Positions 1 to 64,000 of a stretch of 64,000 nt of DNA are shown piece by piece (positions within the stretch are counted from its first letter, which is position 1; every line of letters starts with the position of its first letter). A model generated the notes under the pieces. That model made no database searches, was not told the DNA's origin, and saw nothing but the letters and a program-made list of their open reading frames with translations. Source of the stretch: an uncultured Candidatus Saccharibacteria bacterium (lineage in GTDB: Bacteria; Patescibacteriota; JABMPQ01; JAQVVF01); NCBI GenBank assembly GCA_964574655.1, contig CAZNOH010000002.1:29620-93619 (forward strand). Direction: 5' to 3'. The translations under genes were made by a program, and so were the position numbers.

Positions 1-571
1 TATCCTTCAAAACAATTGTTCTCAAGGCATAATTAAAAATCAAAGACAGAAAAATCGCTTCAGGCACAAATATTAACAAAGCTAGCATTAGTAATAATAC
101 AGCTCTGCCAAATAGTTGAAAATAAAAAAGTAAAAATACTGGAGTGCCAAGAATCATGAATGACAAAAATATAGTTAGTCCAAACAGTAACGATATTCCC
201 AAAATTCGCCAAAAATACTTTTTGCCAATCGCCAAACCATCCTTAACGCTTGTTTTCTCTCCTTTGTCTAACTTATCAGCACAACTAATTAAAGCGCTTT
301 GTGAAATTATGGATAATACCCATAATGCCAAGAAAATTAATAATAGGATTACCAGCATAATTATTATAAATGTTGTAGGGTTAAAACTGGTTAAGAAATT
401 TGCAACACTTGTATTGATTTGACTTGAGGTCGGCGGCTGTTCTAAATTAAAACTACCAAAATTCATTCCGCTTCCACCAGACATCAATGCAATAAACAAT
501 CCAAAAAACCACAGGAATTTATAATCCCAAGTTAGTTTAAAAGCACGTTTGACGATATTGATGTAGTCCAT
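1..571 (-). CDS. polytopic membrane protein, N-terminal part only (the gene runs off the window start)
   Basis: The reverse-strand ATG at 569-571 opens a hydrophobic, multi-TM-like reading frame that continues to position 1 and beyond. It is absent from the ORF track because no stop falls in the window. The 144..422 + ORF is its shadow. Confidence 0.4.
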   Translation of the reverse strand, partial: MDYINIVKRAFKLTWDYKFLWFFGLFIALMSGGSGMNFGSFNLEQPPTSSQINTSVANFLTSFNPTTFIIIMLVILLLIFLALWVLSIISQSALISCADKLDKGEKTSVKDGLAIGKKYFWRILGISLLFGLTIFLSFMILGTPVFLLFYFQLFGRAVLLLMLALLIFVPEAIFLSLIFNYALRTIVLKD

Positions 572-587
572 ATATTTGAAATTAAAA

Positions 588-1093
588 ATATTACGGATAT
601 TACGAGATATTACCGATATTACGTCTTTCTGCCGGCAGACAGGGATACTGTGACGTCATTTTTTAGGATAGCAGGAACTTATGTATTGATTTAAAATTTT
701 GTGAAGACTATTCAGCTTATAAATTAACACCTTAAATTCATCATTGGTTATTTTAGATCTATTCTTAAGCAAAAGCGTCCAATGCTTTGATTCTAATAAT
801 GATCCGCGAGAATTATAGTAAAATTTAATTCTATCTAGATAATGGAATCTACCATAACCTTCTGCAATGTTCGCACCAACTGAATCAACGGATCTTATGA
901 ATTGATCGCCTATTATCTTTTTATCTTGCCAAGCGAATCTATCGAAAATCTTCCAAGCATGATTGCTTAAATTGTACGCTAATTTATAAACAGCTAAATC
1001 TCCCAATTTAACATAATCTTTCATTGTCCCCCCAAAAGATTATTTAATATCTCAATATCAGTAATATCCGTAATATCTAATATCCGAATATCC
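588..1093. mobile_element. IVS-type cassette: inverted repeats of the ATATCCGTAATATC family flanking a four-helix-bundle gene
   Basis: The left arm at 588-626 (tattacggatattacgagatattaccgatattacg) is the reverse complement of the right arm at 1049-1093 (cagtaatatccgtaatatctaatatccgaatatcc). Confidence 0.5.
656..1024 (-). CDS. four-helix-bundle protein (TIGR02436; 23S rRNA intervening-sequence protein family)
   Basis: Carries the DSVGANIAEGYGR motif and the RGSLLE segment typical of this family, at about 120 aa. Confidence 0.75.
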   Translation of the reverse strand: MKDYVKLGDLAVYKLAYNLSNHAWKIFDRFAWQDKKIIGDQFIRSVDSVGANIAEGYGRFHYLDRIKFYYNSRGSLLESKHWTLLLKNRSKITNDEFKVLIYKLNSLHKILNQYISSCYPKK

Positions 1094-1098
1094 CGTGT

Positions 1099-2955
1099 TT
1101 ATTTTGTTTCAACTTCTAATTTCTCTGAGGTAATATTATTCTTGCCATTCATTAAAGTATTAAATTCTTCTTTTTCCATGACTTCATGATCAATTAAAGC
1201 ATTTGCGATTTCTTCTAGCTTTGCCTTATTTTTAACAATAGTCTCATTTGCAAGAATATATCCATTATCAACAAATCTTTTCACTTCTGCATCAATTTTT
1301 GCTGCTACAGCTTCAGAATAATCTCTTTGTTCTCCAATTTCTTTGCCTAAAAAAACTAATTCATCTTTCTGACCAAAAGTCATTGGGCCAAGATCAGACA
1401 TACCATAATCAGTCACCAATTTTCTGGCAACAGCAGTCACTTGTCTTAAATCAGAAGTCGCGCCAGTTGTTACGTCGCCAAAAATAATTTTTTCTGCGAC
1501 ATATCCGCCTAGCAATACCGCTATATCATCCAAGAATTCAGCTTTTGCATGAAAATGTTTTTCTTTTTCAGGAAGTTTAAGAGTATATCCAGCAGCTTGT
1601 CCTCTTGAAATTATAGAAATTTTTTGCACTGGATCAGCATTCGGCAACAAATCTGAAGTCAAAGCATGGCCTGCTTCATGATACGCTGCAATCTTTTTCT
1701 CTTCTGTAGATAGCATGAAACTTTTTCTTTCAGGTCCAAGCATAACTTTTTCTATTGCTTCAGTGCAGTTATCCATGCTAACAGTCTTCTTGTTTTTACG
1801 AGCTGCTGAAATTGCAGCCTCGTTCATTACATTTTTTAAATCAGCGCCAGAAAAGCCAGGAGTTCTTTGCGATAATACCTTAAGATCAACTTTCTTGTCC
1901 AATGGTTTGTTGTTTGCGTGAATTTTTAAGATTGCTTCTCTTGATTCCTTGTCTGGTAAATCCAAAATTACTCGTCTATCAAATCTGCCAGGGCGAAGCA
2001 GAGCTGGATCTAAAACATCAGGTCTATTAGTCGCTGCAATCACCACAATTCCAGAATTTGGAATAAATCCATCCATTTCAGATAAAATTTGATTCAAAGT
2101 TTGTTCTCTTTCATCATGAGATCCGCCTAATCCTGCGCCTCTGTGTCTGCCAACAGCATCAATTTCATCAATGAATATTAAGCATGGGGCAGTTTTCTTA
2201 GCTTTATCAAATAAATCTCTTACACGGGACGCGCCAACACCAACGAACATTTCCACAAATTCAGAACCAGAAATACTATAAAAAGGCACATTAGCTTCAT
2301 TTGAAACAGCTTTAGCTAATAAAGTCTTGCCTGTTCCTGGAGGGCCAATCAATAATACGCCTTTTGGAATTTCTGCACCAAGTTCTGAAAACTTTTTTGG
2401 ACTTTTCAAAAATTCTACAACTTCCCACAATTCTTCTTTTGCTTCTTTTGCGCCAGCAACATCTTTGAAAGCTATCTTCTTTATTCCTTTTTCTGGCTCA
2501 TATTTTTTTGCCCTTGATTCACCAAACATCATTGCTTTTGAGTTTGATTTTTGCAATCCTCTTGCCATGAACCAGATGAAAAAACCAACTAGCAAAAATG
2601 GAAGCAAGAAAGGCAAAATATTTGACAGCCAATACATTGTTCCAGACTGTTCTGAAACAATAATATTTACCTTAGCAAGTTTGTCAGGCTTGACTCCGTA
2701 ATTGTTTAAAGAATCAGTTAGAGACGCCTCTTCTTCTTTTTTTGCCTTTACTATTTTGTCATCAGCCTTTTTTATCTCTAATTCATTGCCATTGATTTTA
2801 ATTTCCTTGACTTGTTCGTTATTTATGTCAGATGTCAATTGCGTCAAAGAGATCTCATCAGTTTTTGTTAATGGTGTTTTATAAAAAGCAAAAATAGATG
2901 CGATTATAAAAAACACTAAAATCGCCAATAAAAAATTTTTGAGTATTTTTTTCAT
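1099..2955 (-). CDS. ftsH: ATP-dependent zinc metalloprotease FtsH
   Basis: N-terminal TM segment, Walker A GPPGTGKT, an AAA domain and the HEAGHA zinc motif; no SD. Confidence 0.95.
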
Positions 2956-2980
2956 AAATTAGTTAAAAGTTATAAAATAT

Positions 2981-3085
2981 AATACGAATACGAGTACGAA
3001 TAATGCGAATGATACGAATTGCAAATCGTCGTATTCGTAATTCGCAACATTCGCATTATTCGTATAGCCATTCGTATTATTATAT
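2981..3085. repeat. imperfect palindromic CGAAT/ATTCG-rich element, copy A
   Basis: aatgcgaatgatacgaattgcaaatcgtcgtattcgtaattcgcaacattcgcatt. Its reverse complement recurs at 58436-58518. Confidence 0.6.
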
Positions 3086-4048
3086 TTTTTCTAATAAACT
3101 AATTCTGTCATATTCTTTCCTAATTTGCAACCCCTTAATGTTCTTTAGAGAGCCAGTTTTTGCAGTTCTCAAAACTCTCAAAGCTTCTTCTAAATCTAAG
3201 AAACTGATATCCTTATATTTTGCTAATTTTAATCTCAAAATTGCTCTTTGCAATGACTTTTCTAAGGCTAAAAACTCATTCAATTTTAAAGAATTTTCAT
3301 CTAGACTTAGTTCGCTTAATTTAAGTTTAGCCATCTTCTCAATATAATCACAATCATCCTTTAATGTCTTTGCGCTTTGGCAAATTGTTGATCTAAAATT
3401 TTGATTATAACCTTCTTCTAAATAAGGCACTAATTCATGCCTAATTTTATTTCTCAAATATAATTTTTGTGAATTAGATGCATCAATTCTATGCTCTAAA
3501 TGATTTTCTTTCAAATAAAGCAAAATATTTCTTTTATAACAATCTAATAAAGGCCTAATAATATTATTTTGCTGATATTTAATTCCGCTCAAGCCCTTCA
3601 ATCCTGATCCTCTCAAGAAAAACATCAAAATAGTTTCCGCATCATCATCTCTATTATGCGCAACCGCAATTTTATTAGCCTTTTCTCTAGTCGAAATTTC
3701 ATTAAAATAATTATATCTAATTTCTCGGCATTTTGCTTCCAGTCCCTTATCATCAATCTTCAAATCTTTTACTTCTTTAACATAAATTGGCAAATTATAC
3801 TGCTCCGCAAGTTTACGAGCCAAAATCATATCCAAAAAAGAATCTTTTCCTCTTAAATTATAGTTTACATGCACCAAAATCAAATCAAAACCCAATTCTT
3901 GTTTTAAATTGGCCAAAATGTGAAGAAGGCAGACAGAATCTGGTCCAGCAGACAAGCCTAATACAATTCTGTCGGAAGAGTTGATTAGATTATTATCTTT
4001 AATTGTTTTCAAAACTTGTTCTTGCATAAGTAGCAAGTATTCTAGCAT
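3080..4048 (-). CDS. tilS: tRNA(Ile)-lysidine synthetase
   Basis: PP-loop SAGPDS motif near the N-terminus; about 320 aa. Confidence 0.85.
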   Translation of the reverse strand: MLEYLLLMQEQVLKTIKDNNLINSSDRIVLGLSAGPDSVCLLHILANLKQELGFDLILVHVNYNLRGKDSFLDMILARKLAEQYNLPIYVKEVKDLKIDDKGLEAKCREIRYNYFNEISTREKANKIAVAHNRDDDAETILMFFLRGSGLKGLSGIKYQQNNIIRPLLDCYKRNILLYLKENHLEHRIDASNSQKLYLRNKIRHELVPYLEEGYNQNFRSTICQSAKTLKDDCDYIEKMAKLKLSELSLDENSLKLNEFLALEKSLQRAILRLKLAKYKDISFLDLEEALRVLRTAKTGSLKNIKGLQIRKEYDRISLLEKI

Positions 4049-4082
4049 TAATCCAAAAATTTATCAAGGTTTTACGTTTCAG

Positions 4083-4170
4083 AGCGTTGGAGCTTCGGAC
4101 CGTCAGATCGTCAGAACGTCAGAACTTCCGACGCTCCGACGCTCTGACGCTCCGAAAATCCGACGCTCTA
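4083..4170. repeat. GC-rich tandem octamer array (CCGACGCT)n with a CAGAACGTCAGA leader
   Basis: ccgacgctccgacgctctgacgctccgaaaatccgacgct. The same family occurs at 25695-25788 and 25953-26045. Confidence 0.6.
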
Positions 4171-4253
4171 ATGCCTCCCAAACAAAAATCAGCGCTTCAC
4201 GCTGATCTTTTATAATATCTAATATCCGTAATATCGTAATTTCCAAATTTCCG

Positions 4254-5576
4254 TTATTCCTTTTTCTTTTCTTCAGACTTCTTTTTCTTCTTAGGCTTTT
4301 CTACTTTCTTTTCCTTCTTTTCTTTATCTTTTTTCTTATCTACAGATTTTTCTTCTTTTTTTCCTTTGTCCGCCGAAGCTTTAGCGGAGGTGGATTTTTT
4401 CTCTTCAGTCAACTCCTCGATCTCTTCTTCTTTCTTTTCAGAATCTAATTTTAAAGTTAATCCTAGTCTATGCTCTGCTGGCTCAATTGATAAGATTCTA
4501 AATTCTCTTTCTGATCCTATTACCAATTCTTTTTTAGCATCATCAATGCTGAACGGCAATTCAGAAACATGGACCAATCCATGAATATCTTTATCAAGTT
4601 GAATAAATATGCCGAATGGCTTTATTTCTTTTACAATTCCTTTTACAAGTTGGCCAACTTTATATCTCTTTACAGCTTCAATCCAAGGATCCCTTAATAA
4701 TTTTTTCATAGATAAAGTAATCTTTGAATCTTCAATGCCAATTATTTCTGCCTTTACTTTACCGCCGATTTTAACTAAGTTAGCTGGATCATCAACTCTT
4801 TGCCAAGACAATTCTGAAATATGGACCAAGCCTTCCAAGCCATCAAATTTTACAAAGATTCCAAAGTCAACTATTCCAGAAACTTCGCCTTCTACAACAT
4901 CACCGATTTTCACACTGCCGATTTTTTCTTTTTGTTTAGAAAAAGCAGCTTCCTTTTCTGAAATAATTAGTTTTTCATCTTTTGGATCAGCAGTCACAAT
5001 CTGAATTTTCATTTTTTTGCCAATGAAAGATTGCAGTTTTGACAATATCTTTTCTTGATCTCCGCCTTCAACTCTAGGATAATGCTCAGGTGTCAATTGT
5101 GAAACTGGCATAAAAGCAGGAATGCCAAATAAAGTGGTTAACAATCCGCCTTTATTTGCGCTCTGAATTTTAACAGTAATGATTTCTCTTTTGTCTCTTT
5201 TTTCATTCAATTCATCCCAAACTTCTTTCCTTGTTGCTTTTCTAAACGTTAGTTCTAAAATGTTTTCTTCATTTTCCATTTCCAAAATTGTGGCTTCAAC
5301 TTCATCGCCAACAGATAGCTCGCCATAAACATCCAAACTTTCCCAAAGCTCCTTACCACGAACTACGCCAATTCCATATTGACCCAAGTCAATATAAACA
5401 GCGTTCTTAGACATCTCAAGAACTTTGCCAATTAAAGTATCTCCAGGCTTTGGTACAACCTGAGCTTCTAATTGGTTCATGAAAGCTTCTTCTTCTTTCT
5501 TCTGTTCTAACTCTGTCTCTTTTACTTTTTCGCTGACAAGATTGTCTAGCGTCCTTAATTGTTTAGTGTTTTTCAT
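4254..5576 (-). CDS. rpsA: 30S ribosomal protein S1 with a lysine-rich C-terminal tail
   Basis: Multiple S1 domains (for example GKVLEMSKNAVYIDLG and GEVSGIVDFGIFVKF). The first 42 codons of the ORF as given in the track look non-native, so I prefer the start at MKNTKQ (ATG 5576-5574). Confidence 0.8.
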   Translation of the reverse strand: MKNTKQLRTLDNLVSEKVKETELEQKKEEEAFMNQLEAQVVPKPGDTLIGKVLEMSKNAVYIDLGQYGIGVVRGKELWESLDVYGELSVGDEVEATILEMENEENILELTFRKATRKEVWDELNEKRDKREIITVKIQSANKGGLLTTLFGIPAFMPVSQLTPEHYPRVEGGDQEKILSKLQSFIGKKMKIQIVTADPKDEKLIISEKEAAFSKQKEKIGSVKIGDVVEGEVSGIVDFGIFVKFDGLEGLVHISELSWQRVDDPANLVKIGGKVKAEIIGIEDSKITLSMKKLLRDPWIEAVKRYKVGQLVKGIVKEIKPFGIFIQLDKDIHGLVHVSELPFSIDDAKKELVIGSEREFRILSIEPAEHRLGLTLKLDSEKKEEEIEELTEEKKSTSAKASADKGKKEEKSVDKKKDKEKKEKKVEKPKKKKKSEEKKKE

Positions 5577-5733
5577 ATAGACCAGTATAAACAATAAATC
5601 TTTTTCTGGCAAGAGAATTGCCGCCAAATTGTTAAATTGATAAATTGTTAATCGACCGAACTTAAAAAAAATTAGCCATTTAGCAATTGAACAATTTAGC
5701 AATTAAGCAATAAAAAAACAGGTATAAAACCTG

Positions 5734-6009
5734 TTAAGTCAAAAGTGCGTTTACTTCTTGCTCGCTCATCCAACGATGCAAGGCAAACTTCCGCAAAAAC
5801 CTGTCGAAAATAGCAATGTCAGCTCTTGACAGTCTTTGCCAAAGAGAATCACTGTTTGCAACTTTGACAAGATCAGCGATTGTTCTGATTTGTCGTGTTT
5901 GCAATACGGAAACGGCATCTTCGGAAAGCCCAGAAATTGAAGCCTCTTTCAGAAGAGCTTCTTTTTTATTCGCTCGCAATTCATAACCGATCTGGTCATC
6001 GCTCCACAT
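5734..6009 (-). CDS. hypothetical protein (higher-GC islet with a strong SD)
   Basis: GAGGAGG lies upstream of the ATG, and the stop and start overlap the upstream gene by 14 nt. Confidence 0.45.
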   Translation of the reverse strand: MWSDDQIGYELRANKKEALLKEASISGLSEDAVSVLQTRQIRTIADLVKVANSDSLWQRLSRADIAIFDRFLRKFALHRWMSEQEVNALLT

Positions 6010-6322
6010 CAGTCTCCTCCTCTCTTGCTTCCTTTTCTCTTGCCAATATGGTCATTACTTGATCATATACATTCTTAGCAGCTCTCTGTACATGCGCTGG
6101 CTCAGCTCTCTCAGTAATTTGCTCTCGTGATTGAAAGAAAAAGACGCCATCTTTTACAAACAATCCAACATGAAATCTTCGAAATTTGATCACAAAACCA
6201 TTCTCAGCTAATTCCAAACTGTATTCTTCTTCGCCGATTCTTGAAAGAAATTCCAGAGTAAAAGTAGTTTCATTTGCCACGCAAGCGATAGCAATTGCCA
6301 ATGTTCGCGGTTTCAACTCCAT
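5996..6322 (-). CDS. hypothetical protein (higher-GC islet with a strong SD)
   Basis: AGGAGGAAGG precedes the ATG; it sits in an operon with 5734..6009. Confidence 0.45.
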   Translation of the reverse strand: MELKPRTLAIAIACVANETTFTLEFLSRIGEEEYSLELAENGFVIKFRRFHVGLFVKDGVFFFQSREQITERAEPAHVQRAAKNVYDQVMTILAREKEAREEETDVER

Positions 6323-6413
6323 TCCTTCCTCCTGCGTTTGAAGTAAGTATTATAAATATTAACACAAACAAAAATAATTGTCAAACATAACAAAAAAAGA
6401 CTAATAAATAGTC

Positions 6414-6704
6414 TTAAAGTTCAAATTCTCTCTGGCAAGTCAAGCACTCGAATTTTCGTAAAAAACCAGTTGTGGATCTTGAAACATCAAAATGACATTC
6501 CGGACAGCTTGTACCTTCAAAAAAAATTGGCCTTAGCTGTTCTCCGCATTCATGGCAATAATTGCAACCACTTTCTTGCAGACTGTTATGAAATCCTTCG
6601 CATCCTTGCAATGGAGTTAACCGCGCGTTGATGATTTCTCCGCACTCTGAACAATATTTTAAGCTACCTTGTTCATGCGGTAAACTGCAGGTTGTTGGCA
6701 TTGC
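6414..6704 (-). CDS. Cys-rich zinc-ribbon protein
   Basis: Four or more CxxC pairs (CSECGE, CNYCHECGE, CPECH, CLTCQ). The start is placed at MPTTC, which is preceded by AGGAGGAGG. Confidence 0.5.
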   Translation of the reverse strand, partial: AMPTTCSLPHEQGSLKYCSECGEIINARLTPLQGCEGFHNSLQESGCNYCHECGEQLRPIFFEGTSCPECHFDVSRSTTGFLRKFECLTCQREFEL

Positions 6705-6871
6705 CTCCTCCTTTTCATCCCAGGGTTCTTTTTTAAGTTTATCCAAGATACAAATAAAGTCAATAATAAGCAATCGTTTGCTCAACAAACACATATATTT
6801 AGCTAAATCTAGAGTTGCGAAAAATCAAAAACCATGCTAATATTAAATAGTAAAATAATAAAATCAAAATT

Positions 6872-7510
6872 ATGAATATCCAATGGTATGGACAATCTTG
6901 TTTTAAAATTGTCAGCAAAGATTTAACAATTTTTACCGATCCGTATGACAGAGAAACTGGCTTTAGACCTGCCAGAACGCACGCTGATATCGTTACTGTT
7001 AGCCACAACCATCATGACCATAATAATGTTGTTGAGCTAAAAGATAATCCTTTTGTAATTAATACTCCAGGAGAATACGAAATAAAATCAGTATTTGTCA
7101 AAGGAATTTCGTCATTTCATGATAAAAAAGATGGCGCTGAGCGTGGTGCCAATACAATCTTTACAATTACAGTTGAAGATATTAATATCTGCCATTTAGG
7201 CGATTTAGGTATGGAATTATCAGAAAAACAAATTGAAAGAATCGGTGAAGTTGATATATTAATGATTCCAGTTGGTGAAAAGTATACAATTTCAGTTGAT
7301 GAGGCCGTCAAAACTATCAATCAAATTGAGCCAAGAGTAATTATGCCGATGCATTATGCTTTGCCTGGTCAAAAGAGCGACCTTTCCAAAATTGACAATT
7401 TTCTAAAGGCAATGGGAGCAAAAAAAGAAACTATTGAAAAATATAGCATTAAAAAGAAAGATTTGGCTCATGATCAATCTGATGTTGTTGTTTTCAAAAA
7501 TTTAGGATAG
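6872..7510 (+). CDS. MBL-fold metallo-hydrolase (UPF0173/UlaG-like)
   Basis: HNHHDH metal motif and MBL-fold length; no SD. Confidence 0.8.
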   Translation: MNIQWYGQSCFKIVSKDLTIFTDPYDRETGFRPARTHADIVTVSHNHHDHNNVVELKDNPFVINTPGEYEIKSVFVKGISSFHDKKDGAERGANTIFTITVEDINICHLGDLGMELSEKQIERIGEVDILMIPVGEKYTISVDEAVKTINQIEPRVIMPMHYALPGQKSDLSKIDNFLKAMGAKKETIEKYSIKKKDLAHDQSDVVVFKNLG

Positions 7511-7557
7511 CGTTAACAGTCAGTAGCTGTTAATTAGCAATTGTTAATTTTTTAGCT

Positions 7558-8013
7558 ATGTTTGAAAATCGCTCTGAATCAGAAAGAAAAAAAATTTTCT
7601 GGCTTTTGGTTATTGGAATTACTCTTGTTGTCTTTATTGTTTGGATTATCCTTCTCGCCAAAGGTTTTATTCTCAACTCATCGAAAATAGCAGAAAAAAA
7701 AGATCGAAACATTAATCAACAAAATATTGGTTCAGTTACTGGCGATTTAAAAAGCGCGATTAACGAATTTAACAAGCTCGATGTAAAAGGAAAAATTTCT
7801 GACATCAAAAATGAATTCAGCAACCTAAAAAACAATCAAAATCAGAATCAGAATATTGATCAGTCTTTGAATATAAATGAAAGCGTGAATCAAAAACAAG
7901 TAAATGTGAATCAAGAACAAACAAACAAGCAAGAGCAAATAGAAGAACCGACAAATCAATCTATTATAGAAAATTTGAACAGCTTAATAATTCCTCGCCT
8001 GCCAGTAGAATAA
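7558..8013 (+). CDS. hypothetical membrane-anchored protein with a Q/N-rich tail
   Basis: One N-terminal TM segment followed by low-complexity NQNQN repeats. Confidence 0.45.
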   Translation: MFENRSESERKKIFWLLVIGITLVVFIVWIILLAKGFILNSSKIAEKKDRNINQQNIGSVTGDLKSAINEFNKLDVKGKISDIKNEFSNLKNNQNQNQNIDQSLNINESVNQKQVNVNQEQTNKQEQIEEPTNQSIIENLNSLIIPRLPVE

Positions 8014-8142
8014 AAATTCAGAATTTAGAATTTTGAATCAATTTTGAAATAAGAAATCAGAATTTGGAAATTAAGAAGAGTTTTAAAATTAAAAATTAAG
8101 TAATTTAAAATTGATTAAAAATTAAAAATTTAACCTACACAC

Positions 8143-10572
8143 ATGGAAATAGGTATAATTAGAGATCGCAAAATCATTGACGAAATGCAGGAATCATATC
8201 TTGACTATGCAATGTCAGTTATAGTCTCTCGTGCGCTTCCTGACGTTAGAGATGGAATGAAGCCAGTTCATCGCAGAATTTTATATGCAATGTGGGATAT
8301 CGGTCTTCGCGCCAATGCAAAATTTAGAAAATCAGCCACAGTAGTCGGTGAAGTTTTGGGTAAATACCATCCTCATGGCGATATTGCTGTCTATGACTCT
8401 TTAGTTCGCTTGGCTCAAGAATTTTCTATGCGTAATCCATTGGTCAATGGACAAGGAAACTTTGGTTCAGTAGATGGCGACTCAGCAGCTGCTATGAGGT
8501 ATACAGAGTGTAAATTATCTAGAATTGCTGAAGAAATGCTTTTTGATATTGAAAAAGAAACTGTCGATTTCATTGATAACTATGATGGTTCACATCAGGA
8601 GCCAACAGTTTTACCAGCAAAATTACCAAATACCTTGATTAACGGCACAATGGGTATTGCTGTTGGTATGGCTACAAATATCCCTCCTCACAATCTAATT
8701 GAAATTGTTAATGCCATCTCATTATTAATTGAAAAGCCCGAAGCTTCAGTTGAAGACTTGATGCAATTTGTTAAAGGTCCTGACTTTCCAACTGGCGGTA
8801 TGATTTTTAATAAACAGGAAATTCTGCAAGTTTATGCAACTGGTCGTGGTGGAATTACAATGAGAGGTGTTGCTGATATTGAAGAAGAAAAAAAGGGCAC
8901 TTTCAGAATTATAATTACAGAAATTCCATTCCAAGTAAACAAAGCTACATTGATCGAAAAAATAGCTGATCTAGTCAAGAATAAAAAGATAGACGGCATT
9001 AGAGATCTTCGCGATGAATCTGACAAGGACGGTATTCGCGTTGTTGTTGAATTAAAAAAAGAAGCATTTCCCAAAAAAGTTTTAAATAGATTATACAATC
9101 TGACACAGCTACAGGAAAAATTTCACGTAAATATGCTTGCTTTGGTTGATGGTATCAAGCCAATGGTTTTGAACTTAAAGATGATGTTGGAAAAATATGT
9201 AAAACACCGAGTTGTAATCGTAACTAGGCGCGCTCAATTTGATTTACGCAAGGCTAAAGAAAGAGCTCATATTTTAGAAGGCTTAAAAAAAGCTTTAGAC
9301 CATATTGATGAAATTATAAAAATAATTAGAAAATCAGAAAGCAAAGAAATTGCCCATTTGAATTTAGTCAAAAGATTCAAATTCAGCGATGCGCAGACTA
9401 CAGCAATCTTGGAAATGAGATTATCTCAATTAGCAGCATTGGAAAGACAAAAGATTGAGGATGAATTGAAAGAAAAAAGAAGAATTATTAAAGAATTAGA
9501 AACTTTGCTAGCAAGCAAAAAATTAATATTAGGCGTAGTCAAAACTGAAGTTATAGCTTTAAGAGACAAATTCGGAAATGAAAGGCAAACAAAGGTTTTT
9601 TCATCAGGCATTGAAGAATTCAAGCCAGAAGATCTAATTCCAAAAGAAGACATCGTTATCAGTCTTACACGTGGCGGTTATATCAAGAGTCTGCCAGAAG
9701 CAACCTATCATGCTCAAAAACGTGGCGGTAAAGGCGTTATCGGCATGGCTACCAAGGAAGAAGATGTTGTTGATCATTTTTTCATGGCTGATACCCATTC
9801 TGATATTCTTTTCTTCACAAATTCAGGCAAAGTATTTCAGCTAAAAGCTTATGAAATACCAAAAGCAACTCGTCAGGCTAAAGGACAATCAATTGTTAAT
9901 TTCTTACAGCTATCTTCCGAAGAAAAAGTAACAGCCTTGATTTCATTAGATAAGAGCGTTATTTCTAAATATTTAGTCATGGTGACAAAGCAAGGCGTGA
10001 TTAAAAAAGTCACTCTTGAAGAATTTGGTAATGTCAGAAGATCAGGTCTAATTGCAATTAAGATCAAACCAGGCGATGAATTAGAATGGGTCAAGCCAAC
10101 GTCAGGTGCAGATCAAATTGTTCTTATCACTAAAAATGGCCAATCAATCAGATTTAAAGAAAAAGATGTTCGCGCCATGGGTCGTACTGCTTCCGGAGTT
10201 CGCGGTATTAAATTAAAAGGCAGTGATATCATTGTTAGCATGCATACGATTTCAGAAAAAATTACCAAAGACCAAAAAATATTTGTTATTACAGAAAATG
10301 GCTATGGAAAAACTACAAAAATCAGCGCTTACAAAATTCAAGGTCGTGGCGGTTCTGGAGTTAAAACAGCTAAGATCACATCAAAAAATGGTCCAATAGT
10401 CGCCGCCGGGGCAATTGATAGCACTATTGAAGAGTTGATCATTATTTCTAAAAAAGGAACTGTTATCAGAATTTCTGCTGATGCTGTCCCAGAACATGGC
10501 CGTGCTACTCAAGGAGTTCGAGTCATGAGAATGGAAGCCGGAGACAAAGTTGCCAGCGTGGCGTATGTTTAG
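8143..10572 (+). CDS. gyrA: DNA gyrase subunit A
   Basis: [27 protein letters not shown] near the N-terminus, the AAMRYTE active-site region, and C-terminal beta-pinwheel repeats. Confidence 0.95.
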
Positions 10573-10602
10573 AGTTTAAAATGCGTAGGGGCGGACGCGT
10601 AG

Positions 10603-10633
10603 GGGTGGAGTTTATCTCCACCCTTTTGATTTC
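10603..10633 (+). terminator. intrinsic terminator after gyrA
   Basis: ggggtggag-tttat-ctccaccc followed by a T-run. Confidence 0.7.
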
Positions 10634-10657
10634 TCCGCAATTTTATTTTTCCCAAGA

Positions 10658-10685
10658 AAAAAACACCCAAGCTTGAGTGTTTTAG
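10658..10685 (-). terminator. intrinsic terminator for the 10696..11442 gene
   Basis: On the minus strand, aaacactcaagcttgggtgttttttt. Confidence 0.55.
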
Positions 10686-10695
10686 TAAAAAAGAA

Positions 10696-11442
10696 CTAGA
10701 TAATATACCACTTTCTCTTGCGCGTGATGACTGATGCTGGCACAAACACTGCCCAGTCAATTGCTCCGACCAAGTCAATCAAAACATATTTTTCTTTCTT
10801 TATCACAATGCAAGGATTATAATCAGAATATTTTGGTGTATGAGGAAGATTGCTTTGAAACCATGTCGCAAGTTTTGCGCGAATATCATCAGGCATTTTT
10901 TTCAGCCTGTAACGATTCAAACTACATTCCTTCTCGCTTTCCTCCGGATCATCAGAATATGCTAGCATCGGTAAATTAAAAGCATCTGCACCAAATCGCC
11001 AATGTCGAATCAGTGTGTCAGCCATGTCTTCAATACGATCTCCATCAATTTCTGTAGACAATTCAACGCTTTTCAACGCCAGCTCCCTGATTGTTCGCTT
11101 TTTGCAAGTTCCTCGCCAATCAACTCCAATTGAGTTAATATTTACAGCTTTTGTATCTGGCTTTTTATCAGCAGAAGTTAATGGCAGAATAAACGCATGC
11201 TCAATCTTGCCAACCATGTATTCTCCAGGAATCAACACATCGTATTTTTTTTTCCCGTCGTAAGAAATAAATGTGCATTCAATTTCGTCAAAAGCAACAA
11301 TTTTAGTCCAAAGAGGAGGCGCAATTCCAGTCATTTGTCCATTACTTACTTCTTGATGACCGCCATAAAGTCTATCAAGAAAACAAATCATCTCTTTTAT
11401 CTCTTCTGGGTCATGTGTGTACTGGCTTGGGCGTCTACGCAT
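10696..11442 (-). CDS. hypothetical protein (higher-GC islet with a strong SD)
   Basis: GAGGAGGAAG precedes the ATG. The GC content is visibly above that of neighbouring genes. Confidence 0.45.
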   Translation of the reverse strand: MRRRPSQYTHDPEEIKEMICFLDRLYGGHQEVSNGQMTGIAPPLWTKIVAFDEIECTFISYDGKKKYDVLIPGEYMVGKIEHAFILPLTSADKKPDTKAVNINSIGVDWRGTCKKRTIRELALKSVELSTEIDGDRIEDMADTLIRHWRFGADAFNLPMLAYSDDPEESEKECSLNRYRLKKMPDDIRAKLATWFQSNLPHTPKYSDYNPCIVIKKEKYVLIDLVGAIDWAVFVPASVITRKRKWYII

Positions 11443-11657
11443 TTCTTCCTCCTCTTGTCTTGGGTTTTAAGGTTCATTGATTTAGAACTCTTAATTATAT
11501 TAATAAATAAGATATTGTCAAGCACATTCCATAATATATTAATTATATTTAGGCTATAATAAAGCAAAATATATAATTTATAACATAATTGTCGGAATAA
11601 TTTGACACAAAAATAATAATAAATTATACTTAAATTGACATAATTAATCTAAATAAT

Positions 11658-12443
11658 ATGGAATCATCTATTTTACAAAAACTGCTTAATTTAGGCTTAC
11701 AGCCAAATGAAGCCAAAATCTATCTTGCTTTGCTTGAATTAGGAAAAGGCACAGTCACTCAAATCAGCTATAAAGCAGAATTAAATAGAACAACTGGTTA
11801 CGATGTTTTAGAACGCTTAGCAATAAATGGCCTAGTCAATCGCACAATTTCTGGCAAAGAAAAGAGAGAATACGCAGTTGAATCTCCATCGCATCTTCGT
11901 CAATATTTAGAAAACAAAAAACAGGCCTACGAACGCCGTTTAGCCGAGCTAAAATACGCTTTGCCTGATTTAGAATCTCTATATAAAACCGAAATAAAAC
12001 CAGTCATCAAATTTGCTGAAAGCAAAGAAGCAATGGAAAATCTTTATTATCATGTTTTAGATTCAAAAAGTGAAGTCTATTCAATCTTAAATTTACAGCA
12101 ATATGCCGAATTTTTTGATGAAATGGGCACTTATCAATCCAAGGAGCGCGACAAAAAAAAGATTAAAGAAAAAGTTTTAGCACTTGATAATAACACTGCC
12201 AGATGGTGGTATAATAAAACTTACAAGAATAAAAAAAATAAAAATTTTACCGAATATAAATGGTTAAAACCAAACAAAAAATCATCAACTGCCGGCGAAA
12301 TTAATATTTTTGATGATAAAGTGATTGGCGTTTTATTAAAACCAACCGAAAATATTGCTTTTGAAATTCAAAGTCAGACTTTTGCTGATTTTTTGAAAAT
12401 TATCTTTGAAATGGCCTGGAAACAAGGAAGTAAATCAAAATAA
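11658..12443 (+). CDS. TrmB-family transcriptional regulator
   Basis: N-terminal LGLQPNEAKIYLALLELGKGTVTQIS winged HTH typical of the TrmB family. Confidence 0.65.
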   Translation: MESSILQKLLNLGLQPNEAKIYLALLELGKGTVTQISYKAELNRTTGYDVLERLAINGLVNRTISGKEKREYAVESPSHLRQYLENKKQAYERRLAELKYALPDLESLYKTEIKPVIKFAESKEAMENLYYHVLDSKSEVYSILNLQQYAEFFDEMGTYQSKERDKKKIKEKVLALDNNTARWWYNKTYKNKKNKNFTEYKWLKPNKKSSTAGEINIFDDKVIGVLLKPTENIAFEIQSQTFADFLKIIFEMAWKQGSKSK

Positions 12444-12505
12444 TAAATAAGACAAAAAATCCAGCCTCATCGCCGGATTATTAAACAATTGAACAATCGA
12501 ACAAT

Positions 12506-12898
12506 TTAACTTTTTTTAGTTTTAATCTTCAAAGCTATTTCATCACTCACTTTCCAGTAATCCGCCAATCTTTTGTATAAATCATTCGCCATCTCTTCAG
12601 AATAAGTATGCACTGACAAATTCCTGTCCGCAGTCATTTTCAAACACACTTCAACATCTTCTTCAGATAAATTCAACAAATTTCTCAATTCGCGAAAACA
12701 AGCTTTTGGCGAAAAACAATCAATTCCTTCAATTTCTTTCAAATAAGTTTTAACAGTTTTCCACAGCAATTCATAGCTAAATTCATATCGTTGAATTGCC
12801 GCGTCTCTGATAACATCCGAAAATTCCATATCCAAAACCTCTTTCCACGCCTTATTTGCTTTTTCTAATTGTTCTAATTTTTCTTTTAAGTAAGCCAT
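12506..12898 (-). CDS. HEPN-domain protein of the HI0074 family (nucleotidyltransferase substrate-binding protein; toxin component)
   Basis: Length and helical profile match the HI0074 family. It overlaps its upstream partner by 13 nt. Confidence 0.7.
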   Translation of the reverse strand: MAYLKEKLEQLEKANKAWKEVLDMEFSDVIRDAAIQRYEFSYELLWKTVKTYLKEIEGIDCFSPKACFRELRNLLNLSEEDVEVCLKMTADRNLSVHTYSEEMANDLYKRLADYWKVSDEIALKIKTKKS

Positions 12899-13170
12899 AT
12901 AATTTTGCTATTTAAATTTTTATCTCTAAATTCTTTTTCTACTTTATTAAAATCAACAACATCGAATTTAAAAGGCAACAAAGATTCTTCTAATTCATCT
13001 TTTAAATTTCTTAATTTATCTTCATCAATCTTGCCATCAACAAATCCAAGATCAATGTCAGAAAATTTATTTTCAGTTACGCTTGAGCCAAAAACAAAAA
13101 ATCTTTCTTTATTTTTTGTATATTTATTAATAATTTCTTTAATTTTTTCTAAGTATTTTTTGTCTATCAT
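12886..13170 (-). CDS. minimal nucleotidyltransferase (MNT, HI0073-like; antitoxin component)
   Basis: FGSSVTENKFSDIDLGF matches the GS...DxD nucleotidyltransferase motif. Confidence 0.7.
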   Translation of the reverse strand: MIDKKYLEKIKEIINKYTKNKERFFVFGSSVTENKFSDIDLGFVDGKIDEDKLRNLKDELEESLLPFKFDVVDFNKVEKEFRDKNLNSKIIWLT

Positions 13171-13249
13171 AAAAATAGTATAACATTAAATTTTAGCAAA
13201 GTGAATTATCTACAAAAAATCCGGATAAATTCCGGTTTTTGTTTTAAAA

Positions 13250-13333
13250 TGCCCGGGGAGGGACTCGAACCCTCAAGACCTTGCGGTCACAGGATTTTAA
13301 GTCCTGCGTGTATACCATTCCACCACCTGGGCG
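13250..13333 (-). tRNA. tRNA-Leu(TAA)
   Basis: Anticodon arm CAGGA-CTTAAAA-TCCTG, a long variable arm, and T-arm GAGGGTTCGAGTCCCTC. The acceptor stem has one A-C mismatch. Confidence 0.75.
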
Positions 13334-13403
13334 CTTTCGAATTAAAAATTATAAATTCAAAATGAAAAACAATTATCAGCGTTTATCAATTTCAGAATCA
13401 GCG

Positions 13404-13874
13404 TTAGATCAGCGCTTGTCTGCTAATCTCATAAGCAACAATTCCGCCAGCCACGCTTACATTCAAAGATTCTTTCTTGCCCTTCATTGGAATCTCAATA
13501 AAATTATCACAATATTTCAAAATATCTTTTGATAATCCTTTCACTTCATTACCTAATACTAATGCAACTGGAAATTTAGGTTTATATTCAGAATAATTAA
13601 TGCTTTTTTTTGTTTGTTCAAGAGCAACTATATTATAACCACCATCTTTAAGTTTTTTCAATATCCGCCAAGTTGTAGTAACGCTCTCAAAAGCTACGAA
13701 TTTTTCAGCGCCTAATGCAACCTTAGCAATTCTTGAATGAGGAGGCGCAGGAGTTATCCCGCCTAAATAAATTTTATCAATCCCCGCTCCGTCGGCAGTT
13801 CTAAATATTGAGCCAACGTTGAATCTGCTTCGGACATTATCTAAGACTAAAACAAAATTTTCTATTTTGTCCAT
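13404..13874 (-). CDS. SpoU/TrmH-family RNA 2'-O-methyltransferase
   Basis: SPOUT motifs (GNEVKGLS, IPMKG, SLNVSVAGGI). Confidence 0.8.
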   Translation of the reverse strand: MDKIENFVLVLDNVRSRFNVGSIFRTADGAGIDKIYLGGITPAPPHSRIAKVALGAEKFVAFESVTTTWRILKKLKDGGYNIVALEQTKKSINYSEYKPKFPVALVLGNEVKGLSKDILKYCDNFIEIPMKGKKESLNVSVAGGIVAYEISRQALI

Positions 13875-14293
13875 TTTAAAATACCTCGCTTTATTAGATC
13901 TGGAAAGATCTTATTCTTTAATATTGGTGACAAATCATTCCACTCGCTATCTTGAGTAAACCAAATGATCTCTTTTATTTCGCTTGTCGGTCTAGCCTCG
14001 TGTTTAATATTTCCTTGATAAAGTTTAATTCTGACAAATTTATTTTCTTTTGGATCATCAGAAGATGCCTTGTCAATGTATGTTCCTACATATGAAGGAA
14101 CACCAATAATTTCGTTATCTGATCCTAGTTCTTCTTTGATCTCTCTCTTTAAACAAGTAATATCATCCTCGCCTGCTTCAATCTTACCGCCAGGCAATAT
14201 CAATTTTGACGTATAATCTTTTTTCCGACAAAGCAAAATCCTATCATTAAGCACAATCAACAAACCTATTTTGTCAAAATCGATATTTTGCAT
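13862..14293 (-). CDS. NUDIX hydrolase
   Basis: Nudix box GGKIEAGEDDITCLKREIKEELG. The start is placed at MQNIDF, since the longer ORF would run into tRNA-Cys. Confidence 0.75.
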   Translation of the reverse strand: MQNIDFDKIGLLIVLNDRILLCRKKDYTSKLILPGGKIEAGEDDITCLKREIKEELGSDNEIIGVPSYVGTYIDKASSDDPKENKFVRIKLYQGNIKHEARPTSEIKEIIWFTQDSEWNDLSPILKNKIFPDLIKRGILKWTK

Positions 14294-14332
14294 TTTTAAT
14301 TTTGAATTTTTAATTCGCAATGAGGCCTGGAC

Positions 14333-14403
14333 CGGATTTGAACCGATGTACGCAGTTTTGCAAACTGCTGCCTAGCCACTCGGCCACCAGGCCTTGAACA
14401 AAG
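14333..14403 (-). tRNA. tRNA-Cys(GCA)
   Basis: Anticodon loop TTGCAAA and discriminator U73. Confidence 0.8.
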
Positions 14404-14418
14404 TTAACTGGGCGGTAC

Positions 14419-14491
14419 TGGGCTCGAACCAATGACCTACTCGGTGTAAACGAGTTGCTCTACCAACTGAGCTAACCGCCCAAAACCATAT
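14419..14491 (-). tRNA. tRNA-Val(TAC)
   Basis: 5' end GGGCGGTTAGCTCAGTTGGTAGAGC and anticodon loop TTTACAC. Confidence 0.85.
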
Positions 14492-14500
14492 GCCGCGGGG

Positions 14501-14582
14501 GAGACTCGAACTCCCAAGCCTTACGGCACATGCACCTCAAGCATGCCTGTATGCCAATTCCAGCACCGCGGCAAGTTTAAGT
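14501..14582 (-). tRNA. tRNA-Leu(GAG)
   Basis: Long variable arm and anticodon loop TTGAGGT. Confidence 0.8.
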
Positions 14583-14616
14583 TGTAGTCAAGAAATTAAT
14601 TAGCATTGGAGCGGGA

Positions 14617-14690
14617 TACCAGAATCGAACTGGCACCTTAACCTTGGCAAGGTTACGTACTACCACTATACTAATCCCGCGAATAGCATC
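14617..14690 (-). tRNA. tRNA-Gly(GCC) with an encoded CCA
   Basis: Acceptor stem GCGGGAT/ATCCCGC, anticodon loop TTGCCAA, and a 3' TCCA encoded in the DNA. Confidence 0.8.
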
Positions 14691-14731
14691 AACTTTTAAC
14701 CTTATGAACTTTAAGAACTTTATAACTAATC

Positions 14732-15017
14732 TGCCGGAGGGCAGAATCGGACTGCCGACACAACGGTTTTCCGTTTGGACTATATCATATTCCTAAATAA
14801 TAGGAATTTGGGCGCTTCCCATGCATTAAAATGCATAGTACTCCTGAAAAGGATAGTCTCTACACCTGCCAAGCACACAAAATGTGTGCTTGGATTGGCT
14901 CGGGATTGTCAAATAAATTATCTGATGTTCCCCGAATTCACCCAATTTGCTTAATTCATTACTGAATTAAGGGCCGAAAACCTTCAGCCGTTTGCTCTAC
15001 CACTGAGCTACTCCGGC
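14732..15017 (-). tRNA. tRNA-Phe(GAA) interrupted by a group I intron (exons 15017-14985 and 14771-14732)
   Basis: The exons join to GCCGGAGTAGCTCAGTGGTAGAGCAAACGGCT|GAAAACCGTTGTGTCGGCAGTCCGATTCTGCCCTCCGGCA. The anticodon is GAA, and the intron lies between positions 33 and 34 after U33. Confidence 0.75.
14772..14984 (-). ncRNA. group I self-splicing intron in the tRNA-Phe anticodon loop
   Basis: On the RNA strand: a P-like element aaattgggtgaattcgggg, Q aatcccgagc (P4 pairing UCGGG/CCCGA), R gtgtagagacta and S atgatatagtcc (P7 pairing GACUA/UAGUC). A U sits at the 5' splice site and a terminal G (omega G) ends the intron. A GGCC internal guide sequence can pair with the exon end GGCU. Confidence 0.75.
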
Positions 15018-15048
15018 ACAATAACGTCAAAAACTGTTATATCAAAAA

Positions 15049-15618
15049 TTATTTCTTTTCTTCTTTTTTAGTATTGTCTTCTGGTTTTTTTGATTTATCT
15101 TCAACTTTTTGAATTTTTTCTTGTTCTGGTAAAATATTTGGGGCAGTTGTAATCCTTACATCTTTTTCAGTTGCTTCAGCTTTTTTCTTTGCTTCAGCTT
15201 CTTGCTTAATTCTAATCGCTTCCTTTTCTTTTACCTCATCAAAACCCATATTTTCTAAGTCTGAAGCACTTATCTCTTTTTCTTTTAATTTTGATTTCTT
15301 CTGTTCTAGGTTTCTTAAATAGTAAAGTTTTGCGCGTCTCACACTGCCTTTTTTCAAAACCTCAAGCTTAACAATGGTTGGCAAATGAAAAGGAAATATT
15401 TTTTCAACACCAACTCCGGAAGCAGTTTTTCTAACCGTAAATGAGCCATCAAGTCCACGACCACCATTCACTCTTAAAACAGTCCCTTGAAAAAACTGGA
15501 TTCTTTCCTTATCACCTTCCTTAATTTTTTGGTATACTTTTACAGTATCGCCAGGCTGAATGTCTGGCATTTCTCTTTTGATTTGATTCTTTTCAAACTT
15601 CTTTATTAATTCTTTCAT
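15049..15618 (-). CDS. rplS: 50S ribosomal protein L19 with a K/E-rich C-terminal extension
   Basis: VRRAKLYYLRNL core motif. Confidence 0.85.
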   Translation of the reverse strand: MKELIKKFEKNQIKREMPDIQPGDTVKVYQKIKEGDKERIQFFQGTVLRVNGGRGLDGSFTVRKTASGVGVEKIFPFHLPTIVKLEVLKKGSVRRAKLYYLRNLEQKKSKLKEKEISASDLENMGFDEVKEKEAIRIKQEAEAKKKAEATEKDVRITTAPNILPEQEKIQKVEDKSKKPEDNTKKEEKK

Positions 15619-15626
15619 AAATATAA

Positions 15627-16178
15627 TTAATTATCTATTTTCAATCCTCTTTTTTGCAAATTTTCTAAAACAAATTCAAGCGTTTCATTTGGATCTTTAT
15701 CGCTTGTTTCAACTATTAAATCATATATGGAAAAGTCTGATATGTCAATGCCATATGTTGATTTATATCGCTTTGCTTCACTTTTTTCCCGCATCTCAAC
15801 TTTTTTAGAAGTAATATCTAGCGTTTCATTTTCACGATGAGCAATTCTATCTAATCTAACATTAATTGGCGCAGTCACCCAAATTTTGAAAAAATCATTG
15901 CTTTGTTCGCGATGAGCAAACCAGCCTGATAATCTGCCTTCAATAATGCAATTATCATGAGAATCAGCAAAGCTCATCACTTGCCTATCCAAGCTCGTAT
16001 CAAAAGAATTATCGTTTTCTGTTAGCTTGCTAAATTCTTCCAGACTCAATCCTTTTTTCTTTGCCATCTCGCGATAAATTTTTCCAGCATAAATATAATC
16101 AAAACTCAAAGTCTTCTGCAAATTTTTGCACAGTGTTGTTGTGCCAGAGCCTGGTAATCCGCTAACAGTTATCTTCAT
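15627..16178 (-). CDS. cmk: archaeal-type cytidylate (CMP) kinase
   Basis: MKITVSGLPGSGTTT P-loop, with EEFSK, IEGRLSGW, IWVTAP and IYDLIVETS segments matching the archaeal CMP kinase family. Confidence 0.75.
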   Translation of the reverse strand: MKITVSGLPGSGTTTLCKNLQKTLSFDYIYAGKIYREMAKKKGLSLEEFSKLTENDNSFDTSLDRQVMSFADSHDNCIIEGRLSGWFAHREQSNDFFKIWVTAPINVRLDRIAHRENETLDITSKKVEMREKSEAKRYKSTYGIDISDFSIYDLIVETSDKDPNETLEFVLENLQKRGLKIDN

Positions 16179-16858
16179 TATAATTTACTTAAAAAATTGT
16201 TTAAATCTTCTGGTAATTCTATTTCAAAATTATTCTCAATTCCACTTGGCAATCTTAATTTAAGATAATGCGCATGTAAAAATTGTCTTTCTAATTCAGT
16301 ATCTTCCATTTTTCTAAATCTATATTCTTGATCGCCAACAATCGGATGTCCAATCTTTGTAAGATGCACTCTTATCTGATGTGTCCTGCCCGTTTCAATT
16401 TTTACATCTAGTAAAGAAAATTTTTCGCCATATTCTTTAATAACTTCGTAGCGTGTAACAGCTGGTTTGCTTATTTTTGAAAGCCTAGCTCTGACCTTGC
16501 CTTTCTTTTCTAGCGAATAAACAATAATTCCCTTCTTCTCTTTTAATATACCATAAACTAATGCAAAATATTTTTTTTCAATTTGTCTATTTTTAAAAAC
16601 ATCTATTAAATAATCATATGCTTTTTGATTTTTAGCGACAATTATTAATCCAGATGTATCTTTGTCTAATCTATGAACAATACCAGGTCGAGCTTCTTGA
16701 CCGACATTTTTAATCTCAGGATAATTTTCAACAACAAAATCAGATAATGTGTTATCTTTATATTTATTATCAGGATGAACAACAAGTCCAGCTGGTTTAT
16801 TTATAATCAGAACATCATCATCCTCAAAAACTATTGCTTCCTTAAGATTAAATTGCAT
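16178..16858 (-). CDS. RluA-family pseudouridine synthase
   Basis: HRLDKDTSGLIIVAKN catalytic motif. Confidence 0.8.
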   Translation of the reverse strand: MQFNLKEAIVFEDDDVLIINKPAGLVVHPDNKYKDNTLSDFVVENYPEIKNVGQEARPGIVHRLDKDTSGLIIVAKNQKAYDYLIDVFKNRQIEKKYFALVYGILKEKKGIIVYSLEKKGKVRARLSKISKPAVTRYEVIKEYGEKFSLLDVKIETGRTHQIRVHLTKIGHPIVGDQEYRFRKMEDTELERQFLHAHYLKLRLPSGIENNFEIELPEDLNNFLSKL

Positions 16859-16953
16859 AAAATTATTTAAGTCTAGTTTAACTTAATAAAATAATATTTT
16901 CAAAACTAAAAAACAGTTAAAAGAATGCTATAACTGTTCAAAGATAAACGATT

Positions 16954-17026
16954 TGGACCCGGCGGGACTCGAACCCGCGATCTCAGGCATGCCATGCTTG
17001 CGCTTTTCCTCTAAGCTACGGGCCCA
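16954..17026 (-). tRNA. tRNA-Ala(GGC)
   Basis: G3-U70 wobble pair in the acceptor stem and anticodon loop ATGGCAT; one A-C mismatch in the anticodon stem. Confidence 0.65.
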
Positions 17027-17697
17027 GTGTATTCAAATAACAATTTAGCGATAGTCTCTAACTCAAGCTGGATATCTGTGCCTCTACAAGTGACAACGCA
17101 GACACCTTTATAGTCTGGCTTCTTTGTTGTTCTGCCAATGGTTCTTGGATCCGGCTTAGTCTTGAAAAAATGATTCAAAGATATTCCGGTTATTTTAGCC
17201 CAATAGTTTTCTAAAGCCTTTATATCCTGGTCAGCTCTATATGAAACTCTACATCTTAAATCATTTAGGTTAATTTTCGGAAAACAATGCATTAATAAAA
17301 AGATAAAAAATCTTATCATTTTTGGATCAGAGTTGCCAAACATTATACCTCTGTGCGATTTCCATTTAGCACCTTCACAGATATATATAATAGAAAGTAT
17401 TATCCTTTGAGTATCAATATCTAATCTTTTTAATAAATATTGATTTCTAAACCTTAATAAGTCCAAAAAGGCACGATTTCTTTTCTGGGATGAAATCACA
17501 GATTTCTGCTGTGCGATATGTAATTTTGCTAAGTTCAGCTTTATAATCCTGTCCTTCTGTTTGCTAGTTAAAGTTATCTCTTTGCACCATCCAGATAGAG
17601 TACTTTTGGGTATTATTATGCCTAAAGTTTTTTCGATTTCCGTAAAAGTATAACCTTTTCTCCTCAAATTGATAGCTTTTTGTTTTATATTTATCAT
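17011..17697 (-). CDS. hypothetical protein with an N-terminal resolvase/transposase-like HTH
   Basis: KAINLRRKGYTFTEIEKTLGIIIPKSTLSGWCK. It lies between two tRNAs and overlaps the 5' end of tRNA-Ala by about 16 nt. Confidence 0.4.
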   Translation of the reverse strand: MINIKQKAINLRRKGYTFTEIEKTLGIIIPKSTLSGWCKEITLTSKQKDRIIKLNLAKLHIAQQKSVISSQKRNRAFLDLLRFRNQYLLKRLDIDTQRIILSIIYICEGAKWKSHRGIMFGNSDPKMIRFFIFLLMHCFPKINLNDLRCRVSYRADQDIKALENYWAKITGISLNHFFKTKPDPRTIGRTTKKPDYKGVCVVTCRGTDIQLELETIAKLLFEYTGPVA

Positions 17698-17766
17698 AAT
17701 GCTATCGTACCACAGACATTATCAATGTAAATAGAATTTTCACCTTTCACACTAAATTTACACGAA

Positions 17767-17838
17767 TGCCCTCACCAGGACTCGAACCTGGACTGCTAGT
17801 TCCGAAGACTAGCGTGATATCCGTTTCACTATGAGGGC
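17767..17838 (-). tRNA. tRNA-Arg(TCG)
   Basis: Anticodon arm CTAGT-CTTCGGA-ACTAG and acceptor stem GCCCTCA/TGAGGGC. Confidence 0.8.
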
Positions 17839-17901
17839 AATATTGCTTCAAGCACACTCTAATATAAAATCAAAGATAAATCAATCCATTATCACAAAAT
17901 T

Positions 17902-17929
17902 CTTGACAAATATTACAAATATGCTAATA
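17902..17929 (+). promoter_or_regulatory. sigma70-type promoter TTGACA-N16-TAATAT
   Basis: Consensus -35 and near-consensus -10, about 45 nt upstream of the SD-bearing ORF at 17974. Confidence 0.6.
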
Positions 17930-17973
17930 TGCTCATAGCCATTTAAAAACACAAGACAAGAGGAGGAGGGACT

Positions 17974-18276
17974 ATGACCGCAAATAAAACGCCGACAAAA
18001 TGGCAGTTTTTTAAGCACTGGCTTATTAATTATGCAGTGGGGATGGACATTTTTTTCATCATTATTTCTCTCCCGACAATTGTATTTATTTTGCTTCCGA
18101 CATTTGAAGCACAAGACGGATTCAAGGGGTTTACGCTCATTATCAAGATTCTAGCAAGCATGACCATCGCCTTCTTTTTCATTAACAGTTTACGCAATCT
18201 TTACGATTCCTGGAAATGGTATCTGTATGACATGAATCAAATTCAACCCAAAGAACCAAAGATATCAGCCCTTTAG
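17974..18276 (+). CDS. small two-TM membrane protein (higher-GC islet)
   Basis: Strong SD GAGGAGGAGGG, a hydrophobic core, and a terminator hairpin at 18296-18325. Confidence 0.5.
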   Translation: MTANKTPTKWQFFKHWLINYAVGMDIFFIIISLPTIVFILLPTFEAQDGFKGFTLIIKILASMTIAFFFINSLRNLYDSWKWYLYDMNQIQPKEPKISAL

Positions 18277-18593
18277 TGAATTATTTTGCCCTATTTCAAG
18301 CCTTTTTATGAGGCTTTTTTTAATGTTGAAAACAGCCAAATACTCAAAATCATAATGCCTTATCTAAGCCAAAAAGCATTGATATTTAGCAAATACTATT
18401 GACAAAATAATAAAGGTATGCTAAGATGACAAGCTATAGATTAAGCAATAAAAATAAAACCTTAGTACCTTCTAATTAGTTTTAGCCTCAAATTTGAGAG
18501 AAAGGCAGATCAGATATTAAATATTAGTTATACAGATCTTACGACTTTTTCTCAATTTTGAGGCAACGGCCAATCACGGCCTGGAGGCAGACA

Positions 18594-18653
18594 ATGCGTT
18601 ACGGAATCATCGGGATCCTGTTCGTTTGTGGCTCTTCCAGAATCAACAATTAA
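18594..18653 (+). CDS. candidate 19-aa hydrophobic peptide MRYGIIGILFVCGSSRINN
   Basis: GGAGG lies 6 nt upstream of the ATG, in a 600-bp non-coding region that has a second TTGACA-N17-TAAGAT promoter at 18399-18427 and a long stem at 18485-18563. Confidence 0.25.
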   Translation: MRYGIIGILFVCGSSRINN

Positions 18654-18908
18654 ATTGCTGATTGTGGAAGGAAATAAATAATCAACTTTAATGTTACAAG
18701 ATATTATTAAAGTAAAGATTCTAGATCTTTACTCAATGATCATGACTTCTCCATTCGGTTTATACCTAATAATGAAGAAGTAACAAAAATCTCCAAGCAG
18801 GGGATTTTTTGTTTGGAAAAAATCTGTTAAAATAAAACTAAGTTATAAAGTCCATAAAGTTATAAAGTTTTTAAAGTACTTTACAAACTTTATAACTTTA
18901 CAAACTTT

Positions 18909-19997
18909 ATGAACTACAAGAAGATAATTCCTATTAGCGTAATTATACTGGCGATAGCTTTGTCTTTTGTTTTTATTAAGTTCAAAGCAACAGCGCCTGA
19001 TCCATTAAAAAATTGGACTTTAAAACAAAAAGTTGGTCAATTATTAATGGTTAATTTTAATGGCACTGAACCTGATTACTATGTTAACAAGATGATTCTA
19101 GAAAGAAATGTCGGTGGCGTGATTTTAATGGGAGCAAATATTAAAGACAGCGAGCAAGTCAAAATTTTAACGAATGCCTTGCAATATAATACAACGCAAA
19201 ATGAAAAGCAAATCCCTTTATTTATTTCAGTTGACCAAGAAGGCGGGGAAGTCACAAGGCTAAAAGATGTAGAGAAAACAGCGCAGAAAGCTATTAAGAC
19301 TGAAGACCAAGCACAAAAAATTGCCAAGACTAGGGGAGAGCAACTATTAAATTTAGGGATAAATATTAATTTAGCGCCTGTTCTAGATTTTAGTGATGAC
19401 AAAAAATCATTTATTTATTCTCGGACTTTTGAAACTGATTTAGATAATACAACGAAATTAGGTATCTCAACTGCAAAAGGGTATAATCAAGCAAAAATTA
19501 TTTACGTGCCTAAGCACTTCCCCGGCCATTTTAATTCTGTAATTGATTCTCATCAAGAATTGCCAATGATTTTAGAATCAGAAAAAGAAATGCTTAAAAA
19601 TGTTGAGCCATTTGCAGAAGTAATCAAAGACCAAGATCCAAAGATAATAATGACATCTCATACACTTTATCCCGAGATAGATCCAAAATATCCAGCAACG
19701 TTATCAAAGAAAATATTAAATAATATATTAAGAAAAAAGCTGAAATTTAATGGATTGATTATGACTGATGATTTAAGTATGAAAGCATTAACAACAAAAT
19801 ATCCAATTGAAGAAACAGCAGTAAAAGCCTTACAGGCGGGAAATGATATTCTATTAATTATCAGCGAACCTGAAGAGCAAGTCAAAGTTTTTGATGCAAT
19901 TATAAAAGCAGTCGAAGAGAATAAAATATCAGAAAAAGAAATTGATCAAAAAGTGATTAAAATTCTAGAAACAAAGAATCAGATGTTAGATAAATAG
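18909..19997 (+). CDS. nagZ: beta-N-acetylhexosaminidase, GH3 family, membrane-anchored
   Basis: KVGQLLMVNFNG, DQEGG, KHFPGHF and MTDDLSMKA are GH3 N-terminal domain motifs; N-terminal TM segment. Confidence 0.8.
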   Translation: MNYKKIIPISVIILAIALSFVFIKFKATAPDPLKNWTLKQKVGQLLMVNFNGTEPDYYVNKMILERNVGGVILMGANIKDSEQVKILTNALQYNTTQNEKQIPLFISVDQEGGEVTRLKDVEKTAQKAIKTEDQAQKIAKTRGEQLLNLGININLAPVLDFSDDKKSFIYSRTFETDLDNTTKLGISTAKGYNQAKIIYVPKHFPGHFNSVIDSHQELPMILESEKEMLKNVEPFAEVIKDQDPKIIMTSHTLYPEIDPKYPATLSKKILNNILRKKLKFNGLIMTDDLSMKALTTKYPIEETAVKALQAGNDILLIISEPEEQVKVFDAIIKAVEENKISEKEIDQKVIKILETKNQMLDK

Positions 19998-20053
19998 ATT
20001 GGCCAAAAATAAATAAAATGCTATATTCAAGTTAGAAGATATTAAAAAATATT

Positions 20054-20224
20054 ATGAAAAACAAAAATCTTAAAACACAATTTGGAACAGATCAGCCGGT
20101 CACTCTAAAAAAGCCTGATTACAGTCAAAAAACATTAAAAAAGCTGCTTGATCTTATTGAAAAAAATCGAAAGATTGAAGAAGAATGGCAGGCTAAAAAT
20201 ATAAAACATGAATGTTCTGTATAG
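20054..20224 (+). CDS. small 56-aa ORF overlapping the next gene by 17 nt
   Basis: MKNKNLKTQFGTDQPVTLKKPDYSQ... It is below the cutoff of the ORF track, and its stop overlaps the ATG at 20208. Confidence 0.3.
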   Translation: MKNKNLKTQFGTDQPVTLKKPDYSQKTLKKLLDLIEKNRKIEEEWQAKNIKHECSV

Positions 20225-20816
20225 TGAAAATCTAATTTCGCATTTACGGAACGCAAATGTACTTTTGGATAATGATTTTCTAAGCTCTTTACATCAAGAC
20301 AAGGAATATTTTCGTGTCTTTTTTGATTTAGCTAAATCAAAAAATAGTCAGATTATAATAGACCCATTTACGAAATTAGAATTTCTTAGAGATTCGAAAA
20401 ATATCGAACAACGAAAAACAAAGAAAAGCTTTATTGAATTAGAAAATTTTTTCCTACCTGCAAACATTTATTATGATTTAGTTCGCAAGCAATTAGATAT
20501 TGCCTTATTTTTATCAGACAAATATAAAGGACAAGCTACTAGTCAAAACAAGAAAAATCAACAAAATACGCAATGTTCGCCTAGCACTGTTGATTTGTTG
20601 CTTGCAGCCAGATCGATGCTACAGAATTCAATGAATATTATTATAATAACAGGCAATAAAAAAGATTATCCTTCATTTCTCTTTGATCTTATAGGAACAA
20701 TAAACTATGAAGAAATAAGTGGGAGTATAAAAACATTTAGCTTAATCGAGTTTAAAGAAGAAAAATCAACTGAATACCTTAGAGAACTTCAAGAAAGATG
20801 GGACACAAAAGATTAA
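20208..20816 (+). CDS. hypothetical protein, possibly PIN-like
   Basis: Acidic residues at NVLLDNDFL, TVDLLLAA and IIITGNKKDY in a PIN-like arrangement. This is a weak call. Confidence 0.4.
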   Translation: MNVLYSENLISHLRNANVLLDNDFLSSLHQDKEYFRVFFDLAKSKNSQIIIDPFTKLEFLRDSKNIEQRKTKKSFIELENFFLPANIYYDLVRKQLDIALFLSDKYKGQATSQNKKNQQNTQCSPSTVDLLLAARSMLQNSMNIIIITGNKKDYPSFLFDLIGTINYEEISGSIKTFSLIEFKEEKSTEYLRELQERWDTKD

Positions 20817-20887
20817 ATCAAAAAAAACAGCGGAAAATTCTGCTGTTTTTTTGTTATTTATAATTTAGTTATTTTTATTATTGGCAA

Positions 20888-21835
20888 TCACATCCATCTC
20901 TTCAGCCACTCCAGCATCTTTTCCGGCTTTGTTTCAAAATAGCTGTAAGATTCAAAACGATGTTTTGTATCATAAATCCAAAAAAACTCTTTTGGGTTAT
21001 CTGGAGTGTCGCGATAAAAGCCTTCAATATCAGAAAGCTCTGTCCATGGATCATTTTTCGCCTGCACATACATTGTCGGCACTCTCAAATCCCTAACATA
21101 ATCTTTTGGCGACATCATTTCCATATGTTCGCCTCCTCGCATCACTACAAATTTCTTAATCATCGGCATAAATATTTTCTGGCCAATCGGCATTAAAACA
21201 ATTTTCATATATGTTCTAATAAATACTTCCATAGAAATCGGCTGTATTGCAAATAGGCATTTAACATTTTTAAAAGCATTAGGTACTTTGCTCATGGCAA
21301 TAATCGTTGAATTGGCGCCCATGCAAAAGCTGACAAATCCAACAGGCATATTCTTAAGATCATCTCTTTTCTGAATATAATTCATCGCGCCAACAACATC
21401 CTTGTATTCTTCCAAGCCGACTCCGGCAATTCCTTTGTTTGAACTAGCATCGCTTTCACCATGATTGCGGAAGTCAAACATCAATACAGAATAGCCTTGA
21501 TTATGCAGATGTTTGGCAGTATTTAGAAACTGAACTTCTTTATAATATAATTTAGTTAAATTTTTATAAGCAACAGTTGAGCCATACTTTGTTAATCCAC
21601 CAACATGAGTCATGATAATCAACTTATCTAAATTTCCCGGTATCAGCCAGCCACGAATTATCACGCCATCAGAAGCCTTGAATTCAATTTTTTCATAATT
21701 CATTCCATAATCTTTCGGATTTTTCGGCACAGGCTGGCGATTAAGATGAATCACAGTTCCAGCTAAAAAATAGGCCATGCCAAAATAAATCATGGCAATA
21801 GCTAAAATAATAATTACAAGATATATGAAAATCAT
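20888..21835 (-). CDS. alpha/beta-hydrolase fold protein, membrane-anchored
   Basis: N-terminal TM segment, a nucleophile elbow VSFCMGANS and HGESD segments. Confidence 0.65.
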   Translation of the reverse strand: MIFIYLVIIILAIAMIYFGMAYFLAGTVIHLNRQPVPKNPKDYGMNYEKIEFKASDGVIIRGWLIPGNLDKLIIMTHVGGLTKYGSTVAYKNLTKLYYKEVQFLNTAKHLHNQGYSVLMFDFRNHGESDASSNKGIAGVGLEEYKDVVGAMNYIQKRDDLKNMPVGFVSFCMGANSTIIAMSKVPNAFKNVKCLFAIQPISMEVFIRTYMKIVLMPIGQKIFMPMIKKFVVMRGGEHMEMMSPKDYVRDLRVPTMYVQAKNDPWTELSDIEGFYRDTPDNPKEFFWIYDTKHRFESYSYFETKPEKMLEWLKRWM

Positions 21836-21930
21836 AAAATCAACTTACTTCTATATTATAATACAACGTAATCAATTTAAAAACAAAAACAGCATTCAGT
21901 GCTGTTTTTTGATTTACTTATTTTTCTTAA

Positions 21931-22002
21931 GGTGGCTAAAGGGAATCGGACCCTTGTAGCTGCTGCCACAGAGCAGTGCTCTGCCATTGAGCTATAGCCA
22001 CC
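21931..22002 (-). tRNA. tRNA-His(GTG) with an encoded G-1
   Basis: Anticodon loop CTGTGGC and an extra 5' G pairing with C73. Confidence 0.8.
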
Positions 22003-22078
22003 ATTATGCCAATTAAAAATTCCAAATGAAAAATGAAAAATTACTTTTAACTTTAGACTTTTAACTTTTAACTTCGTC

Positions 22079-22150
22079 TGCCCTCGGCACGAATTGAACG
22101 CACATTCACCCCTTAGGACGGGGTTGTTCTATCCGTTGAACTACGAGGGC
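22079..22150 (-). tRNA. tRNA-Arg(CCT)
   Basis: Anticodon arm ACCCC-GTCCTAA-GGGGT, D-arm GTTC/GAAC, and acceptor stem GCCCTCG/CGAGGGC. Confidence 0.7.
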
Positions 22151-22247
22151 CCGAACGAAGTTTCTGTAATAGTCACGCCTAGTATTGATTATTGAACATC
22201 TGTATTCAAAGTTGATAACTTCAATTGCAGAAACTTCGTTCGGGCCG
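22147..22247. repeat. 100-bp hairpin (16-bp arms) abutting tRNA-Arg(CCT) at an islet boundary
   Basis: gggcccgaacgaagtttctg...cagaaacttcgttcgggcc. Confidence 0.6.
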
Positions 22248-22382
22248 AGGACCCTTATACGTCCAATTCACAAAACCTCCATAACATTTCTAATTATATA
22301 TGAAAAATATTGACAGGTCAATTACACTTTGCATTTCTATAAGCTGAAAAAATAAAAAAACCGTTAAAAAACGGTTAGATAA

Positions 22383-22670
22383 TCAACATAGTACAAAATT
22401 CGCATAAAAAGAACCAAAATCAGTATCAACAATTCCATTCTTGCCAAATACCATCTCAACGATCGTTTGAATTGCCTGATGAACTGTTCTGCCCGAGCTG
22501 TCCATGATCAACCAGTCATTCCATTCGTCAATTTTTGCACCATCCCTATCCAAAAGCGTTACACCCATCCGTGATCCGCCATCAGAAGCATTCCATGAAA
22601 TCCTGATTTTTCCGATGTTATTCTTCTTTGCCAGAAGACGATCATGAAGCGTTTGCTTGTTGTCAGACAT
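22383..22670 (-). CDS. hypothetical 95-aa protein (islet; SD AGGAGG)
   Basis: Start at MSDNKQ. The longer track ORF 22383..22859 overlaps the zinc-ribbon gene out of frame and is rejected. Confidence 0.45.
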   Translation of the reverse strand: MSDNKQTLHDRLLAKKNNIGKIRISWNASDGGSRMGVTLLDRDGAKIDEWNDWLIMDSSGRTVHQAIQTIVEMVFGKNGIVDTDFGSFYANFVLC

Positions 22671-22893
22671 TTCGAGCCTCCTGATGCGTGCAACTCGAAA
22701 AGCTTGTGCAACGAGTGCAAACAAGCACTCCCTCTCCGGCGATACTTTCACAATCTGGACAGCACGGCTTTTCGCAAACTGAGCAGACATCAAAACTCTT
22801 GTGGTCTTCAGGAGTAACAATATAATCCTTACCACAGCAAGGACAATGAAATGTGCCAACCTGACCAGGAAGAAGAATCTGTGTCGTCTGCAT
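22663..22893 (-). CDS. Cys-rich zinc-ribbon protein (76 aa)
   Basis: CPCCGK, CSVCEKPCCPDC and CTRC motifs; SD GAAGGAGA. Confidence 0.5.
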   Translation of the reverse strand: MQTTQILLPGQVGTFHCPCCGKDYIVTPEDHKSFDVCSVCEKPCCPDCESIAGEGVLVCTRCTSFSSCTHQEARNV

Positions 22894-23102
22894 TTTGTCT
22901 CCTTCTGCTCTTTAAAGAGCGACCCTGATCAAAAACTATCAAAGAAAACTGTATTTGTCAACGCTTTTCAATATTTCCATCCAAAGATGATAACTAGTAC
23001 ATTTTATTATTCTTCAAAAAAACTTGTAAGTAAATGCTTGCCAAAAATAAAAGGTTATGTTAGTCTAATACATTGCACCTTCACAACCAGAGAGGGAGAA
23101 AC

Positions 23103-23789
23103 ATGGCCAGACAACAAGTTTTGGTTGAGGAATTAGTAAGGCAAGAAGAAACACGATTCATTGATCAAATGGGAGATTTGGAAGCACAAAGATCAGCTGA
23201 AAGAAATGCCGTTGAAGAAATCGAAACAGGCATTCCAAGAATGCGTGAAACTGTTACTGACGCTTTTCCTAGTATTGAAGCGAATGAACTCAATCGGCTT
23301 TTGCAAGAAGCCCGAATGACTCTTCGTCGTAAAGCTGGACTTGAAGCGCCTGATCAAAATGAAGCTGAATCACTGGCTAGGGTTGTAGGCAATCGATTTG
23401 TGCATAAATACATGATGCTTTGGGCAATCTTGATTGTCTTGAGCTTCATCGTCAGTATGATTGGAATTAACTATTTGGTTGAAAATGATAAGTCAGTAGC
23501 AACGGAATCGCAGGTTCCTGTTTCAATCGAAGCTATCCACGTAACAGGTACAAATCAAGTGAACATCAATGTCTATTCCAGCACAGACGCAGATGAAGTG
23601 CTTCTTTATCGCAACACCAGCGTAGTTAAGAAATGGCAAAAGGGCGGAAATTTTTTTCCAGTTGTAGAGTATCATGATCGCGGTACTTACGTGTATTTTG
23701 CCGAAGCGTTTCGCGACGGAGTTAAGACCACCAGTCAACAGGTTCAGGTGGTCTTTGGTCAAAACAACAAGGAGGGACAGCAGAGATGA
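23103..23789 (+). CDS. hypothetical single-TM protein (islet)
   Basis: SD GAGGGAG precedes MARQQ; there is a central TM segment. Confidence 0.5.
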   Translation: MARQQVLVEELVRQEETRFIDQMGDLEAQRSAERNAVEEIETGIPRMRETVTDAFPSIEANELNRLLQEARMTLRRKAGLEAPDQNEAESLARVVGNRFVHKYMMLWAILIVLSFIVSMIGINYLVENDKSVATESQVPVSIEAIHVTGTNQVNINVYSSTDADEVLLYRNTSVVKKWQKGGNFFPVVEYHDRGTYVYFAEAFRDGVKTTSQQVQVVFGQNNKEGQQR

Positions 23790-24058
23790 CATTCTTGTGG
23801 GCATTGCTTGTAAGTGCAATCGGAGCAATTAGTTTCAATTTCGGAAAACGTGAAACAAGCTATTGGCTAGGTTATGGAATTAAATTTGCTTGCTATCTGG
23901 CACTCGTCTGGCTAATCCAATATCATGTTCTGACAACCTTCGATGCAATGCGAACAATAACCTGGATTCTTGTATTGATGGGCATTAGCAATGGACTGAT
24001 GTACTCTTTGAAGCAACAGAAGACGGTCCAGTTACTGGCGGAATCATCGGAGCACTAG
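23786..24058 (+). CDS. small membrane protein (islet)
   Basis: Three hydrophobic segments; its stop overlaps the next start. Confidence 0.45.
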   Translation: MTFLWALLVSAIGAISFNFGKRETSYWLGYGIKFACYLALVWLIQYHVLTTFDAMRTITWILVLMGISNGLMYSLKQQKTVQLLAESSEH

Positions 24059-24141
24059 TTTCCGTTGTTCTCCTACTTTGCTTTAGTATCAACAGCTGTG
24101 AGTGTGCTCGTGCTGAAGATCTCTACAAAACAGTTGCAACA

Positions 24142-25641
24142 ATGCAGGTAGATGCTACCAAGTTCAACCAGAATCCAGTTGACGAGAATCATATCAGAGT
24201 TGTGCCAAAAGAAACAGCCATGAGGGTTGCAAAACAAGAGATTTCTTCCAGCGGTCAGAACTACGGCGCATACTATGAATTCCAAAATCAGAGTATGACA
24301 ATCCAGAAGGTTAATGGACGGCTCTATTGGGTCGCTCCAATGGAATTCGCTGGATATTTCAAGTCAGTAAATGCAAAGTTTACGCCAGGATACATCATGA
24401 TTTCAGCTGAAGATGAAACGGAAAAGCCGAAGTTGGTAACAAAGAAAGCTGATGGATCATCGATCAAAATGATCTATCTGATGTCAGCATGGTTCGGTGA
24501 TGAACTTGATCGATTCCTGTATAACAAGCATCCAGATTGGTATCTCGACGACTTCTCCTTTGAAGTCGATGAGGAATTGAATCCATGGCAGGTTGCGACA
24601 GTCCTTGATCGTTTCGCTGGCTACAATTACTACACTGTAAAAGGCGTACTAGTTGTGAGTCCAGAAACTGGTGAAGAAAAATTCTACAAGGTTGAAGATA
24701 TTCCAAGCTGGGTTGATCGAGCCGTTCCGCAAAAATTGGCAATCAATTTTTTCAGATGGTGGGGCACTTACAAGTATGGTTGGATGAACAACGTGAATTC
24801 CAATCCAGATTTGAAGAAACCAACTGAAATTAGTGGCCAGTATGCAGTCGAAATGATTTGGGGATCTGATGATGAACCGTACTGGTTCACAGGATTCACT
24901 TCTATGAACGACAATGATCAAGCTCTTGTTGGCAAAGCTTTTATGGATACAAGGACAGGAAGGTTCTTCTACATTCCAGCAAGTGGAGCCACAGAGGAAA
25001 GAGTTGCAAGTGACATTCACGCAGTACTCGGCAAGCAAACAGTCGATCTGGCTGTAAGTGAACCGATTCCCTACAATATGTATGGACAACCTAACTGCTG
25101 GGTAGCGCAAGTCATTTCGATGCCAAGCGGTGAAGGCCAAGCACAACATAGTGGCGGAGCGCTTGTCAAAATCGCGATTGTCAATGGTGATACAACAGCA
25201 CCACCAGTCTTGGCTGAAAGCAAGCGAGAGGCACTAACACTCTTCAAGCAGTCTCTTGCTAGAAATGGAATCCAGACAACGGTCAGCGATACGAGCGCGC
25301 GGAAAGAACTGAGGGGAAGTATCCAGCGACTCAGCATCATCCCTCAGGAAAATTCAACAAGCATTCGATTCAGTCTCGAAGGCAGTTCTCTGGAGTTTGC
25401 CTGCGATTTGTTGAAATCTGATCAGAGCAAAACGTCACTGACGCTTGCTAAGCCAGGTGATGTTGTAAATATTATCTATTTCGAAACCAAGGAAAGACTC
25501 GTCACTGTCGATGACTTCTCAGTTGAAGGCCAAGTCCCAGTCACCTCTCCAAACCAGGAGAGAATGGACGAGACTGTTCGACAGCAACGTGAACTCGAAC
25601 AAGAGCAGGCTCCCCCAGTTCAACCAGTTCCCGCACAATAA
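24142..25641 (+). CDS. hypothetical 499-aa protein (islet)
   Basis: Long ORF with no recognisable motifs; GC about 44% against an AT-rich host. Confidence 0.55.
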   Translation: MQVDATKFNQNPVDENHIRVVPKETAMRVAKQEISSSGQNYGAYYEFQNQSMTIQKVNGRLYWVAPMEFAGYFKSVNAKFTPGYIMISAEDETEKPKLVTKKADGSSIKMIYLMSAWFGDELDRFLYNKHPDWYLDDFSFEVDEELNPWQVATVLDRFAGYNYYTVKGVLVVSPETGEEKFYKVEDIPSWVDRAVPQKLAINFFRWWGTYKYGWMNNVNSNPDLKKPTEISGQYAVEMIWGSDDEPYWFTGFTSMNDNDQALVGKAFMDTRTGRFFYIPASGATEERVASDIHAVLGKQTVDLAVSEPIPYNMYGQPNCWVAQVISMPSGEGQAQHSGGALVKIAIVNGDTTAPPVLAESKREALTLFKQSLARNGIQTTVSDTSARKELRGSIQRLSIIPQENSTSIRFSLEGSSLEFACDLLKSDQSKTSLTLAKPGDVVNIIYFETKERLVTVDDFSVEGQVPVTSPNQERMDETVRQQRELEQEQAPPVQPVPAQ

Positions 25642-25694
25642 TATAGTTATCCGTACCTTTTTTCAAACCACATTCGTGGTTTTTTTATTTATTG

Positions 25695-25788
25695 GAACTT
25701 CGGAGTTTCGGAACTTCAGATCGTCAGAACGTTCCGACGTTCCGACGTTCCGACGTTCCTAAGCTCCGACAGTCCGAAGCTCTGTTCC
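25695..25788. repeat. tandem octamer array (CCGACGTT)n of the GACGTTCC family
   Basis: cagaacgttccgacgttccgacgttccgacgttcc. Confidence 0.6.
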
Positions 25789-25952
25789 TAACCTGTGCAT
25801 AACTATGGTATAACTTGTGTTTTGGTGTTCGCTAGTTATTGGTATTCTTTTTAATAAATGCTATAATTATGTCGAAAGTGTCGGACACTTTAGACAGATG
25901 CTTGAATAAGGCAAAAAAGCGTGTTATAGCAAAAATGTTCCACGTGGAACAA

Positions 25953-26045
25953 TCGGAGCGTCGGAGAATCAGAACGTCAGATCGTCGGAGCGTAGGACGT
26001 TCCGACGTTCCGACGTTCTGAAGCTCCGAAGATCTGACGCTCCAA
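25953..26045. repeat. tandem octamer array of the GACGTTCC family, second copy in the same orientation
   Basis: tcagaacgtcagatcgtcggagcgtaggacgttccgacgttccgacgttctg. Confidence 0.6.
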
Positions 26046-26056
26046 ATTCAAAAATT

Positions 26057-26806
26057 ATGGAAATCAAGGAATCATTGCAACAATTTGGATTAAAGCTATC
26101 CGAGTCCAACCTGTACCTGGCTGGCTTAAAATTGGGACCTGTCACAGTTAATGCCTTGGCAAAAGAGGCGAATGTGAAACGCACTACTGCCTATGCCAGT
26201 CTTGAAAAACTCAAAAAAATAAAACTCGCAAAAGAATATAAAAAGGGGAGATCTACAATCTTTGAAATGTGTTCTCCAGAAAGTCTACGTGATACACTTA
26301 AAATTCAAAGAGAAAAACTTATCGAACAAGAAGTGCTTCTCACCGATCTAATACCAAATATCAACGACTTCCTCAAATCAGAAACAAAGGTTGAAAATAT
26401 TAAAAAGTATGATAAGATTGAAGAAATTAAACAGATTTTATTTGATTTATTCTTGTCTAAAGATAAATTGCTAATCATGGGCTCAGACAAGTATCTTACA
26501 GAATATTTAGACAAACTAAAATTTCTAGACAAATTCTTAAGCAAAAGAATAGAAAAGAACAACAATATCTATATAGTTACAGATGCAAAAGACATTATGA
26601 CAGGCAAGTATCCTGATAATCAATCATCTCCTCATTACAAGTTCACTCCTAATCAAATAGACTTTAAATCACTGATCTTAATCTCAGGCAATCGCTTCTT
26701 ACAGATTCATTTCAATGCAAAGGTTACCGGTTTATATATAGAAGACAAGCATTTCATTTCTGCAATGAGATATTTCTTCCAGTTCTTGTGGAATAGTCTT
26801 AAATAA
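26057..26806 (+). CDS. TrmB-like transcriptional regulator (paralog of 11658..12443)
   Basis: N-terminal HTH LSESNLYLAGLKLGPVTVNALAKEANVKRTTAY. It is flanked by the palindrome ATGTTCCACGTGGAACA at 25936-25951 and 26884-26901. Confidence 0.55.
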   Translation: MEIKESLQQFGLKLSESNLYLAGLKLGPVTVNALAKEANVKRTTAYASLEKLKKIKLAKEYKKGRSTIFEMCSPESLRDTLKIQREKLIEQEVLLTDLIPNINDFLKSETKVENIKKYDKIEEIKQILFDLFLSKDKLLIMGSDKYLTEYLDKLKFLDKFLSKRIEKNNNIYIVTDAKDIMTGKYPDNQSSPHYKFTPNQIDFKSLILISGNRFLQIHFNAKVTGLYIEDKHFISAMRYFFQFLWNSLK

Positions 26807-26814
26807 GCAAGCGC

Positions 26815-26862
26815 TGATTCGACGCTGATACTGACGCTGATTCGACGCTGATAATCGCTTAA
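26815..26862. repeat. tandem 11-mer repeat (TTCGACGCTGA)n
   Basis: gctgattcgacgctgatactgacgctgattcgacgctgataat. Confidence 0.5.
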
Positions 26863-26912
26863 ATTTAGTCTGGCAATATTAGAATGTTCCACGTGGAACA
26901 TTTCGAATCTTT

Positions 26913-26983
26913 CGGGGCATAGTATACCGGTAGTACGCGTCCTTCGGGAGGATGTAGACTGGGTTCGATTCCCAGTGCCCCGA
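26913..26983 (+). tRNA. tRNA-Pro(CGG), copy 1
   Basis: C1-G72 pair, anticodon loop TTCGGGA, T-arm CTGGGTTCGATTCCCAG. Confidence 0.75.
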
Positions 26984-26990
26984 TTCGAAT

Positions 26991-27068
26991 TATAAATAAC
27001 TAAATGAAAAATAACAAAATTGCCGTCGGGTCGATAATTTAGTTATTTTGTTATTTAGTTATTTATAA
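26991..27068. repeat. tRNA-associated hairpin element (arms ATAACTAAAT...AACAAAATT)
   Basis: aaataactaaatgaaaaataacaaaatt-gccgtcgggtcgat-aatttagttattttgttatttagttattt. A homolog occurs at 30409-30493. Confidence 0.6.
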
Positions 27069-27076
27069 TTCACAGT

Positions 27077-27147
27077 GGGCCTATGGTATAGTGGCAGCAC
27101 GTGGCATTCGCATTGCCAAGACGGCGGTCCGATTCCGCCTAAGTACA
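27077..27147 (+). tRNA. tRNA-Ala(CGC)-like, possibly degenerate
   Basis: Anticodon arm TGGCA-TTCGCAT-TGCCA, a G3-U70 pair, T-arm GGCGGTCCGATTCCGCC. The acceptor stem has two mismatches. Confidence 0.45.
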
Positions 27148-27245
27148 TATTAACAATCAACTCCTAACAAATAGCATTTAACAAATTAAAAAAAATAAAT
27201 TCTAAATCCTAAACTCTAAATAAACTCAAAAATAAAATTCAAAAT

Positions 27246-28616
27246 ATGCTAAAAAAAATCATCAAAAATTCGCCACTATACTTGTTTTACGCCTTTATTT
27301 TCACCATTCCATTTCAAAAACGCCACATCTTCAATTTAGCAACCGCAAAAATAAATGATGTCTTTGTTGAATGGCAAACAATATCATTGTATATTTCTGA
27401 CATTCTATTAATTTTGTGTTTAATATTTTGGTTAATTAATTTAGTATTTCTTAAAAAACAAGAAACACAGAAAATAGACAAGTTATATTATATACTGCCA
27501 ATTTTAATCTTCTTCTTTAGTTTAGTAAGCGTTTTGGTAAATTATAATGCTTATATAGATCATAATGTGGCAATATATAAAATAACTAAATTAGCAGAAT
27601 TAATTCTGCTTTTTATTTTTATCATCAAGAATATTAATACAAAGAAAGTAATCACTATTTCCCTATCTACGCTCATAGCATCTGGAGTAGTGTCATCAAT
27701 AATTGCTATTCTACAATACCTAAAACAGCAAACACTTGGCTTAACAATGCTTGGTGAGCCATTAGTATTGCCAATACTGCCAAATGTAGCCAAAATCGTC
27801 CTAGACAATGGCAATGTCATTATGCGGGCTTATGGCACTTTTCCACATCCAAACGTACTAGCAGGCTTCCTGCTAGCAAACTTAGTGTTTGCAACTGCTC
27901 TAATTATCTATATTGTAGCTAATTATGGCTTAAATAAGCCTAAATATAGACTATTGACAATTCTAGTTTCATTTGGTGTAATACTGCAGATCTTCGCCTT
28001 TGTCTTCACATTCTCAAGAACAGCTTGGATTGCCTTAGTCATTGCATTGATATTATTTTGCATTTTACTAAGAAGGCAAATTACAGAAGCCTTAAAAAAA
28101 ACTCACGAGAGCCGTTTTTATCACATAATTGCAATTGTATTATTAGCAATAATCTTCGTGATAATTTCACAATGGCCACAAATCACCTCTCGAGCCGTAA
28201 TAGCAGATCAAAATGGTGATAAGGCAGTATCAAATCGAGCCTTCTATAACCAGGTATCGCTTGAAATAATAAAAAAACACCCAATCTTTGGAATTGGATA
28301 TGGAAATTTTGCTAGTCAAATGCAAAAGTATACTAGTCAAAAAATTGAATGGTGGCAATATCAGCCAACTCACAATATTTACTTATTAATTTGGGCAGAA
28401 ACTGGAATCTTTACCTTGCTTTCATTTTTAGCTCTAATCATAGTTATTAGTTATCAGTTAACAGTTAACAAATCGTTATTCAATCTAGCTAGCTTTAGTA
28501 TTTTAGTTGCCTTTTTGTTTATTGCCTTATTCGATCATTACTTATTCACAATTCAGCAGGGACAACTTCTTTTTTGGCTAATATTGGGCTTCACTGCAAC
28601 AAAAATTGACAAATAA
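27246..28616 (+). CDS. O-antigen ligase/Wzy-like polytopic membrane protein
   Basis: About 12 predicted TM segments and a periplasmic loop with FTFSRTAWIALVIAL, typical of Wzy_C-type proteins. Confidence 0.5.
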   Translation: MLKKIIKNSPLYLFYAFIFTIPFQKRHIFNLATAKINDVFVEWQTISLYISDILLILCLIFWLINLVFLKKQETQKIDKLYYILPILIFFFSLVSVLVNYNAYIDHNVAIYKITKLAELILLFIFIIKNINTKKVITISLSTLIASGVVSSIIAILQYLKQQTLGLTMLGEPLVLPILPNVAKIVLDNGNVIMRAYGTFPHPNVLAGFLLANLVFATALIIYIVANYGLNKPKYRLLTILVSFGVILQIFAFVFTFSRTAWIALVIALILFCILLRRQITEALKKTHESRFYHIIAIVLLAIIFVIISQWPQITSRAVIADQNGDKAVSNRAFYNQVSLEIIKKHPIFGIGYGNFASQMQKYTSQKIEWWQYQPTHNIYLLIWAETGIFTLLSFLALIIVISYQLTVNKSLFNLASFSILVAFLFIALFDHYLFTIQQGQLLFWLILGFTATKIDK

Positions 28617-28686
28617 AAAACCGGAAATTATTTCCGGCTTGTCCGCCTAAGTCACTTTAAAGACGAAGGTGAATTTTTATTAGAAA

Positions 28687-28995
28687 TTATTTAATTATAT
28701 CTTTCAGCAAATTGTTCGCGAGATTGCCCAAGAAATTCGTACTTTGATCATAATAATACATTGCAATTGAAATCGCCAAAAGGGTAAAAGACAGAATAAT
28801 CAAATTCCTCAAGTCTTTATTTATGTAGTTTGTTTTTAATGCTAGTGCGCCTGACTCGTTATTTAATTTTTTGCCATCATTTACAATCGGCGAATACATT
28901 TCTTTTTCAGCTTCCTGATTTTTATACAAATTCTTAATGTAATCAAGGTTTTTTTGTCTTCTTTCTTCGCTATTTTTCTTATTTTTCTTTCCCAT
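28687..28995 (-). CDS. hypothetical protein with a C-terminal TM segment
   Basis: K/E-rich N-terminus and one TM segment. Confidence 0.4.
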   Translation of the reverse strand: MGKKNKKNSEERRQKNLDYIKNLYKNQEAEKEMYSPIVNDGKKLNNESGALALKTNYINKDLRNLIILSFTLLAISIAMYYYDQSTNFLGNLANNLLKDIIK

Positions 28996-29413
28996 AAAAT
29001 TTTAGTTAATATTATAAACCATACATTAATGCAAGTAGGCCTTAAATAAACTTCTAGCTTAAATAAAAAAAACTTCTTGTCCTCCGGAGTCCAGCAGGCC
29101 TGCCTGCCGTAGTCAAAGCGAAGGCAGGACAAAGGAGGATTAATTTATAATTAATAAATATCATATCAAAAAACTAAAGTCAATTTTCCTTGTCTGACGA
29201 AGCAAAAAAGTGCGAAGGCAGATAAAAAACAAAAACCCCAGCAATAAGCTAGGGCTTTTGTTTTAGAATAGAAAGAACAAATGTTTAATTCAATTTCTAA
29301 TTATAATAAAAAATAAATAATAGTCAAGATACTTATCAACAACAAAACAGTTTTACATTTTAAACTAGAATGTTATATTGAATTATCACTTAATAATAAT
29401 TAACAAAAAACAA

Positions 29414-29965
29414 ATGGAGAACAAAGCAAAGAAAGCAGCCATTATTTTATCTGCTTTAGCAATTGCACTAGTTATAACAGGTGCAGGATGCAAAAAAAGC
29501 TCAAGTACAACAACAGAAAAAAATTGGACATCAGCAACTGACAAGGGTTCAATTACTGACAAGGCTATTTCTGGAAAAATAAATGGCAAAGATGTTTCAA
29601 TCGCAAATGTTACTGTTAAAAAATGGGACAATGAATATGACTGGTCGTTCTCAAATCAAGCACCATCTGCTGCTTGCGGAGTAGTTACAGGAAACGATGC
29701 AGTAAACATTAGCATGAAAACTTTGCAAAAAGGCACATTTGAAAAGAAAGTAGACGAAGAATTGCCATTCAACGATTACAGCTCATATTATTATTACAGC
29801 CAAGAAAATGGCACACCAATGAGCATTAATACAAATTGGGATGCTAAGGTTGTTATCAAGAATATTGACGAAGCTAATAAGAAAGTAACAGGCTGGGCAA
29901 AAGTCAGCTACGATGATAATAAGACAAACATTTCTGGATCATTTACTGCTGACCTCTGCGAATAA
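29414..29965 (+). CDS. putative lipoprotein
   Basis: Signal peptide with lipobox ITGAGC; start placed at MENKAKK. Confidence 0.5.
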   Translation: MENKAKKAAIILSALAIALVITGAGCKKSSSTTTEKNWTSATDKGSITDKAISGKINGKDVSIANVTVKKWDNEYDWSFSNQAPSAACGVVTGNDAVNISMKTLQKGTFEKKVDEELPFNDYSSYYYYSQENGTPMSINTNWDAKVVIKNIDEANKKVTGWAKVSYDDNKTNISGSFTADLCE

Positions 29966-30335
29966 TAAAAATCGCGAATTTACACAAATTCAGCACAAAT
30001 TTCACAAATAAAAAATGACGTTTTAACACGTCATTTTTTTATGTTTGCTAGAATTGGCTAAGGTTGGAGTGAGATTTAATGAAAAATCTTTTTAAAGATC
30101 ATTCATATAAACCTTAGCCAGTTTTAGGAAACAGTTCAGTATGTATATCTTGTCAATAGTATTAACATAATATAGCAGTATTTTGCCTTGTTTAAGGCAA
30201 ACAACGTTTAGATAATTTTGTAATATTTAAAAATAGAATACTAATCAACAATATGCTTGATTTATTTATAAAATGTATTAGAATAAGGATAACAAGTAGC
30301 TTGGAGCAATAGATCGCAAGCTCGTATCAAATTTT

Positions 30336-30406
30336 CGGGGTGTAGTATACCGGTAGTACGCGTCCTTCGGGAGGATGTAGACTGGGTTCAATTCCCAGCA
30401 CCCCGA
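30336..30406 (+). tRNA. tRNA-Pro(CGG), copy 2
   Basis: Identical to copy 1 except for compensatory acceptor-stem changes (CA/TG to TG/CA) and a G-to-A change in the T-loop. Confidence 0.75.
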
Positions 30407-30408
30407 AA

Positions 30409-30493
30409 TTAATAACTAAATAACTAAATTCAAAATAACAAAATTATCGTTGATAAATTTAGTTATTTAGCATTTTGTTATTTAGTTATTTTT
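30409..30493. repeat. tRNA-associated hairpin element, second copy
   Basis: aataactaaataactaaattcaaaataacaaaatt-atcgttgat-aaatttagttatttagcattttgttatttagttattt. Confidence 0.6.
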
Positions 30494-30497
30494 AAAT

Positions 30498-30568
30498 GCG
30501 GGTATCGTATACCGGTATTACCTCAGCTTTCCAAGCTGATGAAAGGAGTTCAATTCTCCTTACCCGCT
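30498..30568 (+). tRNA. tRNA-Gly(TCC)
   Basis: Acceptor stem GCGGGTA/TACCCGC, anticodon arm TCAGC-TTTCCAA-GCTGA. Confidence 0.7.
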
Positions 30569-30735
30569 TGGTCAGTTTAAAATAGAATATTTTCAATTGA
30601 CCAAGCTCAAAAAACAGCACTAATAACGCTGTTTTTTTGATGCGCAAATTGTATAAAAAAATAAAAAAAAATATATTTCCACATAATAATTATTATGTTA
30701 TAATAATTCAAACAGTTTATGTTATCAAAAACAAA

Positions 30736-32469
30736 ATGAACCTAACAAGAGAACAACTTATTCAAATTCTAGTTGCAACAAAAATAATAGACGAAGCTAG
30801 ATTAGATGAGCTAATTAACCTCGCTAAAAAGGAAAATCAAAAAATAGAAAACGTGCTTGCTAGCGAAGGCATTATAGAAGAAAATGATTTATCGCAAAAA
30901 TATGCTGAAACTATTGGCGTTCCTTTTGTTGATCTAACAAAAGTTTCCATTAGAAAAGATCTATTGTTCCAAATTCCTGAAATAATCGCAAAAGCCAGCA
31001 ATGTTATTATCTTTGACGAAACAGATGAAGGAATAAAGATTGCCATGGTTGATCCAGAAGATCTGCAAACAATTGAATTCATTAAAAAGCAACTTCCTGG
31101 TAAAAGACTGCAAGTCCACCTTGCTACAAAGAAAGGAATGCTTTCCGTTTTAAAACAATACAAAAAAGGCTTACAGGCAGAATTTAATGAAATCATTGAT
31201 CAAAGTCTAGCAGCAACAAAAACCTCAGAAAAAGATTTGAAAAAAATGGCAGCTAATCTTCCAATAGTTAGAATCGTTGATACCTTGCTTGAACATGCTG
31301 TTTTGCAAAATGCTAGCGATGTGCATATTGAGCCTCTAGAAAAAAAAGCAATTGTTCGCTATAGAATTGATGGAATCCTACATGACGTTATTGTTCTGCC
31401 AAAAGAAATTATGCCTGGCATTGTTGCTAGAATAAAAATCATTACCGATTTGAAAATAGATGAACATAGATTGCCACAAGACGGACGTTTCAAAATAGAA
31501 AAAGAAGGTTACAAATTTTCTTTTCGTGTGTCCATACTGCCCATTTTTGATGGCGAAAAAATAGTCATGCGTTTATTATCAGAGACATCAGAAGTTCTGA
31601 CATTAGAACAGCTCGGCTTACAGCACGAAGCATTGGAAAAAGTAAAACTAAACATTCAGAAACCTTATGGCATGGTTCTGATCACTGGCCCAACAGGTTC
31701 AGGTAAAACAACAACACTCTATGCCATCATGGGAATTCTGAATACACCAGAAGTAAACATTTCCACAATTGAAGATCCGGTCGAATATAGAATGCCAAGA
31801 ATCAGCCAAAGCCAAGTAAAACCAAAGATTGGCTTCACTTTCAGCAACGGATTACGCGCACTTCTTCGTCAAGATCCGGACATTATCATGGTTGGTGAAA
31901 TTCGCGATAGCGAAACAGCAGGAATGGCGATTCATTCTGCTTTAACTGGCCATCTAGTATTATCAACACTTCATACAAATGATGCATCAAGCGCTCCTAC
32001 AAGACTTATTGATATGGGCGCAAAACCATTTTTAGTTACATCAACTTTAAATGTAGTTATCGCACAGCGCTTGGTTAGAAAAATTTGTACAAATTGCATG
32101 GAAAAATACAAGCTTGATAAGACAATGATTAATCTCTTAAAAAAGGAATTTGGCATTGAGCATCTTATGGAAGCACTAGTAAAAAGCAAGATTATGACAA
32201 ATCCAAAGCCAATTGAAGAAATTGAATTTTCCAGAGGCAAAGGTTGCGATCAATGTAATCAAGAGGGATCAAAAGGCAGAATTGGTATTTATGAAGTTTT
32301 TGAAACCTCGCCAAAAATTAATGAACTCGTGCTAGCCGACGCGCCAAGCGGAAAAATCAGCAAACAAGCTCAAGATGAAGGAATGCTGACAATGGCGCAA
32401 GATGGTTTTGTTAAAGCAGTTACTGGAATTACGACAATTGATGAAATTCTCAAGGTTACCAAAGATTAG
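30736..32469 (+). CDS. pilB: type IV pilus assembly ATPase PilB (GspE family)
   Basis: T2SSE_N-like N-terminal domain, Walker A GPTGSGKTT, a C-terminal tetracysteine CTNC...CDQC. Start placed at MNLTREQ. Confidence 0.9.
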   Translation: MNLTREQLIQILVATKIIDEARLDELINLAKKENQKIENVLASEGIIEENDLSQKYAETIGVPFVDLTKVSIRKDLLFQIPEIIAKASNVIIFDETDEGIKIAMVDPEDLQTIEFIKKQLPGKRLQVHLATKKGMLSVLKQYKKGLQAEFNEIIDQSLAATKTSEKDLKKMAANLPIVRIVDTLLEHAVLQNASDVHIEPLEKKAIVRYRIDGILHDVIVLPKEIMPGIVARIKIITDLKIDEHRLPQDGRFKIEKEGYKFSFRVSILPIFDGEKIVMRLLSETSEVLTLEQLGLQHEALEKVKLNIQKPYGMVLITGPTGSGKTTTLYAIMGILNTPEVNISTIEDPVEYRMPRISQSQVKPKIGFTFSNGLRALLRQDPDIIMVGEIRDSETAGMAIHSALTGHLVLSTLHTNDASSAPTRLIDMGAKPFLVTSTLNVVIAQRLVRKICTNCMEKYKLDKTMINLLKKEFGIEHLMEALVKSKIMTNPKPIEEIEFSRGKGCDQCNQEGSKGRIGIYEVFETSPKINELVLADAPSGKISKQAQDEGMLTMAQDGFVKAVTGITTIDEILKVTKD

Positions 32470-32550
32470 CGCGATGATAATTTAATATCCGAATATCTTA
32501 ATATCGGTAATATCTTTATTCATAAAGATATTCGGATATTAGGATATTAA
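32470..32550. repeat. orphan palindromic hairpin of the AATATCCG family between pilB and pilC
   Basis: aatatccgaatatcttaatatcggtaatatc...gatattcggatattaggatatt. Confidence 0.55.
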
Positions 32551-32564
32551 AATATTAAACTAGC

Positions 32565-33782
32565 ATGCCGAAATTTACTTATCTGGCTCGCGACAATCAA
32601 GGCAATATAAAAAGAGGCGAATTAACCGCGCCTAATGAAAAGTCATTAGCAAAGACATTGAGAAGCAAGGGCTTGCTTTTAACGCACGCTGAAAAAGAAG
32701 AAATCAAAAAGCATTTTTTCAGCAAAGACATGTCAGGCTTTCTAAGCAAAATAACTACAACTGACAAGATTCTTTTTACAAGAAACATGCAAGTAATGAT
32801 TAAAGCTGGTTTGCCAATTTCCAAATCACTAGAAATTCTTGTAAAACAAACCTCAAAAAAAAACTTCAAAAAAATAATTTCAGATATTTCTAGCAATGTT
32901 CAAAAAGGTAAAACATTAGCAGATAGTTTAGCAGTTTATCCAAAAATATTTCCACCCTTATTTGTTAACATGATCAAAGTCGGCGAAGTTGGTGGTGAAT
33001 TAGAAAAAGTCTTAGATCAGCTAGCTACTCAAATGAAAAAAGACAACGATCTTCTGTCTAACATCAAATCAGCAATGATTTATCCAGTCATTATTTTGCT
33101 TTTGATGATTGCAGTCGTGACAGTTATGATAATCTTTGTTTTACCTGAGTTGGCTAATGTTTTTAGAGATGTACAGGCTGATCTTCCTTTGCCTACTAGA
33201 ATACTCATCGGTTTTTCTGATTTTATTAGCAAATATGGAATTTACGTTGGAATCGCAATTATTGCTTTAGGCGTTCTGTTCTACATAATAATAAAAACTA
33301 AAGAAGGCCATAGAAGATTTCACAAAATACTGCTAGTCATCCCAGTTCTTGGCATTAACATTAAAAAAGTTAATCTAGCGCGTTTTGCAAGAACAACTAG
33401 CACTCTGCTTGTTAGTGGCGTTCCAATTGTTACAACATTAAATATTACCGGAGAGGTTTTAGGTAATTCAATATATCGTGAAGCAGTATATTCAGCAGGA
33501 GATGAAGTCAAAAAAGGTTTGCGCCTAGTTGAGGTACTAGAAAAAAACAAAAAATTATTTCCACCTCTTGTTACGCAAATGGTTGCGGTAGGAGAGGAAA
33601 CAGGCAGTTTAGATACTATTTTAAAGGATATTGCCGAATTTTATGAGGCAGATGTAACAAGAACAACTGAAAATTTGGCTTCAGTTATCGAGCCAATACT
33701 CATGATTACGCTAGGAATTGGTGTTGCTATTATGGCAATTGCCATTATTTCTCCAATATATTCGTTAATGGAAAAGATATAA
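32565..33782 (+). CDS. pilC: type IV pilus platform protein PilC (GspF family)
   Basis: Two GspF repeats and three TM segments, with a conserved MIKAGLPISKSLEIL segment. Confidence 0.85.
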   Translation: MPKFTYLARDNQGNIKRGELTAPNEKSLAKTLRSKGLLLTHAEKEEIKKHFFSKDMSGFLSKITTTDKILFTRNMQVMIKAGLPISKSLEILVKQTSKKNFKKIISDISSNVQKGKTLADSLAVYPKIFPPLFVNMIKVGEVGGELEKVLDQLATQMKKDNDLLSNIKSAMIYPVIILLLMIAVVTVMIIFVLPELANVFRDVQADLPLPTRILIGFSDFISKYGIYVGIAIIALGVLFYIIIKTKEGHRRFHKILLVIPVLGINIKKVNLARFARTTSTLLVSGVPIVTTLNITGEVLGNSIYREAVYSAGDEVKKGLRLVEVLEKNKKLFPPLVTQMVAVGEETGSLDTILKDIAEFYEADVTRTTENLASVIEPILMITLGIGVAIMAIAIISPIYSLMEKI

Positions 33783-33808
33783 TATTTAGTTTAAGATTAA
33801 ATATAAAA

Positions 33809-36154
33809 GTGCAAAAAAACAAAAAATTTGAAAAAGCCTTTACATTAGTAGAAACACTGATCGCCTTAGCCATACTAGCAATAGTGTCAGTAGGTATTTT
33901 TGGTATCTTCAAAGCTGTTAATAAGAGCGCTGGTATTTACGAAACTAGGACAGTTGCTACTGGTCTTGCAAATGCGCAAATGGAATTAATTAGAAATCTT
34001 CCTTATCTACAGGTTGGTACAACAGAGGGCTGGCCACAAGGCAACATTCCTTCAACTGCTGCTGCTAAAAACATTAACAATGTAAACTATATTGTTCATA
34101 CTGATATCCAATATGTTGACGACCCTTTTGATGAATTAGCACCTAATGATCCATATAATGCAGATTACAAAAAAGCTCGTGTTTGGGTAACATGGGATAA
34201 ATATCCTAGTGATCATCCAGTCGTTCTAGTCACAAATGTTGTTCCAAAAGGACAAGAATCTATAGAAAATGGTGGAACTCTGTCACTTCAAGTTTTTGAT
34301 AATGCAGTTGCCCCAGTATCACAAGTTTCAGTTCACATAGAAAATACTAATCTAATTCCAAATATTAATATCAACACACAAACAAATAATCAAGGCGAGC
34401 TAATTGTTCCAGCCTTGCCAATTGACACAGGCAACAACTACTATATAAGAGTAACAAAAACTGGTTACACTTCTGATTACACTGTTCCCATTACTCAACA
34501 AAATCCAAGTCCGACCTTGCCAAATCAGTCCATGCAACAAGGAACAATTACAGAAGTTAGCTTTACGATTGATCAAATCAGTCGTCTAACAATAAACGCT
34601 ACCGGCACAGAAGGTGGCGGCAGTTGGTGGGATGTTGGCTATCAATATCGCAAACAAGTAACCGTTCAAAATAACAATGTAAATATTTTGCCAGCTCATT
34701 CTTCAGTTGTCTTGAATCTTGACCATTATAGTCTAGTTCAAGCAGGTAAATCATTAAGCAATGGCAACGATATCAGAATTGTCTATTTTGATGGTTCAAG
34801 CTGGCATGATCTAGATAGAATAAATAGTACCTCCTGGAACCAAAATGGCACGCCAACAAAAATTTGGTTCGCGACACAGCAAGATATTGCTGGATCAGCA
34901 ACTTCAGATAGTTATTATTTATTTTACGACAATAGCGCTGCAATCAATCCAAGTACAAATCTTGCTTCTATATTTACTCCAGAAAGAGATAGTAATACAG
35001 CTGGACTATATTATTTTGAAAATTCAGAAGGAACAACAATAACTGATTCTTCTGGCAATAATAATGGCACTGTATCAAGCACAGCCTGGACAAGTGGCTT
35101 TAGCGGAAATTCATTGCTCTATAATTTGCCGACGTCATATTCAAAAGTTTCAGTTGCCGATGATTCTTCATTAGATATAGAAGGGCAGATAACATTGGAA
35201 GCATGGGTTAATCCAACCTCAATTGCTGGTAATCAATCCGTAATAGACCGTCTTAATAATTTTGCTTTATGGTTAGACAATGGCAAGCCTTCATTCGGTG
35301 TTTTTGACCAAGTTGCAGGCTTAAAAAGTATTCAAGCAATAGATACAATTCCTACTGATACTTGGACCTATATATCTGGCACTTATCTTCCAGGCAACAT
35401 GAAGGTTTTTATAAATGGTGAAGAAAAAAATTCAAAAAGCGAAACTGTAACTTATTTAACAGCAAATTCATCACCAATGTTTTTTGGCAATGGCGATAAT
35501 TTCGGCGAAAAATCATCTCAGTTTATCGGAAAAATTGATAGCGCCAAAATTTCCAATATAATCAGAGTCAATTTTCCATTTAGCAATATTCCAAATACTA
35601 ATTTATTGCTTGGCAATGAAGAAAGCGTTGTCACTGCTAATCCAGTTGCTGGTGTTAGCTTAAATATTGTTGGCGAAAGGCCACTTGGTCATGATGGAGA
35701 TGGAAATCCAATCATTAGAAACACATATCTAAATCAAGCAACAAATGCATCCGGCCAATTAATACTTTCAAATATTGAATGGGATAAATATACAATATCT
35801 TTAGCAGGTATAGGTTACGATCTAGCTGAGATCTCTCCTCCTAATCCAGTCAATGTTACACCTAATGAGAATCAAGTCGTAACCTTAGTTTTAGTTCCTC
35901 ATACTGATAACAGCTTAAGAGTTACAATTGTTGATAGCGCTAAAGAGCCAATCAACCAAGCCTTAGTTCATGTTACAGGCAACGGATTTGACCAAACAAA
36001 AACAACTGGCTCAGCAGGACAAGTATTCTTTAGCTCGTTATCTCAAGGTGCATATAATATAGAAGTCACAAAAACAGGATATGAAATATTAACTACTACT
36101 CAAGATGTTTCTGGCACAACAAGCCGTGAAATAATTTTAGCCCCACAACTTTAA
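33809..36154 (+). CDS. giant prepilin-like protein (781 aa) with CarbopepD-regulatory-like and LamG/ConA-like domains
   Basis: GTG start. Type IV pilin N-terminus KAFTLVETLIALAILAIV; a LamG-like block LEAWVNPTSIAG...KVFINGEEK; beta-sandwich repeats ending ...YNIEVTKTGYE. Confidence 0.7.
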   Translation: MQKNKKFEKAFTLVETLIALAILAIVSVGIFGIFKAVNKSAGIYETRTVATGLANAQMELIRNLPYLQVGTTEGWPQGNIPSTAAAKNINNVNYIVHTDIQYVDDPFDELAPNDPYNADYKKARVWVTWDKYPSDHPVVLVTNVVPKGQESIENGGTLSLQVFDNAVAPVSQVSVHIENTNLIPNININTQTNNQGELIVPALPIDTGNNYYIRVTKTGYTSDYTVPITQQNPSPTLPNQSMQQGTITEVSFTIDQISRLTINATGTEGGGSWWDVGYQYRKQVTVQNNNVNILPAHSSVVLNLDHYSLVQAGKSLSNGNDIRIVYFDGSSWHDLDRINSTSWNQNGTPTKIWFATQQDIAGSATSDSYYLFYDNSAAINPSTNLASIFTPERDSNTAGLYYFENSEGTTITDSSGNNNGTVSSTAWTSGFSGNSLLYNLPTSYSKVSVADDSSLDIEGQITLEAWVNPTSIAGNQSVIDRLNNFALWLDNGKPSFGVFDQVAGLKSIQAIDTIPTDTWTYISGTYLPGNMKVFINGEEKNSKSETVTYLTANSSPMFFGNGDNFGEKSSQFIGKIDSAKISNIIRVNFPFSNIPNTNLLLGNEESVVTANPVAGVSLNIVGERPLGHDGDGNPIIRNTYLNQATNASGQLILSNIEWDKYTISLAGIGYDLAEISPPNPVNVTPNENQVVTLVLVPHTDNSLRVTIVDSAKEPINQALVHVTGNGFDQTKTTGSAGQVFFSSLSQGAYNIEVTKTGYEILTTTQDVSGTTSREIILAPQL

Positions 36155-36159
36155 ACAAT

Positions 36160-36771
36160 ATGTTCAGAATATTTAAAAAAGAAAATGGTCTTACAGCTAT
36201 TGAACTAGTTATTACAATTGCAATTCTTGCGCTTGTTTCTGCAGCTCTCTATGGGTTTGTTACAATTTCCTTGAAAGCACAACAAAAAAGTTTTTCTGAA
36301 ATAAAAGCCGGAAATGAAGCCAGAAAGGCAATTCTCTCAATTGCCGATAATCTTCGTGATGCAATTCAGTCAGATTCAGGAAGCTACCCAATTCTAAGCG
36401 CAGGAAACCAAACAATTACATTTTTCACAAATATTGATCAAGACAGTGGAATTGAACGCGTTCGCTATTTTTTATCAGGAACAAATCTAAATATGGGAGT
36501 AATAGAACCTCAAGGAACACCAGTAACTTATCCAGCTGGCCAAGAACAAGTAAAGACAATTGCTCGCTATATGCAAAATGGAGCCAATCCAATCTTCTAC
36601 TATTATGATAAAAATTATACAGGCACAGAAGCAGCAATCAATCCAAGTAATGTCGGTGAAATCAGATTAATTAAAATAGTTGTTATCGTTGATGCAAATC
36701 CAAACAGCGATCCTCCTGCAACAACCATGGAAACAGAAGCACAATTACGTAATTTGAAAGACAATCTCTAA
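36160..36771 (+). CDS. prepilin-like (minor pilin/pseudopilin) protein
   Basis: N-terminal GLTAIELVITIAILALV class III signal. Confidence 0.65.
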   Translation: MFRIFKKENGLTAIELVITIAILALVSAALYGFVTISLKAQQKSFSEIKAGNEARKAILSIADNLRDAIQSDSGSYPILSAGNQTITFFTNIDQDSGIERVRYFLSGTNLNMGVIEPQGTPVTYPAGQEQVKTIARYMQNGANPIFYYYDKNYTGTEAAINPSNVGEIRLIKIVVIVDANPNSDPPATTMETEAQLRNLKDNL

Positions 36772-36943
36772 ACAAACTCTAAATTCTAAATACTAAACTC
36801 TTAATAAATCCAAAATCAAAATTATCAAAAAAATCTACATAAGCTTTTGGATATTTGAATTTTATCATTTGAATTTATTTAGGAGTTAAAAGCGACATTA
36901 GAAGCTTTTAACGAGTTTAGAATTTAGAATTTTTGAAAAAAAT

Positions 36944-38344
36944 ATGAATAATTCAACAAGATCTCAAAAGGGTGCAGCATTAATTGTAGTATTGGTTTTC
37001 ACAAGCATTTTTATGGTTGTGGCAATCGGTTTATTGCAATTAGTCGGTACCTTATACAAAACATCTGTAAAAAAACAAAGCTCTCTTCGCGCATTACAAA
37101 TTGCCGAAGCTGGAGTCAATTATTACAAATGGCGTCTTTCGCATTCTCCAAATGATTATTCAGGTTCAGGAGATTACAACTATACAGATCCTTATGGTGG
37201 AGTGATTGGCCGTTATAATTTACAGATTACTCCGCCAATAACTGGTTCAACAATTCTTACAATTACATCAACAGGTTATCTGAACGACGATCCAAATATC
37301 CACCGCACGATAGAAGTAAAATATGGAAAAAAATCTTTATCAGATTACACATTTTTTACTCATAGTAATGTTTGGTTTGGAGATGATGAAGAAGTAAAAG
37401 GCAAGATCCATTCAAATGGCGGAATCAGAATGGACGGCATTGGCGATTCAATAACAGAAAGTTCTCGAGAAAAATATATTTGCGGACCAGAGCATGGTTG
37501 CAATTATGTTGAACATGATGGAGTTTGGGGCACAGGAGAGATACAAGAGCTATGGCATTTCCCACCAGCCTATCAAGTTCCAACAATTGATTTTAATTCA
37601 CTTAGCGTTAATCTAGGCGGAGCTGGGGGATTAAAAGAAAAGGCGCAATCAGCAGACGGAGATTATATCGGCTATTCAGGCAGTTTTGGTTATCGCATCA
37701 AATTCAATGCCAATCCCGCAACTTATGATCTATATCGTGTTACAAGCACAAGGTCATCATATGGTTACGATCTTGCTGACGGCTGGAAATGGCGATACAT
37801 TGATATTCGCAACCAAACATATGTTGCTACATATCCAATTCCAGCAAATGGAATAATATTTGTTGAAGATCAAGTTTGGGTTGATGGAGATGTGCAAGGA
37901 CGAATTACGCTTGCTTCCGCAAATTTTTTGGCAACTGGCTCAGATCGTAGTATAATAATTAATGGAGATATCAATTATGTAGCAAAAGATGGTAATCATG
38001 TGCTAGGACTTATTGCTCAAAAAGATATTCTAGTCCCGCTTTATAGTCCAGAAAGGCTTGAAATCAATGCAGCGATGATCGCTCAAAAAGGACATGTTTT
38101 TTTGTATAACTACCAAGCCTCTCGTTATGGTGCAAGCTTAGTAGTAAAAGATTATATTGAAGTATATGGAAGTATCGGAACAAATAATATCTGGACCTGG
38201 TCATGGGTAAATTCACAAGGAACCGTAGTATCAGGCTATAAACAAACTGAAACCATCTTTGATAAGAATTTAACATACGCGCCTCCTCCAGATTTTCCAC
38301 ATAAAGAAGAATATGAACAAATCAGCTGGAAAGAAATACATTAG
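36944..38344 (+). CDS. prepilin-like protein (PilX-like, 466 aa)
   Basis: N-terminal GAALIVVLVFTSIFMVVAIGLL hydrophobic helix, then a large globular domain. Confidence 0.55.
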   Translation: MNNSTRSQKGAALIVVLVFTSIFMVVAIGLLQLVGTLYKTSVKKQSSLRALQIAEAGVNYYKWRLSHSPNDYSGSGDYNYTDPYGGVIGRYNLQITPPITGSTILTITSTGYLNDDPNIHRTIEVKYGKKSLSDYTFFTHSNVWFGDDEEVKGKIHSNGGIRMDGIGDSITESSREKYICGPEHGCNYVEHDGVWGTGEIQELWHFPPAYQVPTIDFNSLSVNLGGAGGLKEKAQSADGDYIGYSGSFGYRIKFNANPATYDLYRVTSTRSSYGYDLADGWKWRYIDIRNQTYVATYPIPANGIIFVEDQVWVDGDVQGRITLASANFLATGSDRSIIINGDINYVAKDGNHVLGLIAQKDILVPLYSPERLEINAAMIAQKGHVFLYNYQASRYGASLVVKDYIEVYGSIGTNNIWTWSWVNSQGTVVSGYKQTETIFDKNLTYAPPPDFPHKEEYEQISWKEIH

Positions 38345-38349
38345 TTAAT

Positions 38350-38488
38350 AATAGCTAATAATCAATAATCAATAATCAACGAATATCCAATATCCAATAA
38401 CTGAATAATCAATAAAGTGATCATCGTCGATTTGGTTATTAGAAGATTGGTTATTGATTATTCGTTGATTATTGGTTATTGATTATTC
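38350..38488. repeat. about 140-bp perfect-arm palindrome upstream of pilM
   Basis: aataatcaataatcaataatcaacgaatatcc...ggttattgattattcgttgattattggttattgattatt. Confidence 0.6.
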
Positions 38489-38496
38489 AAGAATTT

Positions 38497-39570
38497 ATGA
38501 GTAACTTTTTCACTCCTAAAAAACAAGCATTCGGTATAGAAATAAGCGATGCTTCAATAAAAGTTCTCCAACTGAAAAAAGGAGGCAAATTTTGTAAACT
38601 TCTAGGCTATAATATTTTAAAAATTCCTCAAGGATTAGTAGTCTCAGGTGAAATAAAAGACACGAATATACTTGCCACTCATATTCAAAGAGCTGTGCAA
38701 AATGCAAAGCCAAGAAGAATTTCAACCTCAAATGTGGTTTGCTCGCTTCCAGAAAACAAAACATTTGTCAGGATATTAGAAATTCCTCAGATGAGCAAAG
38801 AAGAGCTTAGCGAAGGAATTAAATGGCAAGCAGAGCAATATATACCATTGCCAATAGACACAGTTTATTTAGATTGGCAAATTATTGAAACAGTAGATAG
38901 CAAACAAAGAATTCTAGTTGCCGCTGCACCCAAAAAGCTTGTTGATGACTACATAAAAGCATTAAAAACAGCCAAGCTAAAGCCTTTAGTTTTGGATCTT
39001 GAAGAAGCTGCTGAAGCGCGTGCTTTGATTTCTGAAGATCAAAAAGAAGCAAGTCTGATAGTTGATATCGGCGCCACAAAAACAGTATTTATTGTTCATG
39101 ATCGAAAAATAGTTCCTTTTGCATCCAATACTCAAGAAGTTTGTGGAAATAAATTTACCGAAAATATTAGCAAAGCCTTAAAAATAAGAATTGAAGATGC
39201 AGAAGTTAAAAAAACAGCTTGTTGCAGTTCAGAGCTATCTTCCGAAGAAAAAGCATTGCTGCAATCAATTTATCCATTATTTGATTCTCTTGCTATTCAG
39301 ATAACCAAAATCATTAATTACTATCAAAATCATTTCAAATCTGCAAATCCTATCAGCAACATTATTTTGTGTGGTGGAGGCGCAGGGATATCTGGCATAG
39401 TTCCTCATTTAACATTAAAATTAAAAATGAAAATAGCTGTTGCTAATCCGCTTGCTAATTTATCAGTAAAAAAGAATTTACCAATAAATAAAAAAGACAT
39501 TTTAAGATTAACAACTGTTATTGGGCTTGGAATTAGAGGTTCAGAAATCATTGAATATAGTAAACTATAG
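38497..39570 (+). CDS. pilM: type IV pilus assembly protein PilM (actin-like ATPase fold)
   Basis: FGIEISDASIKVLQL N-terminus and a two-lobed actin-like length; start placed at MSNFF. Confidence 0.8.
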   Translation: MSNFFTPKKQAFGIEISDASIKVLQLKKGGKFCKLLGYNILKIPQGLVVSGEIKDTNILATHIQRAVQNAKPRRISTSNVVCSLPENKTFVRILEIPQMSKEELSEGIKWQAEQYIPLPIDTVYLDWQIIETVDSKQRILVAAAPKKLVDDYIKALKTAKLKPLVLDLEEAAEARALISEDQKEASLIVDIGATKTVFIVHDRKIVPFASNTQEVCGNKFTENISKALKIRIEDAEVKKTACCSSELSSEEKALLQSIYPLFDSLAIQITKIINYYQNHFKSANPISNIILCGGGAGISGIVPHLTLKLKMKIAVANPLANLSVKKNLPINKKDILRLTTVIGLGIRGSEIIEYSKL

Positions 39571-40103
39571 GATGATGCCAATCTACAAATCTTATGCCAA
39601 TTTACAAATTGCTAATATGTTAATGTCATGAATAATTTTACGAATTTGGTTTATCCAGAACTTTCGTATAAGATAACGGGTGTTTTATTTGATACTCATA
39701 ATAGTTTAGGAAGATTTTGTAACGAACAACAATATTCAGATTTTCTTGAGGACAATCTGAAGAAAATGAAAATAAAATATGAACGTGAAAAAATATTACC
39801 AAAATCTTTTGAAGAAGAACAAAAGGGACGAAACAGAATTGATTTTTTGATTGAAGACAAAATAATTTTAGAAATCAAAGCAAAAAGAATCGTTTTGAGA
39901 GAAGATTATTATCAAGTTAAAAGATATTTAATTGCCTTTAATAAAAAATTAGGCCTACTCGTAAATTTCAGAGACAAATATATTAGGCCAAAGCGTATTT
40001 TAAACTCCTCAGTAAAAGAGTATGAAAGTGTTAACAATCAGCAAATCGGCATAGCAAATTAGCAATTTGTAAATTGGCATAAAATTAGCGTATTGGCATC
40101 ATT
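39571..40103. mobile_element. cassette flanked by inverted repeats, carrying a GxxExxY gene and inserted between pilM and pilN
   Basis: The left arm at 39571-39619 (gatgatgccaatctacaaatcttatgccaatttacaaattgctaat) is the reverse complement of the right arm at 40050-40103 (attagcaatttgtaaattggcataaaattagcgtattggcatcatt). The left arm starts right after the pilM stop codon. Confidence 0.6.
39628..40062 (+). CDS. GxxExxY family protein (TIGR04256; IVS-associated)
   Basis: YPELSYKITGVLFDTHNSLG N-terminus and the downstream IDFLIEDKIILEIKA...LGLLVNF segment match the family pattern. Confidence 0.8.
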   Translation: MNNFTNLVYPELSYKITGVLFDTHNSLGRFCNEQQYSDFLEDNLKKMKIKYEREKILPKSFEEEQKGRNRIDFLIEDKIILEIKAKRIVLREDYYQVKRYLIAFNKKLGLLVNFRDKYIRPKRILNSSVKEYESVNNQQIGIAN

Positions 40104-40117
40104 AAATCCAAACGTCC

Positions 40118-40669
40118 ATGATCACAATCAATCTATTATCATCTGAAGAAAAAAAGGATATTTCCTACGAAAGAAGCAATATCTCTCTTGTCGGTTCTTT
40201 TGTCATACTTGGCTTTGTCCTTATAATGCTTACTTTTGTGCTTTACACAATCAGCGACGTTCAGAAAGGCACTTTAAATGCAGTAGCTTCTGAAACAAAA
40301 AACATTGAAAAATTTCTCAATCAAGAAGGGAATGCACAAATTGAATCAAAGATAAAACAAATCAACAATTACTTAAGCACAATCAAGGCAATAGAAGAAG
40401 ATAGAACTGATTTTGCTAAAACACTTACAGAAATTGCTAACCAAACTATCACAGGCATCAGAATTTTTGACATTAAGCTAAACAAGACTGACAAAAACTT
40501 TGAAATTTCAGGCAATGCAGTTGCAAGAGATAATTTAGTGCAATTCACTAGCAATCTAGGAAAGACAGGCTATTTTGAAAGCATTGAATCTCCTCCATCA
40601 AACTTAATAAGCCCAACAGATATTAGCTTTAAAGTAACCGGCAAATTAACAGATAAAGCGTTAAAATGA
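40118..40669 (+). CDS. pilN: type IV pilus protein PilN
   Basis: N-terminal ITINLL motif followed by one TM segment and a coiled-coil region. Confidence 0.75.
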   Translation: MITINLLSSEEKKDISYERSNISLVGSFVILGFVLIMLTFVLYTISDVQKGTLNAVASETKNIEKFLNQEGNAQIESKIKQINNYLSTIKAIEEDRTDFAKTLTEIANQTITGIRIFDIKLNKTDKNFEISGNAVARDNLVQFTSNLGKTGYFESIESPPSNLISPTDISFKVTGKLTDKALK

Positions 40670-41355
40670 AGACTCTAAACAAAAATCAGAAATCATGGCT
40701 AACAATAGGCATCAGTCTAGGCATTGTTTTGATTTACGCAGGATTAGTTATTTATCCTCAAACATCAAATATCCTTGAGCTCAACAGCAAAATCTATAAA
40801 GAAAAAATTAGACAAGCTGAGCTAAAAATCCAAGAAAATGATATAAAGCAGGCAAAGGACAGAGAGAGCGATGTAGATATCATCTTGGATCAGCTCTCAA
40901 TTCACTTAACAACAAAAGACGATATTCTGAATTTTATTATTGAGCTTGAAAACATCGCAAAACAAACAAACAATACTCAGGAAATAAATATAGTAGAGCA
41001 GACAAATGCGCCTCAAGTCCAAAAAACAGAAAATGAAGAAAAGCCAAGCAACACGAATACTGGCACTAATTCATCGGCCACTGTTGATCAGGAGCAAGCT
41101 AGCACAGCAAAAGATTTCATTGAGGTTGAAGTTAAGCTTCAAGGCTCTTTTGAAGATTTAATCGCTTACCTTAGCGAACTAAAAAAAGCCACCATTCTAA
41201 CCGATGAAACTTCTCTTGAAAGCCAGTTAGCTGAGCTAGCATCAACGCAAACAAACAAGCAGCTTGTCCAAAATGAAACAGCGCCTCAAACAAGCGACCT
41301 TTCATCAACGCTCAAACTTAGAGTTTATATAAAAGATCAAAATGTCACAAAATAG
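40666..41355 (+). CDS. pilO: PilO-like pilus assembly protein
   Basis: N-terminal TM segment then coiled coil; 4-nt overlap with pilN; placed in the pilMNO order. Confidence 0.6.
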   Translation: MKTLNKNQKSWLTIGISLGIVLIYAGLVIYPQTSNILELNSKIYKEKIRQAELKIQENDIKQAKDRESDVDIILDQLSIHLTTKDDILNFIIELENIAKQTNNTQEINIVEQTNAPQVQKTENEEKPSNTNTGTNSSATVDQEQASTAKDFIEVEVKLQGSFEDLIAYLSELKKATILTDETSLESQLAELASTQTNKQLVQNETAPQTSDLSSTLKLRVYIKDQNVTK

Positions 41356-41626
41356 CCCCAAAACAAGCCAAAAAGTAACGAATTACTTCCAGAAGAATAA
41401 CAACAAAGCAATTATTCTTGGTGTTTTTGTTGTCTCATTTTGCTTCGTTATATTTGGATCTTGGGTTTATCTGGTAACCTTTCTAATGCCTAAAGAGCCA
41501 GTCCAAAGCGAGATAATGCAAAAACGCCTTAAAATCGATAGCAAGAAATACGAAGGCATTATGCAAAGCCTTGCGAATGACCAAGAATCAAAAGCCCTCT
41601 CTCCAAGCACCAATCCTTTTAAATAA
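41342..41626 (+). CDS. small single-TM protein (PilP-position gene?)
   Basis: Overlaps pilO by 14 nt; one TM segment. Confidence 0.4.
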   Translation: MSQNSPKTSQKVTNYFQKNNNKAIILGVFVVSFCFVIFGSWVYLVTFLMPKEPVQSEIMQKRLKIDSKKYEGIMQSLANDQESKALSPSTNPFK

Positions 41627-41789
41627 GCATTATTGTCTTATACAGTATGAAAACAGGCACTTTTTGATTATGGCTATTTCAAGCCAAAATGACCTAAAAA
41701 TGATAATTGCTAGTGTATAATTATGACTATTTTAAAACGTTGTGCGTATTCTGCCTTATAAGAGCCAAAAGAAGAATTCAAAAAAAGGC

Positions 41790-41856
41790 TTGACATGGTT
41801 TTTGGGCAGTATACAATACAAGTACAGCCGAACGTATATGATACCTTCGGTTTTTT
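41790..41856 (+). promoter_or_regulatory. promoter TTGACA-N16-TACAAT followed about 10 nt later by an intrinsic terminator (leader or small RNA)
   Basis: ttgacatggtttttgggcagtatacaat...ccgaacgtatatgataccttcggtttttt. It lies about 300 nt upstream of the LysM-CHAP gene. Confidence 0.5.
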
Positions 41857-42152
41857 AATCCCTAAAATTAACTTATCTAATCTAGCCTTTTTTAAAGGCT
41901 AGATGAACCTAAATTGACTGGATAGCGAAAGACGATCTGTTTACACTTGAACTGGTTACCAATCAATTTGCAAGGAATACATATAAGCCTATTACTAGGA
42001 CAAGAAAAATCTTTGTTCATCTAATACCCAATATCAAAATTGGGCTGAGCAAGATTTATAACAAGTTTACAAAAACAAAAGAAAAAATCCAAAAACATTT
42101 AAAAATATTAGAACCTTTAAAAAATATTGCTAAAAAATATAGCAAATTCTAT

Positions 42153-43268
42153 TTGCACGCTGCTGTCATTATTATTGCTATTACTGTTGCAACATTCAAT
42201 GTATTAGCAAAAGAAGAAACAGTAACAGTCAAAGACAGTAGCATTTTAGCTAACTTAGTATTCCCAGAACAACAAAAATACGAAATTGTTAAGAATGCTA
42301 ACAAAAAGCCAGCTAAGACTAATTACTTATCTATTATATCAATCGCTTCTGCTTCACCTACTGGTGGTGCAATGAATACAAGCAAAAATGCTGTTGGTGC
42401 AACTTCAATTGCAACATTAGCTAAAGCTACAAAAAGCTTGCCTATGTTCAATAGCGATACATTAGTTAAAAATAGTTCAGTTAAAACTATCAAAACTAAG
42501 ACTGAAACAGAAAAAAGAAATGAACCTTTCAAGTATTTCGTAAAAGATGGTGATACAATTACTAACATCGCTTACAATTTCGCTGTTGATCCAGCTACTA
42601 TATTAGTAGAAAACGATTTATATGCTGATGACATCATCAAGCCTGGTATGGAATTAACTATCCTTCCAGTTCCTGGAACTTCTAAAAAAGTAGAAGCTGG
42701 CGATACTTTGGATCAAATTGCTGCTGACTCTGAAGCTGATCTTGAAAAAATTATAAAATTCAACAAATTAGCTAAAGCAGACAGTATCAAAGAAGGTCAA
42801 ATCTTAATTATTCCTGATGGAAAACGTTCTATTCAGGAAAGACCTATTCCAACTCCAGAAGAACAAGAAACATTAATTGCTACTTACAACGAAACAAACG
42901 ATACACAATACGAAACACCAAGCGTATATCAATCTCCAGTTGTTCATATTCAAGGTAGAGTTGCAAACAACTTTCCTTGGGGACAATGTACTTGGTATGT
43001 TGCTGAAAAACGCGGAGACGTTACATGGAATGGTAATGCCCGTGAATGGTTATGGAATGCCCAAGCTCAAGGTAGAGCAACAGGTAGAATTCCAGCCGTA
43101 GGCGCAATCATGGTTACAAACGAATCATGGTATGGCCACGTTACCTATGTAGAAGCTGTTAACGGTGACTCTGTCACTATCAGCGAAATGAACTTCGCAG
43201 GATTTGGTATTGAATCTACAAGAACAGTTTCAAATAGCAATGGTGTTATTCTAGGCTACATTTATTAA
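42153..43268 (+). CDS. LysM-LysM-CHAP peptidoglycan hydrolase
   Basis: Two LysM modules (DGDTITNIAYNF and AGDTLDQIAADS) and a C-terminal CHAP domain with Cys in GQCTWYVAEK and His in GHVTYVE. Confidence 0.8.
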   Translation: MHAAVIIIAITVATFNVLAKEETVTVKDSSILANLVFPEQQKYEIVKNANKKPAKTNYLSIISIASASPTGGAMNTSKNAVGATSIATLAKATKSLPMFNSDTLVKNSSVKTIKTKTETEKRNEPFKYFVKDGDTITNIAYNFAVDPATILVENDLYADDIIKPGMELTILPVPGTSKKVEAGDTLDQIAADSEADLEKIIKFNKLAKADSIKEGQILIIPDGKRSIQERPIPTPEEQETLIATYNETNDTQYETPSVYQSPVVHIQGRVANNFPWGQCTWYVAEKRGDVTWNGNAREWLWNAQAQGRATGRIPAVGAIMVTNESWYGHVTYVEAVNGDSVTISEMNFAGFGIESTRTVSNSNGVILGYIY

Positions 43269-43397
43269 AAAAGATATCCAGATAAAACCCCGGATTTTCC
43301 GGGGTTTTTGTTTTATTTAAAATGTGTTATATTATAATAAATTAAAGACGCGATTAATCGCGTCTTTACAAAAAATACTAAAAAATAAAATCAAAAC

Positions 43398-45167
43398 ATG
43401 TTCAAAAAAGCATCAATTATGGCAAGTGTTTTGTTATTAAGCTTTGTGCTAATAACAAATAATTCCTTAGCTGCTTTGAGTTGGGAAACTCAAGTAAGTG
43501 GAACAACGCATGAACTAAAAAGTATCTCAATTGCAACCAATAGCATCGGACTGGCTGGGGGATACAATTCATTAACTGGCGAAAGTGTATTAATAAGAAC
43601 AACAGATGCTGGTACTACATGGGAAAATGCTGGAACTACAATTTCATTTGGGGCAGGAATCTATGAAACAATGGACGTCAGTACCTATTTTAGTTCAAGC
43701 GAAAACAAAGTTTATGTAGCCGCAATATTTTCCCACAGCTCAGGAGGATATGGTCATGTTTTTAAAACAAATGACTTAGCTAATCTAAGTGGTGCATGGA
43801 CAAATACAAATATGGGGTTTGGAACTTACCAAACAAGCTCTGTCAAACAAATTGATCAAAATAATATCTATACCACTGGAAGCGATTCCGGATCTAGCGT
43901 TATAACAAAAAATGGGGCATTGCTTACAAATACTGATGCTTTGACCATCAAGCTAGTTGATATTGATTGTACTGACGAGAATCATTGCTGGGCAATTGGT
44001 TCAGGCGCTGTTGCTATTACTAGCAATGGCTCGACTTTCGATAGCGGGTATATCAGTGGTTTACCGATAGTTATTTCTGGTATTGATATGGTTAATAGCT
44101 CTCTTGGCTATATTGTCGGAAATAGCGGGACTATTTACAAGTGTTCAAGCAATAATTGTGCAAGCGAATCAGATTGGTCGCAAATGAGCAGTGGCTTGAC
44201 AGATAATCTACAAGGCATTAGTTGTATTAGCGCTGATACCTGCTGGACAGTCGGCAACTCTGGAGTTATCTATAAAACTACTAACGGTGGCACAAGTTGG
44301 TCATCCGAAACAAGCGGTACTATTTTAGCTCAATTAGATTCAACTGCACCAACAACAACAGCCTCACCAGCAGGAGGAGAATACGCTTCAGCTCAAACAG
44401 TTACTCTGACTGCAACAGATGAAGATTCAGGAGTTGACGCAACATATTATACAATCGATGGCTCAACACCAACCACTTCTTCAACAGTTTATTCATCACC
44501 AATCGCAATCTCAGCTACAACAACCCTCAAGTTTTTCTCAGTCGATAATGCTGGCAACAGCGAAAGTGTAAAAACAGAAAGCTATGTAATAAGCACAACG
44601 CCGACACCAACGCCATTCAACAAAAAAATCAATCTTGAAAACGCAGTTCTAGATACAACTTACCACAGCACAGAATCAAATACTGACCTTCTATTCTACA
44701 GGCTTCCAAAACAAGGAGTAATTACAGATCTTTATGTTAAGATCACTCGTAACAAAAAGAAATATAACTCAAATTTTAAGAAGAAATTGAGCTATCCAGG
44801 CTTTGTCACTCTCACATCAAATATTGGCAAAGTAGATAAAGACATTTACAGCAAAGTAAAAAAGCACATCAAATTCAAAGTTGCTATCCGTTATTCGCAG
44901 AACAAGATTAACAAGCTAAACCTAAAAGAAAAGAATCTAAGACTTTTCTACAAGAATCAAAATAATGTTTGGAAAGGACCATTCACTGTTTATCAGAACA
45001 AAGACAACAATGTCATCAAGTTCAAAATCAGAAACTATCTTCTCAAATCAAATACAACTAGCATGCTAGGAAACAGAACATTCTCTCCAGCATTCTACTT
45101 CCAAGACCTGACAAAGATTAAATTCATCGTTGCCGAAAAAAACGCCTTGATAGAACTCAATAACTAG
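43398..45167 (+). CDS. secreted BNR/sialidase-like repeat protein with a chitobiase/hexosaminidase-C-like Ig domain
   Basis: Signal peptide, repeated TTDAGTTW and TTNGGTSW motifs, and PAGGEY...TLTATDEDSGVDATYYTIDGSTPT. Confidence 0.7.
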   Translation: MFKKASIMASVLLLSFVLITNNSLAALSWETQVSGTTHELKSISIATNSIGLAGGYNSLTGESVLIRTTDAGTTWENAGTTISFGAGIYETMDVSTYFSSSENKVYVAAIFSHSSGGYGHVFKTNDLANLSGAWTNTNMGFGTYQTSSVKQIDQNNIYTTGSDSGSSVITKNGALLTNTDALTIKLVDIDCTDENHCWAIGSGAVAITSNGSTFDSGYISGLPIVISGIDMVNSSLGYIVGNSGTIYKCSSNNCASESDWSQMSSGLTDNLQGISCISADTCWTVGNSGVIYKTTNGGTSWSSETSGTILAQLDSTAPTTTASPAGGEYASAQTVTLTATDEDSGVDATYYTIDGSTPTTSSTVYSSPIAISATTTLKFFSVDNAGNSESVKTESYVISTTPTPTPFNKKINLENAVLDTTYHSTESNTDLLFYRLPKQGVITDLYVKITRNKKKYNSNFKKKLSYPGFVTLTSNIGKVDKDIYSKVKKHIKFKVAIRYSQNKINKLNLKEKNLRLFYKNQNNVWKGPFTVYQNKDNNVIKFKIRNYLLKSNTTSMLGNRTFSPAFYFQDLTKIKFIVAEKNALIELNN

Positions 45168-45493
45168 TAGCAGTATAAGCTATTCGCAATCTAAAGCCCC
45201 TGGAAGAGGGGCTTTTTTGTGTTCAAAATTAAGCCACAGACAGGGATATATGTCAAATAGGCACTTTTCTAGGCAATATAGCAAAAGGCGTGTTCTAGCT
45301 TCAAATATTGAGTTTTTAAGGTATTGGACAGGTGTTATTTTATAATAATCAATAATGTATGCCAGAATCCCTTGACTGACAAATATCAATGGCTAGAGTG
45401 TATTTATTGTTTTTTTTAATAGCTAAAATAACAATGCTTTGCTTCATTTAAGCCTAAGCATGTAATATTTAAGCCCTTTTTTCAGAAATAGCC

Positions 45494-45562
45494 TTGACAC
45501 TACTTGCTCAGATGTTAGTATGTAATGTTTTGAGGTAATCACGTATGGTACGTGATTTTTTG
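45494..45562 (+). promoter_or_regulatory. promoter TTGACA-N16-TAGTAT followed at once by an intrinsic terminator (second leader of the same type)
   Basis: ttgacactacttgctcagatgttagtat...atcacgtatggtacgtgattttttg. It lies about 125 nt upstream of the SLT gene. Confidence 0.5.
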
Positions 45563-45685
45563 TTCCAATAAAAACGTGCTTTGCGCTTAGAAATATTGGC
45601 TTATGAAAGCCATATTATTGAGCATAAAGCATACGAAATGCTGACTAAATAGCAATATTTGTTAGCATGAGTTGCTTTCAATTAA

Positions 45686-46327
45686 TTGAAGAAATATTTA
45701 ACTTTAGTCGCTGCTGTTGCCTTTTTGACAATGGCACTATTCCCAAATATATCTAATGCTAAAATTGACAATGATAAATTGTCAAAAGCTAATATGCTAG
45801 AGAATAGATTAAATAAAAAAATTGAATTTAATGCTGAATTAGGCATTAATAAAGAAAAAATTGAAAAGAATAAAGCTAAGAAATCAGCTAAATTAGCTGC
45901 TGCTAAAGAAAACGCTGAAAAAGTTCAGAAAGATCTTGAGCTAGCTAAGACTCCTGATACCACTGGCTTTGACAACATTTATAAAGCTGCTGGTGAAAAA
46001 TATGAAGTGCCATGGCAAATTTTGTCTGGTGTTCACTTGATAGAAACACGTAGATCTGGTGATACTTCTATTGCATCTTATGCTGGTGCGCAAGGACCAA
46101 TGCAGTTCATTCCATCAACTTGGGCTATGTATGGTGTTGATGGTGACGGTGATGGTAATGCTAATATTCATGATTCTGATGACGCCATTTATTCTGCTGC
46201 TAACTATTTGTCTGCCTCTGGTGCAAGCAATGGCGATATATATAACGCTTTATTTGCTTATAACCACGCTGACTGGTATGTAAACCAAGTTTTGGATAAT
46301 GCTAGAGCTGTTGGTTATAATGCCTAA
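45686..46327 (+). CDS. SLT-domain lytic transglycosylase (MltB-like), secreted
   Basis: Signal peptide and the GAQGPMQFIPSTW motif. Confidence 0.8.
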   Translation: MKKYLTLVAAVAFLTMALFPNISNAKIDNDKLSKANMLENRLNKKIEFNAELGINKEKIEKNKAKKSAKLAAAKENAEKVQKDLELAKTPDTTGFDNIYKAAGEKYEVPWQILSGVHLIETRRSGDTSIASYAGAQGPMQFIPSTWAMYGVDGDGDGNANIHDSDDAIYSAANYLSASGASNGDIYNALFAYNHADWYVNQVLDNARAVGYNA

Positions 46328-46469
46328 TCGTGCGAATATCGCGAATGGCTTTGCCAACAAAAAACACGAATAAATTGAAAAACACGCTTCTCATGAAGCG
46401 TGTTTTATTTTGTATAAGCATAAATTTAAACACAAAAAAACTCGTCTAGCGAGTTATGAAAATGAACTG

Positions 46470-46766
46470 TTATTTAGCCAATGGATTCACAATCTCCATT
46501 TCAACTCCATCATTGATAACAGCAGAAAGTACAATGTCACGAATTTGATGATGGACTCTGCCACTGTCTTGTAAAAGAGCAGCCATTTTCAAAACTGCCA
46601 CATGATTTGGGTGTAATACACGATTCTCATCGCGACAATGTCTGACAAATTCAATGAAGGCAATAGAATTCTGGTGAACCAATCTTCTCAATGAATTCAT
46701 GATTATTGGCAAAAAATTCTTGCCAACTGTTGCGCCATTTTTCAAAGTCACCATCTCAATGCTCAT
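46470..46766 (-). CDS. hypothetical 98-aa protein (islet; SD AAGGAGGG)
   Basis: Terminator on the minus strand at 46436-46458; divergent from 46895..47302. Confidence 0.5.
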   Translation of the reverse strand: MSIEMVTLKNGATVGKNFLPIIMNSLRRLVHQNSIAFIEFVRHCRDENRVLHPNHVAVLKMAALLQDSGRVHHQIRDIVLSAVINDGVEMEIVNPLAK

Positions 46767-46894
46767 CTTACCCTCCTTGTCTCTGTTGCATCATGACTGC
46801 TTATAAAATAGCACGATGACTAATTAAGTCAATATTATTGACACAAAGTCAATATAATAGTAATCTAACAAGCTCAAAGACAAGGGAGGAAAAG

Positions 46895-47302
46895 ATGGCG
46901 AGAAAACAGCAAGAATTGACTTTTAAGCAAATTAGAAAGGTACTGGAGGACCTGAGGGGCTTAACACCAGAAATCATTGATAGAATAATAATTTTTAGCC
47001 AAGATTATGTTTCGCTTAGAATGAGAAATGAACTTTTGAATTTACACATGGTCGCTCGATGTTTTCCTCAAAATACAGCAAAGGCTGTAAACATTATGTT
47101 GGATGCACTGGACATAGGAACAATCACAGAATTTACTGATGGATTTGTAGAAGCGCATCAGAAAGCATTTGCACTGCGAAAAAAGTCAAAAATTCCGCAT
47201 GATCCTTTATTGCTTTCAATCGAATTGCTAGAATACTGCTCTCCATTTATTCAAACTACTAGGAATAAGAATAAAAGAATGTTCACTTTAAAAGACCTAT
47301 AA
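46895..47302 (+). CDS. hypothetical protein (islet; SD AGGGAGG; start at MARKQQ)
   Basis: A palindromic operator-like site ATTATTGACacaaaGTCAATAtAAT lies in the divergent promoter region at 46825-46852. Confidence 0.5.
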   Translation: MARKQQELTFKQIRKVLEDLRGLTPEIIDRIIIFSQDYVSLRMRNELLNLHMVARCFPQNTAKAVNIMLDALDIGTITEFTDGFVEAHQKAFALRKKSKIPHDPLLLSIELLEYCSPFIQTTRNKNKRMFTLKDL

Positions 47303-47319
47303 GGCCTTTTTTTATTTGG

Positions 47320-48849
47320 TTAGCTATTTTCTTTTGGCCGATATTGCAACGCTTCGGCAATATGCTTTGATTCAATATTATCCAAACCTTCCAGATCAGC
47401 TATTGTTCTAGAAACCTTCAAAATTCGGTTGTAGGCACGAGCAGAAAGATGAAGGGTATTTACAGCATTACGCAAGAGCTCTTGCGACACAGAGTCAATT
47501 CTGCAAAAATTCCTCATCTCTGAATGGCCCATTTCTGAATTAGAGGTTATTTGCATATTTGTAAATCGTTTCCCCTGAATTTCGCGAGCTCTCTGAACAC
47601 GCCCCTGAACATTCGAGGATTTTTCAGCTAATGTTTCATCAACTAAATTTTCATATTTTACTTTAGGCACATCAATATGCAAATCAATTCTATCCATCAA
47701 TGGGCCAGAAATTCTTTTCTGATAACGTGAGACTTCAATCGGCGTGCAAGAACATTCTTTGTCATTGCACATATAATATCCGCAAGGACAAGGATTCATA
47801 GACGCAACTAAAGTGAATTTAGCTGGAAAAGATAATGTTTGCTGAGCACGAGATATCTGAATAATGTTATCTTCTAATGGCTGTCTAAGATTATCAAGTA
47901 TTTTACGATCAAATTCAGGCAATTCATCTAAAAATAAAACACCGCGATGCGCCAAGCTTATTTCACCTGGCCTAGGCCAAGCACCCCCGCCAACCAAGCT
48001 GACACCAGAAGCAGTATGATGCGGACTTCGAAATGGTCTAATCTTAACAAGAGAATCATTGTCGCTTAGCAAACCAGCAATAGAATAAATTTTAGTCACT
48101 TCAAGAGCTTCTGCAACTGTCATTTTCGGCAGAATAGTCGGCAAAGTCCTAGCCAATAATGTTTTTCCAGATCCAGGAGGACCAGACATCAGAATATTGT
48201 GTGAACCAGAAGCAGCAATCTCCAAAGCGCGTTTAGCATGTTCCTGACCTTTTATATATGCCAAATCAAATTTGGAAATTACGTTATTGTCTTCCAGGAT
48301 AACTAATCCTTGTGATTTAGTTGGAACAATAACATTCGTGCCTGTTAAATGCATTATTAGCTGAAATAGCGACTTTACCGGAAATATTTCAATGTCAGAA
48401 ATCAAACTTGCTTCAGCCAAATCGCACTCAGGCAAAAATAATTGTTTAAAGCCCTTTTCTTTTACCATTGATGCAACAGAAATTATGCCATTGATATGCC
48501 TGAGCTCGCCTTCTAAAGATAATTCGCCAATAAAAATTTTGTCTTTTTCATCAAAATCAAGATTGCCAGACGCTTTAAGTATTGTCAAAGCCATCGCTAA
48601 ATCAAAAGCCGGCCCCTCTTTTTTGAGATTAGCCGGCGCTAAATTAACAGTTACTCTCTTTGGTGGAAACGAAAATCCACTATTTTTTATAGCTGAACGC
48701 ACTCTTGCTCGTGATTCCTGAACTGTTTTATCAGGTAATCCGACAACATCAAAAACTGGCTGAATGCTATTTTGAAAAATATCAGCTTCGACTTGTATTG
48801 GATAACAATCCAAACCTATTACAGATGCGCTTATGACCCTCCCAGGCAT
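47320..48849 (-). CDS. comM: Mg-chelatase-like AAA+ protein YifB/ComM
   Basis: N-terminal Lon-like domain, Walker A SGPPGSGKT, C-terminal ChlI-like region. Confidence 0.85.
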   Translation of the reverse strand: MPGRVISASVIGLDCYPIQVEADIFQNSIQPVFDVVGLPDKTVQESRARVRSAIKNSGFSFPPKRVTVNLAPANLKKEGPAFDLAMALTILKASGNLDFDEKDKIFIGELSLEGELRHINGIISVASMVKEKGFKQLFLPECDLAEASLISDIEIFPVKSLFQLIMHLTGTNVIVPTKSQGLVILEDNNVISKFDLAYIKGQEHAKRALEIAASGSHNILMSGPPGSGKTLLARTLPTILPKMTVAEALEVTKIYSIAGLLSDNDSLVKIRPFRSPHHTASGVSLVGGGAWPRPGEISLAHRGVLFLDELPEFDRKILDNLRQPLEDNIIQISRAQQTLSFPAKFTLVASMNPCPCGYYMCNDKECSCTPIEVSRYQKRISGPLMDRIDLHIDVPKVKYENLVDETLAEKSSNVQGRVQRAREIQGKRFTNMQITSNSEMGHSEMRNFCRIDSVSQELLRNAVNTLHLSARAYNRILKVSRTIADLEGLDNIESKHIAEALQYRPKENS

Positions 48850-48980
48850 GTTTCAATATTAAAAATTAAAAAGTCAAAATGAAAAATAACGTAACGACGA
48901 CATTGACAGCCTGAAATTATTATGCTATATATATTATAATAATGTAAAGTCGAGGAAAAGACAAAGGGGAGAAGGAAAAG

Positions 48981-49400
48981 ATGGAACTAGAAGAAGGAGA
49001 AGAAATGGCAGAAAGCAGGATTGAAAAGCTTCTTGAAATTGCACTGGAAATCGTGGGCTGTTACATGTATATCCATAAAGTGGAAGAAATAGACATTGAT
49101 CAAGGCCCTGGATCTCGGATTGTAGAGCAGTGGGTACGCATGCACTTTTGCACAAAAAAAGATATGAGAGAACGCTTCGAAGACACACCAAACGCACAAA
49201 ACGCACAAAACACACCAAACGCACACACTTATTTTTTGAAGGTTGATTTTGCAGAAATTATATTTCAACAGGCAATTCTGAAGTTGCTCGAGCTCGGTAC
49301 TGGACAAAAATTTCAACAAATTTCGCACCATGATTGTCGGACCGTATACATCCGCCAAGATTTCTTGGATGAATACAATCAATTATCCAAAAAGCCATAA
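48981..49400 (+). CDS. hypothetical acidic protein (islet; SD GGGGAGAAGGA)
   Basis: Preferred over the overlapping minus-strand ORFs because of its SD and the terminator tcgcactcatgtgcga plus a T-run at 49418-49445. It contains a CAAACGCACA simple repeat. Confidence 0.5.
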   Translation: MELEEGEEMAESRIEKLLEIALEIVGCYMYIHKVEEIDIDQGPGSRIVEQWVRMHFCTKKDMRERFEDTPNAQNAQNTPNAHTYFLKVDFAEIIFQQAILKLLELGTGQKFQQISHHDCRTVYIRQDFLDEYNQLSKKP

Positions 49401-49538
49401 AAACAATAGATCTTTTTTCGCACTCATGTGCGATTTTTTTATAGCTTAAATCATTAAGTATAGACAAAAACAATTTATTATGTTATCTTAAAAAGTAATG
49501 TTCTTTCACAAGCGGTGAAAGCCGCAAGGAGGAGAGGA

Positions 49539-50075
49539 ATGAAGAAATTCATGATTTTGTTTGCACTTTTCTTCTGCGCATGTGCAACTTCGTCAACTCC
49601 ATCAGTGAAATATGTCACAGTCGAAGATGTTGCACCAGAATATACAGCCTTCAAGCGTGAAAAGCCGATCAATCCCGTCTCAATATGGCCAGATGCAAAT
49701 TTGCTCTCGAATGATCGCGAGCCACAAATTATCAAAGAATGGACGAGCAAAGCAAGCGAAAGTGAACAGCATGATGCAGAGTTCAAAGGGCCACTTTGGT
49801 TCAAGCAACTCAGTGAGCAAGCAAATGCATTGAAAGCAAATGCCGGCTCATGCTTGATGGTGTACTATATGGGAAAACTGCAATCAAAAGACAATAAAGG
49901 CGATTGGTGGAGAGATGCACTTATGATTCAAGGCGTTCCTTCATGGCTAGTCATTGTCGGCAGGCAACTATATACGCTGACAGATGAAAATCCCGAAATG
50001 ATCATGGTTCAGCTCGTAGGCAATTGTGTCCATCTGAAAACCGTAGCATTTCATCATGGCGGAGGATATCATTAA
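49539..50075 (+). CDS. putative lipoprotein (islet)
   Basis: SD AAGGAGGAGAGG; MKKFMILFALFFCAC signal peptide with a lipobox. Confidence 0.55.
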   Translation: MKKFMILFALFFCACATSSTPSVKYVTVEDVAPEYTAFKREKPINPVSIWPDANLLSNDREPQIIKEWTSKASESEQHDAEFKGPLWFKQLSEQANALKANAGSCLMVYYMGKLQSKDNKGDWWRDALMIQGVPSWLVIVGRQLYTLTDENPEMIMVQLVGNCVHLKTVAFHHGGGYH

Positions 50076-50094
50076 CGTTCTTTTTCTACACGCT

Positions 50095-50562
50095 CTAGCG
50101 TGTTTTTTTATTACTCGCCTTTCTAAATTCAAGCACAATCATTATAATTATGCCTATAATTATATAAAAATCAGCAAGATTTAGAACGCTTAAATTAAAT
50201 AAATGAATATAATCAACAACAAAGCCTCTATATATTCTATCAATTAAGTTAGAAAAAGCGCCAGCAATCACTAGCATTAAAGAAAAAAGAATCAAAAAAT
50301 TCATATTTTTCAACTCTTGTTGAAATTTTTGCAGTAAAAAGTATAATACTAAAAATATTACAAGATACATAATCACTTTTGGCATTGGAAAGCCAAAAGC
50401 AATGCCAGAATTCTGGAATTGAGCAATTCCAAAATTATTGTTTAATACAAAAAAACCATCTTGAGGAAGATAGTTTACAACAATAAATTTACAAAATTGA
50501 TCAAAAAAAACTAAAACCAAGCCAATTATAATCAAATATAAAACCTTAATTTTGTTTTTCAT
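50095..50562 (-). CDS. lspA: lipoprotein signal peptidase II
   Basis: NSGIAFG, NLIDR and FNLAD motifs; four TM segments. Confidence 0.85.
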   Translation of the reverse strand: MKNKIKVLYLIIIGLVLVFFDQFCKFIVVNYLPQDGFFVLNNNFGIAQFQNSGIAFGFPMPKVIMYLVIFLVLYFLLQKFQQELKNMNFLILFSLMLVIAGAFSNLIDRIYRGFVVDYIHLFNLSVLNLADFYIIIGIIIMIVLEFRKASNKKTR

Positions 50563-50573
50563 TTAACCAAATA

Positions 50574-50936
50574 CTATTTTTTTGTTTTTGCGCAATCTAT
50601 GCACAATTTTGCAGTTGGACTAGCTTCTAATCTTGCCTTGTCCATATCTTTGGCGCATTTTTCACATTTTCCGAATGAGCCTTCTTTTATTCTATCTAAA
50701 GCTTCATTAACATCTTTAAGTTTCAATTCTAAATTGCTCTCAACAGACAAATTGCTATCATAAAGTGATACTTCAGCTGCTTCAGCAGTGTTATCAAAGA
50801 TTGGATCGCCAAAATTACTAAATTTTGCATCAAAAGTTCCTTTTGTTTTAGGATCTTTTGTTGCAACATCGCCTAAACTCTTCACAAGCTGTTGTTTTTC
50901 TTTTTCTAATTTTTCTTTTATATTGTTGTCTTGCAT
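50574..50936 (-). CDS. DksA/TraR-family C4 zinc-finger protein
   Basis: C-terminal CEKCAKDM...CIDCAK. Confidence 0.75.
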   Translation of the reverse strand: MQDNNIKEKLEKEKQQLVKSLGDVATKDPKTKGTFDAKFSNFGDPIFDNTAEAAEVSLYDSNLSVESNLELKLKDVNEALDRIKEGSFGKCEKCAKDMDKARLEASPTAKLCIDCAKTKK

Positions 50937-52013
50937 TTGTATTATATTTAATATCTAATACATTAAGTTTACCACTAAATTAAATAAAAATCCAGTGAAA
51001 TAAAAAAAAACAGGCGCCAGAGGGCGCCCGTTAAAAATATTTAATGGCGCTCTGGCACCCGTTGGAGTCATATCTTACCGCCTTTCTCCTATTTGTGTTT
51101 AGCACATAGGATAAGAGCAGGATTTAGCGATATAACTCATACAAGGTGCACAAGAAGCCTGATAGTTCTTCAATGTGTCTTTTCTCTCACCGTCCTTCTG
51201 GCTTTTGATCTATTTTGGATCTTGGCCTTAATTTTTGTTTTTGATTTTTTGACCCCAATTGATTTGGAGTATAAAGTACAATACGGGTGTATCAGCACCC
51301 TTAACGGACAGAGAGAGCGTGCCTCACGCGAATACTCACTGATTTCACTAATTGCCACTAATGCGATTAGAATTAGTGTTAATTAGTGAAATTAGTGTAG
51401 ATTAATGTGAAGGACGCTCTTTCCGTACGGTCGCAGTAAAATAGATTTTAATTAAGATATCGTTAATCAGCATAAGTTGCCCAAAGCTGACCAAATGGCA
51501 GAGCCATTGAAGATTAGCGCGGGTAAAAGAAGAGGAAATATACAATAGTTCATCTTATAAACATATATTACCACTCAGGATAGCAAAAGAAATGTGTTCT
51601 TTTGGCTCGTCTATGAATCATTTTAGCTTTTTTCTATGTAAATCAAGATTCTCCACTCTGCAACACGTCAAAGAGCAAACTTTTCTTCAATTACAATATA
51701 AACTAGGCAGAAAGCCTAATCTGATTCTGACAAGCTCAAATTTTGAAAAAACGTTTTTTGTTTTTGTTTCTACATATATTATAGCATGAAATAACAATTT
51801 GTTCAAACCTTGTGATAAATAATAATTAGGGCTTTAATAAAGCCAATATGCGAGTTATCAACAGTGAACAATAAAGTTATACACAGGCATGTTAATAACT
51901 ATTAAGCAGTTTTGAACAACATAGTACCAGCTTATCCACAGTCTTTTGAACAATTTAATAACAAAAAAATCCAGATAACTGGATTAAAAAGATCTAATAT
52001 TGAATTTTTAAGA

Positions 52014-52253
52014 TCAATCTCCGCCAAAACGAGGCTCAGTGCCAAGCGGACAGATACCTCGCTCTTTTGCCATTTTCAAAAGTTCATAATCAGCAGGCGA
52101 GATCAGCACTACAACAGATTTGGTGTGTTCGTCATAAGACGTGATGACAACAGCACAACAACTTTTGTCTCGTATCGAGCCGATCTGTTCTAGAAGAAAG
52201 CTTGCTTGACGAAAGCTTGCTAGTTCATCAAGTCCAATTCTTTTTTCCTGCAT
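52014..52253 (-). CDS. Phd/YefM-like antitoxin-fold protein (islet)
   Basis: SCCAVVITSYDEHTKSVVVLISPADYELL matches the Phd/YefM beta-hairpin pattern; SD GAGGAGG; start placed at MQEKRIG. Confidence 0.5.
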   Translation of the reverse strand: MQEKRIGLDELASFRQASFLLEQIGSIRDKSCCAVVITSYDEHTKSVVVLISPADYELLKMAKERGICPLGTEPRFGGD

Positions 52254-52273
52254 TTCTCGTCCTCCTCTCGTGG

Positions 52274-52624
52274 CTAGCAAAGCAAAATATAATCCAAATC
52301 AGTAATCGGAGCAGCACACATTTCCTTCTCTCGCAATTCATCGCCAGTAACATAAACATAGCTGCCAGATTCCAACGTACTGACAATACGGGCTGGATTT
52401 TGAATAACATCAATAAAATCAATCTCAATTACATTGCAGACTCGTTTAGAATCTGCCCAAAAATGTTTCAAGCGATCCAAGGCAAATGCAGTAATAATCA
52501 CTCCGAGCTGTTTTTCTCCATCCACAAGAACAGCAACATAGCCACAATCAAGATAATAGTAGGCGCAGGTTGGATCAGCTAGAAAATCAGAATACAAAAG
52601 CTCTTTTGCAACAGCTGAAATCAT
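52274..52624 (-). CDS. hypothetical 116-aa protein between two Phd-like genes
   Basis: SD AGGAAGG. Confidence 0.45.
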   Translation of the reverse strand: MISAVAKELLYSDFLADPTCAYYYLDCGYVAVLVDGEKQLGVIITAFALDRLKHFWADSKRVCNVIEIDFIDVIQNPARIVSTLESGSYVYVTGDELREKEMCAAPITDLDYILLC

Positions 52625-52656
52625 TATTCGCCTTCCTTTTTGCCATCAGCACCTCG

Positions 52657-52860
52657 CTATAAGGCAGAAAGCGGAATTGTTATGGGAATGCCAGCTATGC
52701 CGAGATCTCTCAAAATATCTGGCGAAACTATTCCTGCTATAGCCTTGCTATGCTTTTTTATAACAATGCAGTCCGTTCGTTCTGCAGTACTGATTTCATC
52801 AAGTAGCGAATCAAGATCTCCTGGCAACGATTCAATATCATAAGAAACCTGTTCTAGCAT
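52657..52860 (-). CDS. second Phd/YefM-like small protein
   Basis: RTDCIVIKKHSKAIAGIVSPDILRDL; SD AGGAGG precedes MLEQV. Confidence 0.45.
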   Translation of the reverse strand: MLEQVSYDIESLPGDLDSLLDEISTAERTDCIVIKKHSKAIAGIVSPDILRDLGIAGIPITIPLSAL

Positions 52861-52877
52861 TGTCTTCCTCCTTTTTC

Positions 52878-53159
52878 CTAGAGTAGCATCTTTTCTGTCA
52901 GCCAATTTTCAAATCTTGAAAACAGAAAAGGAAATACAACAAAAAAAATAATTATTGACAGTAAAAAAGAATAAGGAATTTTTGCTACAATATCAAAGTC
53001 AAAGATTTCCCATAATAAAATAATAGTCACCGAAGATAAAGACAAAGAAGCAAAAAAACTTAAGAGATAGTTAACTGCTAGTATAGAAATATCAATTTTA
53101 CCGGATTCAGAATATAGCACAAAATCACGCCACCACTTTTTTTGCTTTTGCTCAGGCAT
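52878..53159 (-). CDS. small two-TM membrane protein (islet)
   Basis: SD GAGGAGG. Confidence 0.45.
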   Translation of the reverse strand: MPEQKQKKWWRDFVLYSESGKIDISILAVNYLLSFFASLSLSSVTIILLWEIFDFDIVAKIPYSFLLSIIIFFVVFPFLFSRFENWLTEKMLL

Positions 53160-53230
53160 TACGTCCTCCTCTTTTTTTTCCGTTTAGATTGTCAAAGAAC
53201 AAATAATAATATCCAAATTAAATAATAATG

Positions 53231-55933
53231 TCAATTCTTTAAAAACTTTTCAACCTCATTGCCGATTTCCTTGATTTCGTAATGTCCAACGCCAACTCTA
53301 GGCAAAGCTTGAAGAAATTTTGCGCCATAATCAGTATTTTCTAATCTTAAATCAAGCATCACAACAACGCCTTTGTCAGTCTTTGATCTAATCAATCTGC
53401 CAAATCCTTGTTTGAAAGTCAAAATTGCACGAGGAATAGAGTATTGCATGAACTTATTTTGATATTGTGAAGATCTTGCTTCAAAGATTGGCTCGCTTGG
53501 AACTTCAAAAGGAATTTTGACAATTACCAGACAAGACAAATTATCTCCAGGAATATCAACGCCTTCCCAGAAAGATGCCGTTCCAAGTAGTATTGTATTT
53601 TTATCTTTTTTAAAAGCATTTAGTAATTTCATTTTACCTCCAGTCACGCCTTGCGCTAAAACTTTCACACCTTCTTGTCGCAATTCATAAGCCAATTTTT
53701 TATAAACATGCCTGATTGCCGAGTAAGATGTAAAAAGAGCCATAGTTCTGCCCTTTAACCTTTTTCCAATATCAATTAATACATCGCAAGTCTTATTATT
53801 AAAATCATTATGATTTGGCAATGGAAAATCAGTTGGCAAAATTATTGTTGACTGCTTTTCGTATTCATAATGAGAGGGGATTTGAATTTTATCAAAAGTA
53901 TCATCTAATCCTAATTTTTTAGCAAAATAATCAAAGCCTTGATCAGTAGTTAACGTGGCTGAAGATAAAATAACAGTTTCTTTCTTAGTAAACAAGCTCT
54001 CTTTCAAATAGCCATCAATATTCAACGGCGCAAAAAACAAATTAATCTTTTCTTCTCTGAAAGTCAGCCAATAGATTCCATTTTCTGTTGGATTAATAAT
54101 GATTTCTTTTAGCAAATCTTTTGTCTCTCTATTTTCCATAATCAAGCCATCAAGATCATAGAAAATTTCTTGCCAAGCTATATCTGTTGATGCGTAATTA
54201 ATTTTCAAATGATCCAATAGCTCAACCAAGCCTTTTTCTACAATTTCAAACAACAAAACAAGATTATTAATTGAGCCAGTCACTTTCCACCATTCACCAT
54301 AATTTCTTACTCTGTCAGTCAATAATAATTTTAGCCGGCCATTATAAAAATCCTGAAAAGCATTATTCTTAATAAAAATATTCAAAATGCCAAAAAACAG
54401 ATCAGTTTGATTCGTCAGTTTTTCTAAATTATGCAAAATTTTATCTTTTAATTCAGAATTATCTTTCTTACTAATCTTATTTATAATTGCTTTAACATTT
54501 TTCAAAAATTCATCGATTTTTTCATTTGAAACAAATTTAGTTAGTTGAGAAGTCATACTATCTTCAAGATGATGAGCTTCATCAATGATCAAGTGCTTAT
54601 AATCCAAATAATTTTCATCATCAGAGTTCAAAGCCAGCAAAGCATGATTAATAATTACAATGTCTGCAGTTTTTGCTTCTTCTTTTGCTCTATAATAAAA
54701 ACATTTCTTTTGATTTGGACATTTTCTCTTCAAGCAAAAATTAGAATTGCAGACCAAGCTTCGTTTTATCCAATCCTCATGAAAATTTAAAGCTAATTCT
54801 CCTAAAATTCCTTCTTTAGTTTCTGGAAGCCATAATAAAATTTTAATCAAAACTGTTAATTCATCTTCATTTAAATCTTTTTTAGACCTAAAGTCTTCAA
54901 ATCTTCTCAAACAAAGATAATTTTCTCTGCCAACTAGCTTTTTTGCTTTGAAATTAAAATTTACTGCTTCAGATGCAACTGGAATATCTTTATAAAGCAA
55001 TTGATCCTGAAGATTCAAGGTATGTGTTGAAATAACAATTTTTTCATTATTTGCCTTGGCAAAATAGATAGCTGGCAATAAATAGGCTAGTGACTTGCCA
55101 ACGCCAGGTCCTGCCTCAACAACCAAATGTTTTTGACCTAAAAAAGTCTGGCTCACTTTTTTCATCATCTCAACTTGATTTGGCCGGAATTCAAAATTCT
55201 TGAAAACCTTGCTTAATTTTCCTTGATTCTCAAACATCTTTTCAATCTTATCTAATTCAAACTCAGGAATAACATCTTTTTTAGCTTGCAAAGTTTTTTT
55301 GGATAGTTCGTCAACGACTTTATGAACTTTAAGAACTTTATGAACTTTTAACTTGCTCGCAAACAGGTCTTTCAAGCTCCATTCATGTCTAGCTAGTATT
55401 TTTTCAATATCTTTAATTATCGTATTATCTAATCCATTAATTTTATCAAGCAAAAACAAAAATAGCTGATGAGTGGCTAAAACATCGCCCATTGCGCGAT
55501 GGCTTTGCAAATTTTTTATTTTCAAAAAAGAAACCAATGATTCAAGACTATGTGATCCAAGACTCGGCAGTAAAACAGTTGCTAATTTCCAGGTATCATA
55601 AGATTTATTTGTTAAATCTATTCCTTTGGCTTTCAAATAGCCCAAATCAAAAGAAATATTATGTCCAACAATAGGAAAATCGTTGACAAATTTAATTAAA
55701 TTATCTTGGACTTGATGCAAAAGAGGAGCATCTTTAACAATATCTTCTGTAATTCCAGTTATTGCCTTAATTATTTTTGGAATATCAGTTTTTGGATTAA
55801 CAAATGTCTGAAATTCATCAATTATTTTGTCATCCTGAAATTTAATTACCGCAATCTCAATAATTTCGCCAAGCGTGGGAGAAAGATCAGTTACTTCTAT
55901 ATCGAGGCAAACGTAAGTTTTTAGTTTAAGCAT
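53231..55933 (-). CDS. dinG: DinG-family ATP-dependent helicase fused to an N-terminal DnaQ-like 3'-5' exonuclease
   Basis: CLDIEVTDL exonuclease motif I, Walker A, the DEAHHLED box and C-terminal helicase motifs. Confidence 0.85.
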   Translation of the reverse strand: MLKLKTYVCLDIEVTDLSPTLGEIIEIAVIKFQDDKIIDEFQTFVNPKTDIPKIIKAITGITEDIVKDAPLLHQVQDNLIKFVNDFPIVGHNISFDLGYLKAKGIDLTNKSYDTWKLATVLLPSLGSHSLESLVSFLKIKNLQSHRAMGDVLATHQLFLFLLDKINGLDNTIIKDIEKILARHEWSLKDLFASKLKVHKVLKVHKVVDELSKKTLQAKKDVIPEFELDKIEKMFENQGKLSKVFKNFEFRPNQVEMMKKVSQTFLGQKHLVVEAGPGVGKSLAYLLPAIYFAKANNEKIVISTHTLNLQDQLLYKDIPVASEAVNFNFKAKKLVGRENYLCLRRFEDFRSKKDLNEDELTVLIKILLWLPETKEGILGELALNFHEDWIKRSLVCNSNFCLKRKCPNQKKCFYYRAKEEAKTADIVIINHALLALNSDDENYLDYKHLIIDEAHHLEDSMTSQLTKFVSNEKIDEFLKNVKAIINKISKKDNSELKDKILHNLEKLTNQTDLFFGILNIFIKNNAFQDFYNGRLKLLLTDRVRNYGEWWKVTGSINNLVLLFEIVEKGLVELLDHLKINYASTDIAWQEIFYDLDGLIMENRETKDLLKEIIINPTENGIYWLTFREEKINLFFAPLNIDGYLKESLFTKKETVILSSATLTTDQGFDYFAKKLGLDDTFDKIQIPSHYEYEKQSTIILPTDFPLPNHNDFNNKTCDVLIDIGKRLKGRTMALFTSYSAIRHVYKKLAYELRQEGVKVLAQGVTGGKMKLLNAFKKDKNTILLGTASFWEGVDIPGDNLSCLVIVKIPFEVPSEPIFEARSSQYQNKFMQYSIPRAILTFKQGFGRLIRSKTDKGVVVMLDLRLENTDYGAKFLQALPRVGVGHYEIKEIGNEVEKFLKN

Positions 55934-56088
55934 AAAAAATAGTGATTGAATATTGAAAATTGAATATTAAGATTAAAAAACGTTAAACTAATCTTAACAC
56001 ATAAATATTCAATATTTAATATTCAATATTTATCGTATAAAAAAAGCAGAAATAAATCTGCTAAAACAAAAAGGACAAAAACTATTAT

Positions 56089-56706
56089 TTATGGACGCGC
56101 GTAATCATCAAAGATCAGGCCTAGAAGAATAAAATCATTTTGCATAGACCCATATGATTCATCGATCAAATCAAAATTAGGGTTGTCAGAAAGAAGTTCG
56201 GTTCTGATTTTTTCCAAAAGAAGATAGACTCGTTGCATTCTATATAACTTGTCTTCATCATAAGAATCAACAAAATCATCAAGTCTTTCGAGTCTGTCAA
56301 TTAAGGCATTGTATTTATCTGCAAGAGAATGGAGTTTAAAGCAATTCTTGGATTTTTGATCGTCAGCTCTCTTTTTTGCCTTTTCATATTTTCTTTTCTC
56401 AGAATTATAGATCCAGCGAGTAGAAAGTCCGAGAATCAGTGCAAGTGCCCAAAAAACAATACTAAACTGTAACAGGTCAATTTCTTTTCTAAAAGGATGA
56501 AAAAATTCAAATGCCAGATATACGCCCATACAAAATGCAAAGAAAATCCAATAATTTCTTTTTGACTTTTTTGGGTTAAAGTATAAAGAGCGCAATTCAG
56601 AAACTGCAGAATTATATAGATTGGAAAGCTCGCGCACATAATTTGTAACGTCAAATTTTTTCACGCATAGCATACTTAATTTGCTTTCGTTGATTTCTGC
56701 GCTCAT
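56089..56706 (-). CDS. hypothetical two-TM protein (islet; SD AGGAGGGAG)
   Basis: Flanked by near-identical hairpins aaaaagcagaaaNaaatctgctaa at 56049-56075 and 56798-56822. Confidence 0.45.
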   Translation of the reverse strand: MSAEINESKLSMLCVKKFDVTNYVRELSNLYNSAVSELRSLYFNPKKSKRNYWIFFAFCMGVYLAFEFFHPFRKEIDLLQFSIVFWALALILGLSTRWIYNSEKRKYEKAKKRADDQKSKNCFKLHSLADKYNALIDRLERLDDFVDSYDEDKLYRMQRVYLLLEKIRTELLSDNPNFDLIDESYGSMQNDFILLGLIFDDYARP

Positions 56707-56855
56707 CTTCTCCCTCCTCTTGGTTGTGCAAGGAACAATATAATAGATTACACTTTGCGATAATTATTGTCAATATTAGCCTAATATTTCTAAAAAATAA
56801 AAAAGCAGAAAAATCTGCTAATATTTAATATTTAATTCTTAATTCTTAATAATAG

Positions 56856-58418
56856 CTAATATAGTCTTATCAATCCATTGATCGAATTTCCATCTTCAAA
56901 GCCAAGAGTCAGGTCGCCTTTCAATTCAATTCCAAAATTATTCAAAAAATCTAAAGAATTCAAGTACAGCAATCCATTGTTTGCTTTAATCTGTGCGCTA
57001 ATTACAGCATTTTCGTTTTTAAAAGATTTCAAAATTTCTTTCAGCGAATCATTTATACTGGCAAGTATTAATTTATTATCAAACAGGCAATAACTAAAAC
57101 TATCTAAATTTTTCTTTTCATCTTTCAAAACTAAAGTTCTGATTTTAAATTCCTCAAAATCAGCATTAACAAATTTAAATTTAGAAACATCTGGCAACAG
57201 TTCAATTCCTTCTGATCCATCAGCTAATTCAATCTTTTTCTCTCGAGGTTTTAATCTCGCAAAATATTTTATCAATCCATTTTCAATTTCCACCATTTTT
57301 GCTGACAATTTATTTTCATTGCCAACTTCAGAAATTATTGCCCAAGCTGTTTTGTCTTTTTTGCCAGGCAAAATAATGAATTCAAAATTATTATCAAATA
57401 AAGGCATCAAATCTTTTTCAAAGCTCAATCCATAATTATTATTAAGCTGATCCTCAAAGCCATTCAAAAATTGTAAAAAATTAATATTTGAATCAGCTTC
57501 TTTTTTTAAATCTTGATAAGTATTTTGTAAATTATTTCCTGAATAAGCCATAATCGTTTTATTTGGCAAGAATTTAAATGGCTCTTTCAAGGATAATTGC
57601 TTATTTAAATTCAAATCAGAATATATTTTTAATTCAATATTTGAATTATCTTCTTTTGCGGTTAAAAAGAAATAATTATTATCAAAAATAAATTTATCAA
57701 TACTATTTAAAGCATTGAAATTTGGAAGCAAAGCAAACAGATCATTATTCTTTCTAGAAAATGCATACAAAAAAGAATCAGTTAAAACTTTTTTGTTAAC
57801 CTGAGAAAAATATTTATCATATCTCAAACTTTTCGCTTGATCAAAATTTGCGTCAATTACTTTTCTCAAAGCATCATCATTGTCAGAAATGACTAAAACA
57901 TTATTAATTTCCAAATAGCTAAATGCATTTTGATTAGCTAATCTCACATTATTAATCTTAACATCTCGATAATCAAAAAAACTGAGCTTAGAATTATTAA
58001 TTACATTATTTTTGAATAATTCCAAATTAGCATCTTTAAAGATAAAAATATTTGATTTATCTAAACTAGCATAAGCGCTTTCCGTGCCTAAAACAGACTC
58101 CAAATTGTTTGGCAAAATATTTTTCGCTATTTTTGAAGCTAGAATCAAATCATTATATTTTAAATTTTCATTGCTGATTTTTGATTTATCAATATAAACA
58201 TAAAATTGAACGTTATTTGGAACTAGCTTAACTAATGAATCAGAATTTTTTGCTTTAAAATAATCAAAAATAAAAAAACCAGCCAACGTTAAAAGGCCAG
58301 CAATGATTAAAATAGTTGCCAAAACTAAAATTACTCTTGGCCAAATATGGCGTTTTCTACCTTTTATTTCTTGTACTGGTGAAATAAAGATCTGTTCTTT
58401 TTTCTTGATTATATCCAT
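56856..58418 (-). CDS. large N-terminally anchored protein of unknown function, paralog 1
   Basis: One N-terminal TM segment; the start at MDIIKKK is preferred because the longer ORF reads through repeat element B. Confidence 0.55.
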   Translation of the reverse strand: MDIIKKKEQIFISPVQEIKGRKRHIWPRVILVLATILIIAGLLTLAGFFIFDYFKAKNSDSLVKLVPNNVQFYVYIDKSKISNENLKYNDLILASKIAKNILPNNLESVLGTESAYASLDKSNIFIFKDANLELFKNNVINNSKLSFFDYRDVKINNVRLANQNAFSYLEINNVLVISDNDDALRKVIDANFDQAKSLRYDKYFSQVNKKVLTDSFLYAFSRKNNDLFALLPNFNALNSIDKFIFDNNYFFLTAKEDNSNIELKIYSDLNLNKQLSLKEPFKFLPNKTIMAYSGNNLQNTYQDLKKEADSNINFLQFLNGFEDQLNNNYGLSFEKDLMPLFDNNFEFIILPGKKDKTAWAIISEVGNENKLSAKMVEIENGLIKYFARLKPREKKIELADGSEGIELLPDVSKFKFVNADFEEFKIRTLVLKDEKKNLDSFSYCLFDNKLILASINDSLKEILKSFKNENAVISAQIKANNGLLYLNSLDFLNNFGIELKGDLTLGFEDGNSINGLIRLY

Positions 58419-58435
58419 TAGATTATGTGAAAATA

Positions 58436-58518
58436 TAATACGAATAAACGTACAAATAATGCGAATGTTGCGAATTACGAATACGACGATTTGCAATTCG
58501 TATCATTCGTATTATTAT
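58436..58518. repeat. CGAAT/ATTCG palindromic element, copy B (reverse complement of 2981-3085)
   Basis: aataatgcgaatgttgcgaattacgaatacgacgatttgcaattcgtatcattcg. Confidence 0.6.
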
Positions 58519-60134
58519 TTCACAATTATCTCAGCATCAATAAAATTACCAGACCACTTTCTATTCTTTGTTATCCTAATCGCGCTTAAAGATTTTGCCA
58601 GACTATCCACGCTCGCATTATCGTCGCCGCCAAAATTAGAAGATAATTTTAATATAGAATCAATTGAAATATAGATTAGCTGTTCAGATTTGTTTTTTTC
58701 AAATTCCTTAAAATCAGTAACGCTATTTAATTTATCACCAGATTGTAAATTTTCCAATATCTTTTCACTGCTGAATATTACCAATTTATCATCTTTCACA
58801 AAATATCCAAGATCAAATGTTTTTTTTGGCAAATTTATTACTTTATAAGTGGTATTCTTGTTTTTTCTAGCAACAAAACTGACTTCTTTATCATTATTCA
58901 AATATTTTCCAATTAATTTTGCAACAGATCCTTCAATGCTATTCATTTTTTCTTGCGCATTATTTTTATCTTTTAAATCAAGCATCAAAGCTAGTCTGAT
59001 TTTTTCATTTGTAAAATCAGGCGCTAAATAAAATCCATATTGGGAGCTAAACAAATCTAATATTTCATTCAAATCAATCCCATATTCTAATTTTGCGCCA
59101 CGAGAGATTAAAGCAAATTCTGCGCTTGGATCAGGTGAATTGCCAGCAACCAAGCTTGTGAGTATTGGCTTCAAGCTTGATCCTTCCATATAGAAAGCAG
59201 CATCTGAAGCAACAAAGTCAGCAAATTTTGGTTTTATCTTTTTATTATCGCTGATCTTGAAAAGTTCGGGCATGTAGATTTTTGCCAAAATCTTGTCATC
59301 AGTTGCTGAAAATCTTACTCCAGCATAATATTTTCCGCCAATTTCTTTTAATTTTCCTAGCACATCATCGTCTAATTTCAAATTAGACTTCATGAAGACC
59401 TTCAACAGCTCCAAAACATCGCCATAAACAAAGACAACGCCGTCTTGATGATTCAATTTATTTTTTGATTTTATATATTTTCTATCAAAAGCCAAAGCTT
59501 TATTGTTACCTAATTTTGTATCAATCATTTTCTTTAAACCATCAGGAAATTCTGAAATCAGTAAATAATTATCATAAATTGCATAAGAAAGGCTTTTTTT
59601 TCTCGTAATGTTTACTATTTGCTTGCCTCTAAAGTCTTCCTTATCAACAACATAGCCCTTTTTTTCTATGCTATCAGTAAAAACATTCAAAAAGTTGTTT
59701 AACAAGTCTTGATTCTTAATCTCAACTAGAAAAATCTTTGAAAAGCGGTCATTTGTCACCCTAATATTACCAATTGCAATTTTTTGTCCTAACCAGCTAT
59801 AAAAAGTATCTTCATCAATTTTTAAATCATCTGGAGTTATTCCAGCAAGCACCAAACTTCGCAAATAATCACTAAATGCTTTATCATTACCCATTCTTTT
59901 GGCGATTTCTGTTAATTTCATGTTTTGCTTTGAGTCTTTGTTGATATCAACGATTGCAAAAGAGATCAAATCATTCGGGACAAAAGATTCAATGCTTTTC
60001 TTGGCAATATTCAAAGAATACATTGAAAAAATAATTCCCAAGCCAAAAACAAGCACCAGAAATATTGCAATTGTGATGATTAGCTTTTTATTACGTTTTT
60101 GTTTTTTTAAATTCTCTTTTCGTTTTTGAGACAT
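58515..60134 (-). CDS. large N-terminally anchored protein of unknown function, paralog 2
   Basis: Same architecture as 56856..58418, in tandem on the same strand. Confidence 0.55.
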   Translation of the reverse strand: MSQKRKENLKKQKRNKKLIITIAIFLVLVFGLGIIFSMYSLNIAKKSIESFVPNDLISFAIVDINKDSKQNMKLTEIAKRMGNDKAFSDYLRSLVLAGITPDDLKIDEDTFYSWLGQKIAIGNIRVTNDRFSKIFLVEIKNQDLLNNFLNVFTDSIEKKGYVVDKEDFRGKQIVNITRKKSLSYAIYDNYLLISEFPDGLKKMIDTKLGNNKALAFDRKYIKSKNKLNHQDGVVFVYGDVLELLKVFMKSNLKLDDDVLGKLKEIGGKYYAGVRFSATDDKILAKIYMPELFKISDNKKIKPKFADFVASDAAFYMEGSSLKPILTSLVAGNSPDPSAEFALISRGAKLEYGIDLNEILDLFSSQYGFYLAPDFTNEKIRLALMLDLKDKNNAQEKMNSIEGSVAKLIGKYLNNDKEVSFVARKNKNTTYKVINLPKKTFDLGYFVKDDKLVIFSSEKILENLQSGDKLNSVTDFKEFEKNKSEQLIYISIDSILKLSSNFGGDDNASVDSLAKSLSAIRITKNRKWSGNFIDAEIIVK

Positions 60135-60139
60135 GGATA

Positions 60140-60275
60140 AAATATCTAATTTCTAATTCATAATTTCTATTGAATGTCTAATATCCCAATTTCTAATTCT
60201 AGCTATCGGCAAATAGCTTTAGAAATTAGTAATTCAATAGAAATTAGAAATTTAAAATTAGATATTCTAATTATA
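60140..60275. repeat. about 130-bp imperfect palindrome (AATTTCTAATT repeats) upstream of paralog 2
   Basis: ctaatttctaattcataatttctattgaat...attcaatagaaattagaaatttaaaattag. Confidence 0.5.
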
Positions 60276-60406
60276 GCCTACAAAAATAATCCTCGCAAAT
60301 GCCAGCGAAAAATTGACAAAAACTATATTATTGTATAAGATAATCAACTGTCAAATTTTTAGCCGCCAAAAAACAAACCAGGGCGGCTTAAATCGCGGAG
60401 GCGAAC

Positions 60407-61189
60407 ATGAATAGGCAGGAAATCGTCGATCTTTTGCAAACAAAAGAATGGTTCAGAAATACGTCGCCGGAAATTCAGAATTTGCTGCTAAATCTGCCAG
60501 GATCAGACATTGATAACGGAAAAAATGATTGCACTGGATTTCTTGTAGATCTCGCAAAGCGACCGGAATCAGGTGGTGGAATTCGATATTTGCAAATCGC
60601 CCAAGTCATGATTCCGGACGCCCGACCAATTTTCGGCATCATCGTCGTCTTCGAAGTCCAGAATTTGAAGAGCAATGCTATCTATCATTATCAATACTTT
60701 TCTTGGCGCCATGGCCCAGCTTCTGGAGTCAAAGGCTTGCTATTGATTGAAGATGAGAGAAGTGGAAGAATTACCCATCTCGTGGTCATGCGTGGCTACA
60801 AGAACGGACCTGCCTGCATTGAATTCGATTGCATCGGTGGTTTTGCTGAAGGCAAGGGTGTTTCTGACGACATTGCTCGAGAATTAAGAGAAGAGCTTGG
60901 GCTTCCTGAAATTCCGCCCATCAAGAGAAGAATTGAACTAGGACGTCTTGCAACAGATGCAGGAATGACCAACAATCGACCTTCACTCTATGCTACCATC
61001 ATCTCTTGTGATTCGGCTTCCGCGATTCATGAAGGAGAATCTGCCAATCCAGATCCTTGGGAGCCTCGCTCTGGTCCGATCATCGTGCCGGTTGAGCAAC
61101 TTTCTGAGCTCATCAGACATAATGATGATGCTTATTTTCACGCCTGCCTGTCTCGCTTGGCAGCCAATGGCATCAATTTGTTTGTGTAA
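60407..61189 (+). CDS. NUDIX-domain protein (islet; SD GGAGG)
   Basis: Nudix box GGFAEGKGVSDDIARELREELGL. Confidence 0.6.
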   Translation: MNRQEIVDLLQTKEWFRNTSPEIQNLLLNLPGSDIDNGKNDCTGFLVDLAKRPESGGGIRYLQIAQVMIPDARPIFGIIVVFEVQNLKSNAIYHYQYFSWRHGPASGVKGLLLIEDERSGRITHLVVMRGYKNGPACIEFDCIGGFAEGKGVSDDIARELREELGLPEIPPIKRRIELGRLATDAGMTNNRPSLYATIISCDSASAIHEGESANPDPWEPRSGPIIVPVEQLSELIRHNDDAYFHACLSRLAANGINLFV

Positions 61190-61396
61190 ATTTATTTTGA
61201 TCTTTAACTAAGCTTTACCCAAGGCTTTTTTTATTTCCTCTTGCAAAACAATAAAAATCCTGTTATTATAGTTTTACTATAAATTAATACGCTATTTAGG
61301 CCCTGAATTTATTGAAGGGCTTGAATAGACGTGAATTTCGTGTAATTTAATTATATTTTTAATAAATTTAATTAAAGATAACGAAAGAACAACATT

Positions 61397-61759
61397 ATGT
61401 TAAGCAAAAAGAAAAAGACTTCATTAATGAAGAAGTATGCAACTCACAAAGGTGACACTGGTTCACCAGAGGTTCAAATCGCTATTTTAAGCGCAGAAAT
61501 TGAAGAATTGGCAGAACATTTAAAGACTCACCGCAAAGACAATTCTTCAAGACGAGGTTTGCTTGGAAAAGTTCATCAAAGAAGAAAATTAATGACTTAT
61601 CTTTCCAAGGAAAATGAAGAAGCATACGCCAGCATAGTCAAAAAGCTAAAGCTTAAAAAAATAAAGAAAGAAACTGAAGTTGAAAAGAAAAGAGCAGAAG
61701 GAATCAGAAAAATTGGACAAGATCCAGAACAAGAAGAAACAGAAGAAGGCATGGAATAA
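61397..61759 (+). CDS. rpsO: 30S ribosomal protein S15 with a K/E-rich C-terminal extension
   Basis: GDTGSPEVQIAILSAEI...HRKDNSSRRGLLGKVHQRRKLMTYL. Confidence 0.85.
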   Translation: MLSKKKKTSLMKKYATHKGDTGSPEVQIAILSAEIEELAEHLKTHRKDNSSRRGLLGKVHQRRKLMTYLSKENEEAYASIVKKLKLKKIKKETEVEKKRAEGIRKIGQDPEQEETEEGME

Positions 61760-61957
61760 AGCAATAAAAGTTTCCGCGTCTTTTGCGTACGATTCTGCGT
61801 TATTCTGCGCAGAAACACGCTGAATTTAACGCAGAAGACGCAGAATTTATATAACAGAATTTATATTAATTAATTACGGAATTCTCTCTCAACTTGATCT
61901 CCAAATAATCAGACATACGTCTGCAATTTGTAGGTCAATAGAGAAGAATCAAAACAA

Positions 61958-64000
61958 ATGTTAAATTTGTTCAAGAAAAGCACTGGTCCAAAAGAATTCG
62001 AAATAGTTCTTGGGGACAGGAAGCTTATCATCAAGACTGGCGAATTAGCCCAGCAAGCAAATGGAGCAGTTATGTGCCAATATGGCGAAACTGTTGTTTT
62101 AGCAACTGCAGTAATCTCAAAATCTGTCAGGCCAGAGATCAATTATTTTCCGTTGATGGTTGATTTTGAAGAAAAATTATACGCAGGTGGAAAAATCAAG
62201 GGTTCTCGTTTTATCAAGCGTGAAGGCAAGCCATCTGATGAATCAATTGCCAAGGCTCGTTTGATTGACCGTTCAATCAGACCATTATTTCCTCAATACA
62301 TTGTTAATGATATTCAAGTTATCGTTGAAGTTTTAGCAGTTGATGGAGAAAATGATGCTGATATTGTTGGTTTAATCGGCGCATCAACGGCTCTAGCTAT
62401 TTCTGACATTCCATTCAACGTAACAATCGGCGCAGTTAGAATTGGCAGAGTAAATAATGAATTAGTTTTAAATCCAATATTTGCAGATCGTGAAAAATCA
62501 GATTTAGATTTAATTGTCTCTGCTTCAAAAGAAAAGACTTTGATGCTAGAAGCGCAAGGACATGAAGTAGAAGAAGAAGCCATGTTCAAGGCTGTAGAAT
62601 TTGGTAAAAAGCATATTTCAACTATTATTGATTTTATTTCTAAAATTCAAGCTGAAATTGGTAAGAAAAAATTAGAATTTAAAGAGCCAGAATTACCAGC
62701 AGGATTGAAAGAAGATGTTAAGAATTTGGCTCAAGAAAAATTAGACAAAATATTATTTGCTGGACCTTCTAGAATTAGAAAAGGCGAGGTTTATCAGCTT
62801 TGTGATGAAATTGCAGAAGAATTAGCTAAAAAATACGGTGAAGAAAAGAAAGGCCTTGTAAATTCAGAATGTCATAAATTCTCAGAAATTTTTGTTCGTG
62901 ATAATGTTTTGAATAACAACAAAAGAGTTGGCAATCGCAAGATGGATGAAATCAGAAAATTAGAAGCAAAAGTTGGAATGTTGCCACGTGTTCATGGCAC
63001 TGGCTATTTTAAAAGAGGCGGAACACAAGTTCTGACAATCACAACTCTAGGCTCACCTTCTGACAAGCAAATCATTGAAGATGCTGAAGAAGAATACAAA
63101 AAACGCTACATTCATCATTATAATTTCTTGCCATTTTCAGTTGGCGAGACATTTCCTTTACGTGGACCTTCAAGACGTGATATTGGTCATGGAATGTTGG
63201 CTGAAAAAGCAATTGAACCATTATTACCAAAAGAAGAAGATTTTCCATACACAATGAGATTAGTTTCCGAAGTTTATTCCTCAAATGGCTCTTCATCTAT
63301 GGCATCTGTTTGCGGATCTTCGTTGTCATTAATGGATTCTGGTGTTCCAATCAAAGAACAAGTTGCTGGTATTGCTATGGGTATGGCTTCAACTGATGAT
63401 AATAATTACAAAATTTTAACAGATTTACAGGATCTTGAAGATTCCGAAGGCGGAATGGATTTCAAGATTGCAGGCACAAAAAATGGCATCACCGCTATTC
63501 AATTAGATACTAAGACATTAGGTCTTACAGACAAAATGATTAGCGATACTTTAACACAAGCCAAAAAAGCCAGATTAGAAATTTTAGACGTTATGAATAA
63601 GGTAATCGCAGAGCCAAGAAAAGATTTATCTCAATATGCTCCAAGAATATATACAATTCACATCAATCCAGAAAAAATCAGAGATGTAATAGGACCAGGC
63701 GGTAAAATGATTAACAAGATTATTGAAGAAACAGAAGTTGATATTGATGTTGAAGATGATGGTACAATCTTTATTACTTCTAATAACAAAGAAAAAGCCC
63801 AAAAAGCTTTAGCATGGGTCAAAGATTTGACTCGTGAAGTCAAAGTTGGCGAAATCTTTGTTGGCAAAGTAGTCAGAATCATGAACTTCGGCGCTTTCGT
63901 TGAGCTATTTCCAGGCAATGACGGAATGGTCCATATTTCTAAATTAGCGCCTTATCGAGTGAATAAAGTAGAGGACATCGTCAAACTTGGTCAAACCGTT
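61958..64000 (+). CDS. pnp: polynucleotide phosphorylase (5' portion; continues past the window end)
   Basis: N-terminal GDRKLIIKTGELAQQANGAVMCQYGETVVLATAV, a KH domain near 63650, and the start of an S1 domain at the window end. Confidence 0.85.
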   Translation, partial: MLNLFKKSTGPKEFEIVLGDRKLIIKTGELAQQANGAVMCQYGETVVLATAVISKSVRPEINYFPLMVDFEEKLYAGGKIKGSRFIKREGKPSDESIAKARLIDRSIRPLFPQYIVNDIQVIVEVLAVDGENDADIVGLIGASTALAISDIPFNVTIGAVRIGRVNNELVLNPIFADREKSDLDLIVSASKEKTLMLEAQGHEVEEEAMFKAVEFGKKHISTIIDFISKIQAEIGKKKLEFKEPELPAGLKEDVKNLAQEKLDKILFAGPSRIRKGEVYQLCDEIAEELAKKYGEEKKGLVNSECHKFSEIFVRDNVLNNNKRVGNRKMDEIRKLEAKVGMLPRVHGTGYFKRGGTQVLTITTLGSPSDKQIIEDAEEEYKKRYIHHYNFLPFSVGETFPLRGPSRRDIGHGMLAEKAIEPLLPKEEDFPYTMRLVSEVYSSNGSSSMASVCGSSLSLMDSGVPIKEQVAGIAMGMASTDDNNYKILTDLQDLEDSEGGMDFKIAGTKNGITAIQLDTKTLGLTDKMISDTLTQAKKARLEILDVMNKVIAEPRKDLSQYAPRIYTIHINPEKIRDVIGPGGKMINKIIEETEVDIDVEDDGTIFITSNNKEKAQKALAWVKDLTREVKVGEIFVGKVVRIMNFGAFVELFPGNDGMVHISKLAPYRVNKVEDIVKLGQTV

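Follow-up and report, generated by a model that had tools for sequence, protein, structure and literature searches.

A group I intron of a described class in the tRNA-Phe(GAA) gene of a Patescibacteria-like bacterium

Split tRNA-Phe gene and identification of the intron

The locus at 15017..14732 of the window, by which we mean the whole 64,000-nt stretch of DNA that was analysed, was confirmed to hold a group I intron that is real, functional-looking and of a known class. We put the probability of the full reading, which draws on structural modelling, at about 0.9: the locus would belong to a Patescibacteria-like bacterium and encode tRNA-Phe(GAA), with an ORF-less 214-nt intron of the 'Phe.2Ug' class that is removed by the standard splicing pathway. 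The host gene, the insertion site and the intron family have all been described previously, and the class, on public record since 2020, occurs widely.

The gene occupies 14732..15017 on the minus strand, on which all features below are located, with G1 at 15017, A73 at 14732 and no encoded CCA; these are exactly the bounds proposed in an earlier note made from the sequence. The 5' exon (14986..15017; 32 nt, tRNA positions 1-33) ends in AACGG followed by C32 and U33, and the 3' exon (14732..14771; 40 nt, positions 34-73) opens with the anticodon GAA at 14771..14769 and includes a T-loop of sequence UCCGAUU (C55). Between them, the intron (14772..14985) starts with GAAGG and finishes with CAAACG, placing omega-G at 14772; its actual length is 214 nt rather than the approximately 213 nt first estimated. 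Read on the minus strand, the split gene runs GCCGGAGUAGCUCAGUGGUAGAGCAAACGGCU / GAAGGUUUUCGGCCC ... AUAUAGUCCAAACG / GAAAACCGUUGUGUCGGCAGUCCGAUUCUGCCCUCCGGCA, where slashes denote the splice sites. Both exons were intact, with 5/5 pairs in the anticodon stem and a complete acceptor stem, and ARAGORN recognized a 72-nt canonical cloverleaf tRNA-Phe(GAA) in the joined exons, in agreement with the insertion at 33/34 of this tRNA that the earlier note had claimed. In intron mode (-i), ARAGORN reported tRNA-Phe(gaa) i(35,214) directly from the genomic sequence; neither ARAGORN without this mode nor the Rfam tRNA model reported the split gene. Both the intron and the 3' exon open with the trinucleotide GAA, so that four splice registers (33/34 to 36/37) lead to one product. 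Among these equivalent registers only 33/34 provides both U(-1) and G(omega), and P1 sets the U.G wobble there. No second tRNA-Phe was found within the 64-kb window, and since the split gene is the sole one there, the functional tRNA-Phe from 15017..14732 very probably depends on splicing as an obligatory step.

Assignment to group I was examined using covariance models and folding. A local Rfam scan of 451 nt returned a match to RF00028 at 14995..14760 scoring 70.1 bits against a gathering score of 50 (E 6.8e-18), aligned over the full length of the model (positions 1-253/253) and displaying a 37-nt insertion relative to the consensus between P7 and P3-3'. Folded alone, the intron had a minimum free energy (MFE) of -71 kcal/mol (z -5.38), with 0/200 shuffles equally stable, and this single-sequence fold yielded P2, P3, P4, P5, P6/6a, P7.1, P7.2 and P8. 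Scans of the whole window missed the RF00028 match, whether run at the gathering threshold or with E <= 0.01; the comparison with this model suggested in the earlier note was thus borne out locally and gave a false negative at full length. We attribute the misses to Infernal prefilters that discard the match at 64 kb, and given the 70 bits obtained locally they do not imply absence. They are the one observation that would favour there being no intron at all, only a chance AT-rich resemblance to the P, Q, R and S elements between tRNA halves that are unrelated fragments or an assembly artefact. We consider this extremely improbable, and it is refuted by the local score together with the stability of the fold, by the 100 % identity of the split gene across its whole length in two independent Logan assemblies, by at least 90 homologues at the same tRNA position with covariation, and by a natural intron-less allele in a relative (L122, described below).

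The genomic context is that of a bacterial chromosome whose GC fraction is approximately 0.33. The window encodes GyrA, ribosomal protein L19, a cytidylate-kinase-like protein, an RluA-type pseudouridine synthase, SpoU, a NUDIX protein, a PilB-like ATPase and a DinG-like helicase, and a phage origin was rejected on the presence of the GyrA, L19, PilB-like and DinG-like proteins. The L19 and RluA proteins were approximately 48-57 % identical to those found beside tRNA-Phe in named Patescibacteria loci, which makes this phylum likely for the window. A scan for promoters and terminators around the split gene gave nothing above chance.

Secondary structure, covariation and integrity of the core

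The intron could be resolved into the helices of a group I ribozyme. The exon strand of P1 is formed by G30-U33 (GGCU) of the 5' exon, and its intron portion at 14972..14985, defined by the RF00028 alignment and family covariation, comprises a P1 extension (GAA, 14985..14983), a GGUU loop and the internal guide sequence. The guide consists of UUUUC (14980..14976), which pairs with the P1 extension and is predicted to form P10 later, and GGCC (14975..14972), the P1 partner of exon GGCU; a U33.G11 wobble within P1 marks the 5' splice site. The extension of 3 nt, in which intron GAA pairs with the UUC later used by P10, is particular to the window copy and explains the GAA repeat noted above. P2 is a hairpin at 14951..14970 (UUAAUUCA-GUAA-UGAAUUAA), with double changes in the family at 7/7 consensus pairs. 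The P3 5' strand UUGGGUG (14939..14945) pairs with 14814..14808, and this 3' strand (CGCCCAA, 14808..14814) closes the P3-P7 pseudoknot; 4/7 of the P3 pairs showed compensatory changes. The P4-P5 domain (14900..14935) is made up of P4 5' UCGGGG (14935..14930), the P5 hairpin (14925..14909) and P4 3' UCCCGA (14905..14900). It is followed by P6 and P6a (14864..14899), where P6 pairs GCC (14899..14897) with GGU (14866..14864) and P6a is an 11-bp hairpin (CCAAGCACACA-UUU-UGUGUGCUUGG) with covariation in 8/8 consensus pairs.

The P7 5' strand GACUA (14854..14858) lies within the 'R' element GUGUAGAGACUA and, by the RF00028 alignment of P7, pairs with UAGUC at 14782..14778; this 5' strand includes the G-C pair expected to form the guanosine-binding site. 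P8 is the hairpin AUUCCUA-UUAUU-UAGGAAU (14789..14807), closed by an A-U pair where most members have a compensatory C-G. The P7 3' strand and a 6-nt tail, CAAACG, complete the intron (14772..14782), the tail ending in omega-G; the window intron has no P9 hairpin, with CAAACG alone following P7. The four conserved core elements that the earlier note had picked out, P, Q, R and S, are all present and correspond to P3-5'/P4-5', P4-3'/P6-5', J6/7 with P7-5', and J8/7 with P7-3', respectively. Its P4 (UCGGG/CCCGA) and P7 (GACUA/UAGUC) pairings were likewise found within the bounds it gave, as were the U at -1, the terminal G and the GGCC guide able to pair with exon GGCU.

Extra P7.1 and P7.2 hairpins between P7-5' and P3-3' are the hallmark of subgroup IA in the Michel and Westhof classification. 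In the RF00028 alignment and the MFE fold, two hairpins occupy this interval in the window intron, namely P7.1 (UCCU-UUUC-AGGA) and P7.2 (AUGCAU-UUUA-AUGCAU) at 14821..14853, both recovered in the MFE fold. They represent a minority subtype of the family, which is also found in ten other loci (L006, L015, L016, L033, L047, L059, L068, L069, L096 and L116). Their presence, in combination with the statement of Nakagawa et al. (PMC13011429) that almost all Patescibacteria tRNA introns are IA and none IC, indicates a putative IA-like affiliation for the window intron.

The proposed structure was evaluated in an alignment of 84 distinct sequences, comprising the window intron and 83 other Phe introns. 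RNAalifold recovered P1, P2, P3, P4, P5, P6, P6a, P7.1, P8 and P9 from this alignment, with 45/55 pairs compensatory. When the P7 pseudoknot was added, 96.2 % of cells in P1-P9 were paired, against 78.7 % for shuffled columns and 32-48 % for slid partners, and double changes were present in 45/60 pairs; the covariation score was 0.520 versus 0.181 in shuffles, and 0/500 shuffles reached any of the measures. The proportion of paired cells was 99.1 % in P3, 99.8 % in P4 (double changes in 4/6 pairs), 99.2 % in P6, 95.0 % in P6a and 89.5 % in P8, all with compensatory changes, whilst P7 (GACUA/UAGUC) was 99.8 % paired and, being invariant in 84/84 sequences, is without covariation information. 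The U.G wobble at the 5' splice site was invariant as well (84/84), and pairs of P1 covaried (A-U 68, C-G 13 and G-C 3 at one pair; C-G 80 and U-A 4 at another). For P10, exon 34-38 was either GAAAA facing the guide UUUUC or GAAGA facing UCUUC or UCUUU, with covariation at exon nucleotide 37 (A:U 69, G:C 13, three mismatches).

Within this alignment, the window intron deviated at 11 of 100 near-invariant columns and ranked 82/84 for deviations, placing it among the most divergent members. All 11 are compensatory, specific to the subtype or peripheral: one pair of them, in P8, is compensatory, six reflect the P7.1/P7.2 minority subtype common to ten other members, two co-change in a number of members, and the last corresponds to the absent P9 loop. 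No deviation fell in P3, P4, P7, J6/7 or J8/7 and, judged from these positions, the ribozyme core of the window intron is intact. The divergence and the lack of P9, with only the 6-nt tail after P7, would be compatible with reduced activity, or with a genuine group I intron that is not self-sufficient and needs a protein cofactor, a chaperone or unusual ions in vivo. Many organellar group I introns rely on proteins, such as CYT-18 or maturases. For the window intron we regard such dependence as improbable, given the intact core and the strong purifying and compensatory evolution of the family. No ORF was found inside the intron and no maturase-like ORF inside or adjoining it, and related Patescibacteria introns self-splice free of protein (PMC13011429). 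The absence of P9 is itself shared by 14/85 members, including a published Doudnabacteria intron, and the tails of these members track the exon, suggesting an RNA-only substitute, as considered in the final section.

Family, close relatives and earlier descriptions

A survey of 185,579 species-representative genomes, using as pattern the P7 3' strand joined to the Phe 3' exon, returned at least 119 loci. Among the matches listed, at least 84 loci contained tRNA-Phe(GAA) in full, interrupted at 33/34 by an intron of 213-283 nt, and U33, the terminal G, an intact acceptor stem and 4-5/5 anticodon stem pairs were found in 84/84 of these complete loci. Six further loci of the same family were clipped by the locus edge, giving a family total of at least 90 at this tRNA-Phe site, and two listed loci (L044 and L058) were split at a different register. 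Three listed matches proved to be chance occurrences of TAGTCC beside intact tRNA-Phe genes rather than introns, and approximately 20 from other phyla were lone 3' portions of tRNA-Phe with no 5' half within 1.5 kb, which look like att-site remnants. Labels assigned 58/84 loci to Patescibacteria lineages, the remainder being unclassified or bearing other labels; labelled lineages included Moranbacteria, Paceibacteria/Parcubacteria, Magasanikbacteria, Falkowbacteria, Saccharibacteria and Berkelbacteria, among others. Some taxon labels look unreliable, for example the intron region of L003 ('Bdellovibrionales') was identical to that of L017 ('Parcubacteria'). Viral contigs also shared the same intron core, but 32/33 of these occurrences were outside tRNA genes and are uninformative on the Phe class.

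The closest relative found was contig Ga0172379_10029570 (L122), recovered in a metagenome scan that used the L19 protein adjacent to the split gene as query. Its L19 protein was 74 % identical to that of the window, with DNA identities of 78-81 % across the flanking genes and 99-100 % for the tRNA-Leu and tRNA-Val genes nearby. L122 has an uninterrupted tRNA-Phe(GAA) gene that matches the predicted spliced product at 70/72 positions and shares its junction GGCU|GAAAACC, and the two differences constitute a compensatory acceptor pair (G5-C68 in the window, A5-U68 in L122). As a natural intron-less allele, L122 confirms the exon boundaries. The search of sister genomes proposed in the earlier note accordingly found the insert present in at least 90 homologous loci and absent in L122, and the latter comparison of sequences shows that intron presence varies between close relatives. 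Gene order around the locus differed, being L19-Phe-Gly-Leu-Val-Cys in the window and L19-Leu-Val-Phe-ORF-Gly-Cys in L122. The 223-aa ORF beside tRNA-Phe in L122 was considered as a LAGLIDADG homing endonuclease and found unsupported, as Pfam and PHROGs gave only helix-turn-helix (HTH) DNA-binding matches.

Comparison with L122 also bears on whether the locus might be dead, that is, a tRNA-Phe pseudogene with an inactive intron in a genome served by a working uninterrupted tRNA-Phe elsewhere. The window covers just 64 kb of the genome, the sequence of the intron is comparatively divergent, and C55 in the T-loop replaces the near-universal U55, all of which lean towards decay. However, the exons are intact, they differ from the uninterrupted L122 gene only by the compensatory pair, core positions of the intron are undamaged, and, in the rows covered, the supplementary tRNA counts of Nakagawa et al. 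list one Phe gene per Patescibacteria genome. C55 was dismissed as a sign of a pseudogene, as it also occurs in the intact L122 gene, in nine other distinct members and in the tRNA-His and tRNA-Ala(CGC) genes of the window; it is a trait of the lineage. A dead locus is consequently very unlikely, and we retain the reading of a functional split gene.

Although the earlier note implied that a group I intron at 33/34 of tRNA-Phe would be new, this implication does not stand: the class appears as 'Phe.2Ug' in 2020, as Phe(GAA) 33/34 in 2026 and in at least 90 genomes of our survey. Williams KP (2020; bioRxiv 10.1101/2020.01.27.920355) raised the number of intron-split tRNA classes from four to 21, and the seed alignment of the covariance model from that work includes 'Mba55.Phe.2Ug', which has the same core blocks. 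Nakagawa, Amikura, Omae and Suzuki (mSystems 2026, 11:e01536-25, PMC13011429; preprint July 2025) reported 333 introns and listed one at Phe(GAA) 33/34 from a complete genome of Doudnabacteria, GCA_016699995.1 (their Table 1, with the sequence in Table S3). The Doudnabacteria intron shares with ours the host tRNA-Phe(GAA), the 33/34 site, U(-1) and G(omega) and the lack of an ORF, at 211 nt compared with 214 nt. Core blocks of this intron and of 'Phe.2Ug' were identical to those of the window (GGGUGAAYUCGGGGAA, AAUCCCGAGCC, GUAGAGACUA and AUAGUCC). The Doudnabacteria intron also lacks P9 and has a tail copying the 5' strand of the anticodon stem. The two introns aligned throughout, with 158/233 positions identical (68 %), and P1 displayed a compensatory change, exon ACGGCU with guide GGCC in the window corresponding to ACGCCU with GGGC in Doudnabacteria. 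They differ in the stretch from P7 to P3-3', where the window has two small hairpins and Doudnabacteria a single GNNGG-UGAG-CCCAACAAUAA hairpin, in the 3-nt P1 extension (GAA), which is a window feature, and in host lineage, L19 and RluA of the window being approximately 50 % identical to those of Paceibacteria/Moranbacteria-type loci.

The same study demonstrated protein-free self-splicing in vitro of Asn and Asp introns inserted at 35/36, with assay constructs that also included a cyanobacterial tRNA-Leu intron (PMC13011429). These Asn and Asp introns resemble the window intron in its likely phylum, in a core that for the window intron is putatively of IA type, in being mostly ORF-less and in having been overlooked by annotation, and the Asn intron of GCA_026016225.1 carries the P7.1/P7.2 subtype motif of the window (GACUAUCCC...GGGAGUAC...GGAAGCGCCC). 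They differ in host tRNA, in a site within the anticodon and in that their splicing has been shown, whereas that of the window intron is predicted. The classical IC3 tRNA introns are those of tRNA-Leu(UAA) at 34/35 (Anabaena and plastids), tRNA-fMet at 33/34 (cyanobacteria), tRNA-Ile(CAU) (Azoarcus) and tRNA-Arg(CCU) at 36/37 (PMC13011429). Common to these and the window intron are a site in the anticodon loop, a small ORF-less ribozyme, the U.G wobble, omega-G and P10, and the cyanobacterial tRNA-fMet intron has the 33/34 site in common as well. IC3 introns are without P7.1/P7.2, in contrast to the window intron, which has these IA-like hairpins and is without P9. The Anabaena intron reportedly requires the exon anticodon stem to be formed, a finding ascribed to Zaug and co-workers in 1993; in the window intron, P1 takes up four bases of the 5' strand of that stem.

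Predicted splicing pathway and a candidate substitute for P9

As predicted from its structure, the window intron very probably operates by the standard group I mechanism. The split gene would probably be cotranscribed with rplS and the downstream Gly-Leu-Val-Cys tRNA cluster. In the precursor, G30-U33 and the guide GGCC would form P1, with the U33.G11 wobble flagging the 5' splice site and the first three intron bases (GAA) lengthening P1 via UUC. The catalytic core would be built from the P3-P7 pseudoknot, the P4-P6 domain and P8, with P7.1 and P7.2 as IA-type peripheral hairpins, and an exogenous guanosine held in P7 would attack 3' of U33. P10, formed by exon G34-A38 (GAAAA) with the guide UUUUC, would then displace the P1 extension as the G site takes up the terminal G (14772). 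Attack of the free 3'-OH of U33 on the 3' splice site would ligate ...GGCU|GAAAACC... and restore a normal anticodon loop, with CCA supplied post-transcriptionally. In the absence of P9, the tail AACG together with G34 would probably pair with exon 39-43 (CCGUU), mimicking the anticodon stem and helping to present the 3' splice site.

The latter step draws on a pattern seen across the 14/85 members without P9, the window and Doudnabacteria introns included. AACG plus G34 in the window is complementary to CCGUU at exon 39-43, and in 12/14 P9-less members the tail was at least 4/5 complementary to these exon positions. Permuting exons among this small sample of 14 sequences lowered the mean from 4.36 to 3.64 +/- 0.16, and 0/2000 permutations reached the observed value. 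Across members the tail follows the exon stem (AACGG, GACGC, CACGC, GUGGC, CAUGG and GAGGA). We tentatively suggest, as a possibility we would not favour on present sequence comparisons, that P9-less tails duplicate the 5' strand of the anticodon stem and base-pair to exon 39-43 as an RNA-only substitute for P9/P9.0 in selection of the 3' splice site; the complementarity could equally be a by-product of intron insertion or gene conversion. We found no description of the tail-exon pairing in the two catalogues of the class, Williams 2020 and Nakagawa et al. 2026. If the pairing is true, a mimic of the anticodon stem-loop would hold the 3' splice site together with exon 34-38 and offer them to the guide.

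Scientifically, the window intron adds little beyond one more example of a catalogued class, as its host gene, site and mechanism are not new. Its value for annotation is more immediate, given that plain ARAGORN and routine Rfam scans miss the gene, with the result that the genome would seem to be without tRNA-Phe; tRNA genes overlooked by standard annotation are a recognised problem in Patescibacteria genomes (PMC13011429). The window and L122 form a pair suited to studying how an ORF-less intron was recently gained or lost. Of specialist interest is that P9-less members at Phe 33/34 may choose their 3' splice site via a mimic of the anticodon stem.

The L19-linked cluster and other tRNA genes of the window

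The tRNA cluster linked to ribosomal protein L19 differs in order between close relatives. It reads Phe-Gly-Leu-Val-Cys in the window (14322-15017) and Leu-Val-Phe-ORF-Gly-Cys in L122 (3095-4314), a related metagenome contig with an uninterrupted tRNA-Phe gene. The ORF in L122 (3489-4160; 223 aa) lies directly after this intron-less tRNA-Phe and encodes an N-terminal HTH; its Pfam and PHROGs matches were weak and exclusively to DNA-binding proteins. The same ORF has a LAGLIDADG-like stretch, VAGLMLYWGEGD, for which none of the profiles gave confirmation. L19 itself (window 15049-15618, minus strand; 189 aa) matches its Pfam domain over residues 4-114 only and carries a K- and E-rich C-terminal extension of about 75 aa, which is conserved in L122, the closest relative (match spanning residues 1-181).

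Position 55 of tRNA is almost universally U (pseudouridine 55). Three of the 14 tRNAs in the window, Phe (14732-14771), His (21930-22002) and Ala-CGC (27076-27148), have a T-loop with C55, G-U-C-C-G-A-U-U-C. The C55 T-loop was also present in the intron-less tRNA-Phe of L122 and in at least nine other intron-bearing tRNA-Phe genes. Two tRNA-Pro(CGG) genes were found on the plus strand at 26912-26984 and 30335-30407, separated by 3.4 kb. About 90 nt after the first comes a tRNA-Ala(CGC) gene, and about 90 nt after the second a tRNA-Gly(UCC) gene. This paired arrangement may represent a local duplication.

Related introns and tRNA-Phe fragments in public sequences

Patescibacteria-family tRNA-Phe introns were also identified on contigs whose record titles name 'uncultured Gammaproteobacteria' or 'Bdellovibrionales' (at least 16 loci), and the intron region was identical between a locus titled 'Bdellovibrionales' (L003) and one titled 'Parcubacteria' (L017). 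The taxonomic labels on those third-party MAGs are probably wrong. Outside Patescibacteria, an Elusimicrobiota genome (CP096137; L044) and an Armatimonadota MAG (L058) each have a tRNA-Phe(GAA) gene in which ARAGORN reported an intron of about 245 nt. These introns sit in a different register, i(31,...), and may constitute a second tRNA-Phe intron class.

MAGs assigned to Rokubacteria, 'delta proteobacterium', Binatia and Acidobacteria contributed at least about 20 loci (L005, L040, L050, L057, L061, L062, L070, L076, L082, L091, L099 and others) that held only the 3' part of tRNA-Phe, starting at the anticodon stem. The 5' half was absent from the surrounding 1.5 kb, and several of the loci had a conserved GATAGTGACACATAGTCCC motif upstream. 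These loci resemble att-site remnants left by a single family of integrative elements targeting tRNA-Phe.

The P3-P4...P4'-P6 core pattern of the window intron (GGGTGAAYTCGGGGAA...AATCCCGAGCC) was also found in 33 IMG/VR viral contigs (L177-L209), one of which (L206) carried three copies within about 700 nt. In L179, which comes from a 543-kb contig, the core lay inside a split tRNA-Tyr; ARAGORN found no tRNA gene around the pattern in 32 of the 33, where the host genes are presumably protein-coding.

Detection of the intron by standard scans

The group I intron proposed in the earlier note was supported by the Rfam model RF00028, which gave a 70-bit match at window 14760-14995 (minus strand) only when about 450 nt were scanned. 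Whole-window scans, at the gathering threshold and at E <= 0.01 with laxer filters, returned no RF00028 match at 14760-14995, a loss in both cases due to the Infernal prefilters. Plain tRNA finders did not report the split tRNA-Phe gene. Routine Rfam annotation would overlook the intron and, with the gene also overlooked by plain tRNA finders, the genome would therefore appear to be without tRNA-Phe.

Follow-up and report, generated by a model that had tools for sequence, protein, structure and literature searches.

The locus considered here raises the question of why a small regulator gene should stand between two copies of one palindrome and, at the same time, among GC-rich tandem octamer arrays, and whether all these features serve a single device. 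The preliminary description treated palindromes and arrays together; the features that it listed are real, but two unrelated things had been lumped in it. With a probability of about 0.7, the locus consists of two unrelated layers that happen to overlap, namely a conserved TrmB-like gene flanked by parS sites and a set of young, labile array hairpins. An assembly artefact, which the preliminary description had considered for the arrays, is ruled out by two independent short-read assemblies (Logan SRR13723393 and SRR13723394) showing 100% identity across palindromes, gene and arrays. Three of the four short-read contigs mapped back terminate within array hairpins, and such hairpins may help to fragment assemblies of Patescibacteria MAGs. 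The relatives used for comparison are annotated in the databases as Patescibacteria group bacteria. Proteins at the ends of the window (the whole 64-kb stretch of DNA that was analysed) had matches only on Logan contigs of 2.6-4.5 kb, which reached at most ~150 bases beyond the window end. The features under discussion are collected in Table 1.

Table 1. Position, strand and character of the features at the locus and of the distant third copy of the GC-rich element.
Feature	Position	Strand	Character
Copy C of GC-rich palindromic element	4081..4169	none	~90 nt, 8-nt period; between tilS and S1 gene
Intrinsic terminator	25665..25688	+	AAACCACATTCGTGGTTT followed by T-run; ends upstream 499-aa ORF and precedes array A (terminator scan)
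Copy A of GC-rich palindromic element	25695..25788	none	between terminator and next promoter
DnaA-box-like nonamer	25794..25802	-	TGTGCATAA (TTATGCACA on - strand); position conserved in all lineages
Sigma-70-like promoter of TrmB-like gene (best)	25839..25867	+	TTGGTA, 17-nt spacer, TG-n-TATAAT
27-bp palindrome	25870..25896	none	TGTCGAAAGTGTC-G-GACACTTTAGACA; begins 3 nt past -10
parS-1	25936..25951	none	TGTTCCACGTGGAACA; canonical ParB-binding centromere palindrome by sequence match
Copy B of GC-rich palindromic element	25953..26045	none	between parS-1 and start codon (presumed 5' leader)
TrmB-like winged-helix regulator gene	26057..26806	+	249 aa; PF01978, E = 1.3e-10; C-terminal half uncharacterised
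11-nt-period direct array	26812..26853	+	CGCTGATTCGA, 3.6 copies
parS-2	26885..26900	none	TGTTCCACGTGGAACA; second canonical parS by sequence match, 11 nt upstream of tRNA-Pro
tRNA-Pro(CGG)	26912..26984	+	conserved downstream neighbour

The three GC-rich arrays reported earlier were recovered, with a GC content of 0.54-0.58 against 0.344 for the window. Their description as (CCGACGYT)n holds for the right arm and is incomplete for the locus, as a left arm of (CGTCRGAN)n comes first and is followed by its reverse complement. Each array locus is thus made of two arms that are inverted 8-nt arrays (CGTCRGAN / NTCYGACG), and forms an imperfect hairpin of 90-100 nt with ~80% complementarity. The core heptamer CGTCRGA/TCYGACG is found 19 times in the window (3.5 expected), 17 of these inside the three array loci. 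DNA-fold z values are -5.9 for copy C, -3.9 for copy A and -7.9 for copy B; in copy C, TRF detects arrays of CGTCAGAA and TCCGACGC, the hairpin score is 20, and the RNA fold of -55/-69 kcal/mol consists of 7-bp helices with 1x1 mismatches between them. Since copies A, B and C align in register over ~90 nt (75-80%, with variant units in the same order), the three arrays represent a single palindromic element of ~90 nt in dispersed copies, with ends AGAGCG...CGCTCT.

The preliminary description was right in separating these arrays from CRISPR. They resemble CRISPR in being short repeated units in non-coding DNA, but the units are contiguous and only 8 nt long (CRISPR repeats are direct, of 23-50 nt, with unique spacers and cas genes), the halves are inverted, no cas domains were found in the window and no Rfam CRISPR match was obtained at the locus. 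No known RNA family matched the locus at gathering score or at E <= 1; sub-threshold matches of array B to miRNA hairpins are attributable to chance. The 11-mer array that was described downstream of the gene also exists, at the position given in Table 1 instead of 26815-26862. It amounts in essence to a perfect 19-nt duplication at 23-nt spacing, has the GACGCT core in common with the octamer family and does not fold into a hairpin (DNA-fold z = +1.0).

Comparison with relatives establishes the GC-rich octamer hairpin as a fast-evolving, lineage-labile repeat. It is present and expanded in the 92%-identity relative L007 and absent from L001, L002 and L011 (the 88%, 78% and 77% relatives), in which the slot is occupied by other short arrays or by nothing. 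Copy A corresponds to a longer homologous array at the orthologous L007 site, while copy B, when the locus is compared with L001 and L002, stands out as a clean insertion of ~90 bp and is expanded to ~200 nt in L007, where the arms have become unbalanced (9.6 vs 3.2 units) and more copies of the element occur, including inside an L007-specific insertion. The slot of copy B holds different 7-mer arrays in L002/L010 and in L011; the 11-mer array is degenerate in L007, and L001 and L002 have ordinary small hairpins in its place. The earlier picture of arrays and palindromes bracketing the gene as a unit does not survive this comparison, for the arrays were inserted in particular lineages only and are missing from three of the four others, and, close relatives being without them, they are not needed for the locus to work. 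The element is dispersed as whole copies, with arm copy number shifting independently and unrelated arrays recurring in one slot across lineages. Growth of the arrays would proceed by replication slippage, their inverted partners may arise by strand-switch or snap-back copying, and they are probably tolerated wherever no sequence-specific signal is broken.

Furthermore, the GC-rich family is one among dozens of short-period repeats in the intergenic DNA of this genome. Shuffled sequences gave 1-6 short-period arrays (period 6-12) and no long hairpin, whereas the window contains 52 such arrays, of which 42 lie in non-ORF DNA (~20% of the window), and 15 long hairpins. Several unit families recur at dispersed loci (AATATCCG, AAATAACT, ACTTTAT and AATTTCT, besides the GC-rich family at 3 loci). 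L007 and L001 are also array-rich, whereas the distant L005 is not. The GC-rich family belongs to a genome-wide stock of 6-12-nt-period arrays and array-built hairpins occupying most intergenic spacers. A reduced-genome lineage with such a stock, and with turnover fast enough to place unrelated arrays in one slot among sister lineages, is of interest beyond the locus itself.

The closest analogues are the cyanobacterial STRR (short tandemly repeated repetitive) heptamer arrays and elements of the REP/Correia type. STRR are short tandem arrays of several families at many intergenic sites, with function unknown (PMC2670836; Vioque 1997, cited in PMC2858038). The likeness extends to the 7-9-nt period, to an intergenic excess of arrays with ~7-nt units and to dispersed families often arranged as inverted pairs that form hairpins between genes. 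The differences lie in the host, which here belongs to the Patescibacteria and not to the heterocystous cyanobacteria with their STRR1-3 heptamers, in the unrelated unit sequences, and in the GC-rich family having period 8, a regular 1x1 mismatch per unit and a dispersal in the form of complete ~90-nt palindromes. REP/BIME, Correia and MITE-like repeats are likewise imperfect palindromes of ~100 nt, present in several intergenic copies with inverted termini, co-transcribed with neighbouring genes and variable among close relatives. The present element differs from them in its internal periodicity and its copy number (3 per 64 kb, plus the L007 copies); no target-site duplication is visible at the three array junctions, and no transposase domain, RAYT or other mobilising enzyme was found among the window ORFs scanned. 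In cyanobacteria, the origin and role of STRR have yet to be explained. Gains, losses and expansions that can be dated in another, unrelated lineage give comparative access to the mechanism.

Apart from neutral turnover, the array hairpins might be selected RNA devices (substrates of RNase III-type processing, transcript stabilisers or insulators between genes and tRNAs), with the GC-rich copies as functional members. The hairpins are predicted to be strong and are found where neighbouring genes run in the same direction, in a 5' leader and in spacers separating tRNA genes, and their cyanobacterial counterparts have been proposed as transcript stabilisers (PMC2670836). Since hairpins recur at the same positions of tRNA spacers in three genomes, at least some array hairpins may indeed be under selection; nevertheless, the hairpin of the His-Arg tRNA spacer has been lost in the window. 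Overall such a role is unlikely, as copies A and B are missing from most of the lineages in which the locus is otherwise conserved, copy A is placed after a canonical terminator and ahead of the following promoter, and the arms in L007 are out of balance. Asymmetry of hairpin stability between strands was considered as a sign of selection at the RNA level and gave no consistent signal (~6 loci favour the transcribed strand, 3 oppose it and the rest are equal). Transcribed arrays such as copy B, in the presumed 5' leader, may still form long RNA hairpins and could affect mRNA processing or stability. A function of the arrays as intrinsic terminators was rejected, for a canonical terminator, placed at 25665-25682 by the scan, already precedes array A and no array is followed by a T-run; in L007, an equivalent hairpin with T-run also precedes the arrays.

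The other layer of the locus is the gene with its two palindromes. The 16-mer TGTTCCACGTGGAACA occurs at exactly two sites in the window, none further being found at up to 3 mismatches, against 0.06 expected by chance; at least two copies were seen in 0 of 100 shuffles. An 18-bp perfect palindrome had been reported twice: the 16-mer core is indeed present twice, but only the copy at 26884-26901 extends to the perfect 18-mer ATGTTCCACGTGGAACAT, whereas the upstream one reads ATGTTCCACGTGGAACAA. The 16-mer is letter for letter identical to parS2/parS3 of P. aeruginosa and to parS of P. putida (PMC4368675, Table 1; PMC7022226). Both sites fit the 16-bp parS palindrome tGTTNCACGTGAAACa and differ by 1 mismatch from the B. 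subtilis parS consensus TGTTCCACGTGAAACA. Across relatives, both are invariant in L001, L002/L010, L007-L009 and L011 (five lineages) with nearly randomised flanks, the pattern of purifying selection, and remain unchanged while the TrmB-like protein falls to 77% identity. On account of the exact identity to published parS and the invariance in five lineages, the pair is most likely to be ParB centromere sites, and not an operator of the TrmB-like protein. It shares with the parS sites of the Pseudomonas ParABS systems the perfect 16-bp palindrome, the few clustered copies and the extreme conservation. It differs from them in that a single small regulator gene is enclosed by the two sites, with a fixed 65-bp phasing to its promoter, and in that ParB/ParA genes were not found within the 64-kb window (Pfam scans of ~50 window ORFs; PF02195/PF17762 for ParB). 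A database search seeded with B. subtilis Spo0J had Bacillus proteins only among the matches listed, and the literature searched for ParB in Patescibacteria, CPR and Saccharibacteria yielded nothing relevant. As for proximity to the origin, gene orientation diverges near 22-23 kb and one DnaA-type box lies at 25794, but the cumulative GC skew of the window has no minimum there, so that these signals are ambiguous. Judged by the sequence identity, ParB dimers would load at both sites as CTP-dependent clamps and build a partition complex.

The gene between the sites was correctly recognised as TrmB-like. An N-terminal winged HTH of the TrmB type (PF01978, 41.4 bits vs a cut-off of 25.6) is followed by a long helix, as in the archaeal sugar-responsive regulators TrmB and TrmBL1. 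In contrast to these, the protein is bacterial and clade-restricted and has no Pfam or NCBIfam match to the C-terminal TrmB sugar-binding effector domain over residues ~175-249; its match to TrmBL1 (residues 2-173) is weak, at 23 bits vs a 650-bit equivalog cut-off. A PDB sequence search returned no relative, and an AF2 model based on 7 close orthologs was unusable (pLDDT 41.7). The orthologs, at 77-100% identity, amount to just 7 clusters among 5.8 billion proteins, which makes this a tiny, clade-specific family; a metagenome scan with the ortholog alignment yielded two distant homologs of 27% and 37% identity.

The preliminary description proposed the palindrome pair as operators of this regulator, which could then control its own gene by looping or roadblock. 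TrmB-family proteins bind palindromes, and the pair does flank the ortholog in every relative examined, which the preliminary description had made a point of its proposal. Moreover, parS-1 is placed downstream of the promoter and ahead of the start codon, at a constant 65 bp from the palindrome next to the -10 box, and the window has yielded no ParB gene. Nevertheless, the proposal is now quite improbable. The site is a pan-bacterial parS, and chance convergence on it by a clade-specific regulator of 7 clusters is very unlikely (the probability of one specific 8-nt half-site is ~1.5e-5). No change in the sites stands against 23% change in the protein, and parS is absent near the in-window paralog of the gene as well as near the distant homologs of 27-37% identity.

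A better operator candidate is provided by the 27-bp palindrome, because it is located at the promoter and its two halves change in symmetry from lineage to lineage, as the operator of an evolving regulator would. The promoter itself has 10/12 matches with an extended -10 in the promoter scan, and its -10 region is conserved in relatives. Abutting this -10 box, the 27-bp palindrome is unique in the window and occurs in all relatives, its start always 65 bp upstream of parS; in L007, its substitutions are mirrored in both halves. The gene's own control element, a candidate autoregulatory operator, is thus more likely to be this palindrome than parS; alternatively, it could be read as a 5' RNA hairpin.

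Even with the pair taken as centromere sites, the placing of two sites around one gene and the strict 65-bp phasing exceed the needs of a generic centromere, so a functional link between parS and the gene is possible. Given the fixed distance, ParB at parS-1 may also act on the TrmB-like promoter. Strict conservation of the pair around a clade-specific gene, together with the invariant phasing, would suit a canonical parS wired into gene control besides its centromere role: either ParB loading gates the regulator, coupling segregation to transcription, or, more radically, it is the TrmB-like protein that recognises parS, in a lineage possibly devoid of ParB. Such wiring is very doubtful at present. 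The conserved parS-gene-parS layout offers a compact setting in which an effect of ParB on an adjacent promoter can be put to the test.

The proximity of arrays, parS and the DnaA-box-like nonamer could also suggest a replication origin or partition region in which the arrays are protein-binding iterons. The periodic structure of the arrays, their position beside parS and a conserved box of the TTATNCACA type, and the divergence of gene orientation near 22-23 kb would agree with this. The idea is scarcely credible, as a further copy of the same element separates tilS from the S1 gene at 4.1 kb, relatives keep parS and box without the arrays, the slot holds unrelated units in other lineages, and the locus has one box only (reading TGTGGATAA in L002, L010 and L011), with no dnaA gene in the window. 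That the palindromes delimit a small mobile cassette with the TrmB-like gene as its cargo, as the identical 18-22-bp sequences on either side of a single gene had suggested, can practically be set aside, since the chromosomal context is kept in all relatives (tRNA-His/Arg upstream, tRNA-Pro/Ala and Wzy_C downstream), domain scans of the window ORFs revealed no transposase or integrase near the gene, and the sequence is that of a known centromere. A phage or defence origin of the GC-richer segment at 22.3-25.8 kb was likewise rejected, this segment having no PHROGs, Pfam or NCBIfam match. Immediately after tRNA-Pro(CGG), an AT-rich periodic hairpin is seen at 26985-27073.

For annotation, the reading of the pair as parS implies that the palindromes should be labelled as parS instead of operators. 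The open reading frames of the MFHVE type are spurious translations of the palindrome, as had been stated earlier. A conserved small ORF (MSKVSD...MFHVE) was considered and rejected in view of a stop codon in L011, differing frames, and substitutions that track the symmetry of the palindrome and not codon positions. Similarly, the database proteins P0006 and P0007 carry N-terminal extensions that are artefactual, being translations of parS and the arrays.

The palindrome TGTTCCACGTGGAACA, two copies of which lie on either side of the TrmB-like regulator gene, is best read as an ordinary parS, the putative centromere site bound by ParB. The 16-mer occurs exactly twice in the 64 kb, with no other site at up to three mismatches; by chance, 0.06 copies are expected, and two were obtained in 0 of 100 shuffles. 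It is identical over all 16 bases to parS2 and parS3 of Pseudomonas aeruginosa (PMC4368675, Table 1) as well as to the parS of P. putida (PMC7022226), and the B. subtilis site of ParB work, TGTTCCACGTGAAACA, is a single base away. Relatives were gathered by means of the flanked TrmB-like gene (percentages denote protein identity to the copy in the window) and comprise L007, a 645-kb JGI contig (92%), L008 and L009, which carry the same P0002 protein (92%), L001, a Patescibacteria MAG (88%), L002 (78%), L010 (78%, matching L002) and L011 (77%). The exact 16-mer stands 5' of the ortholog in all of them, so that the palindrome is indeed kept near the regulator, and the downstream copy is also found in every relative whose contig extends far enough. 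Both sites show zero substitutions across lineages, amid intergenic DNA that is nearly randomised. In sequence as well as in conservation, the palindrome thus resembles the chromosomal parS of ParABS systems, although no ParB gene was found among the ORFs of the 64-kb window.

The preliminary description had proposed that the two palindromes form an operator pair for the TrmB-like protein, or the termini of a small element. The operator reading was not borne out. The regulator family is tiny and clade-specific (seven clusters at E <= 1e-10 in a search of 5.8 billion proteins), and TGTTCCACGTGGAACA was not found near the distant TrmB-like homologs (27% and 37% identity) or the in-window paralog (26% identity). 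Given these observations, together with the exact match to published parS sequences and the invariance of the sites, parS is a much likelier reading than a clade-specific operator that happens to coincide with a pan-bacterial centromere sequence. The candidate parS is known biology, in a phylum where its discussion has been absent.

A better operator candidate lies at the promoter, where the palindrome TGTCGAAAGTGTC-N-GACACTTTMGACA begins 3 nt past the -10 hexamer and covers the expected transcription start. It occurs once in the window and is retained in all relatives; in L007 it reads GTCGGAAGTGTC-G-GACATTTCCGAC, the changes being symmetrical in both halves, as expected for the site of a diverging dimeric protein or for an RNA stem. 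Its first half-site starts exactly 65 bp before parS-1 (the upstream copy of TGTTCCACGTGGAACA) in all five lineages, even though the 19 bp immediately 5' of parS are unalignable among them. This constant spacing is the sole feature that hints at a coupling of parS and promoter. The small ORF MSKVSD...MFHVE... was rejected as a conserved gene, since it is interrupted by a stop in L011 and its frames vary, in agreement with the earlier view that ORFs of the MFHVE type are spurious translations of the palindrome. P0006 (292 aa) and P0007 (269 aa), longer versions of the TrmB-like protein in the databases, are over-extended at the N terminus.

Features of the candidate parS/TrmB-like locus and hairpins of tRNA spacers (window positions unless a contig is named)
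Feature	Position	Remark
499-aa ORF, 3' end	stop at 25641	left neighbour
Canonical terminator, hairpin and T-run	25665-25688	between 499-aa ORF and array A
GC-rich array A	25695-25788	
Block of ~165 bp	between arrays A and B	contains the DnaA-box-like nonamer, promoter, 27-bp palindrome and first TGTTCCACGTGGAACA
DnaA-box-like nonamer	25794	
Promoter (TTGGTA, 17-nt spacer, TGcTATAAT)	25839-25867	rated good
27-bp palindrome (candidate operator)	25870-25896	
TGTTCCACGTGGAACA, first copy (candidate parS-1)	25936-25951	
GC-rich array B	25953-26045	
TrmB-like gene	26057-26806	
11-nt-period array	26812-26853	
TGTTCCACGTGGAACA, second copy (candidate parS-2)	26885-26900	
tRNA-Pro	26912-26984	
tRNA-spacer hairpins, window	26985-27073, 30408-30493, 22003-22078	
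tRNA-spacer hairpins, L001	9326-9418, 10947-11037, 11111-11193, 14817-14913	
tRNA-spacer hairpins, L007	6396-6486, 10993-11118, 11192-11273	

Arrays A and B and a third copy at 4081-4169 are each made up of a run of CGTCRGAN units and, to its right, an array of the reverse complement NTCYGACG, and form imperfect palindromes of 90-100 nt with ~80% complementarity. Their RNA folds reach -44 to -69 kcal/mol, in 7-bp helices with a 1x1 mismatch at every eighth position, and the DNA-fold z-scores are -5.9 (4081-4169), -3.9 (A) and -7.9 (B). The three loci align in register over ~90 nt at 75-80% identity and share the order of variant units and the ends AGAGCG...CGCTCT; they are hence dispersed copies of one element and did not arise separately by slippage. 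The window has 19 copies of the core heptamer, of which these loci account for 17. The 11-nt array has the GACGCT core in common with the octamer family and is a direct duplication, devoid of hairpin potential.

Neither array A nor array B is present in L001 or L002, and in the comparison array B of the window stands out as a cleanly inserted stretch of ~90 bp that separates parS-1 from the start codon. In L007, which is the closest relative, GC-rich arrays occupy the two orthologous positions; they are longer than those of the window, and their arms are of unequal size (9.6 versus 3.2 and 9.4 versus 3.9 units) around large central loops. The slot from parS-1 to the ATG holds a CAATTTT 7-mer array in L002 and L010 and TAATCRG/ATATYGG 7-mers in L011, and is empty in L001. 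Arrays have thus been born repeatedly in this slot and their arms have expanded independently, the neighbouring conserved signals staying intact; the arrays are young and dispensable. When transcribed, array B would place a hairpin of ~-59 kcal/mol in the 5' leader; this might influence translation or decay, but no such influence need be assumed, since relatives manage without the array. An assembly artefact, a concern raised earlier, is contradicted by two independent assemblies that give identical window arrays, which also indicates stability in the sampled population. The preliminary description stands as an observation and in part as an interpretation; the operator reading fails, as does the bracketing of the regulator by arrays and palindromes as a unit, in which conserved probable centromere sites coincide with young repeat insertions. 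L007 also carries a lineage-specific ~2.5-kb insertion (14174-16699) with small ORFs and more GC-rich arrays (CTTCCGA twice, ACGCTCCC in 8 copies), so that the repeat family has spread further in that lineage.

The GC-rich arrays belong to a genome-wide habit of array formation. The window has 52 non-overlapping arrays (period 6-12, 2.5 or more copies) versus 1-6 in ten shuffles, and 42 of them fall outside long ORFs, in ~20% of the sequence. Long hairpins (score >= 15) number 15 versus 0 in the ten shuffles, their arms being mostly built of arrays whose unit differs by locus (recurring families: AATATCCG, AAATAACT/ATTTAGTT, ACTTTAT and AATTTCT). They occupy co-directional gene spacers, divergent promoter regions, positions 3' of terminators and tRNA-gene spacers. 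Array counts are 29 in 20.7 kb of L007, 20 in L001 and 2 in 8.3 kb of L005, a distant TrmB-homolog locus. RNA folding of the loci gave no consistent signal of extra stability on the transcribed strand, and no Rfam family was matched by the array hairpins. Three of four Logan short-read contigs mapped to the window (L003, L004 and L015) end inside array hairpins (27064 and 3035), and such hairpins may fragment assemblies of these genomes. An array and its reverse complement can also stand apart, as with ATATTACGG (588-623 and 1041-1093), a long-range inverted pair, not a tight hairpin, around a 122-aa ORF (656-1024) of the 23S_rRNA_IVP family (PF05635).

Whole ~90-nt copies have been dispersed, arm copy number changes independently, birth recurs in one slot and arrays are tolerated only outside sequence-specific signals. 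Arrays may be extended by replication slippage and the inverted partner arm made by strand-switch or snap-back synthesis; pairing of periodic arms in shifted register would promote more slippage. The inverted-repeat search reported two pairing registers (I1 and I2). The junctions of the three GC-rich loci show no target duplication, and scans of window ORFs gave no mobilising enzyme.

The arrays belong to a known type of repeat, of which they form a new variant. The nearest description is that of cyanobacterial STRR heptamer arrays, which are dispersed, intergenic and hairpin-forming, as are the arrays here, and which reportedly lengthen a helix in RNase P RNA; REP/BIME and Correia-type palindromic repeats come close as well. 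Unlike STRRs, the present arrays occur in another phylum, have other unit sequences, repeat every 8 nt with a mismatch in each unit and are dispersed as whole periodic palindromes. STRRs lie, for example, between hupS and hupL, their function not being established (PMC2670836), and are reported in the RNase P RNA gene (Vioque 1997, as cited in PMC2858038). Literature searches on Patescibacteria/CPR gave no account of such repeats. An octamer scan of viral contigs yielded one 61%-GC contig, the viral-classified L013 (IMGVR_UViG_3300037869_000010), which has octamer-array hairpins of the same architecture at 2769-2862, 4566-4655 and 5062-5154, e.g. (GAGCGTCC)n-loop-(ACGCTCCG)n, and a giant-virus MAG, L012 (5100-5400), which has direct arrays (AGCGTCGG)6 and (CGAAGGACG)5. 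Array-built palindromes are thus not confined to this clade and are present well beyond Patescibacteria.

Nearly all tRNA-tRNA spacers in three related genomes hold a long AT-rich hairpin of 7-8-nt arrays (e.g. AAATAACT/ATTTAGTT, TTAACAN), whose sequence drifts while its position is kept; this could reflect a role in pre-tRNA processing. In the window's His-Arg spacer the hairpin has decayed, its right arm is gone and it does not fold. The tRNA-Val(CAC) found 3' of tRNA-Ala in L001 and L007 is missing from the window, which has arrays there instead (27149-27245). The window's second tRNA-Pro (30335-30407) has the anticodon CGG versus TGG in the L001/L007 ortholog, and the ~79-84% identity of the two Pro-plus-hairpin units (26913-27065 and 30327-30495) suggests duplication or conversion.

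A 3.46-kb segment (22323-25781; GC 0.40-0.46 versus 0.34), with array A on its right edge, is absent in L001, and L007 and L002 have part of it; the three ORFs in it (238, 90 and 499 aa) matched nothing in Pfam, NCBIfam or PHROGs. At its left edge lies a 23-bp perfect inverted repeat (22148-22246; GGCCCGAACGAAGTTTCTGTAAT / ATTGCAGAAACTTCGTTCGGGCC, 53-nt loop) adjoining tRNA-Arg(CCT). A further ~1.1 kb (50936-52010) has no convincing ORF and no Rfam match, and contains a GC-rich structured-looking stretch (51010-51060) and three DnaA-type boxes in 86 bp (51855 TTATCAACA, 51877 TTATACACA, 51932 TTATCCACA) with AT-rich DNA adjoining. Either oriC or an RNA gene that has escaped recognition may lie here; in the former case, the candidate parS would be ~25 kb from it.

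Follow-up and report, generated by a model that had tools for sequence, protein, structure and literature searches.

We read positions 30736-41626 of the window (the whole 64-kb stretch of DNA that was analysed) as a Patescibacteria core operon for a monoderm-type, type IVa-like pilus, in which a trio of pilin-like proteins would form a lectin-bearing tip. We assign this full account a probability of roughly 0.7. The operon lies on the plus strand, as do all genes described below unless noted otherwise, and encodes PilB, PilC, pilin-like proteins of 781, 203 and 466 aa, PilM, PilN, a PilO-like protein and a 94-aa membrane protein. A hairpin search found no strong terminator-like hairpin from pilB to the 94-aa gene. 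A first-pass annotation had described a type IV pilus cluster in a likely CPR organism, followed by hydrolases and comM. Every gene that it listed is present where it was placed, with significant family matches, and all related loci carry the titles Patescibacteria, Kuenenbacteria or Saccharibacteria, in agreement with the proposed organism.

The assembly machinery is that of a type IVa pilus. The PilB-type assembly ATPase (30736-32469) matches T2SSE at 5.5e-126 (420.6 bits) and carries the N-terminal MshEN domain (2.6e-12); its ATG at 30736 gives a protein of 577 aa, the same as the homologues in L002, L008 and L013. The PilC platform protein (32565-33782; 405 aa) consists of two T2SSF repeats (3.2e-57, 192.3 bits), and both the T2SSE and the T2SSF scores are far above the cut-offs. 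PilM, the actin-like alignment protein (38479-39570), covers the whole PilM_2 profile (3.3e-47, 161.5 bits). The assignments of PilN and PilO rest mainly on position, with HMM scores under the cut-offs. PilN (40118-40669; 183 aa) scores 19.6 bits against a Pfam cut-off of 22.8 and begins with MITINLL followed by one transmembrane segment; its place directly after pilM is kept in all related loci. The PilO-like protein (40666-41355; 229 aa), whose gene overlaps pilN by 4 nt, has a weak T2SSM_b/GspM match, an N-terminal transmembrane segment and a conserved position after pilN. The final gene of the operon (41342-41626), which overlaps the end of pilO by 14 nt, encodes a single-pass membrane protein of 94 aa with no family match in Pfam. 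A gene for 77-99 aa occupies the same place in L008, L010, L011, L013 and L015; this conserved protein had been missed in the first-pass annotation.

The pilus genes stand in the order proposed earlier, pilM-pilN-pilO included, but an inserted gene between pilM and pilN had been overlooked. This insertion (39572-40102) is no part of the pilus machine. It consists of a GxxExxY PD-(D/E)XK gene of 144 aa (39628-40062; PDDEXK_3 6.5e-24, TIGR04256 1.1e-22) inside 51-nt inverted repeats (39572-39622 and 40052-40102) that are 86% complementary. The GxxExxY gene was not found between pilM and pilN in L003, L004, L006, L008, L010-L013 or L015.

The gene order itself is widely shared. The series pilB-pilC, a modular pilin of 440-798 aa, a protein of ~200 aa, a protein of ~460 aa and pilM-N-O is common to L002, L003, L004, L006, L007, L008, L010, L011, L012, L013 and L015, each compared as far as its contig reaches. 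In L007, a Saccharibacteria contig, the order pilB-pilC-[445 aa]-[191 aa]-[PilX-like] is found at 30-46% identity to the window proteins. The operon probably corresponds to the essential T4P-1 or "locus one" of Saccharibacteria, which belong to the same phylum-level lineage. T4P-1 of Nanosynbacter lyticus TM7x and Southlakia epibionticum likewise comprises pilB, pilC, pilM, pilN, pilO and minor pilins of the PilV, PilW and PilX types (PMC12206443, PMC10633639); the equivalence to PilV1, PilW1 and PilX1 of TM7x is drawn from gene order in L007 rather than from TM7x sequences. The locus-one pilins pilA1, pilV1 and pilW1 proved impossible to delete in TM7x, where T4P-1 has been linked to twitching (PMC12206443), and the T4P genes of Southlakia are class I essential (PMC10633639). 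Two differences stand out. TM7x locus one also contains pilT, pilD and the major pilin gene pilA1, whereas the window contains none of the three, and the pilin at the PilV position is about 445 aa in Saccharibacteria but 781 aa in the window, where it holds a DUF2341-like and LamG cassette.

This 781-aa protein (33809-36154) is a genuine modular minor prepilin, as had been proposed, with LamG and beta-sandwich domains. Its leader of 10 residues, MQKNKKFEKA|FTLVE, has Ala at -1 and Glu at +5, and the glutamate (E15) is invariant among 26 homologues. N_methyl (1.6e-6) and TIGR02532 are above the cut-offs, with further matches to Laminin_G_3 (1.2e-19, residues 443-583) and CarboxypepD_reg (1.2e-14). 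The AF2 model (pLDDT 90.7) shows the pilin fold, a long N-terminal alpha-helix (13-62) against an antiparallel beta-sheet (87-144), followed by five beta domains including LamG: a beta-sandwich (155-266), a cassette (263-611) with a DUF2341-like part (280-373) and LamG (~397-590), a second beta-sandwich (597-697) and CarboxypepD_reg (702-776). The protein is a pilin module fused to a module of the ConA/LamG superfamily. Homologues of 440 aa bracket the cassette boundaries exactly, and the architecture is that of a conserved pilin and transthyretin-like beta-sandwich scaffold of about 440 aa into which the 349-residue cassette is inserted. The site is one of two insertion hot spots, and other subfamilies hold different inserts there or at the second site. 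Across this family, divergence is faster in the distal domains (54-57% mean identity) than in the pilin head (72%). A TafC family fimbrial protein of haloarchaeal Tat-fimbriae was considered and rejected; the likeness is at the domain level only, with 42 bits against a cut-off of 410 and a match limited to the LamG region (401-583).

The other two pilins of the trio follow. The 203-aa minor prepilin (36160-36771), whose start codon lies 5 nt past the 781-aa stop, has the 10-residue leader MFRIFKKENG|LTAIE with Gly at -1 and Glu at +5 (N_methyl 7.2e-6; TIGR02532 above cut-off), and a homologue of ~190-250 aa holds this position in all related loci. Class III prepilin N-termini had been claimed for all three proteins. 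The claim stands for the 781-aa protein (KA|FTLVE) and the 203-aa protein; the 466-aa protein (36944-38344; PilX_N 8.5e-5, 22.9 bits against a cut-off of 25.5) has the signal KG|AALIV, with a 10-residue leader, Gly at -1 and the other class III features but without Glu5. This is a family-wide trait, as the glycine is kept and position +5 is hydrophobic in 44/44 aligned homologues, and it is a hallmark of GspK/PilX-type cap subunits, no failure of the signal. Glu5-less K-type subunits are known to cap tip complexes (PMC9934059), and for PilX1 of T4P-1 it is reported that no PilD signal peptide is predicted (PMC12206443, PMC10633639).

The fold of the 466-aa protein also places it in the cap class. 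A bulky ice-binding-protein-like beta-solenoid is inserted in a GspK-like pilin fold, and the closest structures are the tip pilins ComZ, GspK, XcpX and Streptococcus sanguinis PilA. The best match, Thermus thermophilus ComZ (PDB 6qvi, PMC6561018), shares the architecture of pilin fold plus solenoid but is not a predicted PilD substrate, in contrast to the CPR cap family with its invariant Gly-1. The family is further set apart from ComZ and the cyanobacterial PilX beta-solenoid pilins (bioRxiv 10.64898/2026.02.12.705559) by its own invariant motifs, W-x-G-x2-E-x3-G-x2-HSNGG-x-R-x-DG, Y-x-C-x5-C and PPP-x-FP. No sequence homology of the window pilins to GspK is detectable, and the GspK-GspI-GspJ and FimU-PilV-PilW-PilX tip complexes have four subunits as opposed to three in the window.

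The closest tested analogue of the 781-aa protein is PilC of S. sanguinis, a modular lectin pilin with glycan-binding activity that belongs to a tip complex (PMC9934059). Both proteins belong to monoderm type IV pili and join a short pilin module to beta-sandwich module(s) and a lectin module of the ConA/LamG superfamily. In S. sanguinis, Ig-like and ConA-like lectin modules are present in PilC, which is part of the PilA-PilB-PilC tip complex (PMC9934059); as in the window, three minor pilins are proposed as the tip complex and one partner lacks Glu5. However, the lectin of PilC is at the C-terminal end, whereas the window cassette interrupts a longer stalk, with beta-sandwich domains on either side, and the Glu5-less partner is the small PilA in one case and a large solenoid pilin in the other. 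No sequence homology between PilC and the 781-aa protein is detectable, and PilC is absent among the fold matches listed. A tip-adhesin role, for which PilC is an experimentally tested analogue, is reasonable for the 781-aa protein because its best fold matches are carbohydrate-binding LamG/CBM-type domains. As LamG folds are found in enzymes too and can also bind proteins, the ligand class of the cassette is not fixed.

The filament could instead be primarily a DNA-uptake (competence) pilus, compatible with adhesion, in which the beta-solenoid cap would receive DNA, the role proposed for Thermus ComZ, and ComM would act in the same pathway. The modelled architecture of the cap provides an unexpected lead for this idea that is independent of comM. 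The cap pilin is 44-55% identical across lineages, unusually conserved for a pilin and about level with PilB and PilC; Saccharibacteria are naturally competent, with com genes conserved across CPR phyla (PMC10633639), and one cyanobacterial PilX-solenoid subfamily is competence-specific (bioRxiv 10.64898/2026.02.12.705559). We nevertheless consider it rather unlikely as the primary function. Even at E<=10, the 466-aa protein shows no sequence match to ComZ, and there is no homology from which the ComZ lysines could be transferred. The solenoid architecture is also found in cyanobacterial motility and EPS pili and has been proposed as a generic tip plug (bioRxiv 10.64898/2026.02.12.705559). In Southlakia, comEC is dispensable while the T4P genes are essential, so DNA uptake is not what makes the pilus essential (PMC10633639). 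Finally, comM adjoins the operon in close relatives only.

The genes further downstream were earlier regarded as the pilus's own wall-remodelling enzymes plus comM. They encode a LysM-LysM-CHAP peptidoglycan hydrolase (42153-43268; LysM 1.1e-16, CHAP 1.2e-16), a secreted Ycf48/BNR-like surface protein of 589 aa (43398-45167; PSII_BNR 2.3e-8, CHB_HEX_C_1 3.1e-21, Fn3_assoc), an SLT lytic transglycosylase (45686-46327; SLT_2 1.6e-15, SLT 1.8e-9) and, on the minus strand, a ComM/YifB Mg-chelatase-like AAA ATPase (47320-48849). The last has three Pfam domains, namely the ChlI N-domain, the Mg-chelatase AAA+ domain (5.9e-95) and the C-terminal domain, and exceeds the TIGR00368 equivalog cut-off (615.4 bits against 362.4). 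One functional module, in which the hydrolases would open the cell's own wall for the pilus or attack the host wall at contact, might be expected from the shared strand of the pilus, LysM-CHAP, BNR and SLT genes within 5 kb, and from N-terminal hydrophobic, signal-like segments in all three downstream proteins. The run from LysM-CHAP to ComM is also whole in L013 and retained up to the locus end in L008, but both are about 84-88% identical, and such retention is what ordinary synteny would give. No such neighbourhood follows the operon in L015, L010, L011, L012 or L006, and loci of 30-55% identity have unrelated downstream genes, such as YceG, ribosomal protein L27, or RecX with PilT. The LysM-CHAP gene is a separate transcription unit, divided from the pilus genes by 526 nt in which a near-consensus promoter-like site lies (TTGACA-16-TACAAT at 41790), and strong terminator-like hairpins follow each gene (43284 after LysM-CHAP, 45193 after the 589-aa gene and a bidirectional one at 46379 after SLT). 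A common module is quite improbable, and the hydrolases, BNR protein and comM are only adjacent to the pilus genes and do not belong to the machine.

As had been noted before, the 64-kb window lacks a major pilin, PilD and PilT; motif and Pfam scans agree. The six-frame motif scan found two Glu5 class III signals only, those of the 781-aa and 203-aa proteins, and in the other large ORFs the Pfam scans detected neither Peptidase_A24 nor a second T2SSE (PilT) nor a secretin. The window alone therefore does not suffice to demonstrate a complete machine. A type II secretion-like pseudopilus that exports proteins with no extended pilus would account for the GspK-like trio and for the lack of a major pilin and PilT, and it would suit the weak N-terminal matches to GspI, GspJ and GspK models, the GspK fold match of the 466-aa protein and homologues called "pseudopilin PulG" by some sources, but it is very improbable, as every Gsp score is far under its cut-off, the PilM_2 match is strong (PilM/N/O are type IVa pilus parts, as opposed to GspL/M of type II secretion), no secretin or GspC/D/L was found in the window, a PilT-size T2SSE gene lies just downstream in L010, and the probably corresponding TM7x locus produces visible filaments and has been tied to twitching.

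In the type IVa-like pilus that we favor, PilB would power assembly on the PilC platform, while PilM, PilN, PilO and the small membrane protein would keep the machine together. A PilD encoded elsewhere would cleave the prepilins, probably including all three. The Glu5-less 466-aa pilin would enter first, its beta-solenoid capping the filament, with the Glu5-bearing 203-aa and 781-aa pilins stacked under it, and a major pilin encoded elsewhere would polymerize below this priming complex, which finally would reside at the pilus tip. There, the lectin-like module most likely binds glycan on the surface of a host or partner cell, and a PilT encoded elsewhere would then retract the pilus and draw the cell towards its target. 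The pilus locus is no new system but a genuine, informative variant of a Patescibacteria (CPR) machine that is already known, and its trio of minor pilins, judged by likeness to known tip complexes, most likely presents a lineage-specific lectin module.

Ten closely packed genes occupy positions 30736-41626 on the plus strand of the window, which is AT-rich (GC about 34%) and also carries housekeeping genes (ftsH, gyrA, ribosomal protein genes and 13 tRNA genes). In order, they encode PilB (T2SSE, 5.5e-126), PilC (T2SSF, 3.2e-57), a 781-residue pilin (33809-36154; N_methyl, two or three CarboxypepD_reg-type domains and Laminin_G_3 at 1.2e-19), a 203-residue pilin (36160-36771; N_methyl), a 466-residue pilin (36944-38344; PilX_N slightly under the cut-off), PilM (PilM_2, 3.3e-47), a 144-residue PDDEXK_3/GxxExxY protein, PilN (weak HMM match, N-terminus MITINLL), a PilO-like protein and a 94-residue membrane protein. 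Downstream lie genes for a LysM-LysM-CHAP protein, a 589-residue protein with Ycf48/BNR-like and CHB_HEX_C_1 domains (43398-45167), an SLT transglycosylase and, on the minus strand, ComM/YifB. The first-pass annotation described this cluster correctly, and all of the families that it named were found; the PD-(D/E)XK gene and the 94-residue gene are additions to its list. No Peptidase_A24, second T2SSE ATPase or secretin was found in any large ORF of the window. The machine is of a known kind, the monoderm T4aP-like pilus of CPR bacteria. Elsewhere in the window, the region at about 22000-26000, between tRNA genes, has a GC content of 0.40-0.45 versus about 0.33 in the rest. Its ORFs, including those of 499 residues (24142-25641) and 238 residues (23073-23789), have no Pfam match, and the region could be foreign DNA. 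An adjacent pair of paralogous DUF3352 genes (546 and 539 residues) lies on the minus strand at 56856-60134.

All three pilin-like proteins have a basic, 10-residue leader, and all had been credited with class III N-termini. This holds for the 781-residue protein (KA|FTLVE) and the 203-residue protein (NG|LTAIE), but the 466-residue protein (KG|AALIV) lacks Glu5. A six-frame motif scan of the 64 kb found only two class III signals of the Glu5 type. Homologues of the large pilin have Gly or Ala at -1 and an invariant Glu5 (26 aligned). In the 466-residue family, Gly-1 is invariant and position +5 is hydrophobic in 44 of 44 aligned homologues. Such Glu5-less N-termini are characteristic of the K/PilX-type subunits with which minor-pilin tip complexes are capped (PMC9934059; bioRxiv 10.64898/2026.02.12.705559).

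The 466-residue protein belongs to a very large family without Pfam annotation. More than 1300 matches were found among word-indexed candidates, most of them 44-55% identical across their full length, and an exhaustive search of representatives returned 3488 clusters at E<=1e-3, 1273 at 1e-10 and 416 at 1e-30. Its AF2 model (pLDDT 90.3, pTM 0.82) has an N-terminal helix of 60 residues, followed by four long strands, many consecutive short ones and, last, another long strand at residues 453-465. The structural matches were T. thermophilus ComZ (score 16.4, 292 residues aligned), ice-binding proteins (13-14.5), GspK (10.6), S. sanguinis PilA (9.9) and XcpX (8.7). ComZ was described as a GspK-like pilin with a beta-solenoid resembling ice-binding proteins; it was shown to bind DNA, and its authors argue for a tip location (PMC6561018). 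According to a 2026 preprint, all cyanobacterial PilX proteins share the solenoid architecture, and a tip-plug role was proposed for them there (bioRxiv 10.64898/2026.02.12.705559). Since the profile of the 466-residue protein matched no PDB chain by sequence even at E<=10, its relation to ComZ is architectural. The idea of a solenoid cap is shared with ComZ and cyanobacterial PilX, but here it concerns a large Patescibacteria family, and the literature searched made no mention of this architecture together with Patescibacteria. Three motifs are invariant in the family: W144-x-G-x2-E149-x3-G-x2-H156-S-N-G-G-x-R162-x-D164-G, Y178-x-C180-x5-C186 with two invariant cysteines, and PPP-x-FP near the C-terminus. 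HSNGG-x-R-x-DG and the two cysteines could be the mark of a conserved site for binding or catalysis, with DNA or a wall polymer as the ligand or substrate. RTX-like calcium binding by the GG-x3-DG motif was considered and rejected, since its spacing is not that of the nonapeptide. Some family members carry large insertions and reach 618-1445 residues.

The 781-residue protein is a modular stalk pilin. A homology search found 84 relatives. LamG is borne by 13 of these, which have 780-789 residues and an identity of at least 44%, and is missing from about 65 Patescibacteria proteins of roughly 440 or 560-616 residues. Alignment and pairwise BLAST identified a shared scaffold: the 440-residue forms match the window protein over residues ~10-262 and ~612-778. 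The two halves are split by a 349-residue insertion, the cassette (residues 263-611). In other subfamilies this site holds either a different insert of about 130 residues or a long one rich in repeats; still others have an insert of about 160-300 residues at a second site within the C-terminal domain. An AlphaFold prediction, proposed earlier as a check on the protein, was run and gave a confident model (pLDDT 90.7) with a pilin helix and sheet followed by beta domains that include LamG. The model comprises a helix (13-62), a four-stranded pilin sheet (87-144), a beta-sandwich (155-266), a DUF2341-like beta domain (280-373), LamG (~397-590), a second beta-sandwich (597-697) and CarboxypepD_reg (702-776). 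The 280-373 domain is called DUF2341-like on the basis of weak PF10102 matches in two of the 13 members and a match of 5.3e-19 at the equivalent position of a Kuenenbacteria homologue. The entire cassette is collinear with homologues of 798 residues (33% identity) and 762 residues (28.5%) in Kerfeld- and Kuenenbacteria-type loci; elsewhere, other domains are found. Structure searches returned only binding domains of the LamG/ConA type, namely those of clostridial neurotoxin Hc, sialic-acid CBM40, pentraxins and neurexin LNS domains; 4dqa and 5hon are the PDB matches at the sequence level. Membership of TafC was rejected (42 bits versus a cut-off of 410). Mean identity among the 13 close homologues falls from 72% in the pilin head and 67% in the first sandwich to 54-57% in the cassette and distal domains, a gradient expected if the base has conserved partners to contact while the ligands that the distal part encounters vary. 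The S. sanguinis PilC is likewise a lectin-bearing minor pilin. However, the 781-residue protein is unrelated to it in sequence and differs in construction, its cassette occupying one of two insertion hot spots in a conserved stalk of several sandwiches. The family appears to be a modular scaffold with swappable cassettes predicted to bind surfaces.

The minor-pilin trio is common to all Patescibacteria loci examined, as seen from the window and its relatives. A profile scan of contigs with a 13-sequence alignment of relatives of the 781-residue protein yielded six loci. As far as each contig runs, 11 related loci, including Kuenenbacteria, a Kerfeldbacteria-type contig and an uncultured Saccharibacterium, share the order pilB, pilC, a pilin of 440-798 residues, one of ~190-250, one of ~450-615, pilM, pilN, pilO and sometimes a small gene. 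Compared with L003, a locus whose relatedness is at the 47% level, the window proteins are 57% (PilB), 54% (466-residue pilin), 49% (PilC), 47% (781-residue pilin), 41% (203-residue pilin), 40% (PilM), 40% (PilN) and 26% (PilO) identical; the cap pilin is therefore close to the motor proteins in its degree of conservation. The 203-residue protein had only chance-level sequence matches in the PDB. On the 1.05-Mb contig of L010, an additional 723-residue protein without a Pfam match (5639-7810) lies between pilC and the 440-residue stalk pilin, and RecX and a PilT-size T2SSE ATPase lie directly downstream of the operon (13981-15561). The recA/recX genes also occur in TM7x pilus locus two.

The GxxExxY gene (39628-40062) is framed by 51-nt inverted repeats (39572-39622 and 40052-40102) that are 86% complementary. 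The arms are built on copies of ATGCCAATyTACAAAT, two on the left and one exact copy on the right; three of the four occurrences of this 16-mer in the window fall within the arms, versus 0.38 expected by chance. In all relatives examined, pilM directly precedes pilN without this gene, the spacer being only about 80 nt with a different hairpin. By this comparison, a small element bounded by a stem seems to have been inserted recently into the pilus operon. Its long stem could be an RNA-processing site.

The first-pass annotation had also tied the pilus to wall-remodelling enzymes of its own and to comM. This link is tempting, and it was dropped as unsupported. The LysM-CHAP/BNR/SLT/ComM neighbourhood is restricted to close relatives (complete in L013, and up to the locus end in L008, an 84% relative). 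The operon is followed by YceG and isoprenoid genes in L015, by ribosomal protein L27 in L011 and by unrelated genes in L012 and L006. Consensus scans, which are not proof, found strong terminator-like hairpins directly 3' of the LysM-CHAP gene (43284), the BNR protein gene (45193) and the SLT gene (46379) and a TTGACA-16-TACAAT site inside the 526-nt gap after the 94-residue gene; no comparable hairpin was found from pilB through that gene. Together with synteny, these sites speak against membership of the hydrolases and comM in the pilus module, leaving them as neighbours. The BNR/CHB_HEX_C_1 protein has 589 residues in the window, 630 in L013 and at least 1171 in L008 (19469-22352), where it has many CHB_HEX_C_1/Fn3_assoc repeats, so its repeat number changes fast among close relatives.

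Upstream, a near-identical tRNA-Pro(CGG) occurs twice (26912-27148 and 30335-30568), each copy followed by a similar AT-rich spacer of about 90 nt with internal inverted repeats and then by a differing tRNA (Ala or Gly). The pair flanks a 3.2-kb segment with Wzy_C and lipoprotein genes immediately upstream of pilB, an arrangement that may have arisen by segmental duplication or may mark an old site of integration. A gene of the Wzy_C (O-antigen-ligase) family adjoins the pilus operon in the window (27246-28616), L002, L008 and L013; L011 has PMT_2 and Glycos_transf_4 there (1927-3714, 511-1566), and L012 has Glycos_transf_4 (3817-4866). These matches, all to generic domains, make a connection with TfpO/PglL-type O-glycosylation of pilins possible; the Wzy_C gene of the window, which matched only the generic domain and, below threshold, IctB, is a lead for such a pilin O-glycosyltransferase.

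At 781 and 466 residues, neither large pilin could plausibly fit in the filament shaft. The same steric argument was made for ComZ (PMC6561018) and for S. sanguinis PilB and PilC (PMC9934059). Analogy with the HIJK and PilABC tip complexes suggests that assembly starts with the solenoid pilin lacking Glu5, which would cap the fibre, continues with the two Glu5 pilins and ends with polymerisation below them of a major pilin encoded elsewhere. The tip would then display the solenoid and a stalk of transthyretin-like sandwiches carrying the lectin-like LamG cassette. In cultivated Saccharibacteria, T4P genes are essential, including pilins of locus one, the probable counterpart of the window operon (PMC12206443, PMC10633639). 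This locus, T4P-1, is linked to twitching in TM7x (PMC12206443), and T4P essentiality is independent of comEC (PMC10633639). On these grounds, adhesion and motility with a lineage-specific ligand module rank first as the most likely function. DNA capture by the cap pilin, a function compatible with adhesion, ranks second. A T2SS-like pseudopilus is unlikely, since PilM/N/O are present, Gsp-specific parts are absent and filaments were seen in TM7x (PMC12206443).

We tentatively propose, at a probability of roughly 0.3, that the Patescibacteria pilus tip consists of a phylum-wide, unusually conserved beta-solenoid cap and a stalk pilin with interchangeable binding cassettes at two hot spots. The operon bears on the question of how ultrasmall CPR bacteria reach their hosts and keep hold of them, and the probably corresponding Saccharibacteria locus is essential by genetics. 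The trio provides concrete candidates for tests of host recognition and DNA binding. If the cassettes set which host surface can be grabbed, the host range of uncultured CPR bacteria could be readable from the stalk-pilin gene.

Follow-up and report, generated by a model that had tools for sequence, protein, structure and literature searches.

Why does a gene for a small nuclease, enclosed by long inverted repeats, lie between pilM and pilN in the 64,000-nt stretch of Saccharibacteria DNA analyzed here (the window)? The locus bears on an older puzzle as well: where rRNA intervening sequences (IVSs) come from and what they do, and likewise the very common GxxExxY and "23S rRNA IVS protein" families, has been in question since the early 1990s, and the matter is now testable. 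We propose, with a probability of about 55%, that the feature is a selfish DNA element, a compact cassette of ~530 bp that spreads horizontally and in which one minimal PD-(D/E)XK nuclease gene is carried between terminal inverted repeats of ~45 to 50 bp.

The GxxExxY gene (39628 to 40062, plus strand) is 435 bp long including its stop codon and encodes 144 amino acids. That it is a genuine member of its family, as originally predicted, is evidenced by a TIGR04256 HMM score of 80.6 bits against a cut-off of 35, with coverage of model positions 1 to 115 of 116; PF13366 (PDDEXK_3) matches it at 85 bits (cut-off 22). The protein has the D…(D/E)xK catalytic triad on a core alpha/beta fold that defines the PD-(D/E)XK superfamily, its active-site residues are conserved among GxxExxY homologues, and a structure model displays the PD-(D/E)XK fold. 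Within the literal GxxExxY motif, E33 never varies and Y36 is nearly invariant (at least 90%), while the position three before the glutamate, which the family name gives as glycine, is Phe30 here. The stretch reads G28-R-F-C-N-E33-Q-Q-Y36 in the window protein; the motif of this subfamily from the candidate phyla radiation (CPR), to which the bacterium belongs, is GRFCNExQY, and that of the Bacteroides member is GAGLLESTY. Family members usually end at ~131 amino acids (…NSxxKE), versus 144 here; the final ~13 codons of the window gene overlap the right inverted arm, and the TAG stop codon (40060 to 40062) lies inside that arm.

Database comparisons placed the protein in a large family (5,042 representatives at 50% identity) whose function is classed as unknown, the only classification of PF13366 found in a literature search (PMC3424549). 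The literature search returned few mentions of GxxExxY and none concerning such cassettes. A search of solved structures by sequence yielded nothing at E ≤ 1, and the HMMs for PF05635 (23S_rRNA_IVP; S23p, a four-helix bundle) and for known transposase families, including HUH/Y1 (IS200/IS605-like), gave no match. A PHROG search returned one match, to a PHROG of unknown function. Many matches to the GxxExxY family sit within proteins of 270 to 900 amino acids.

An inverted-repeat search delimited the two arms, which had been predicted at ~45 bp and proved to be 51 nt each, 86% complementary and 429 nt apart. The left arm (39572 to 39622, plus strand) has the outer end ATGATGC, and the right arm (40052 to 40102, plus strand), its reverse complement, has the outer end GCATCAT. 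The left arm comprises five T[GA]CNAAT units, namely ATGCCAAT (39575 to 39582), CTACAAAT (39583 to 39590), ATGCCAAT again (39594 to 39601), TTACAAAT (39602 to 39609), and TGCTAAT (39610 to 39616); the ~530-bp cassette consists of the nuclease gene and, on either side of it, an inverted arm built from a repeated 7-base motif. A 23-mer from the inner part of the arms, ATGCCAATTTACAAATTGCTAAT, is present at just two places in the window, one in each arm, with none expected from 100 shuffles, and a search of the window with it found no further arm copies. A 19-codon mini-ORF (MMPIYKSYANLQIANMLMS*), read from the sequence, runs through the left arm (39572 to 39631, plus strand), and its TGA overlaps the GxxExxY start codon as ATGA. 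We rejected it as a conserved coupling device because the arms of other loci contain in-frame stops, and it is probably incidental. Arms that can be read through also pose an annotation hazard, as they can generate spurious fusions or extensions of neighboring genes.

The upstream neighbor is pilM (38497 to 39570, plus strand; TIGR01175, 189.3 bits against a cut-off of 133; PF11104, 161.6 bits). Its TAG stop codon occupies 39568 to 39570, with the left arm beginning 1 nt later, and 15 nt separate the end of the right arm (40102) from the ATG of the downstream gene at 40118, which is where the original prediction had placed both boundaries. This downstream gene (40118 to 40669, plus strand) is weakly PilN-like, with a PF05137 score of 19.6 bits that falls below the cut-off of 22.8. 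We call it pilN on the basis of this match together with its orthologues, which have a recorded Pfam PilN match (mostly weak) and one of which NCBI lists as a PilN-domain protein, and of conserved synteny. A pilO/GspM-like gene follows (40666 to 41355, plus strand), and its 4-nt overlap with pilN is the tight coupling typical of this operon.

Five relatives, with PilM and PilN 62 to 82% identical to those of the window, have no GxxExxY gene at this junction. Their gene-free spacers measure 72 nt in L002 and L103, 80 nt in L101, 79 nt in L106, and 8 nt in L107, and more distant pilM loci also have no GxxExxY gene at the junction. Moreover, L002, L103, L101, and L106 have in common a hairpin of TAGTAAC units that is unrelated to the cassette arms, and an identity tree nests the window within the group that these four form. 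With five gene-free relatives, four of which hold an unrelated hairpin, the cassette is, as judged by this comparison, a lineage-specific insertion or replacement, in keeping with the prediction of an insertion rather than a fixed resident gene. No direct repeat was seen at the cassette flanks (…TATAGG / TAAATCC…); the nearest empty pilM-pilN site is diverged and occupied by another hairpin. Loci L047 and L048, compared for a target-site duplication, differ by a 131-nt rearrangement that duplicates arm segments. No transposition or homing event emerged at nucleotide resolution. No terminator-like sites were found in 38200 to 40400. In both arms, TTGGCA-type -35-like hexamers of weak consensus point outward. 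A sigma-70 promoter reading outward from the right arm is no more than a possibility, given that its matches to the consensus are weak and that the -10-like hexamer overlaps the neighbor's ATG in many loci.

Homologous genes were collected at 80 metagenomic loci, each encoding a protein 60 to 84% identical to the window protein. An arm test that took in 81 sequences (these loci and the window) and demanded at least three motif units on each side found T[GA]CNAAT arms on both sides in at least 59 of the 80 loci (60 of 81 sequences with the window), counts that are not fully independent because some loci are near-duplicate contigs. As in the window, these arms consist of five units apiece. Arm identity tracks protein identity (rho 0.25; Mantel 4/1000). 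The homologues sit between unrelated neighbors: none of the 80 is placed between pilM and pilN, and PilM of other CPR loci is only ~30% identical to that of the window. The cassette thus shares with insertion sequences and transposons both multiple insertion sites and terminal inverted repeats that are conserved along with the gene. Distant phyla display the same architecture with other arm units, as exemplified by Bacteroides finegoldii and Bernardetia, which have CACAGAGG-type units.

The positions of these cassettes are exact. Spacers are ~45 to 60 nt, roughly one arm length, and the arm ends often contain the stop codon (aTGAtgc / aTAAtgc) or the start codon (GCATCATG) of a neighbor. Co-orientation with the cassette gene was seen for 69 of 72 downstream and 63 of 73 upstream neighbors; at loci with divergent neighbors, both start codons abut the arms. 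Additional ORFs inside the arms (an amidohydrolase in L053 and ORFs of 109, 91, and 274 aa in L079, L064, and L032, respectively) were considered as extra cargo and dismissed, being probably host genes that happen to separate a cassette from the hairpin that follows; none of them recurs as a partner. The locus and ~60 relatives present GxxExxY-type genes as discrete, inverted-repeat-bounded cassettes at operon junctions, accompanied by gene-less derivatives and by filled and empty sites. The window cassette belongs to a widespread, apparently undescribed population at stop/start junctions; a literature search on CPR inverted-repeat junction elements found nothing.

These cassettes are a possible source of the long junction hairpins that occupy a sizeable share of the intergenic spacers of these tiny genomes; the 64-kb window holds twelve such hairpins. 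The pilus gene cluster of relative L101 has one in most of its junctions. Similar hairpins also fill spacers between tRNA genes. The gene-less hairpin at 2979 to 3080 consists of T[GA]CNAAT units (5 + 5, with a 6-nt loop and the ends ATAATACGAAT…ATTCGTATTAT), lies between two co-directional minus-strand genes with a 1-nt overlap with the upstream stop codon, and has its best match in the arms of an L086-type GxxExxY cassette. A second gene-less hairpin of that subtype occupies the same kind of junction at 58435 to 58515. Both are of the TACGAAT type and would predict a second, L086-type GxxExxY gene in the genome. Also, the solo hairpins of L040, L086, and L091 each most closely resemble the arms of the cassette at the same locus, with scores of 52, 77, and 66, versus at most 46, 43, and 54, respectively, against the arms of other loci. 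Another gene-less hairpin (38357 to 38487; AATAATC/ATCCAAT units in 56-nt arms) fills the junction upstream of pilM and is absent from relative L002. Most junction hairpins in the genome have a unit sequence of their own, unrelated to T[GA]CNAAT, which fits a local origin as well as mobility.

The window additionally contains a sister cassette (572 to 1092, minus strand) with inverted arms of GATATTNN 8-mers around an ORF (656 to 1024, minus strand) that encodes the four-helix bundle of PF05635 (23S_rRNA_IVP, 82.9 bits). It sits between the ftsH stop codon (1099) and the next minus-strand gene. A gene-less hairpin of GATATTNN units (32477 to 32556), with 14 nt identical to the arm of this cassette, fills the junction between pilC and a 609-aa gene in the position of the T2SSE ATPase of relative L101. 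Because the unrelated PF05635 family occupies the same type of hairpin, it could be that the hairpin is primary and carries the genes as passengers. Tandem copies of a PF05635 element in L085 were discounted as evidence of transposition, as their flanks are duplicated too, by segmental duplication or an assembly effect.

The original prediction described an IVS-type mobile cassette of an rRNA-linked family in an unusual habitat, and this description is correct in part. Its architecture is indeed that of an IVS, since a PF05635 gene has the same architecture in the window, and it matches the ORF-bearing 23S rRNA IVSs of Coxiella, elements of ~0.5 kb in which a small ORF occupies the loop of a terminal-inverted-repeat stem and which have long been suspected to be mobile, with the ORF aiding mobility (PMC4990558). 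The link to rRNA was not supported: the documented rRNA IVS family is PF05635, no record was found tying TIGR04256 or PF13366 to rRNA, and a survey of rRNA insertions in CPR bacteria names PF05635, LAGLIDADG, and GIY-YIG and no PDDEXK (PMC11270868). No rRNA occurs in the window or near 16 long homologous loci, and long rRNA probes had no match in the 80 loci, where only two short probes of 15 to 16 nt gave matches, with three mismatches. Nor is a protein-coding operon an odd habitat; it is the usual one for this subfamily, given that protein-coding neighbors abut the cassette at nearly all 80 loci and a tRNA gene does so in one.

How might such a cassette work? The arms most likely serve as cis-acting sites on the DNA that are read sequence-specifically, and the encoded nuclease would be the most plausible reader. 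Comparison with relatives shows that the cassette landed at pilM-pilN in the window lineage and displaced a small older hairpin. It probably has no dedicated promoter and would be expressed by read-through from the host operon, as the orientation bias and the lack of a terminator suggest. In the transcript, arm pairing would bring the pilM stop codon and the pilN start codon together again, and the long stem may be cut by RNase III. Such pairing or cutting would keep polarity on pilNO in check, and this probably explains the tolerance of insertions; read-through of the pil transcript or its processing at the cassette, as originally predicted, is plausible. The solo hairpins would be internally deleted, non-autonomous derivatives. 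We infer that the cassette is mobile, and spread would probably involve nuclease cleavage at or near the arm arrays, after which recombination would copy the cassette into further junctions or hairpins; this is the least supported step of the scheme. To our knowledge, a 131-aa PD-(D/E)XK protein acting as the sole mobilizing enzyme has no precedent.

The same layout could instead operate on RNA, with the arms forming a long double-stranded stem in the pil transcript that RNase III cuts, as in 23S rRNA IVSs. The cut would free a stem-capped GxxExxY mRNA and split the pilM message from that of pilNO. The 566-nt stretch closed by the two arms has a predicted fold with a dG of -134 kcal/mol (z = -7.4 versus shuffles), the GxxExxY gene is nearly always sense to the surrounding transcript, the PF05635 gene in the window shares the layout, hairpins comparable to these occur between tRNA genes, and ORF-bearing rRNA IVSs of like design are cut by RNase III in their stem (PMC4990558). 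We nevertheless consider the RNA-level account rather unlikely, because the arms scarcely covary. At the N and R positions of the units, the two arms agree with a frequency of 0.45 versus 0.415 when arms are permuted among elements, a small excess that is reached in only 19 of 2000 permutations and is owed largely to a handful of columns with strong covariation, not to the N positions; left and right arms are 0.78 identical within an element and 0.745 between elements. On the sense strand, G·U mismatches do not exceed A·C mismatches (79 versus 90, p = 0.44), and each arm has a conserved motif, with the right arm retaining a consensus of its own (ATTAGCATATTTGCATCAT) at its mismatches with the left. 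Little covariation and no G·U excess make the arms unlike a stem maintained for RNA processing; to judge from these patterns, they probably resemble terminal inverted repeats on DNA rather than a selected RNA helix. Some pairing constraint may still act on them, because two columns covary strongly: the G/A of AT[G/A]ATGC (0.91, expected 0.53) and the AAT/AAC of unit 4 (0.98, expected 0.62). The placement of none of the 80 loci in rRNA, and the lack of a PDDEXK ORF in the CPR survey, also count against the RNA-level account.

A domesticated, RAYT-like system is a different proposal, in which a nuclease retained by the host makes or maintains the junction hairpins as operon punctuation, mRNA stabilizers, or promoters, and its gene resides in one of them. 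The abundance of hairpins in the window and in the L101 pilus cluster speaks for it, as does the similarity of a gene between inverted repeat copies, with gene-less hairpins elsewhere, to REPIN-RAYT systems (PMC3116915, PMC3337134). Also, where the neighbors diverge and both of their start codons adjoin the arms, these genes would be silent unless the cassette supplied outward promoters, and outward -35-like hexamers are present in both arms. These promoter-like matches are, however, weak consensus matches, and one nuclease could not recognize all hairpins by sequence when most have units unrelated to T[GA]CNAAT. The gene, moreover, varies in position between genomes and is absent from pilM-pilN in close relatives, whereas RAYTs are described as mostly vertically inherited single-copy genes; we regard domestication as distinctly improbable. 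An addiction or defense nuclease, a solitary restriction-like or Cas4-like gene with incidental regulatory or terminator sequences beside it, would account for the intact catalytic residues and for the resemblance in fold, and weakly in HMM searches, to Cas4 and to restriction nucleases of type IIG. The HMM similarity amounts to a marginal best PADLOC match of E = 0.003 with no partner genes, no methyltransferase, antitoxin, or cas gene recurs among the neighbors, which are unrelated housekeeping genes, and gene and arms are conserved together in ~60 loci, so we give this idea very little credence. Least of all do we credit a normal, resident pilus-operon gene whose repeats arose by chance or are terminator-like. 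Co-orientation and tight packing within the operon would suit it, but the empty pilM-pilN sites in five relatives and in more distant loci refute it, the same cassette occurs elsewhere between unrelated genes, the inverted repeat is far beyond chance, and the search for terminator-like sites came back empty.

A more far-reaching reading is also conceivable. GxxExxY nucleases, and in parallel PF05635 proteins, could be the cargo or engines of unrecognized mobile "junction cassettes" that have hairpin ends with terminal repeats of 7- to 9-bp motif arrays, insert exactly at stop/start positions to which they often supply codons, and decay to the junction hairpins of CPR bacteria and Bacteroidota. 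The 23S IVSs would then be an rRNA-resident minority, and the ~130-aa protein the smallest known element-encoded mobilizing nuclease. We offer this generalization tentatively and think it doubtful as it stands.

Known systems resemble the cassette in different respects. Free-standing homing endonuclease genes, such as phage T4 seg/mob and the gene for the PD-(D/E)XK enzyme I-Ssp6803I, are small nuclease genes wedged between conserved genes with presence/absence polymorphism, and they occupy one cognate site. The GxxExxY gene is likewise wedged between conserved genes and present or absent among relatives, including at pilM-pilN; unlike homing genes, GxxExxY cassettes lie at many unrelated junctions, with no homologue among the 80 at the window's site, and have conserved terminal inverted repeats. 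For the gene-less solo hairpins, a good parallel is provided by Correia repeat-enclosed elements and other bacterial miniature elements (MITEs). In Neisseria, Correia elements are short, co-transcribed, gene-adjacent, and inverted-repeat-bounded, form hairpins to which RNase III can bind or which it can cut, and can give rise to promoters at their ends (PMC2649163). They constitute one high-copy, gene-less sequence family, whereas a gene-bearing parent exists here and its arms are internally tandem-repetitive.

REPIN-RAYT systems share with the cassette one gene flanked by inverted hairpin-forming repeats, along with gene-less hairpin doublets scattered between genes (PMC3116915, PMC3337134). 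The likeness is in layout only, as the RAYT enzyme is an HUH/Y1 transposase and the enzyme here is a PD-(D/E)XK nuclease. Unlike in REPIN-RAYT systems, the position of the cassette is not conserved between relatives, its protein looks horizontally spread, and the arm units vary from hairpin to hairpin. The 23S IVSs of Coxiella and Leptospira (S23p / PF05635) resemble the cassette in their size of ~0.4 to 0.5 kb, in an inverted-repeat stem around a small sense ORF in the loop, and in a sporadic distribution that suggests horizontal transfer. The IVS, in contrast, lies in an rRNA helix, encodes a four-helix bundle, and has a near-perfect 28-bp stem, whereas the cassette lies at the junction of pilM and pilN in a protein-coding operon, encodes a PD-(D/E)XK nuclease (PF13366), and has arms that are heptamer arrays with regular mismatches.

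Between pilM and pilN lies a GxxExxY gene (39628-40062, plus strand; 144 amino acids) bracketed by inverted arms (39572-39622 and 40052-40102) that are each 51 nt long and 86% complementary. The protein scores 80.6 bits against TIGR04256 (cutoff of 35) and 85 bits against PF13366 (PDDEXK_3), and so the GxxExxY gene with inverted arms described in the original prediction is real, and the family assignment holds under HMM analysis. The inner 23-mer of the arms occurs twice in the 64 kb, both times in the arms, with zero occurrences expected. One nucleotide separates the end of pilM (TIGR01175, 189 bits; stop codon ending at 39570) from the left arm, and 15 nt separate the right arm from the start of a pilN-like gene at 40118. 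The window is AT rich (34% GC), and its source genome is from Patescibacteria/CPR, as are its named relatives. When the region is folded as RNA, the arms close a loop of ~430 nt (dG of -134 kcal/mol, z = -7.4); no terminator-like sites were found in 38200-40400. A 19-codon ORF traverses the left arm (39572-39631), its terminal ATGA overlapping the GxxExxY start, and the usual GxxExxY stop after …KE has been lost (40024-40062), such that 13 additional codons are read into the right arm. An AlphaFold model depicts a minimal PD-(D/E)XK core (pLDDT of 85) with a disordered arm-encoded tail (residues 133-144). Residues E33, D72, E82, and K84 are invariant. The protein had no sequence match to solved structures and no convincing match to a defense system.

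The cassette at pilM-pilN is an insertion, as was originally proposed: empty sites exist among relatives, five of which, drawn from one PilM scan of the genome collection and four look-ups with PilN homologues, lack the gene at this junction. The pilM-pilN spacer is 72 nt in contigs L002 and L103 to L105, 80 nt in L101 and L102, 79 nt in L106, and 8 nt in L107, and a GxxExxY gene occupies the junction in none of them; in more distant pilM loci, the gap is 14 to 18 nt. A small hairpin of TAGTAAC units fills every 72- to 80-nt spacer. Because a pairwise-identity tree, (L107,(L106,(window, L101,(L002, L103)))), nests the window among hairpin bearers, the hairpin is ancestral and was replaced by the cassette in the window's lineage.

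Gene and arms constitute one conserved unit. The GxxExxY protein of the window has 1,419 matches in a 90%-clustered database, the best being 65 to 84% identical and, where named, all from CPR lineages (Parcubacteria and Doudnabacteria); the family comprises 5,042 representatives at 50% identity. A metagenome scan yielded 80 loci, and the gene is flanked by at least three motif units per side in 59 of these and in the window. Aligned left arms share the consensus AT[GA]ATGCNAAT-NT[GA]CNAAT-nnn-ATGCYAAT-CTACNAAT-TGCNAAT, which amounts to five T[GA]CNAAT units, and the right-arm consensus is the reverse complement of this array. Moreover, arm identity correlates with protein identity (rho of 0.25; Mantel, 4/1000). 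Distant cassettes, with proteins 31 to 33% identical and arms of 28 to 30 nt built from CACAGAGG-type 8- to 9-nt units, lie between radA and a FAD protein gene on a Bacteroides finegoldii plasmid (L100:1424-1897) and on a Bernardetia replicon (L099:1451-1901), both in a stop-arm-gene-arm-ATG plan. A Treponema copy has arms of only 16 nt. Two contigs, L047 and L045, carry an extra 131 nt after the GxxExxY stop relative to the otherwise collinear L048 (L047:2686-2820 versus L048:700-770), made up of an incomplete right arm, a whole left-arm copy, and a full right arm terminating in the opening 9 nt of the downstream gene; this may be a nested insertion or an arm-mediated rearrangement. Many strong GxxExxY-domain matches also fall within predicted proteins of 270 to 900 amino acids (e.g., P0135, P0144, P0151, P0180, and P0196), which are probably read-through fusions with neighbors across stop-free arms and, if so, a hazard for annotation.

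The cassettes occupy gene junctions with a strong orientation bias. In counts that include some near-duplicate contigs, the GxxExxY gene shares its orientation with the downstream neighbor at 69 of 72 loci and with the upstream neighbor at 63 of 73, with arrangements of (+,+) 52 times, (-,+) 10 times, and (+,-) twice. Neighboring genes end or start ~45 to 60 nt from the ORF, which is where the arms end. Often, a TGA or TAA in the left arm's outer AT[GA]ATGC serves as the upstream stop, and the final two arm bases plus G make the downstream ATG (GCATCATG). At six loci (L022, L023, L030, L031, L032, and L038), divergent genes flank the cassette with both starts abutting or overlapping the arm ends (CATGATGC… …GCATCATG); this leaves no space for native promoters, implying outward promoter activity of the cassette or misplaced starts. 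Neighbors are diverse, and none of the 80 loci lies at pilM-pilN. At two of them, in other CPR contigs (L052:929-2137 and L096:4552-5760), the cassette sits directly upstream of pilC, and insertion at pilus operon junctions is a repeated event. No rRNA was found near any of the 80 loci, and a site outside rRNA is normal for this family.

Gene-less derivatives of the cassette exist as well. In L040, L086, and L091, solo hairpins with cassette-type units are found 0.5 to 1.3 kb away from the cassette, and in every case the best-matching arms are those of the local cassette. Two T[GA]CNAAT-type hairpins in the window (2979-3080 and 58435-58515) fill junctions of co-directional minus-strand genes, each overlapping the upstream stop by 1 nt. 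In sequence, both are similar to L086/L077-type cassette arms rather than to those at pilM-pilN, and this predicts either relics or another cassette in some other part of the genome. Eight other long gene-less hairpins (38357-38487, 32477-32556, 60138-60269, 51305-51429, 25953-26037, 61772-61845, 18845-18910, and 8022-8130) have arms of 29 to 58 nt that are 76 to 89% complementary, each with its own degenerate 7- to 8-nt tandem unit. Most span the entire stop-to-start spacer (the exceptions are 51305-51429 and 25953-26037), and the same junctions in relatives hold different hairpins or none. Hairpins of AATAACTAAAT units occupy the spacers tRNA-Pro(cgg) to tRNA-Ala (26972-27086) and tRNA-Pro(cgg) to tRNA-Gly (30411-30490), the tRNA-Pro(cgg) gene being present in two copies. 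Inverted repeats of 35 nt, 86% complementary (13335-13369 and 14286-14320), enclose a two-gene minus-strand unit wedged between tRNA-Leu and tRNA-Cys; inspection by eye suggests that the two encode a SpoU-type methyltransferase and a NUDIX hydrolase, and the unit is possibly an enlarged form of the arm-gene-arm arrangement.

The window also holds a cassette of a second, unrelated family. A PF05635 (23S_rRNA_IVP) ORF (656-1024, minus strand; 82.9 bits; 122 amino acids, four-helix bundle) sits within inverted arms of GATATTNN 8-mers (572-1092), with the ftsH stop on one side and the ATG of the adjacent gene on the other, and the solo hairpin that fills the junction before pilC (32477-32556) is composed of GATATTCGGATATT units identical to those of this cassette. 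In L029, a MacB/FtsX-like permease gene has a PF05635 cassette on one side and a GxxExxY cassette on the other. In L087, the arms of a PF05635 cassette are of the CCTAAAT type. L085, a strain 99.9% identical to L087 over 8.9 kb, has a 173-nt deletion inside the PF05635 gene (L085 versus L087, 8950-9130), suggestive of a cassette on its way to becoming a gene-less hairpin. A second PF05635 copy in L085 shares the flanks of the first and could reflect either segmental duplication or an assembly artifact.

Arms maintained for pairing as RNA should display covarying variable positions and more G·U than A·C mismatches on the sense strand. Agreement between arms at 20 variable columns was 0.453, versus 0.415 when arms were permuted among elements, a small excess, though one reached by only 19 of 2,000 permutations; a handful of columns with strong covariation, not the N positions, account for most of it. 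No excess of G·U over A·C was found (79 versus 90; p = 0.44), and the eight gene-less hairpins lack this bias too (16 versus 13). Left arms are 78% identical to their own right arms and 74.5% identical to those of other elements. Given the minimal covariation, the absence of G·U bias, and the similar identity within and between elements, complementarity arises mainly because the two arms carry one conserved motif array in opposite orientations, and the arms show no sign of having been selected as an RNA helix. Two columns do covary (the outer AT[G/A]ATGC at its G/A position, and unit 4 at AAT/AAC), in keeping with subtype-specific recognition or some pairing. An RNA stem will form physically all the same, with likely effects on the pil transcript, but these seem not to be the object of selection.

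We propose a selfish cassette with arms that would act in cis as DNA sites, recognized most simply by the encoded nuclease. The gene would be expressed via operon read-through; a Shine-Dalgarno-like 4-mer precedes only 6 of 41 long ORFs in the window, and the source genome is thus largely Shine-Dalgarno independent. Insertion might be tolerated either through processing of the arms or because they bring the neighbors' stop and start codons back together, and the element could spread when its nuclease initiates recombinational copying to other junctions or hairpins. Nevertheless, the same layout is used by PF05635, the unit sequence of most junction hairpins is peculiar to each, and zero insertion events were caught at base resolution, points that weigh against a nuclease-driven selfish cassette. 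A corpus of 8 million papers yielded no description of GxxExxY or PF05635 cassettes at operon junctions; that the cassette is a distinct class of mobile element is a tentative reading, with a probability of roughly 0.3.

Known systems offer partial parallels. PF05635 is documented in rRNA intervening sequences, and the 428-nt Coxiella IVS has a 28-bp stem of terminal inverted repeats in which RNase III cuts have been mapped (PMC4990558). Like it, the window cassettes place a small ORF between terminal inverted repeats, and so the originally suggested IVS-type architecture is an apt analogy; the original placement of TIGR04256 within rRNA IVSs is unsupported, and a survey of CPR rRNA insertions reported 22 PF05635 ORFs and zero PDDEXK ORFs (PMC11270868). 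We regard the cassettes as IVS-like or MITE-like elements with inverted-repeat borders, and the GxxExxY arms, which repeat a motif array in inverted orientation, resemble transposon ends with reiterated binding sites.
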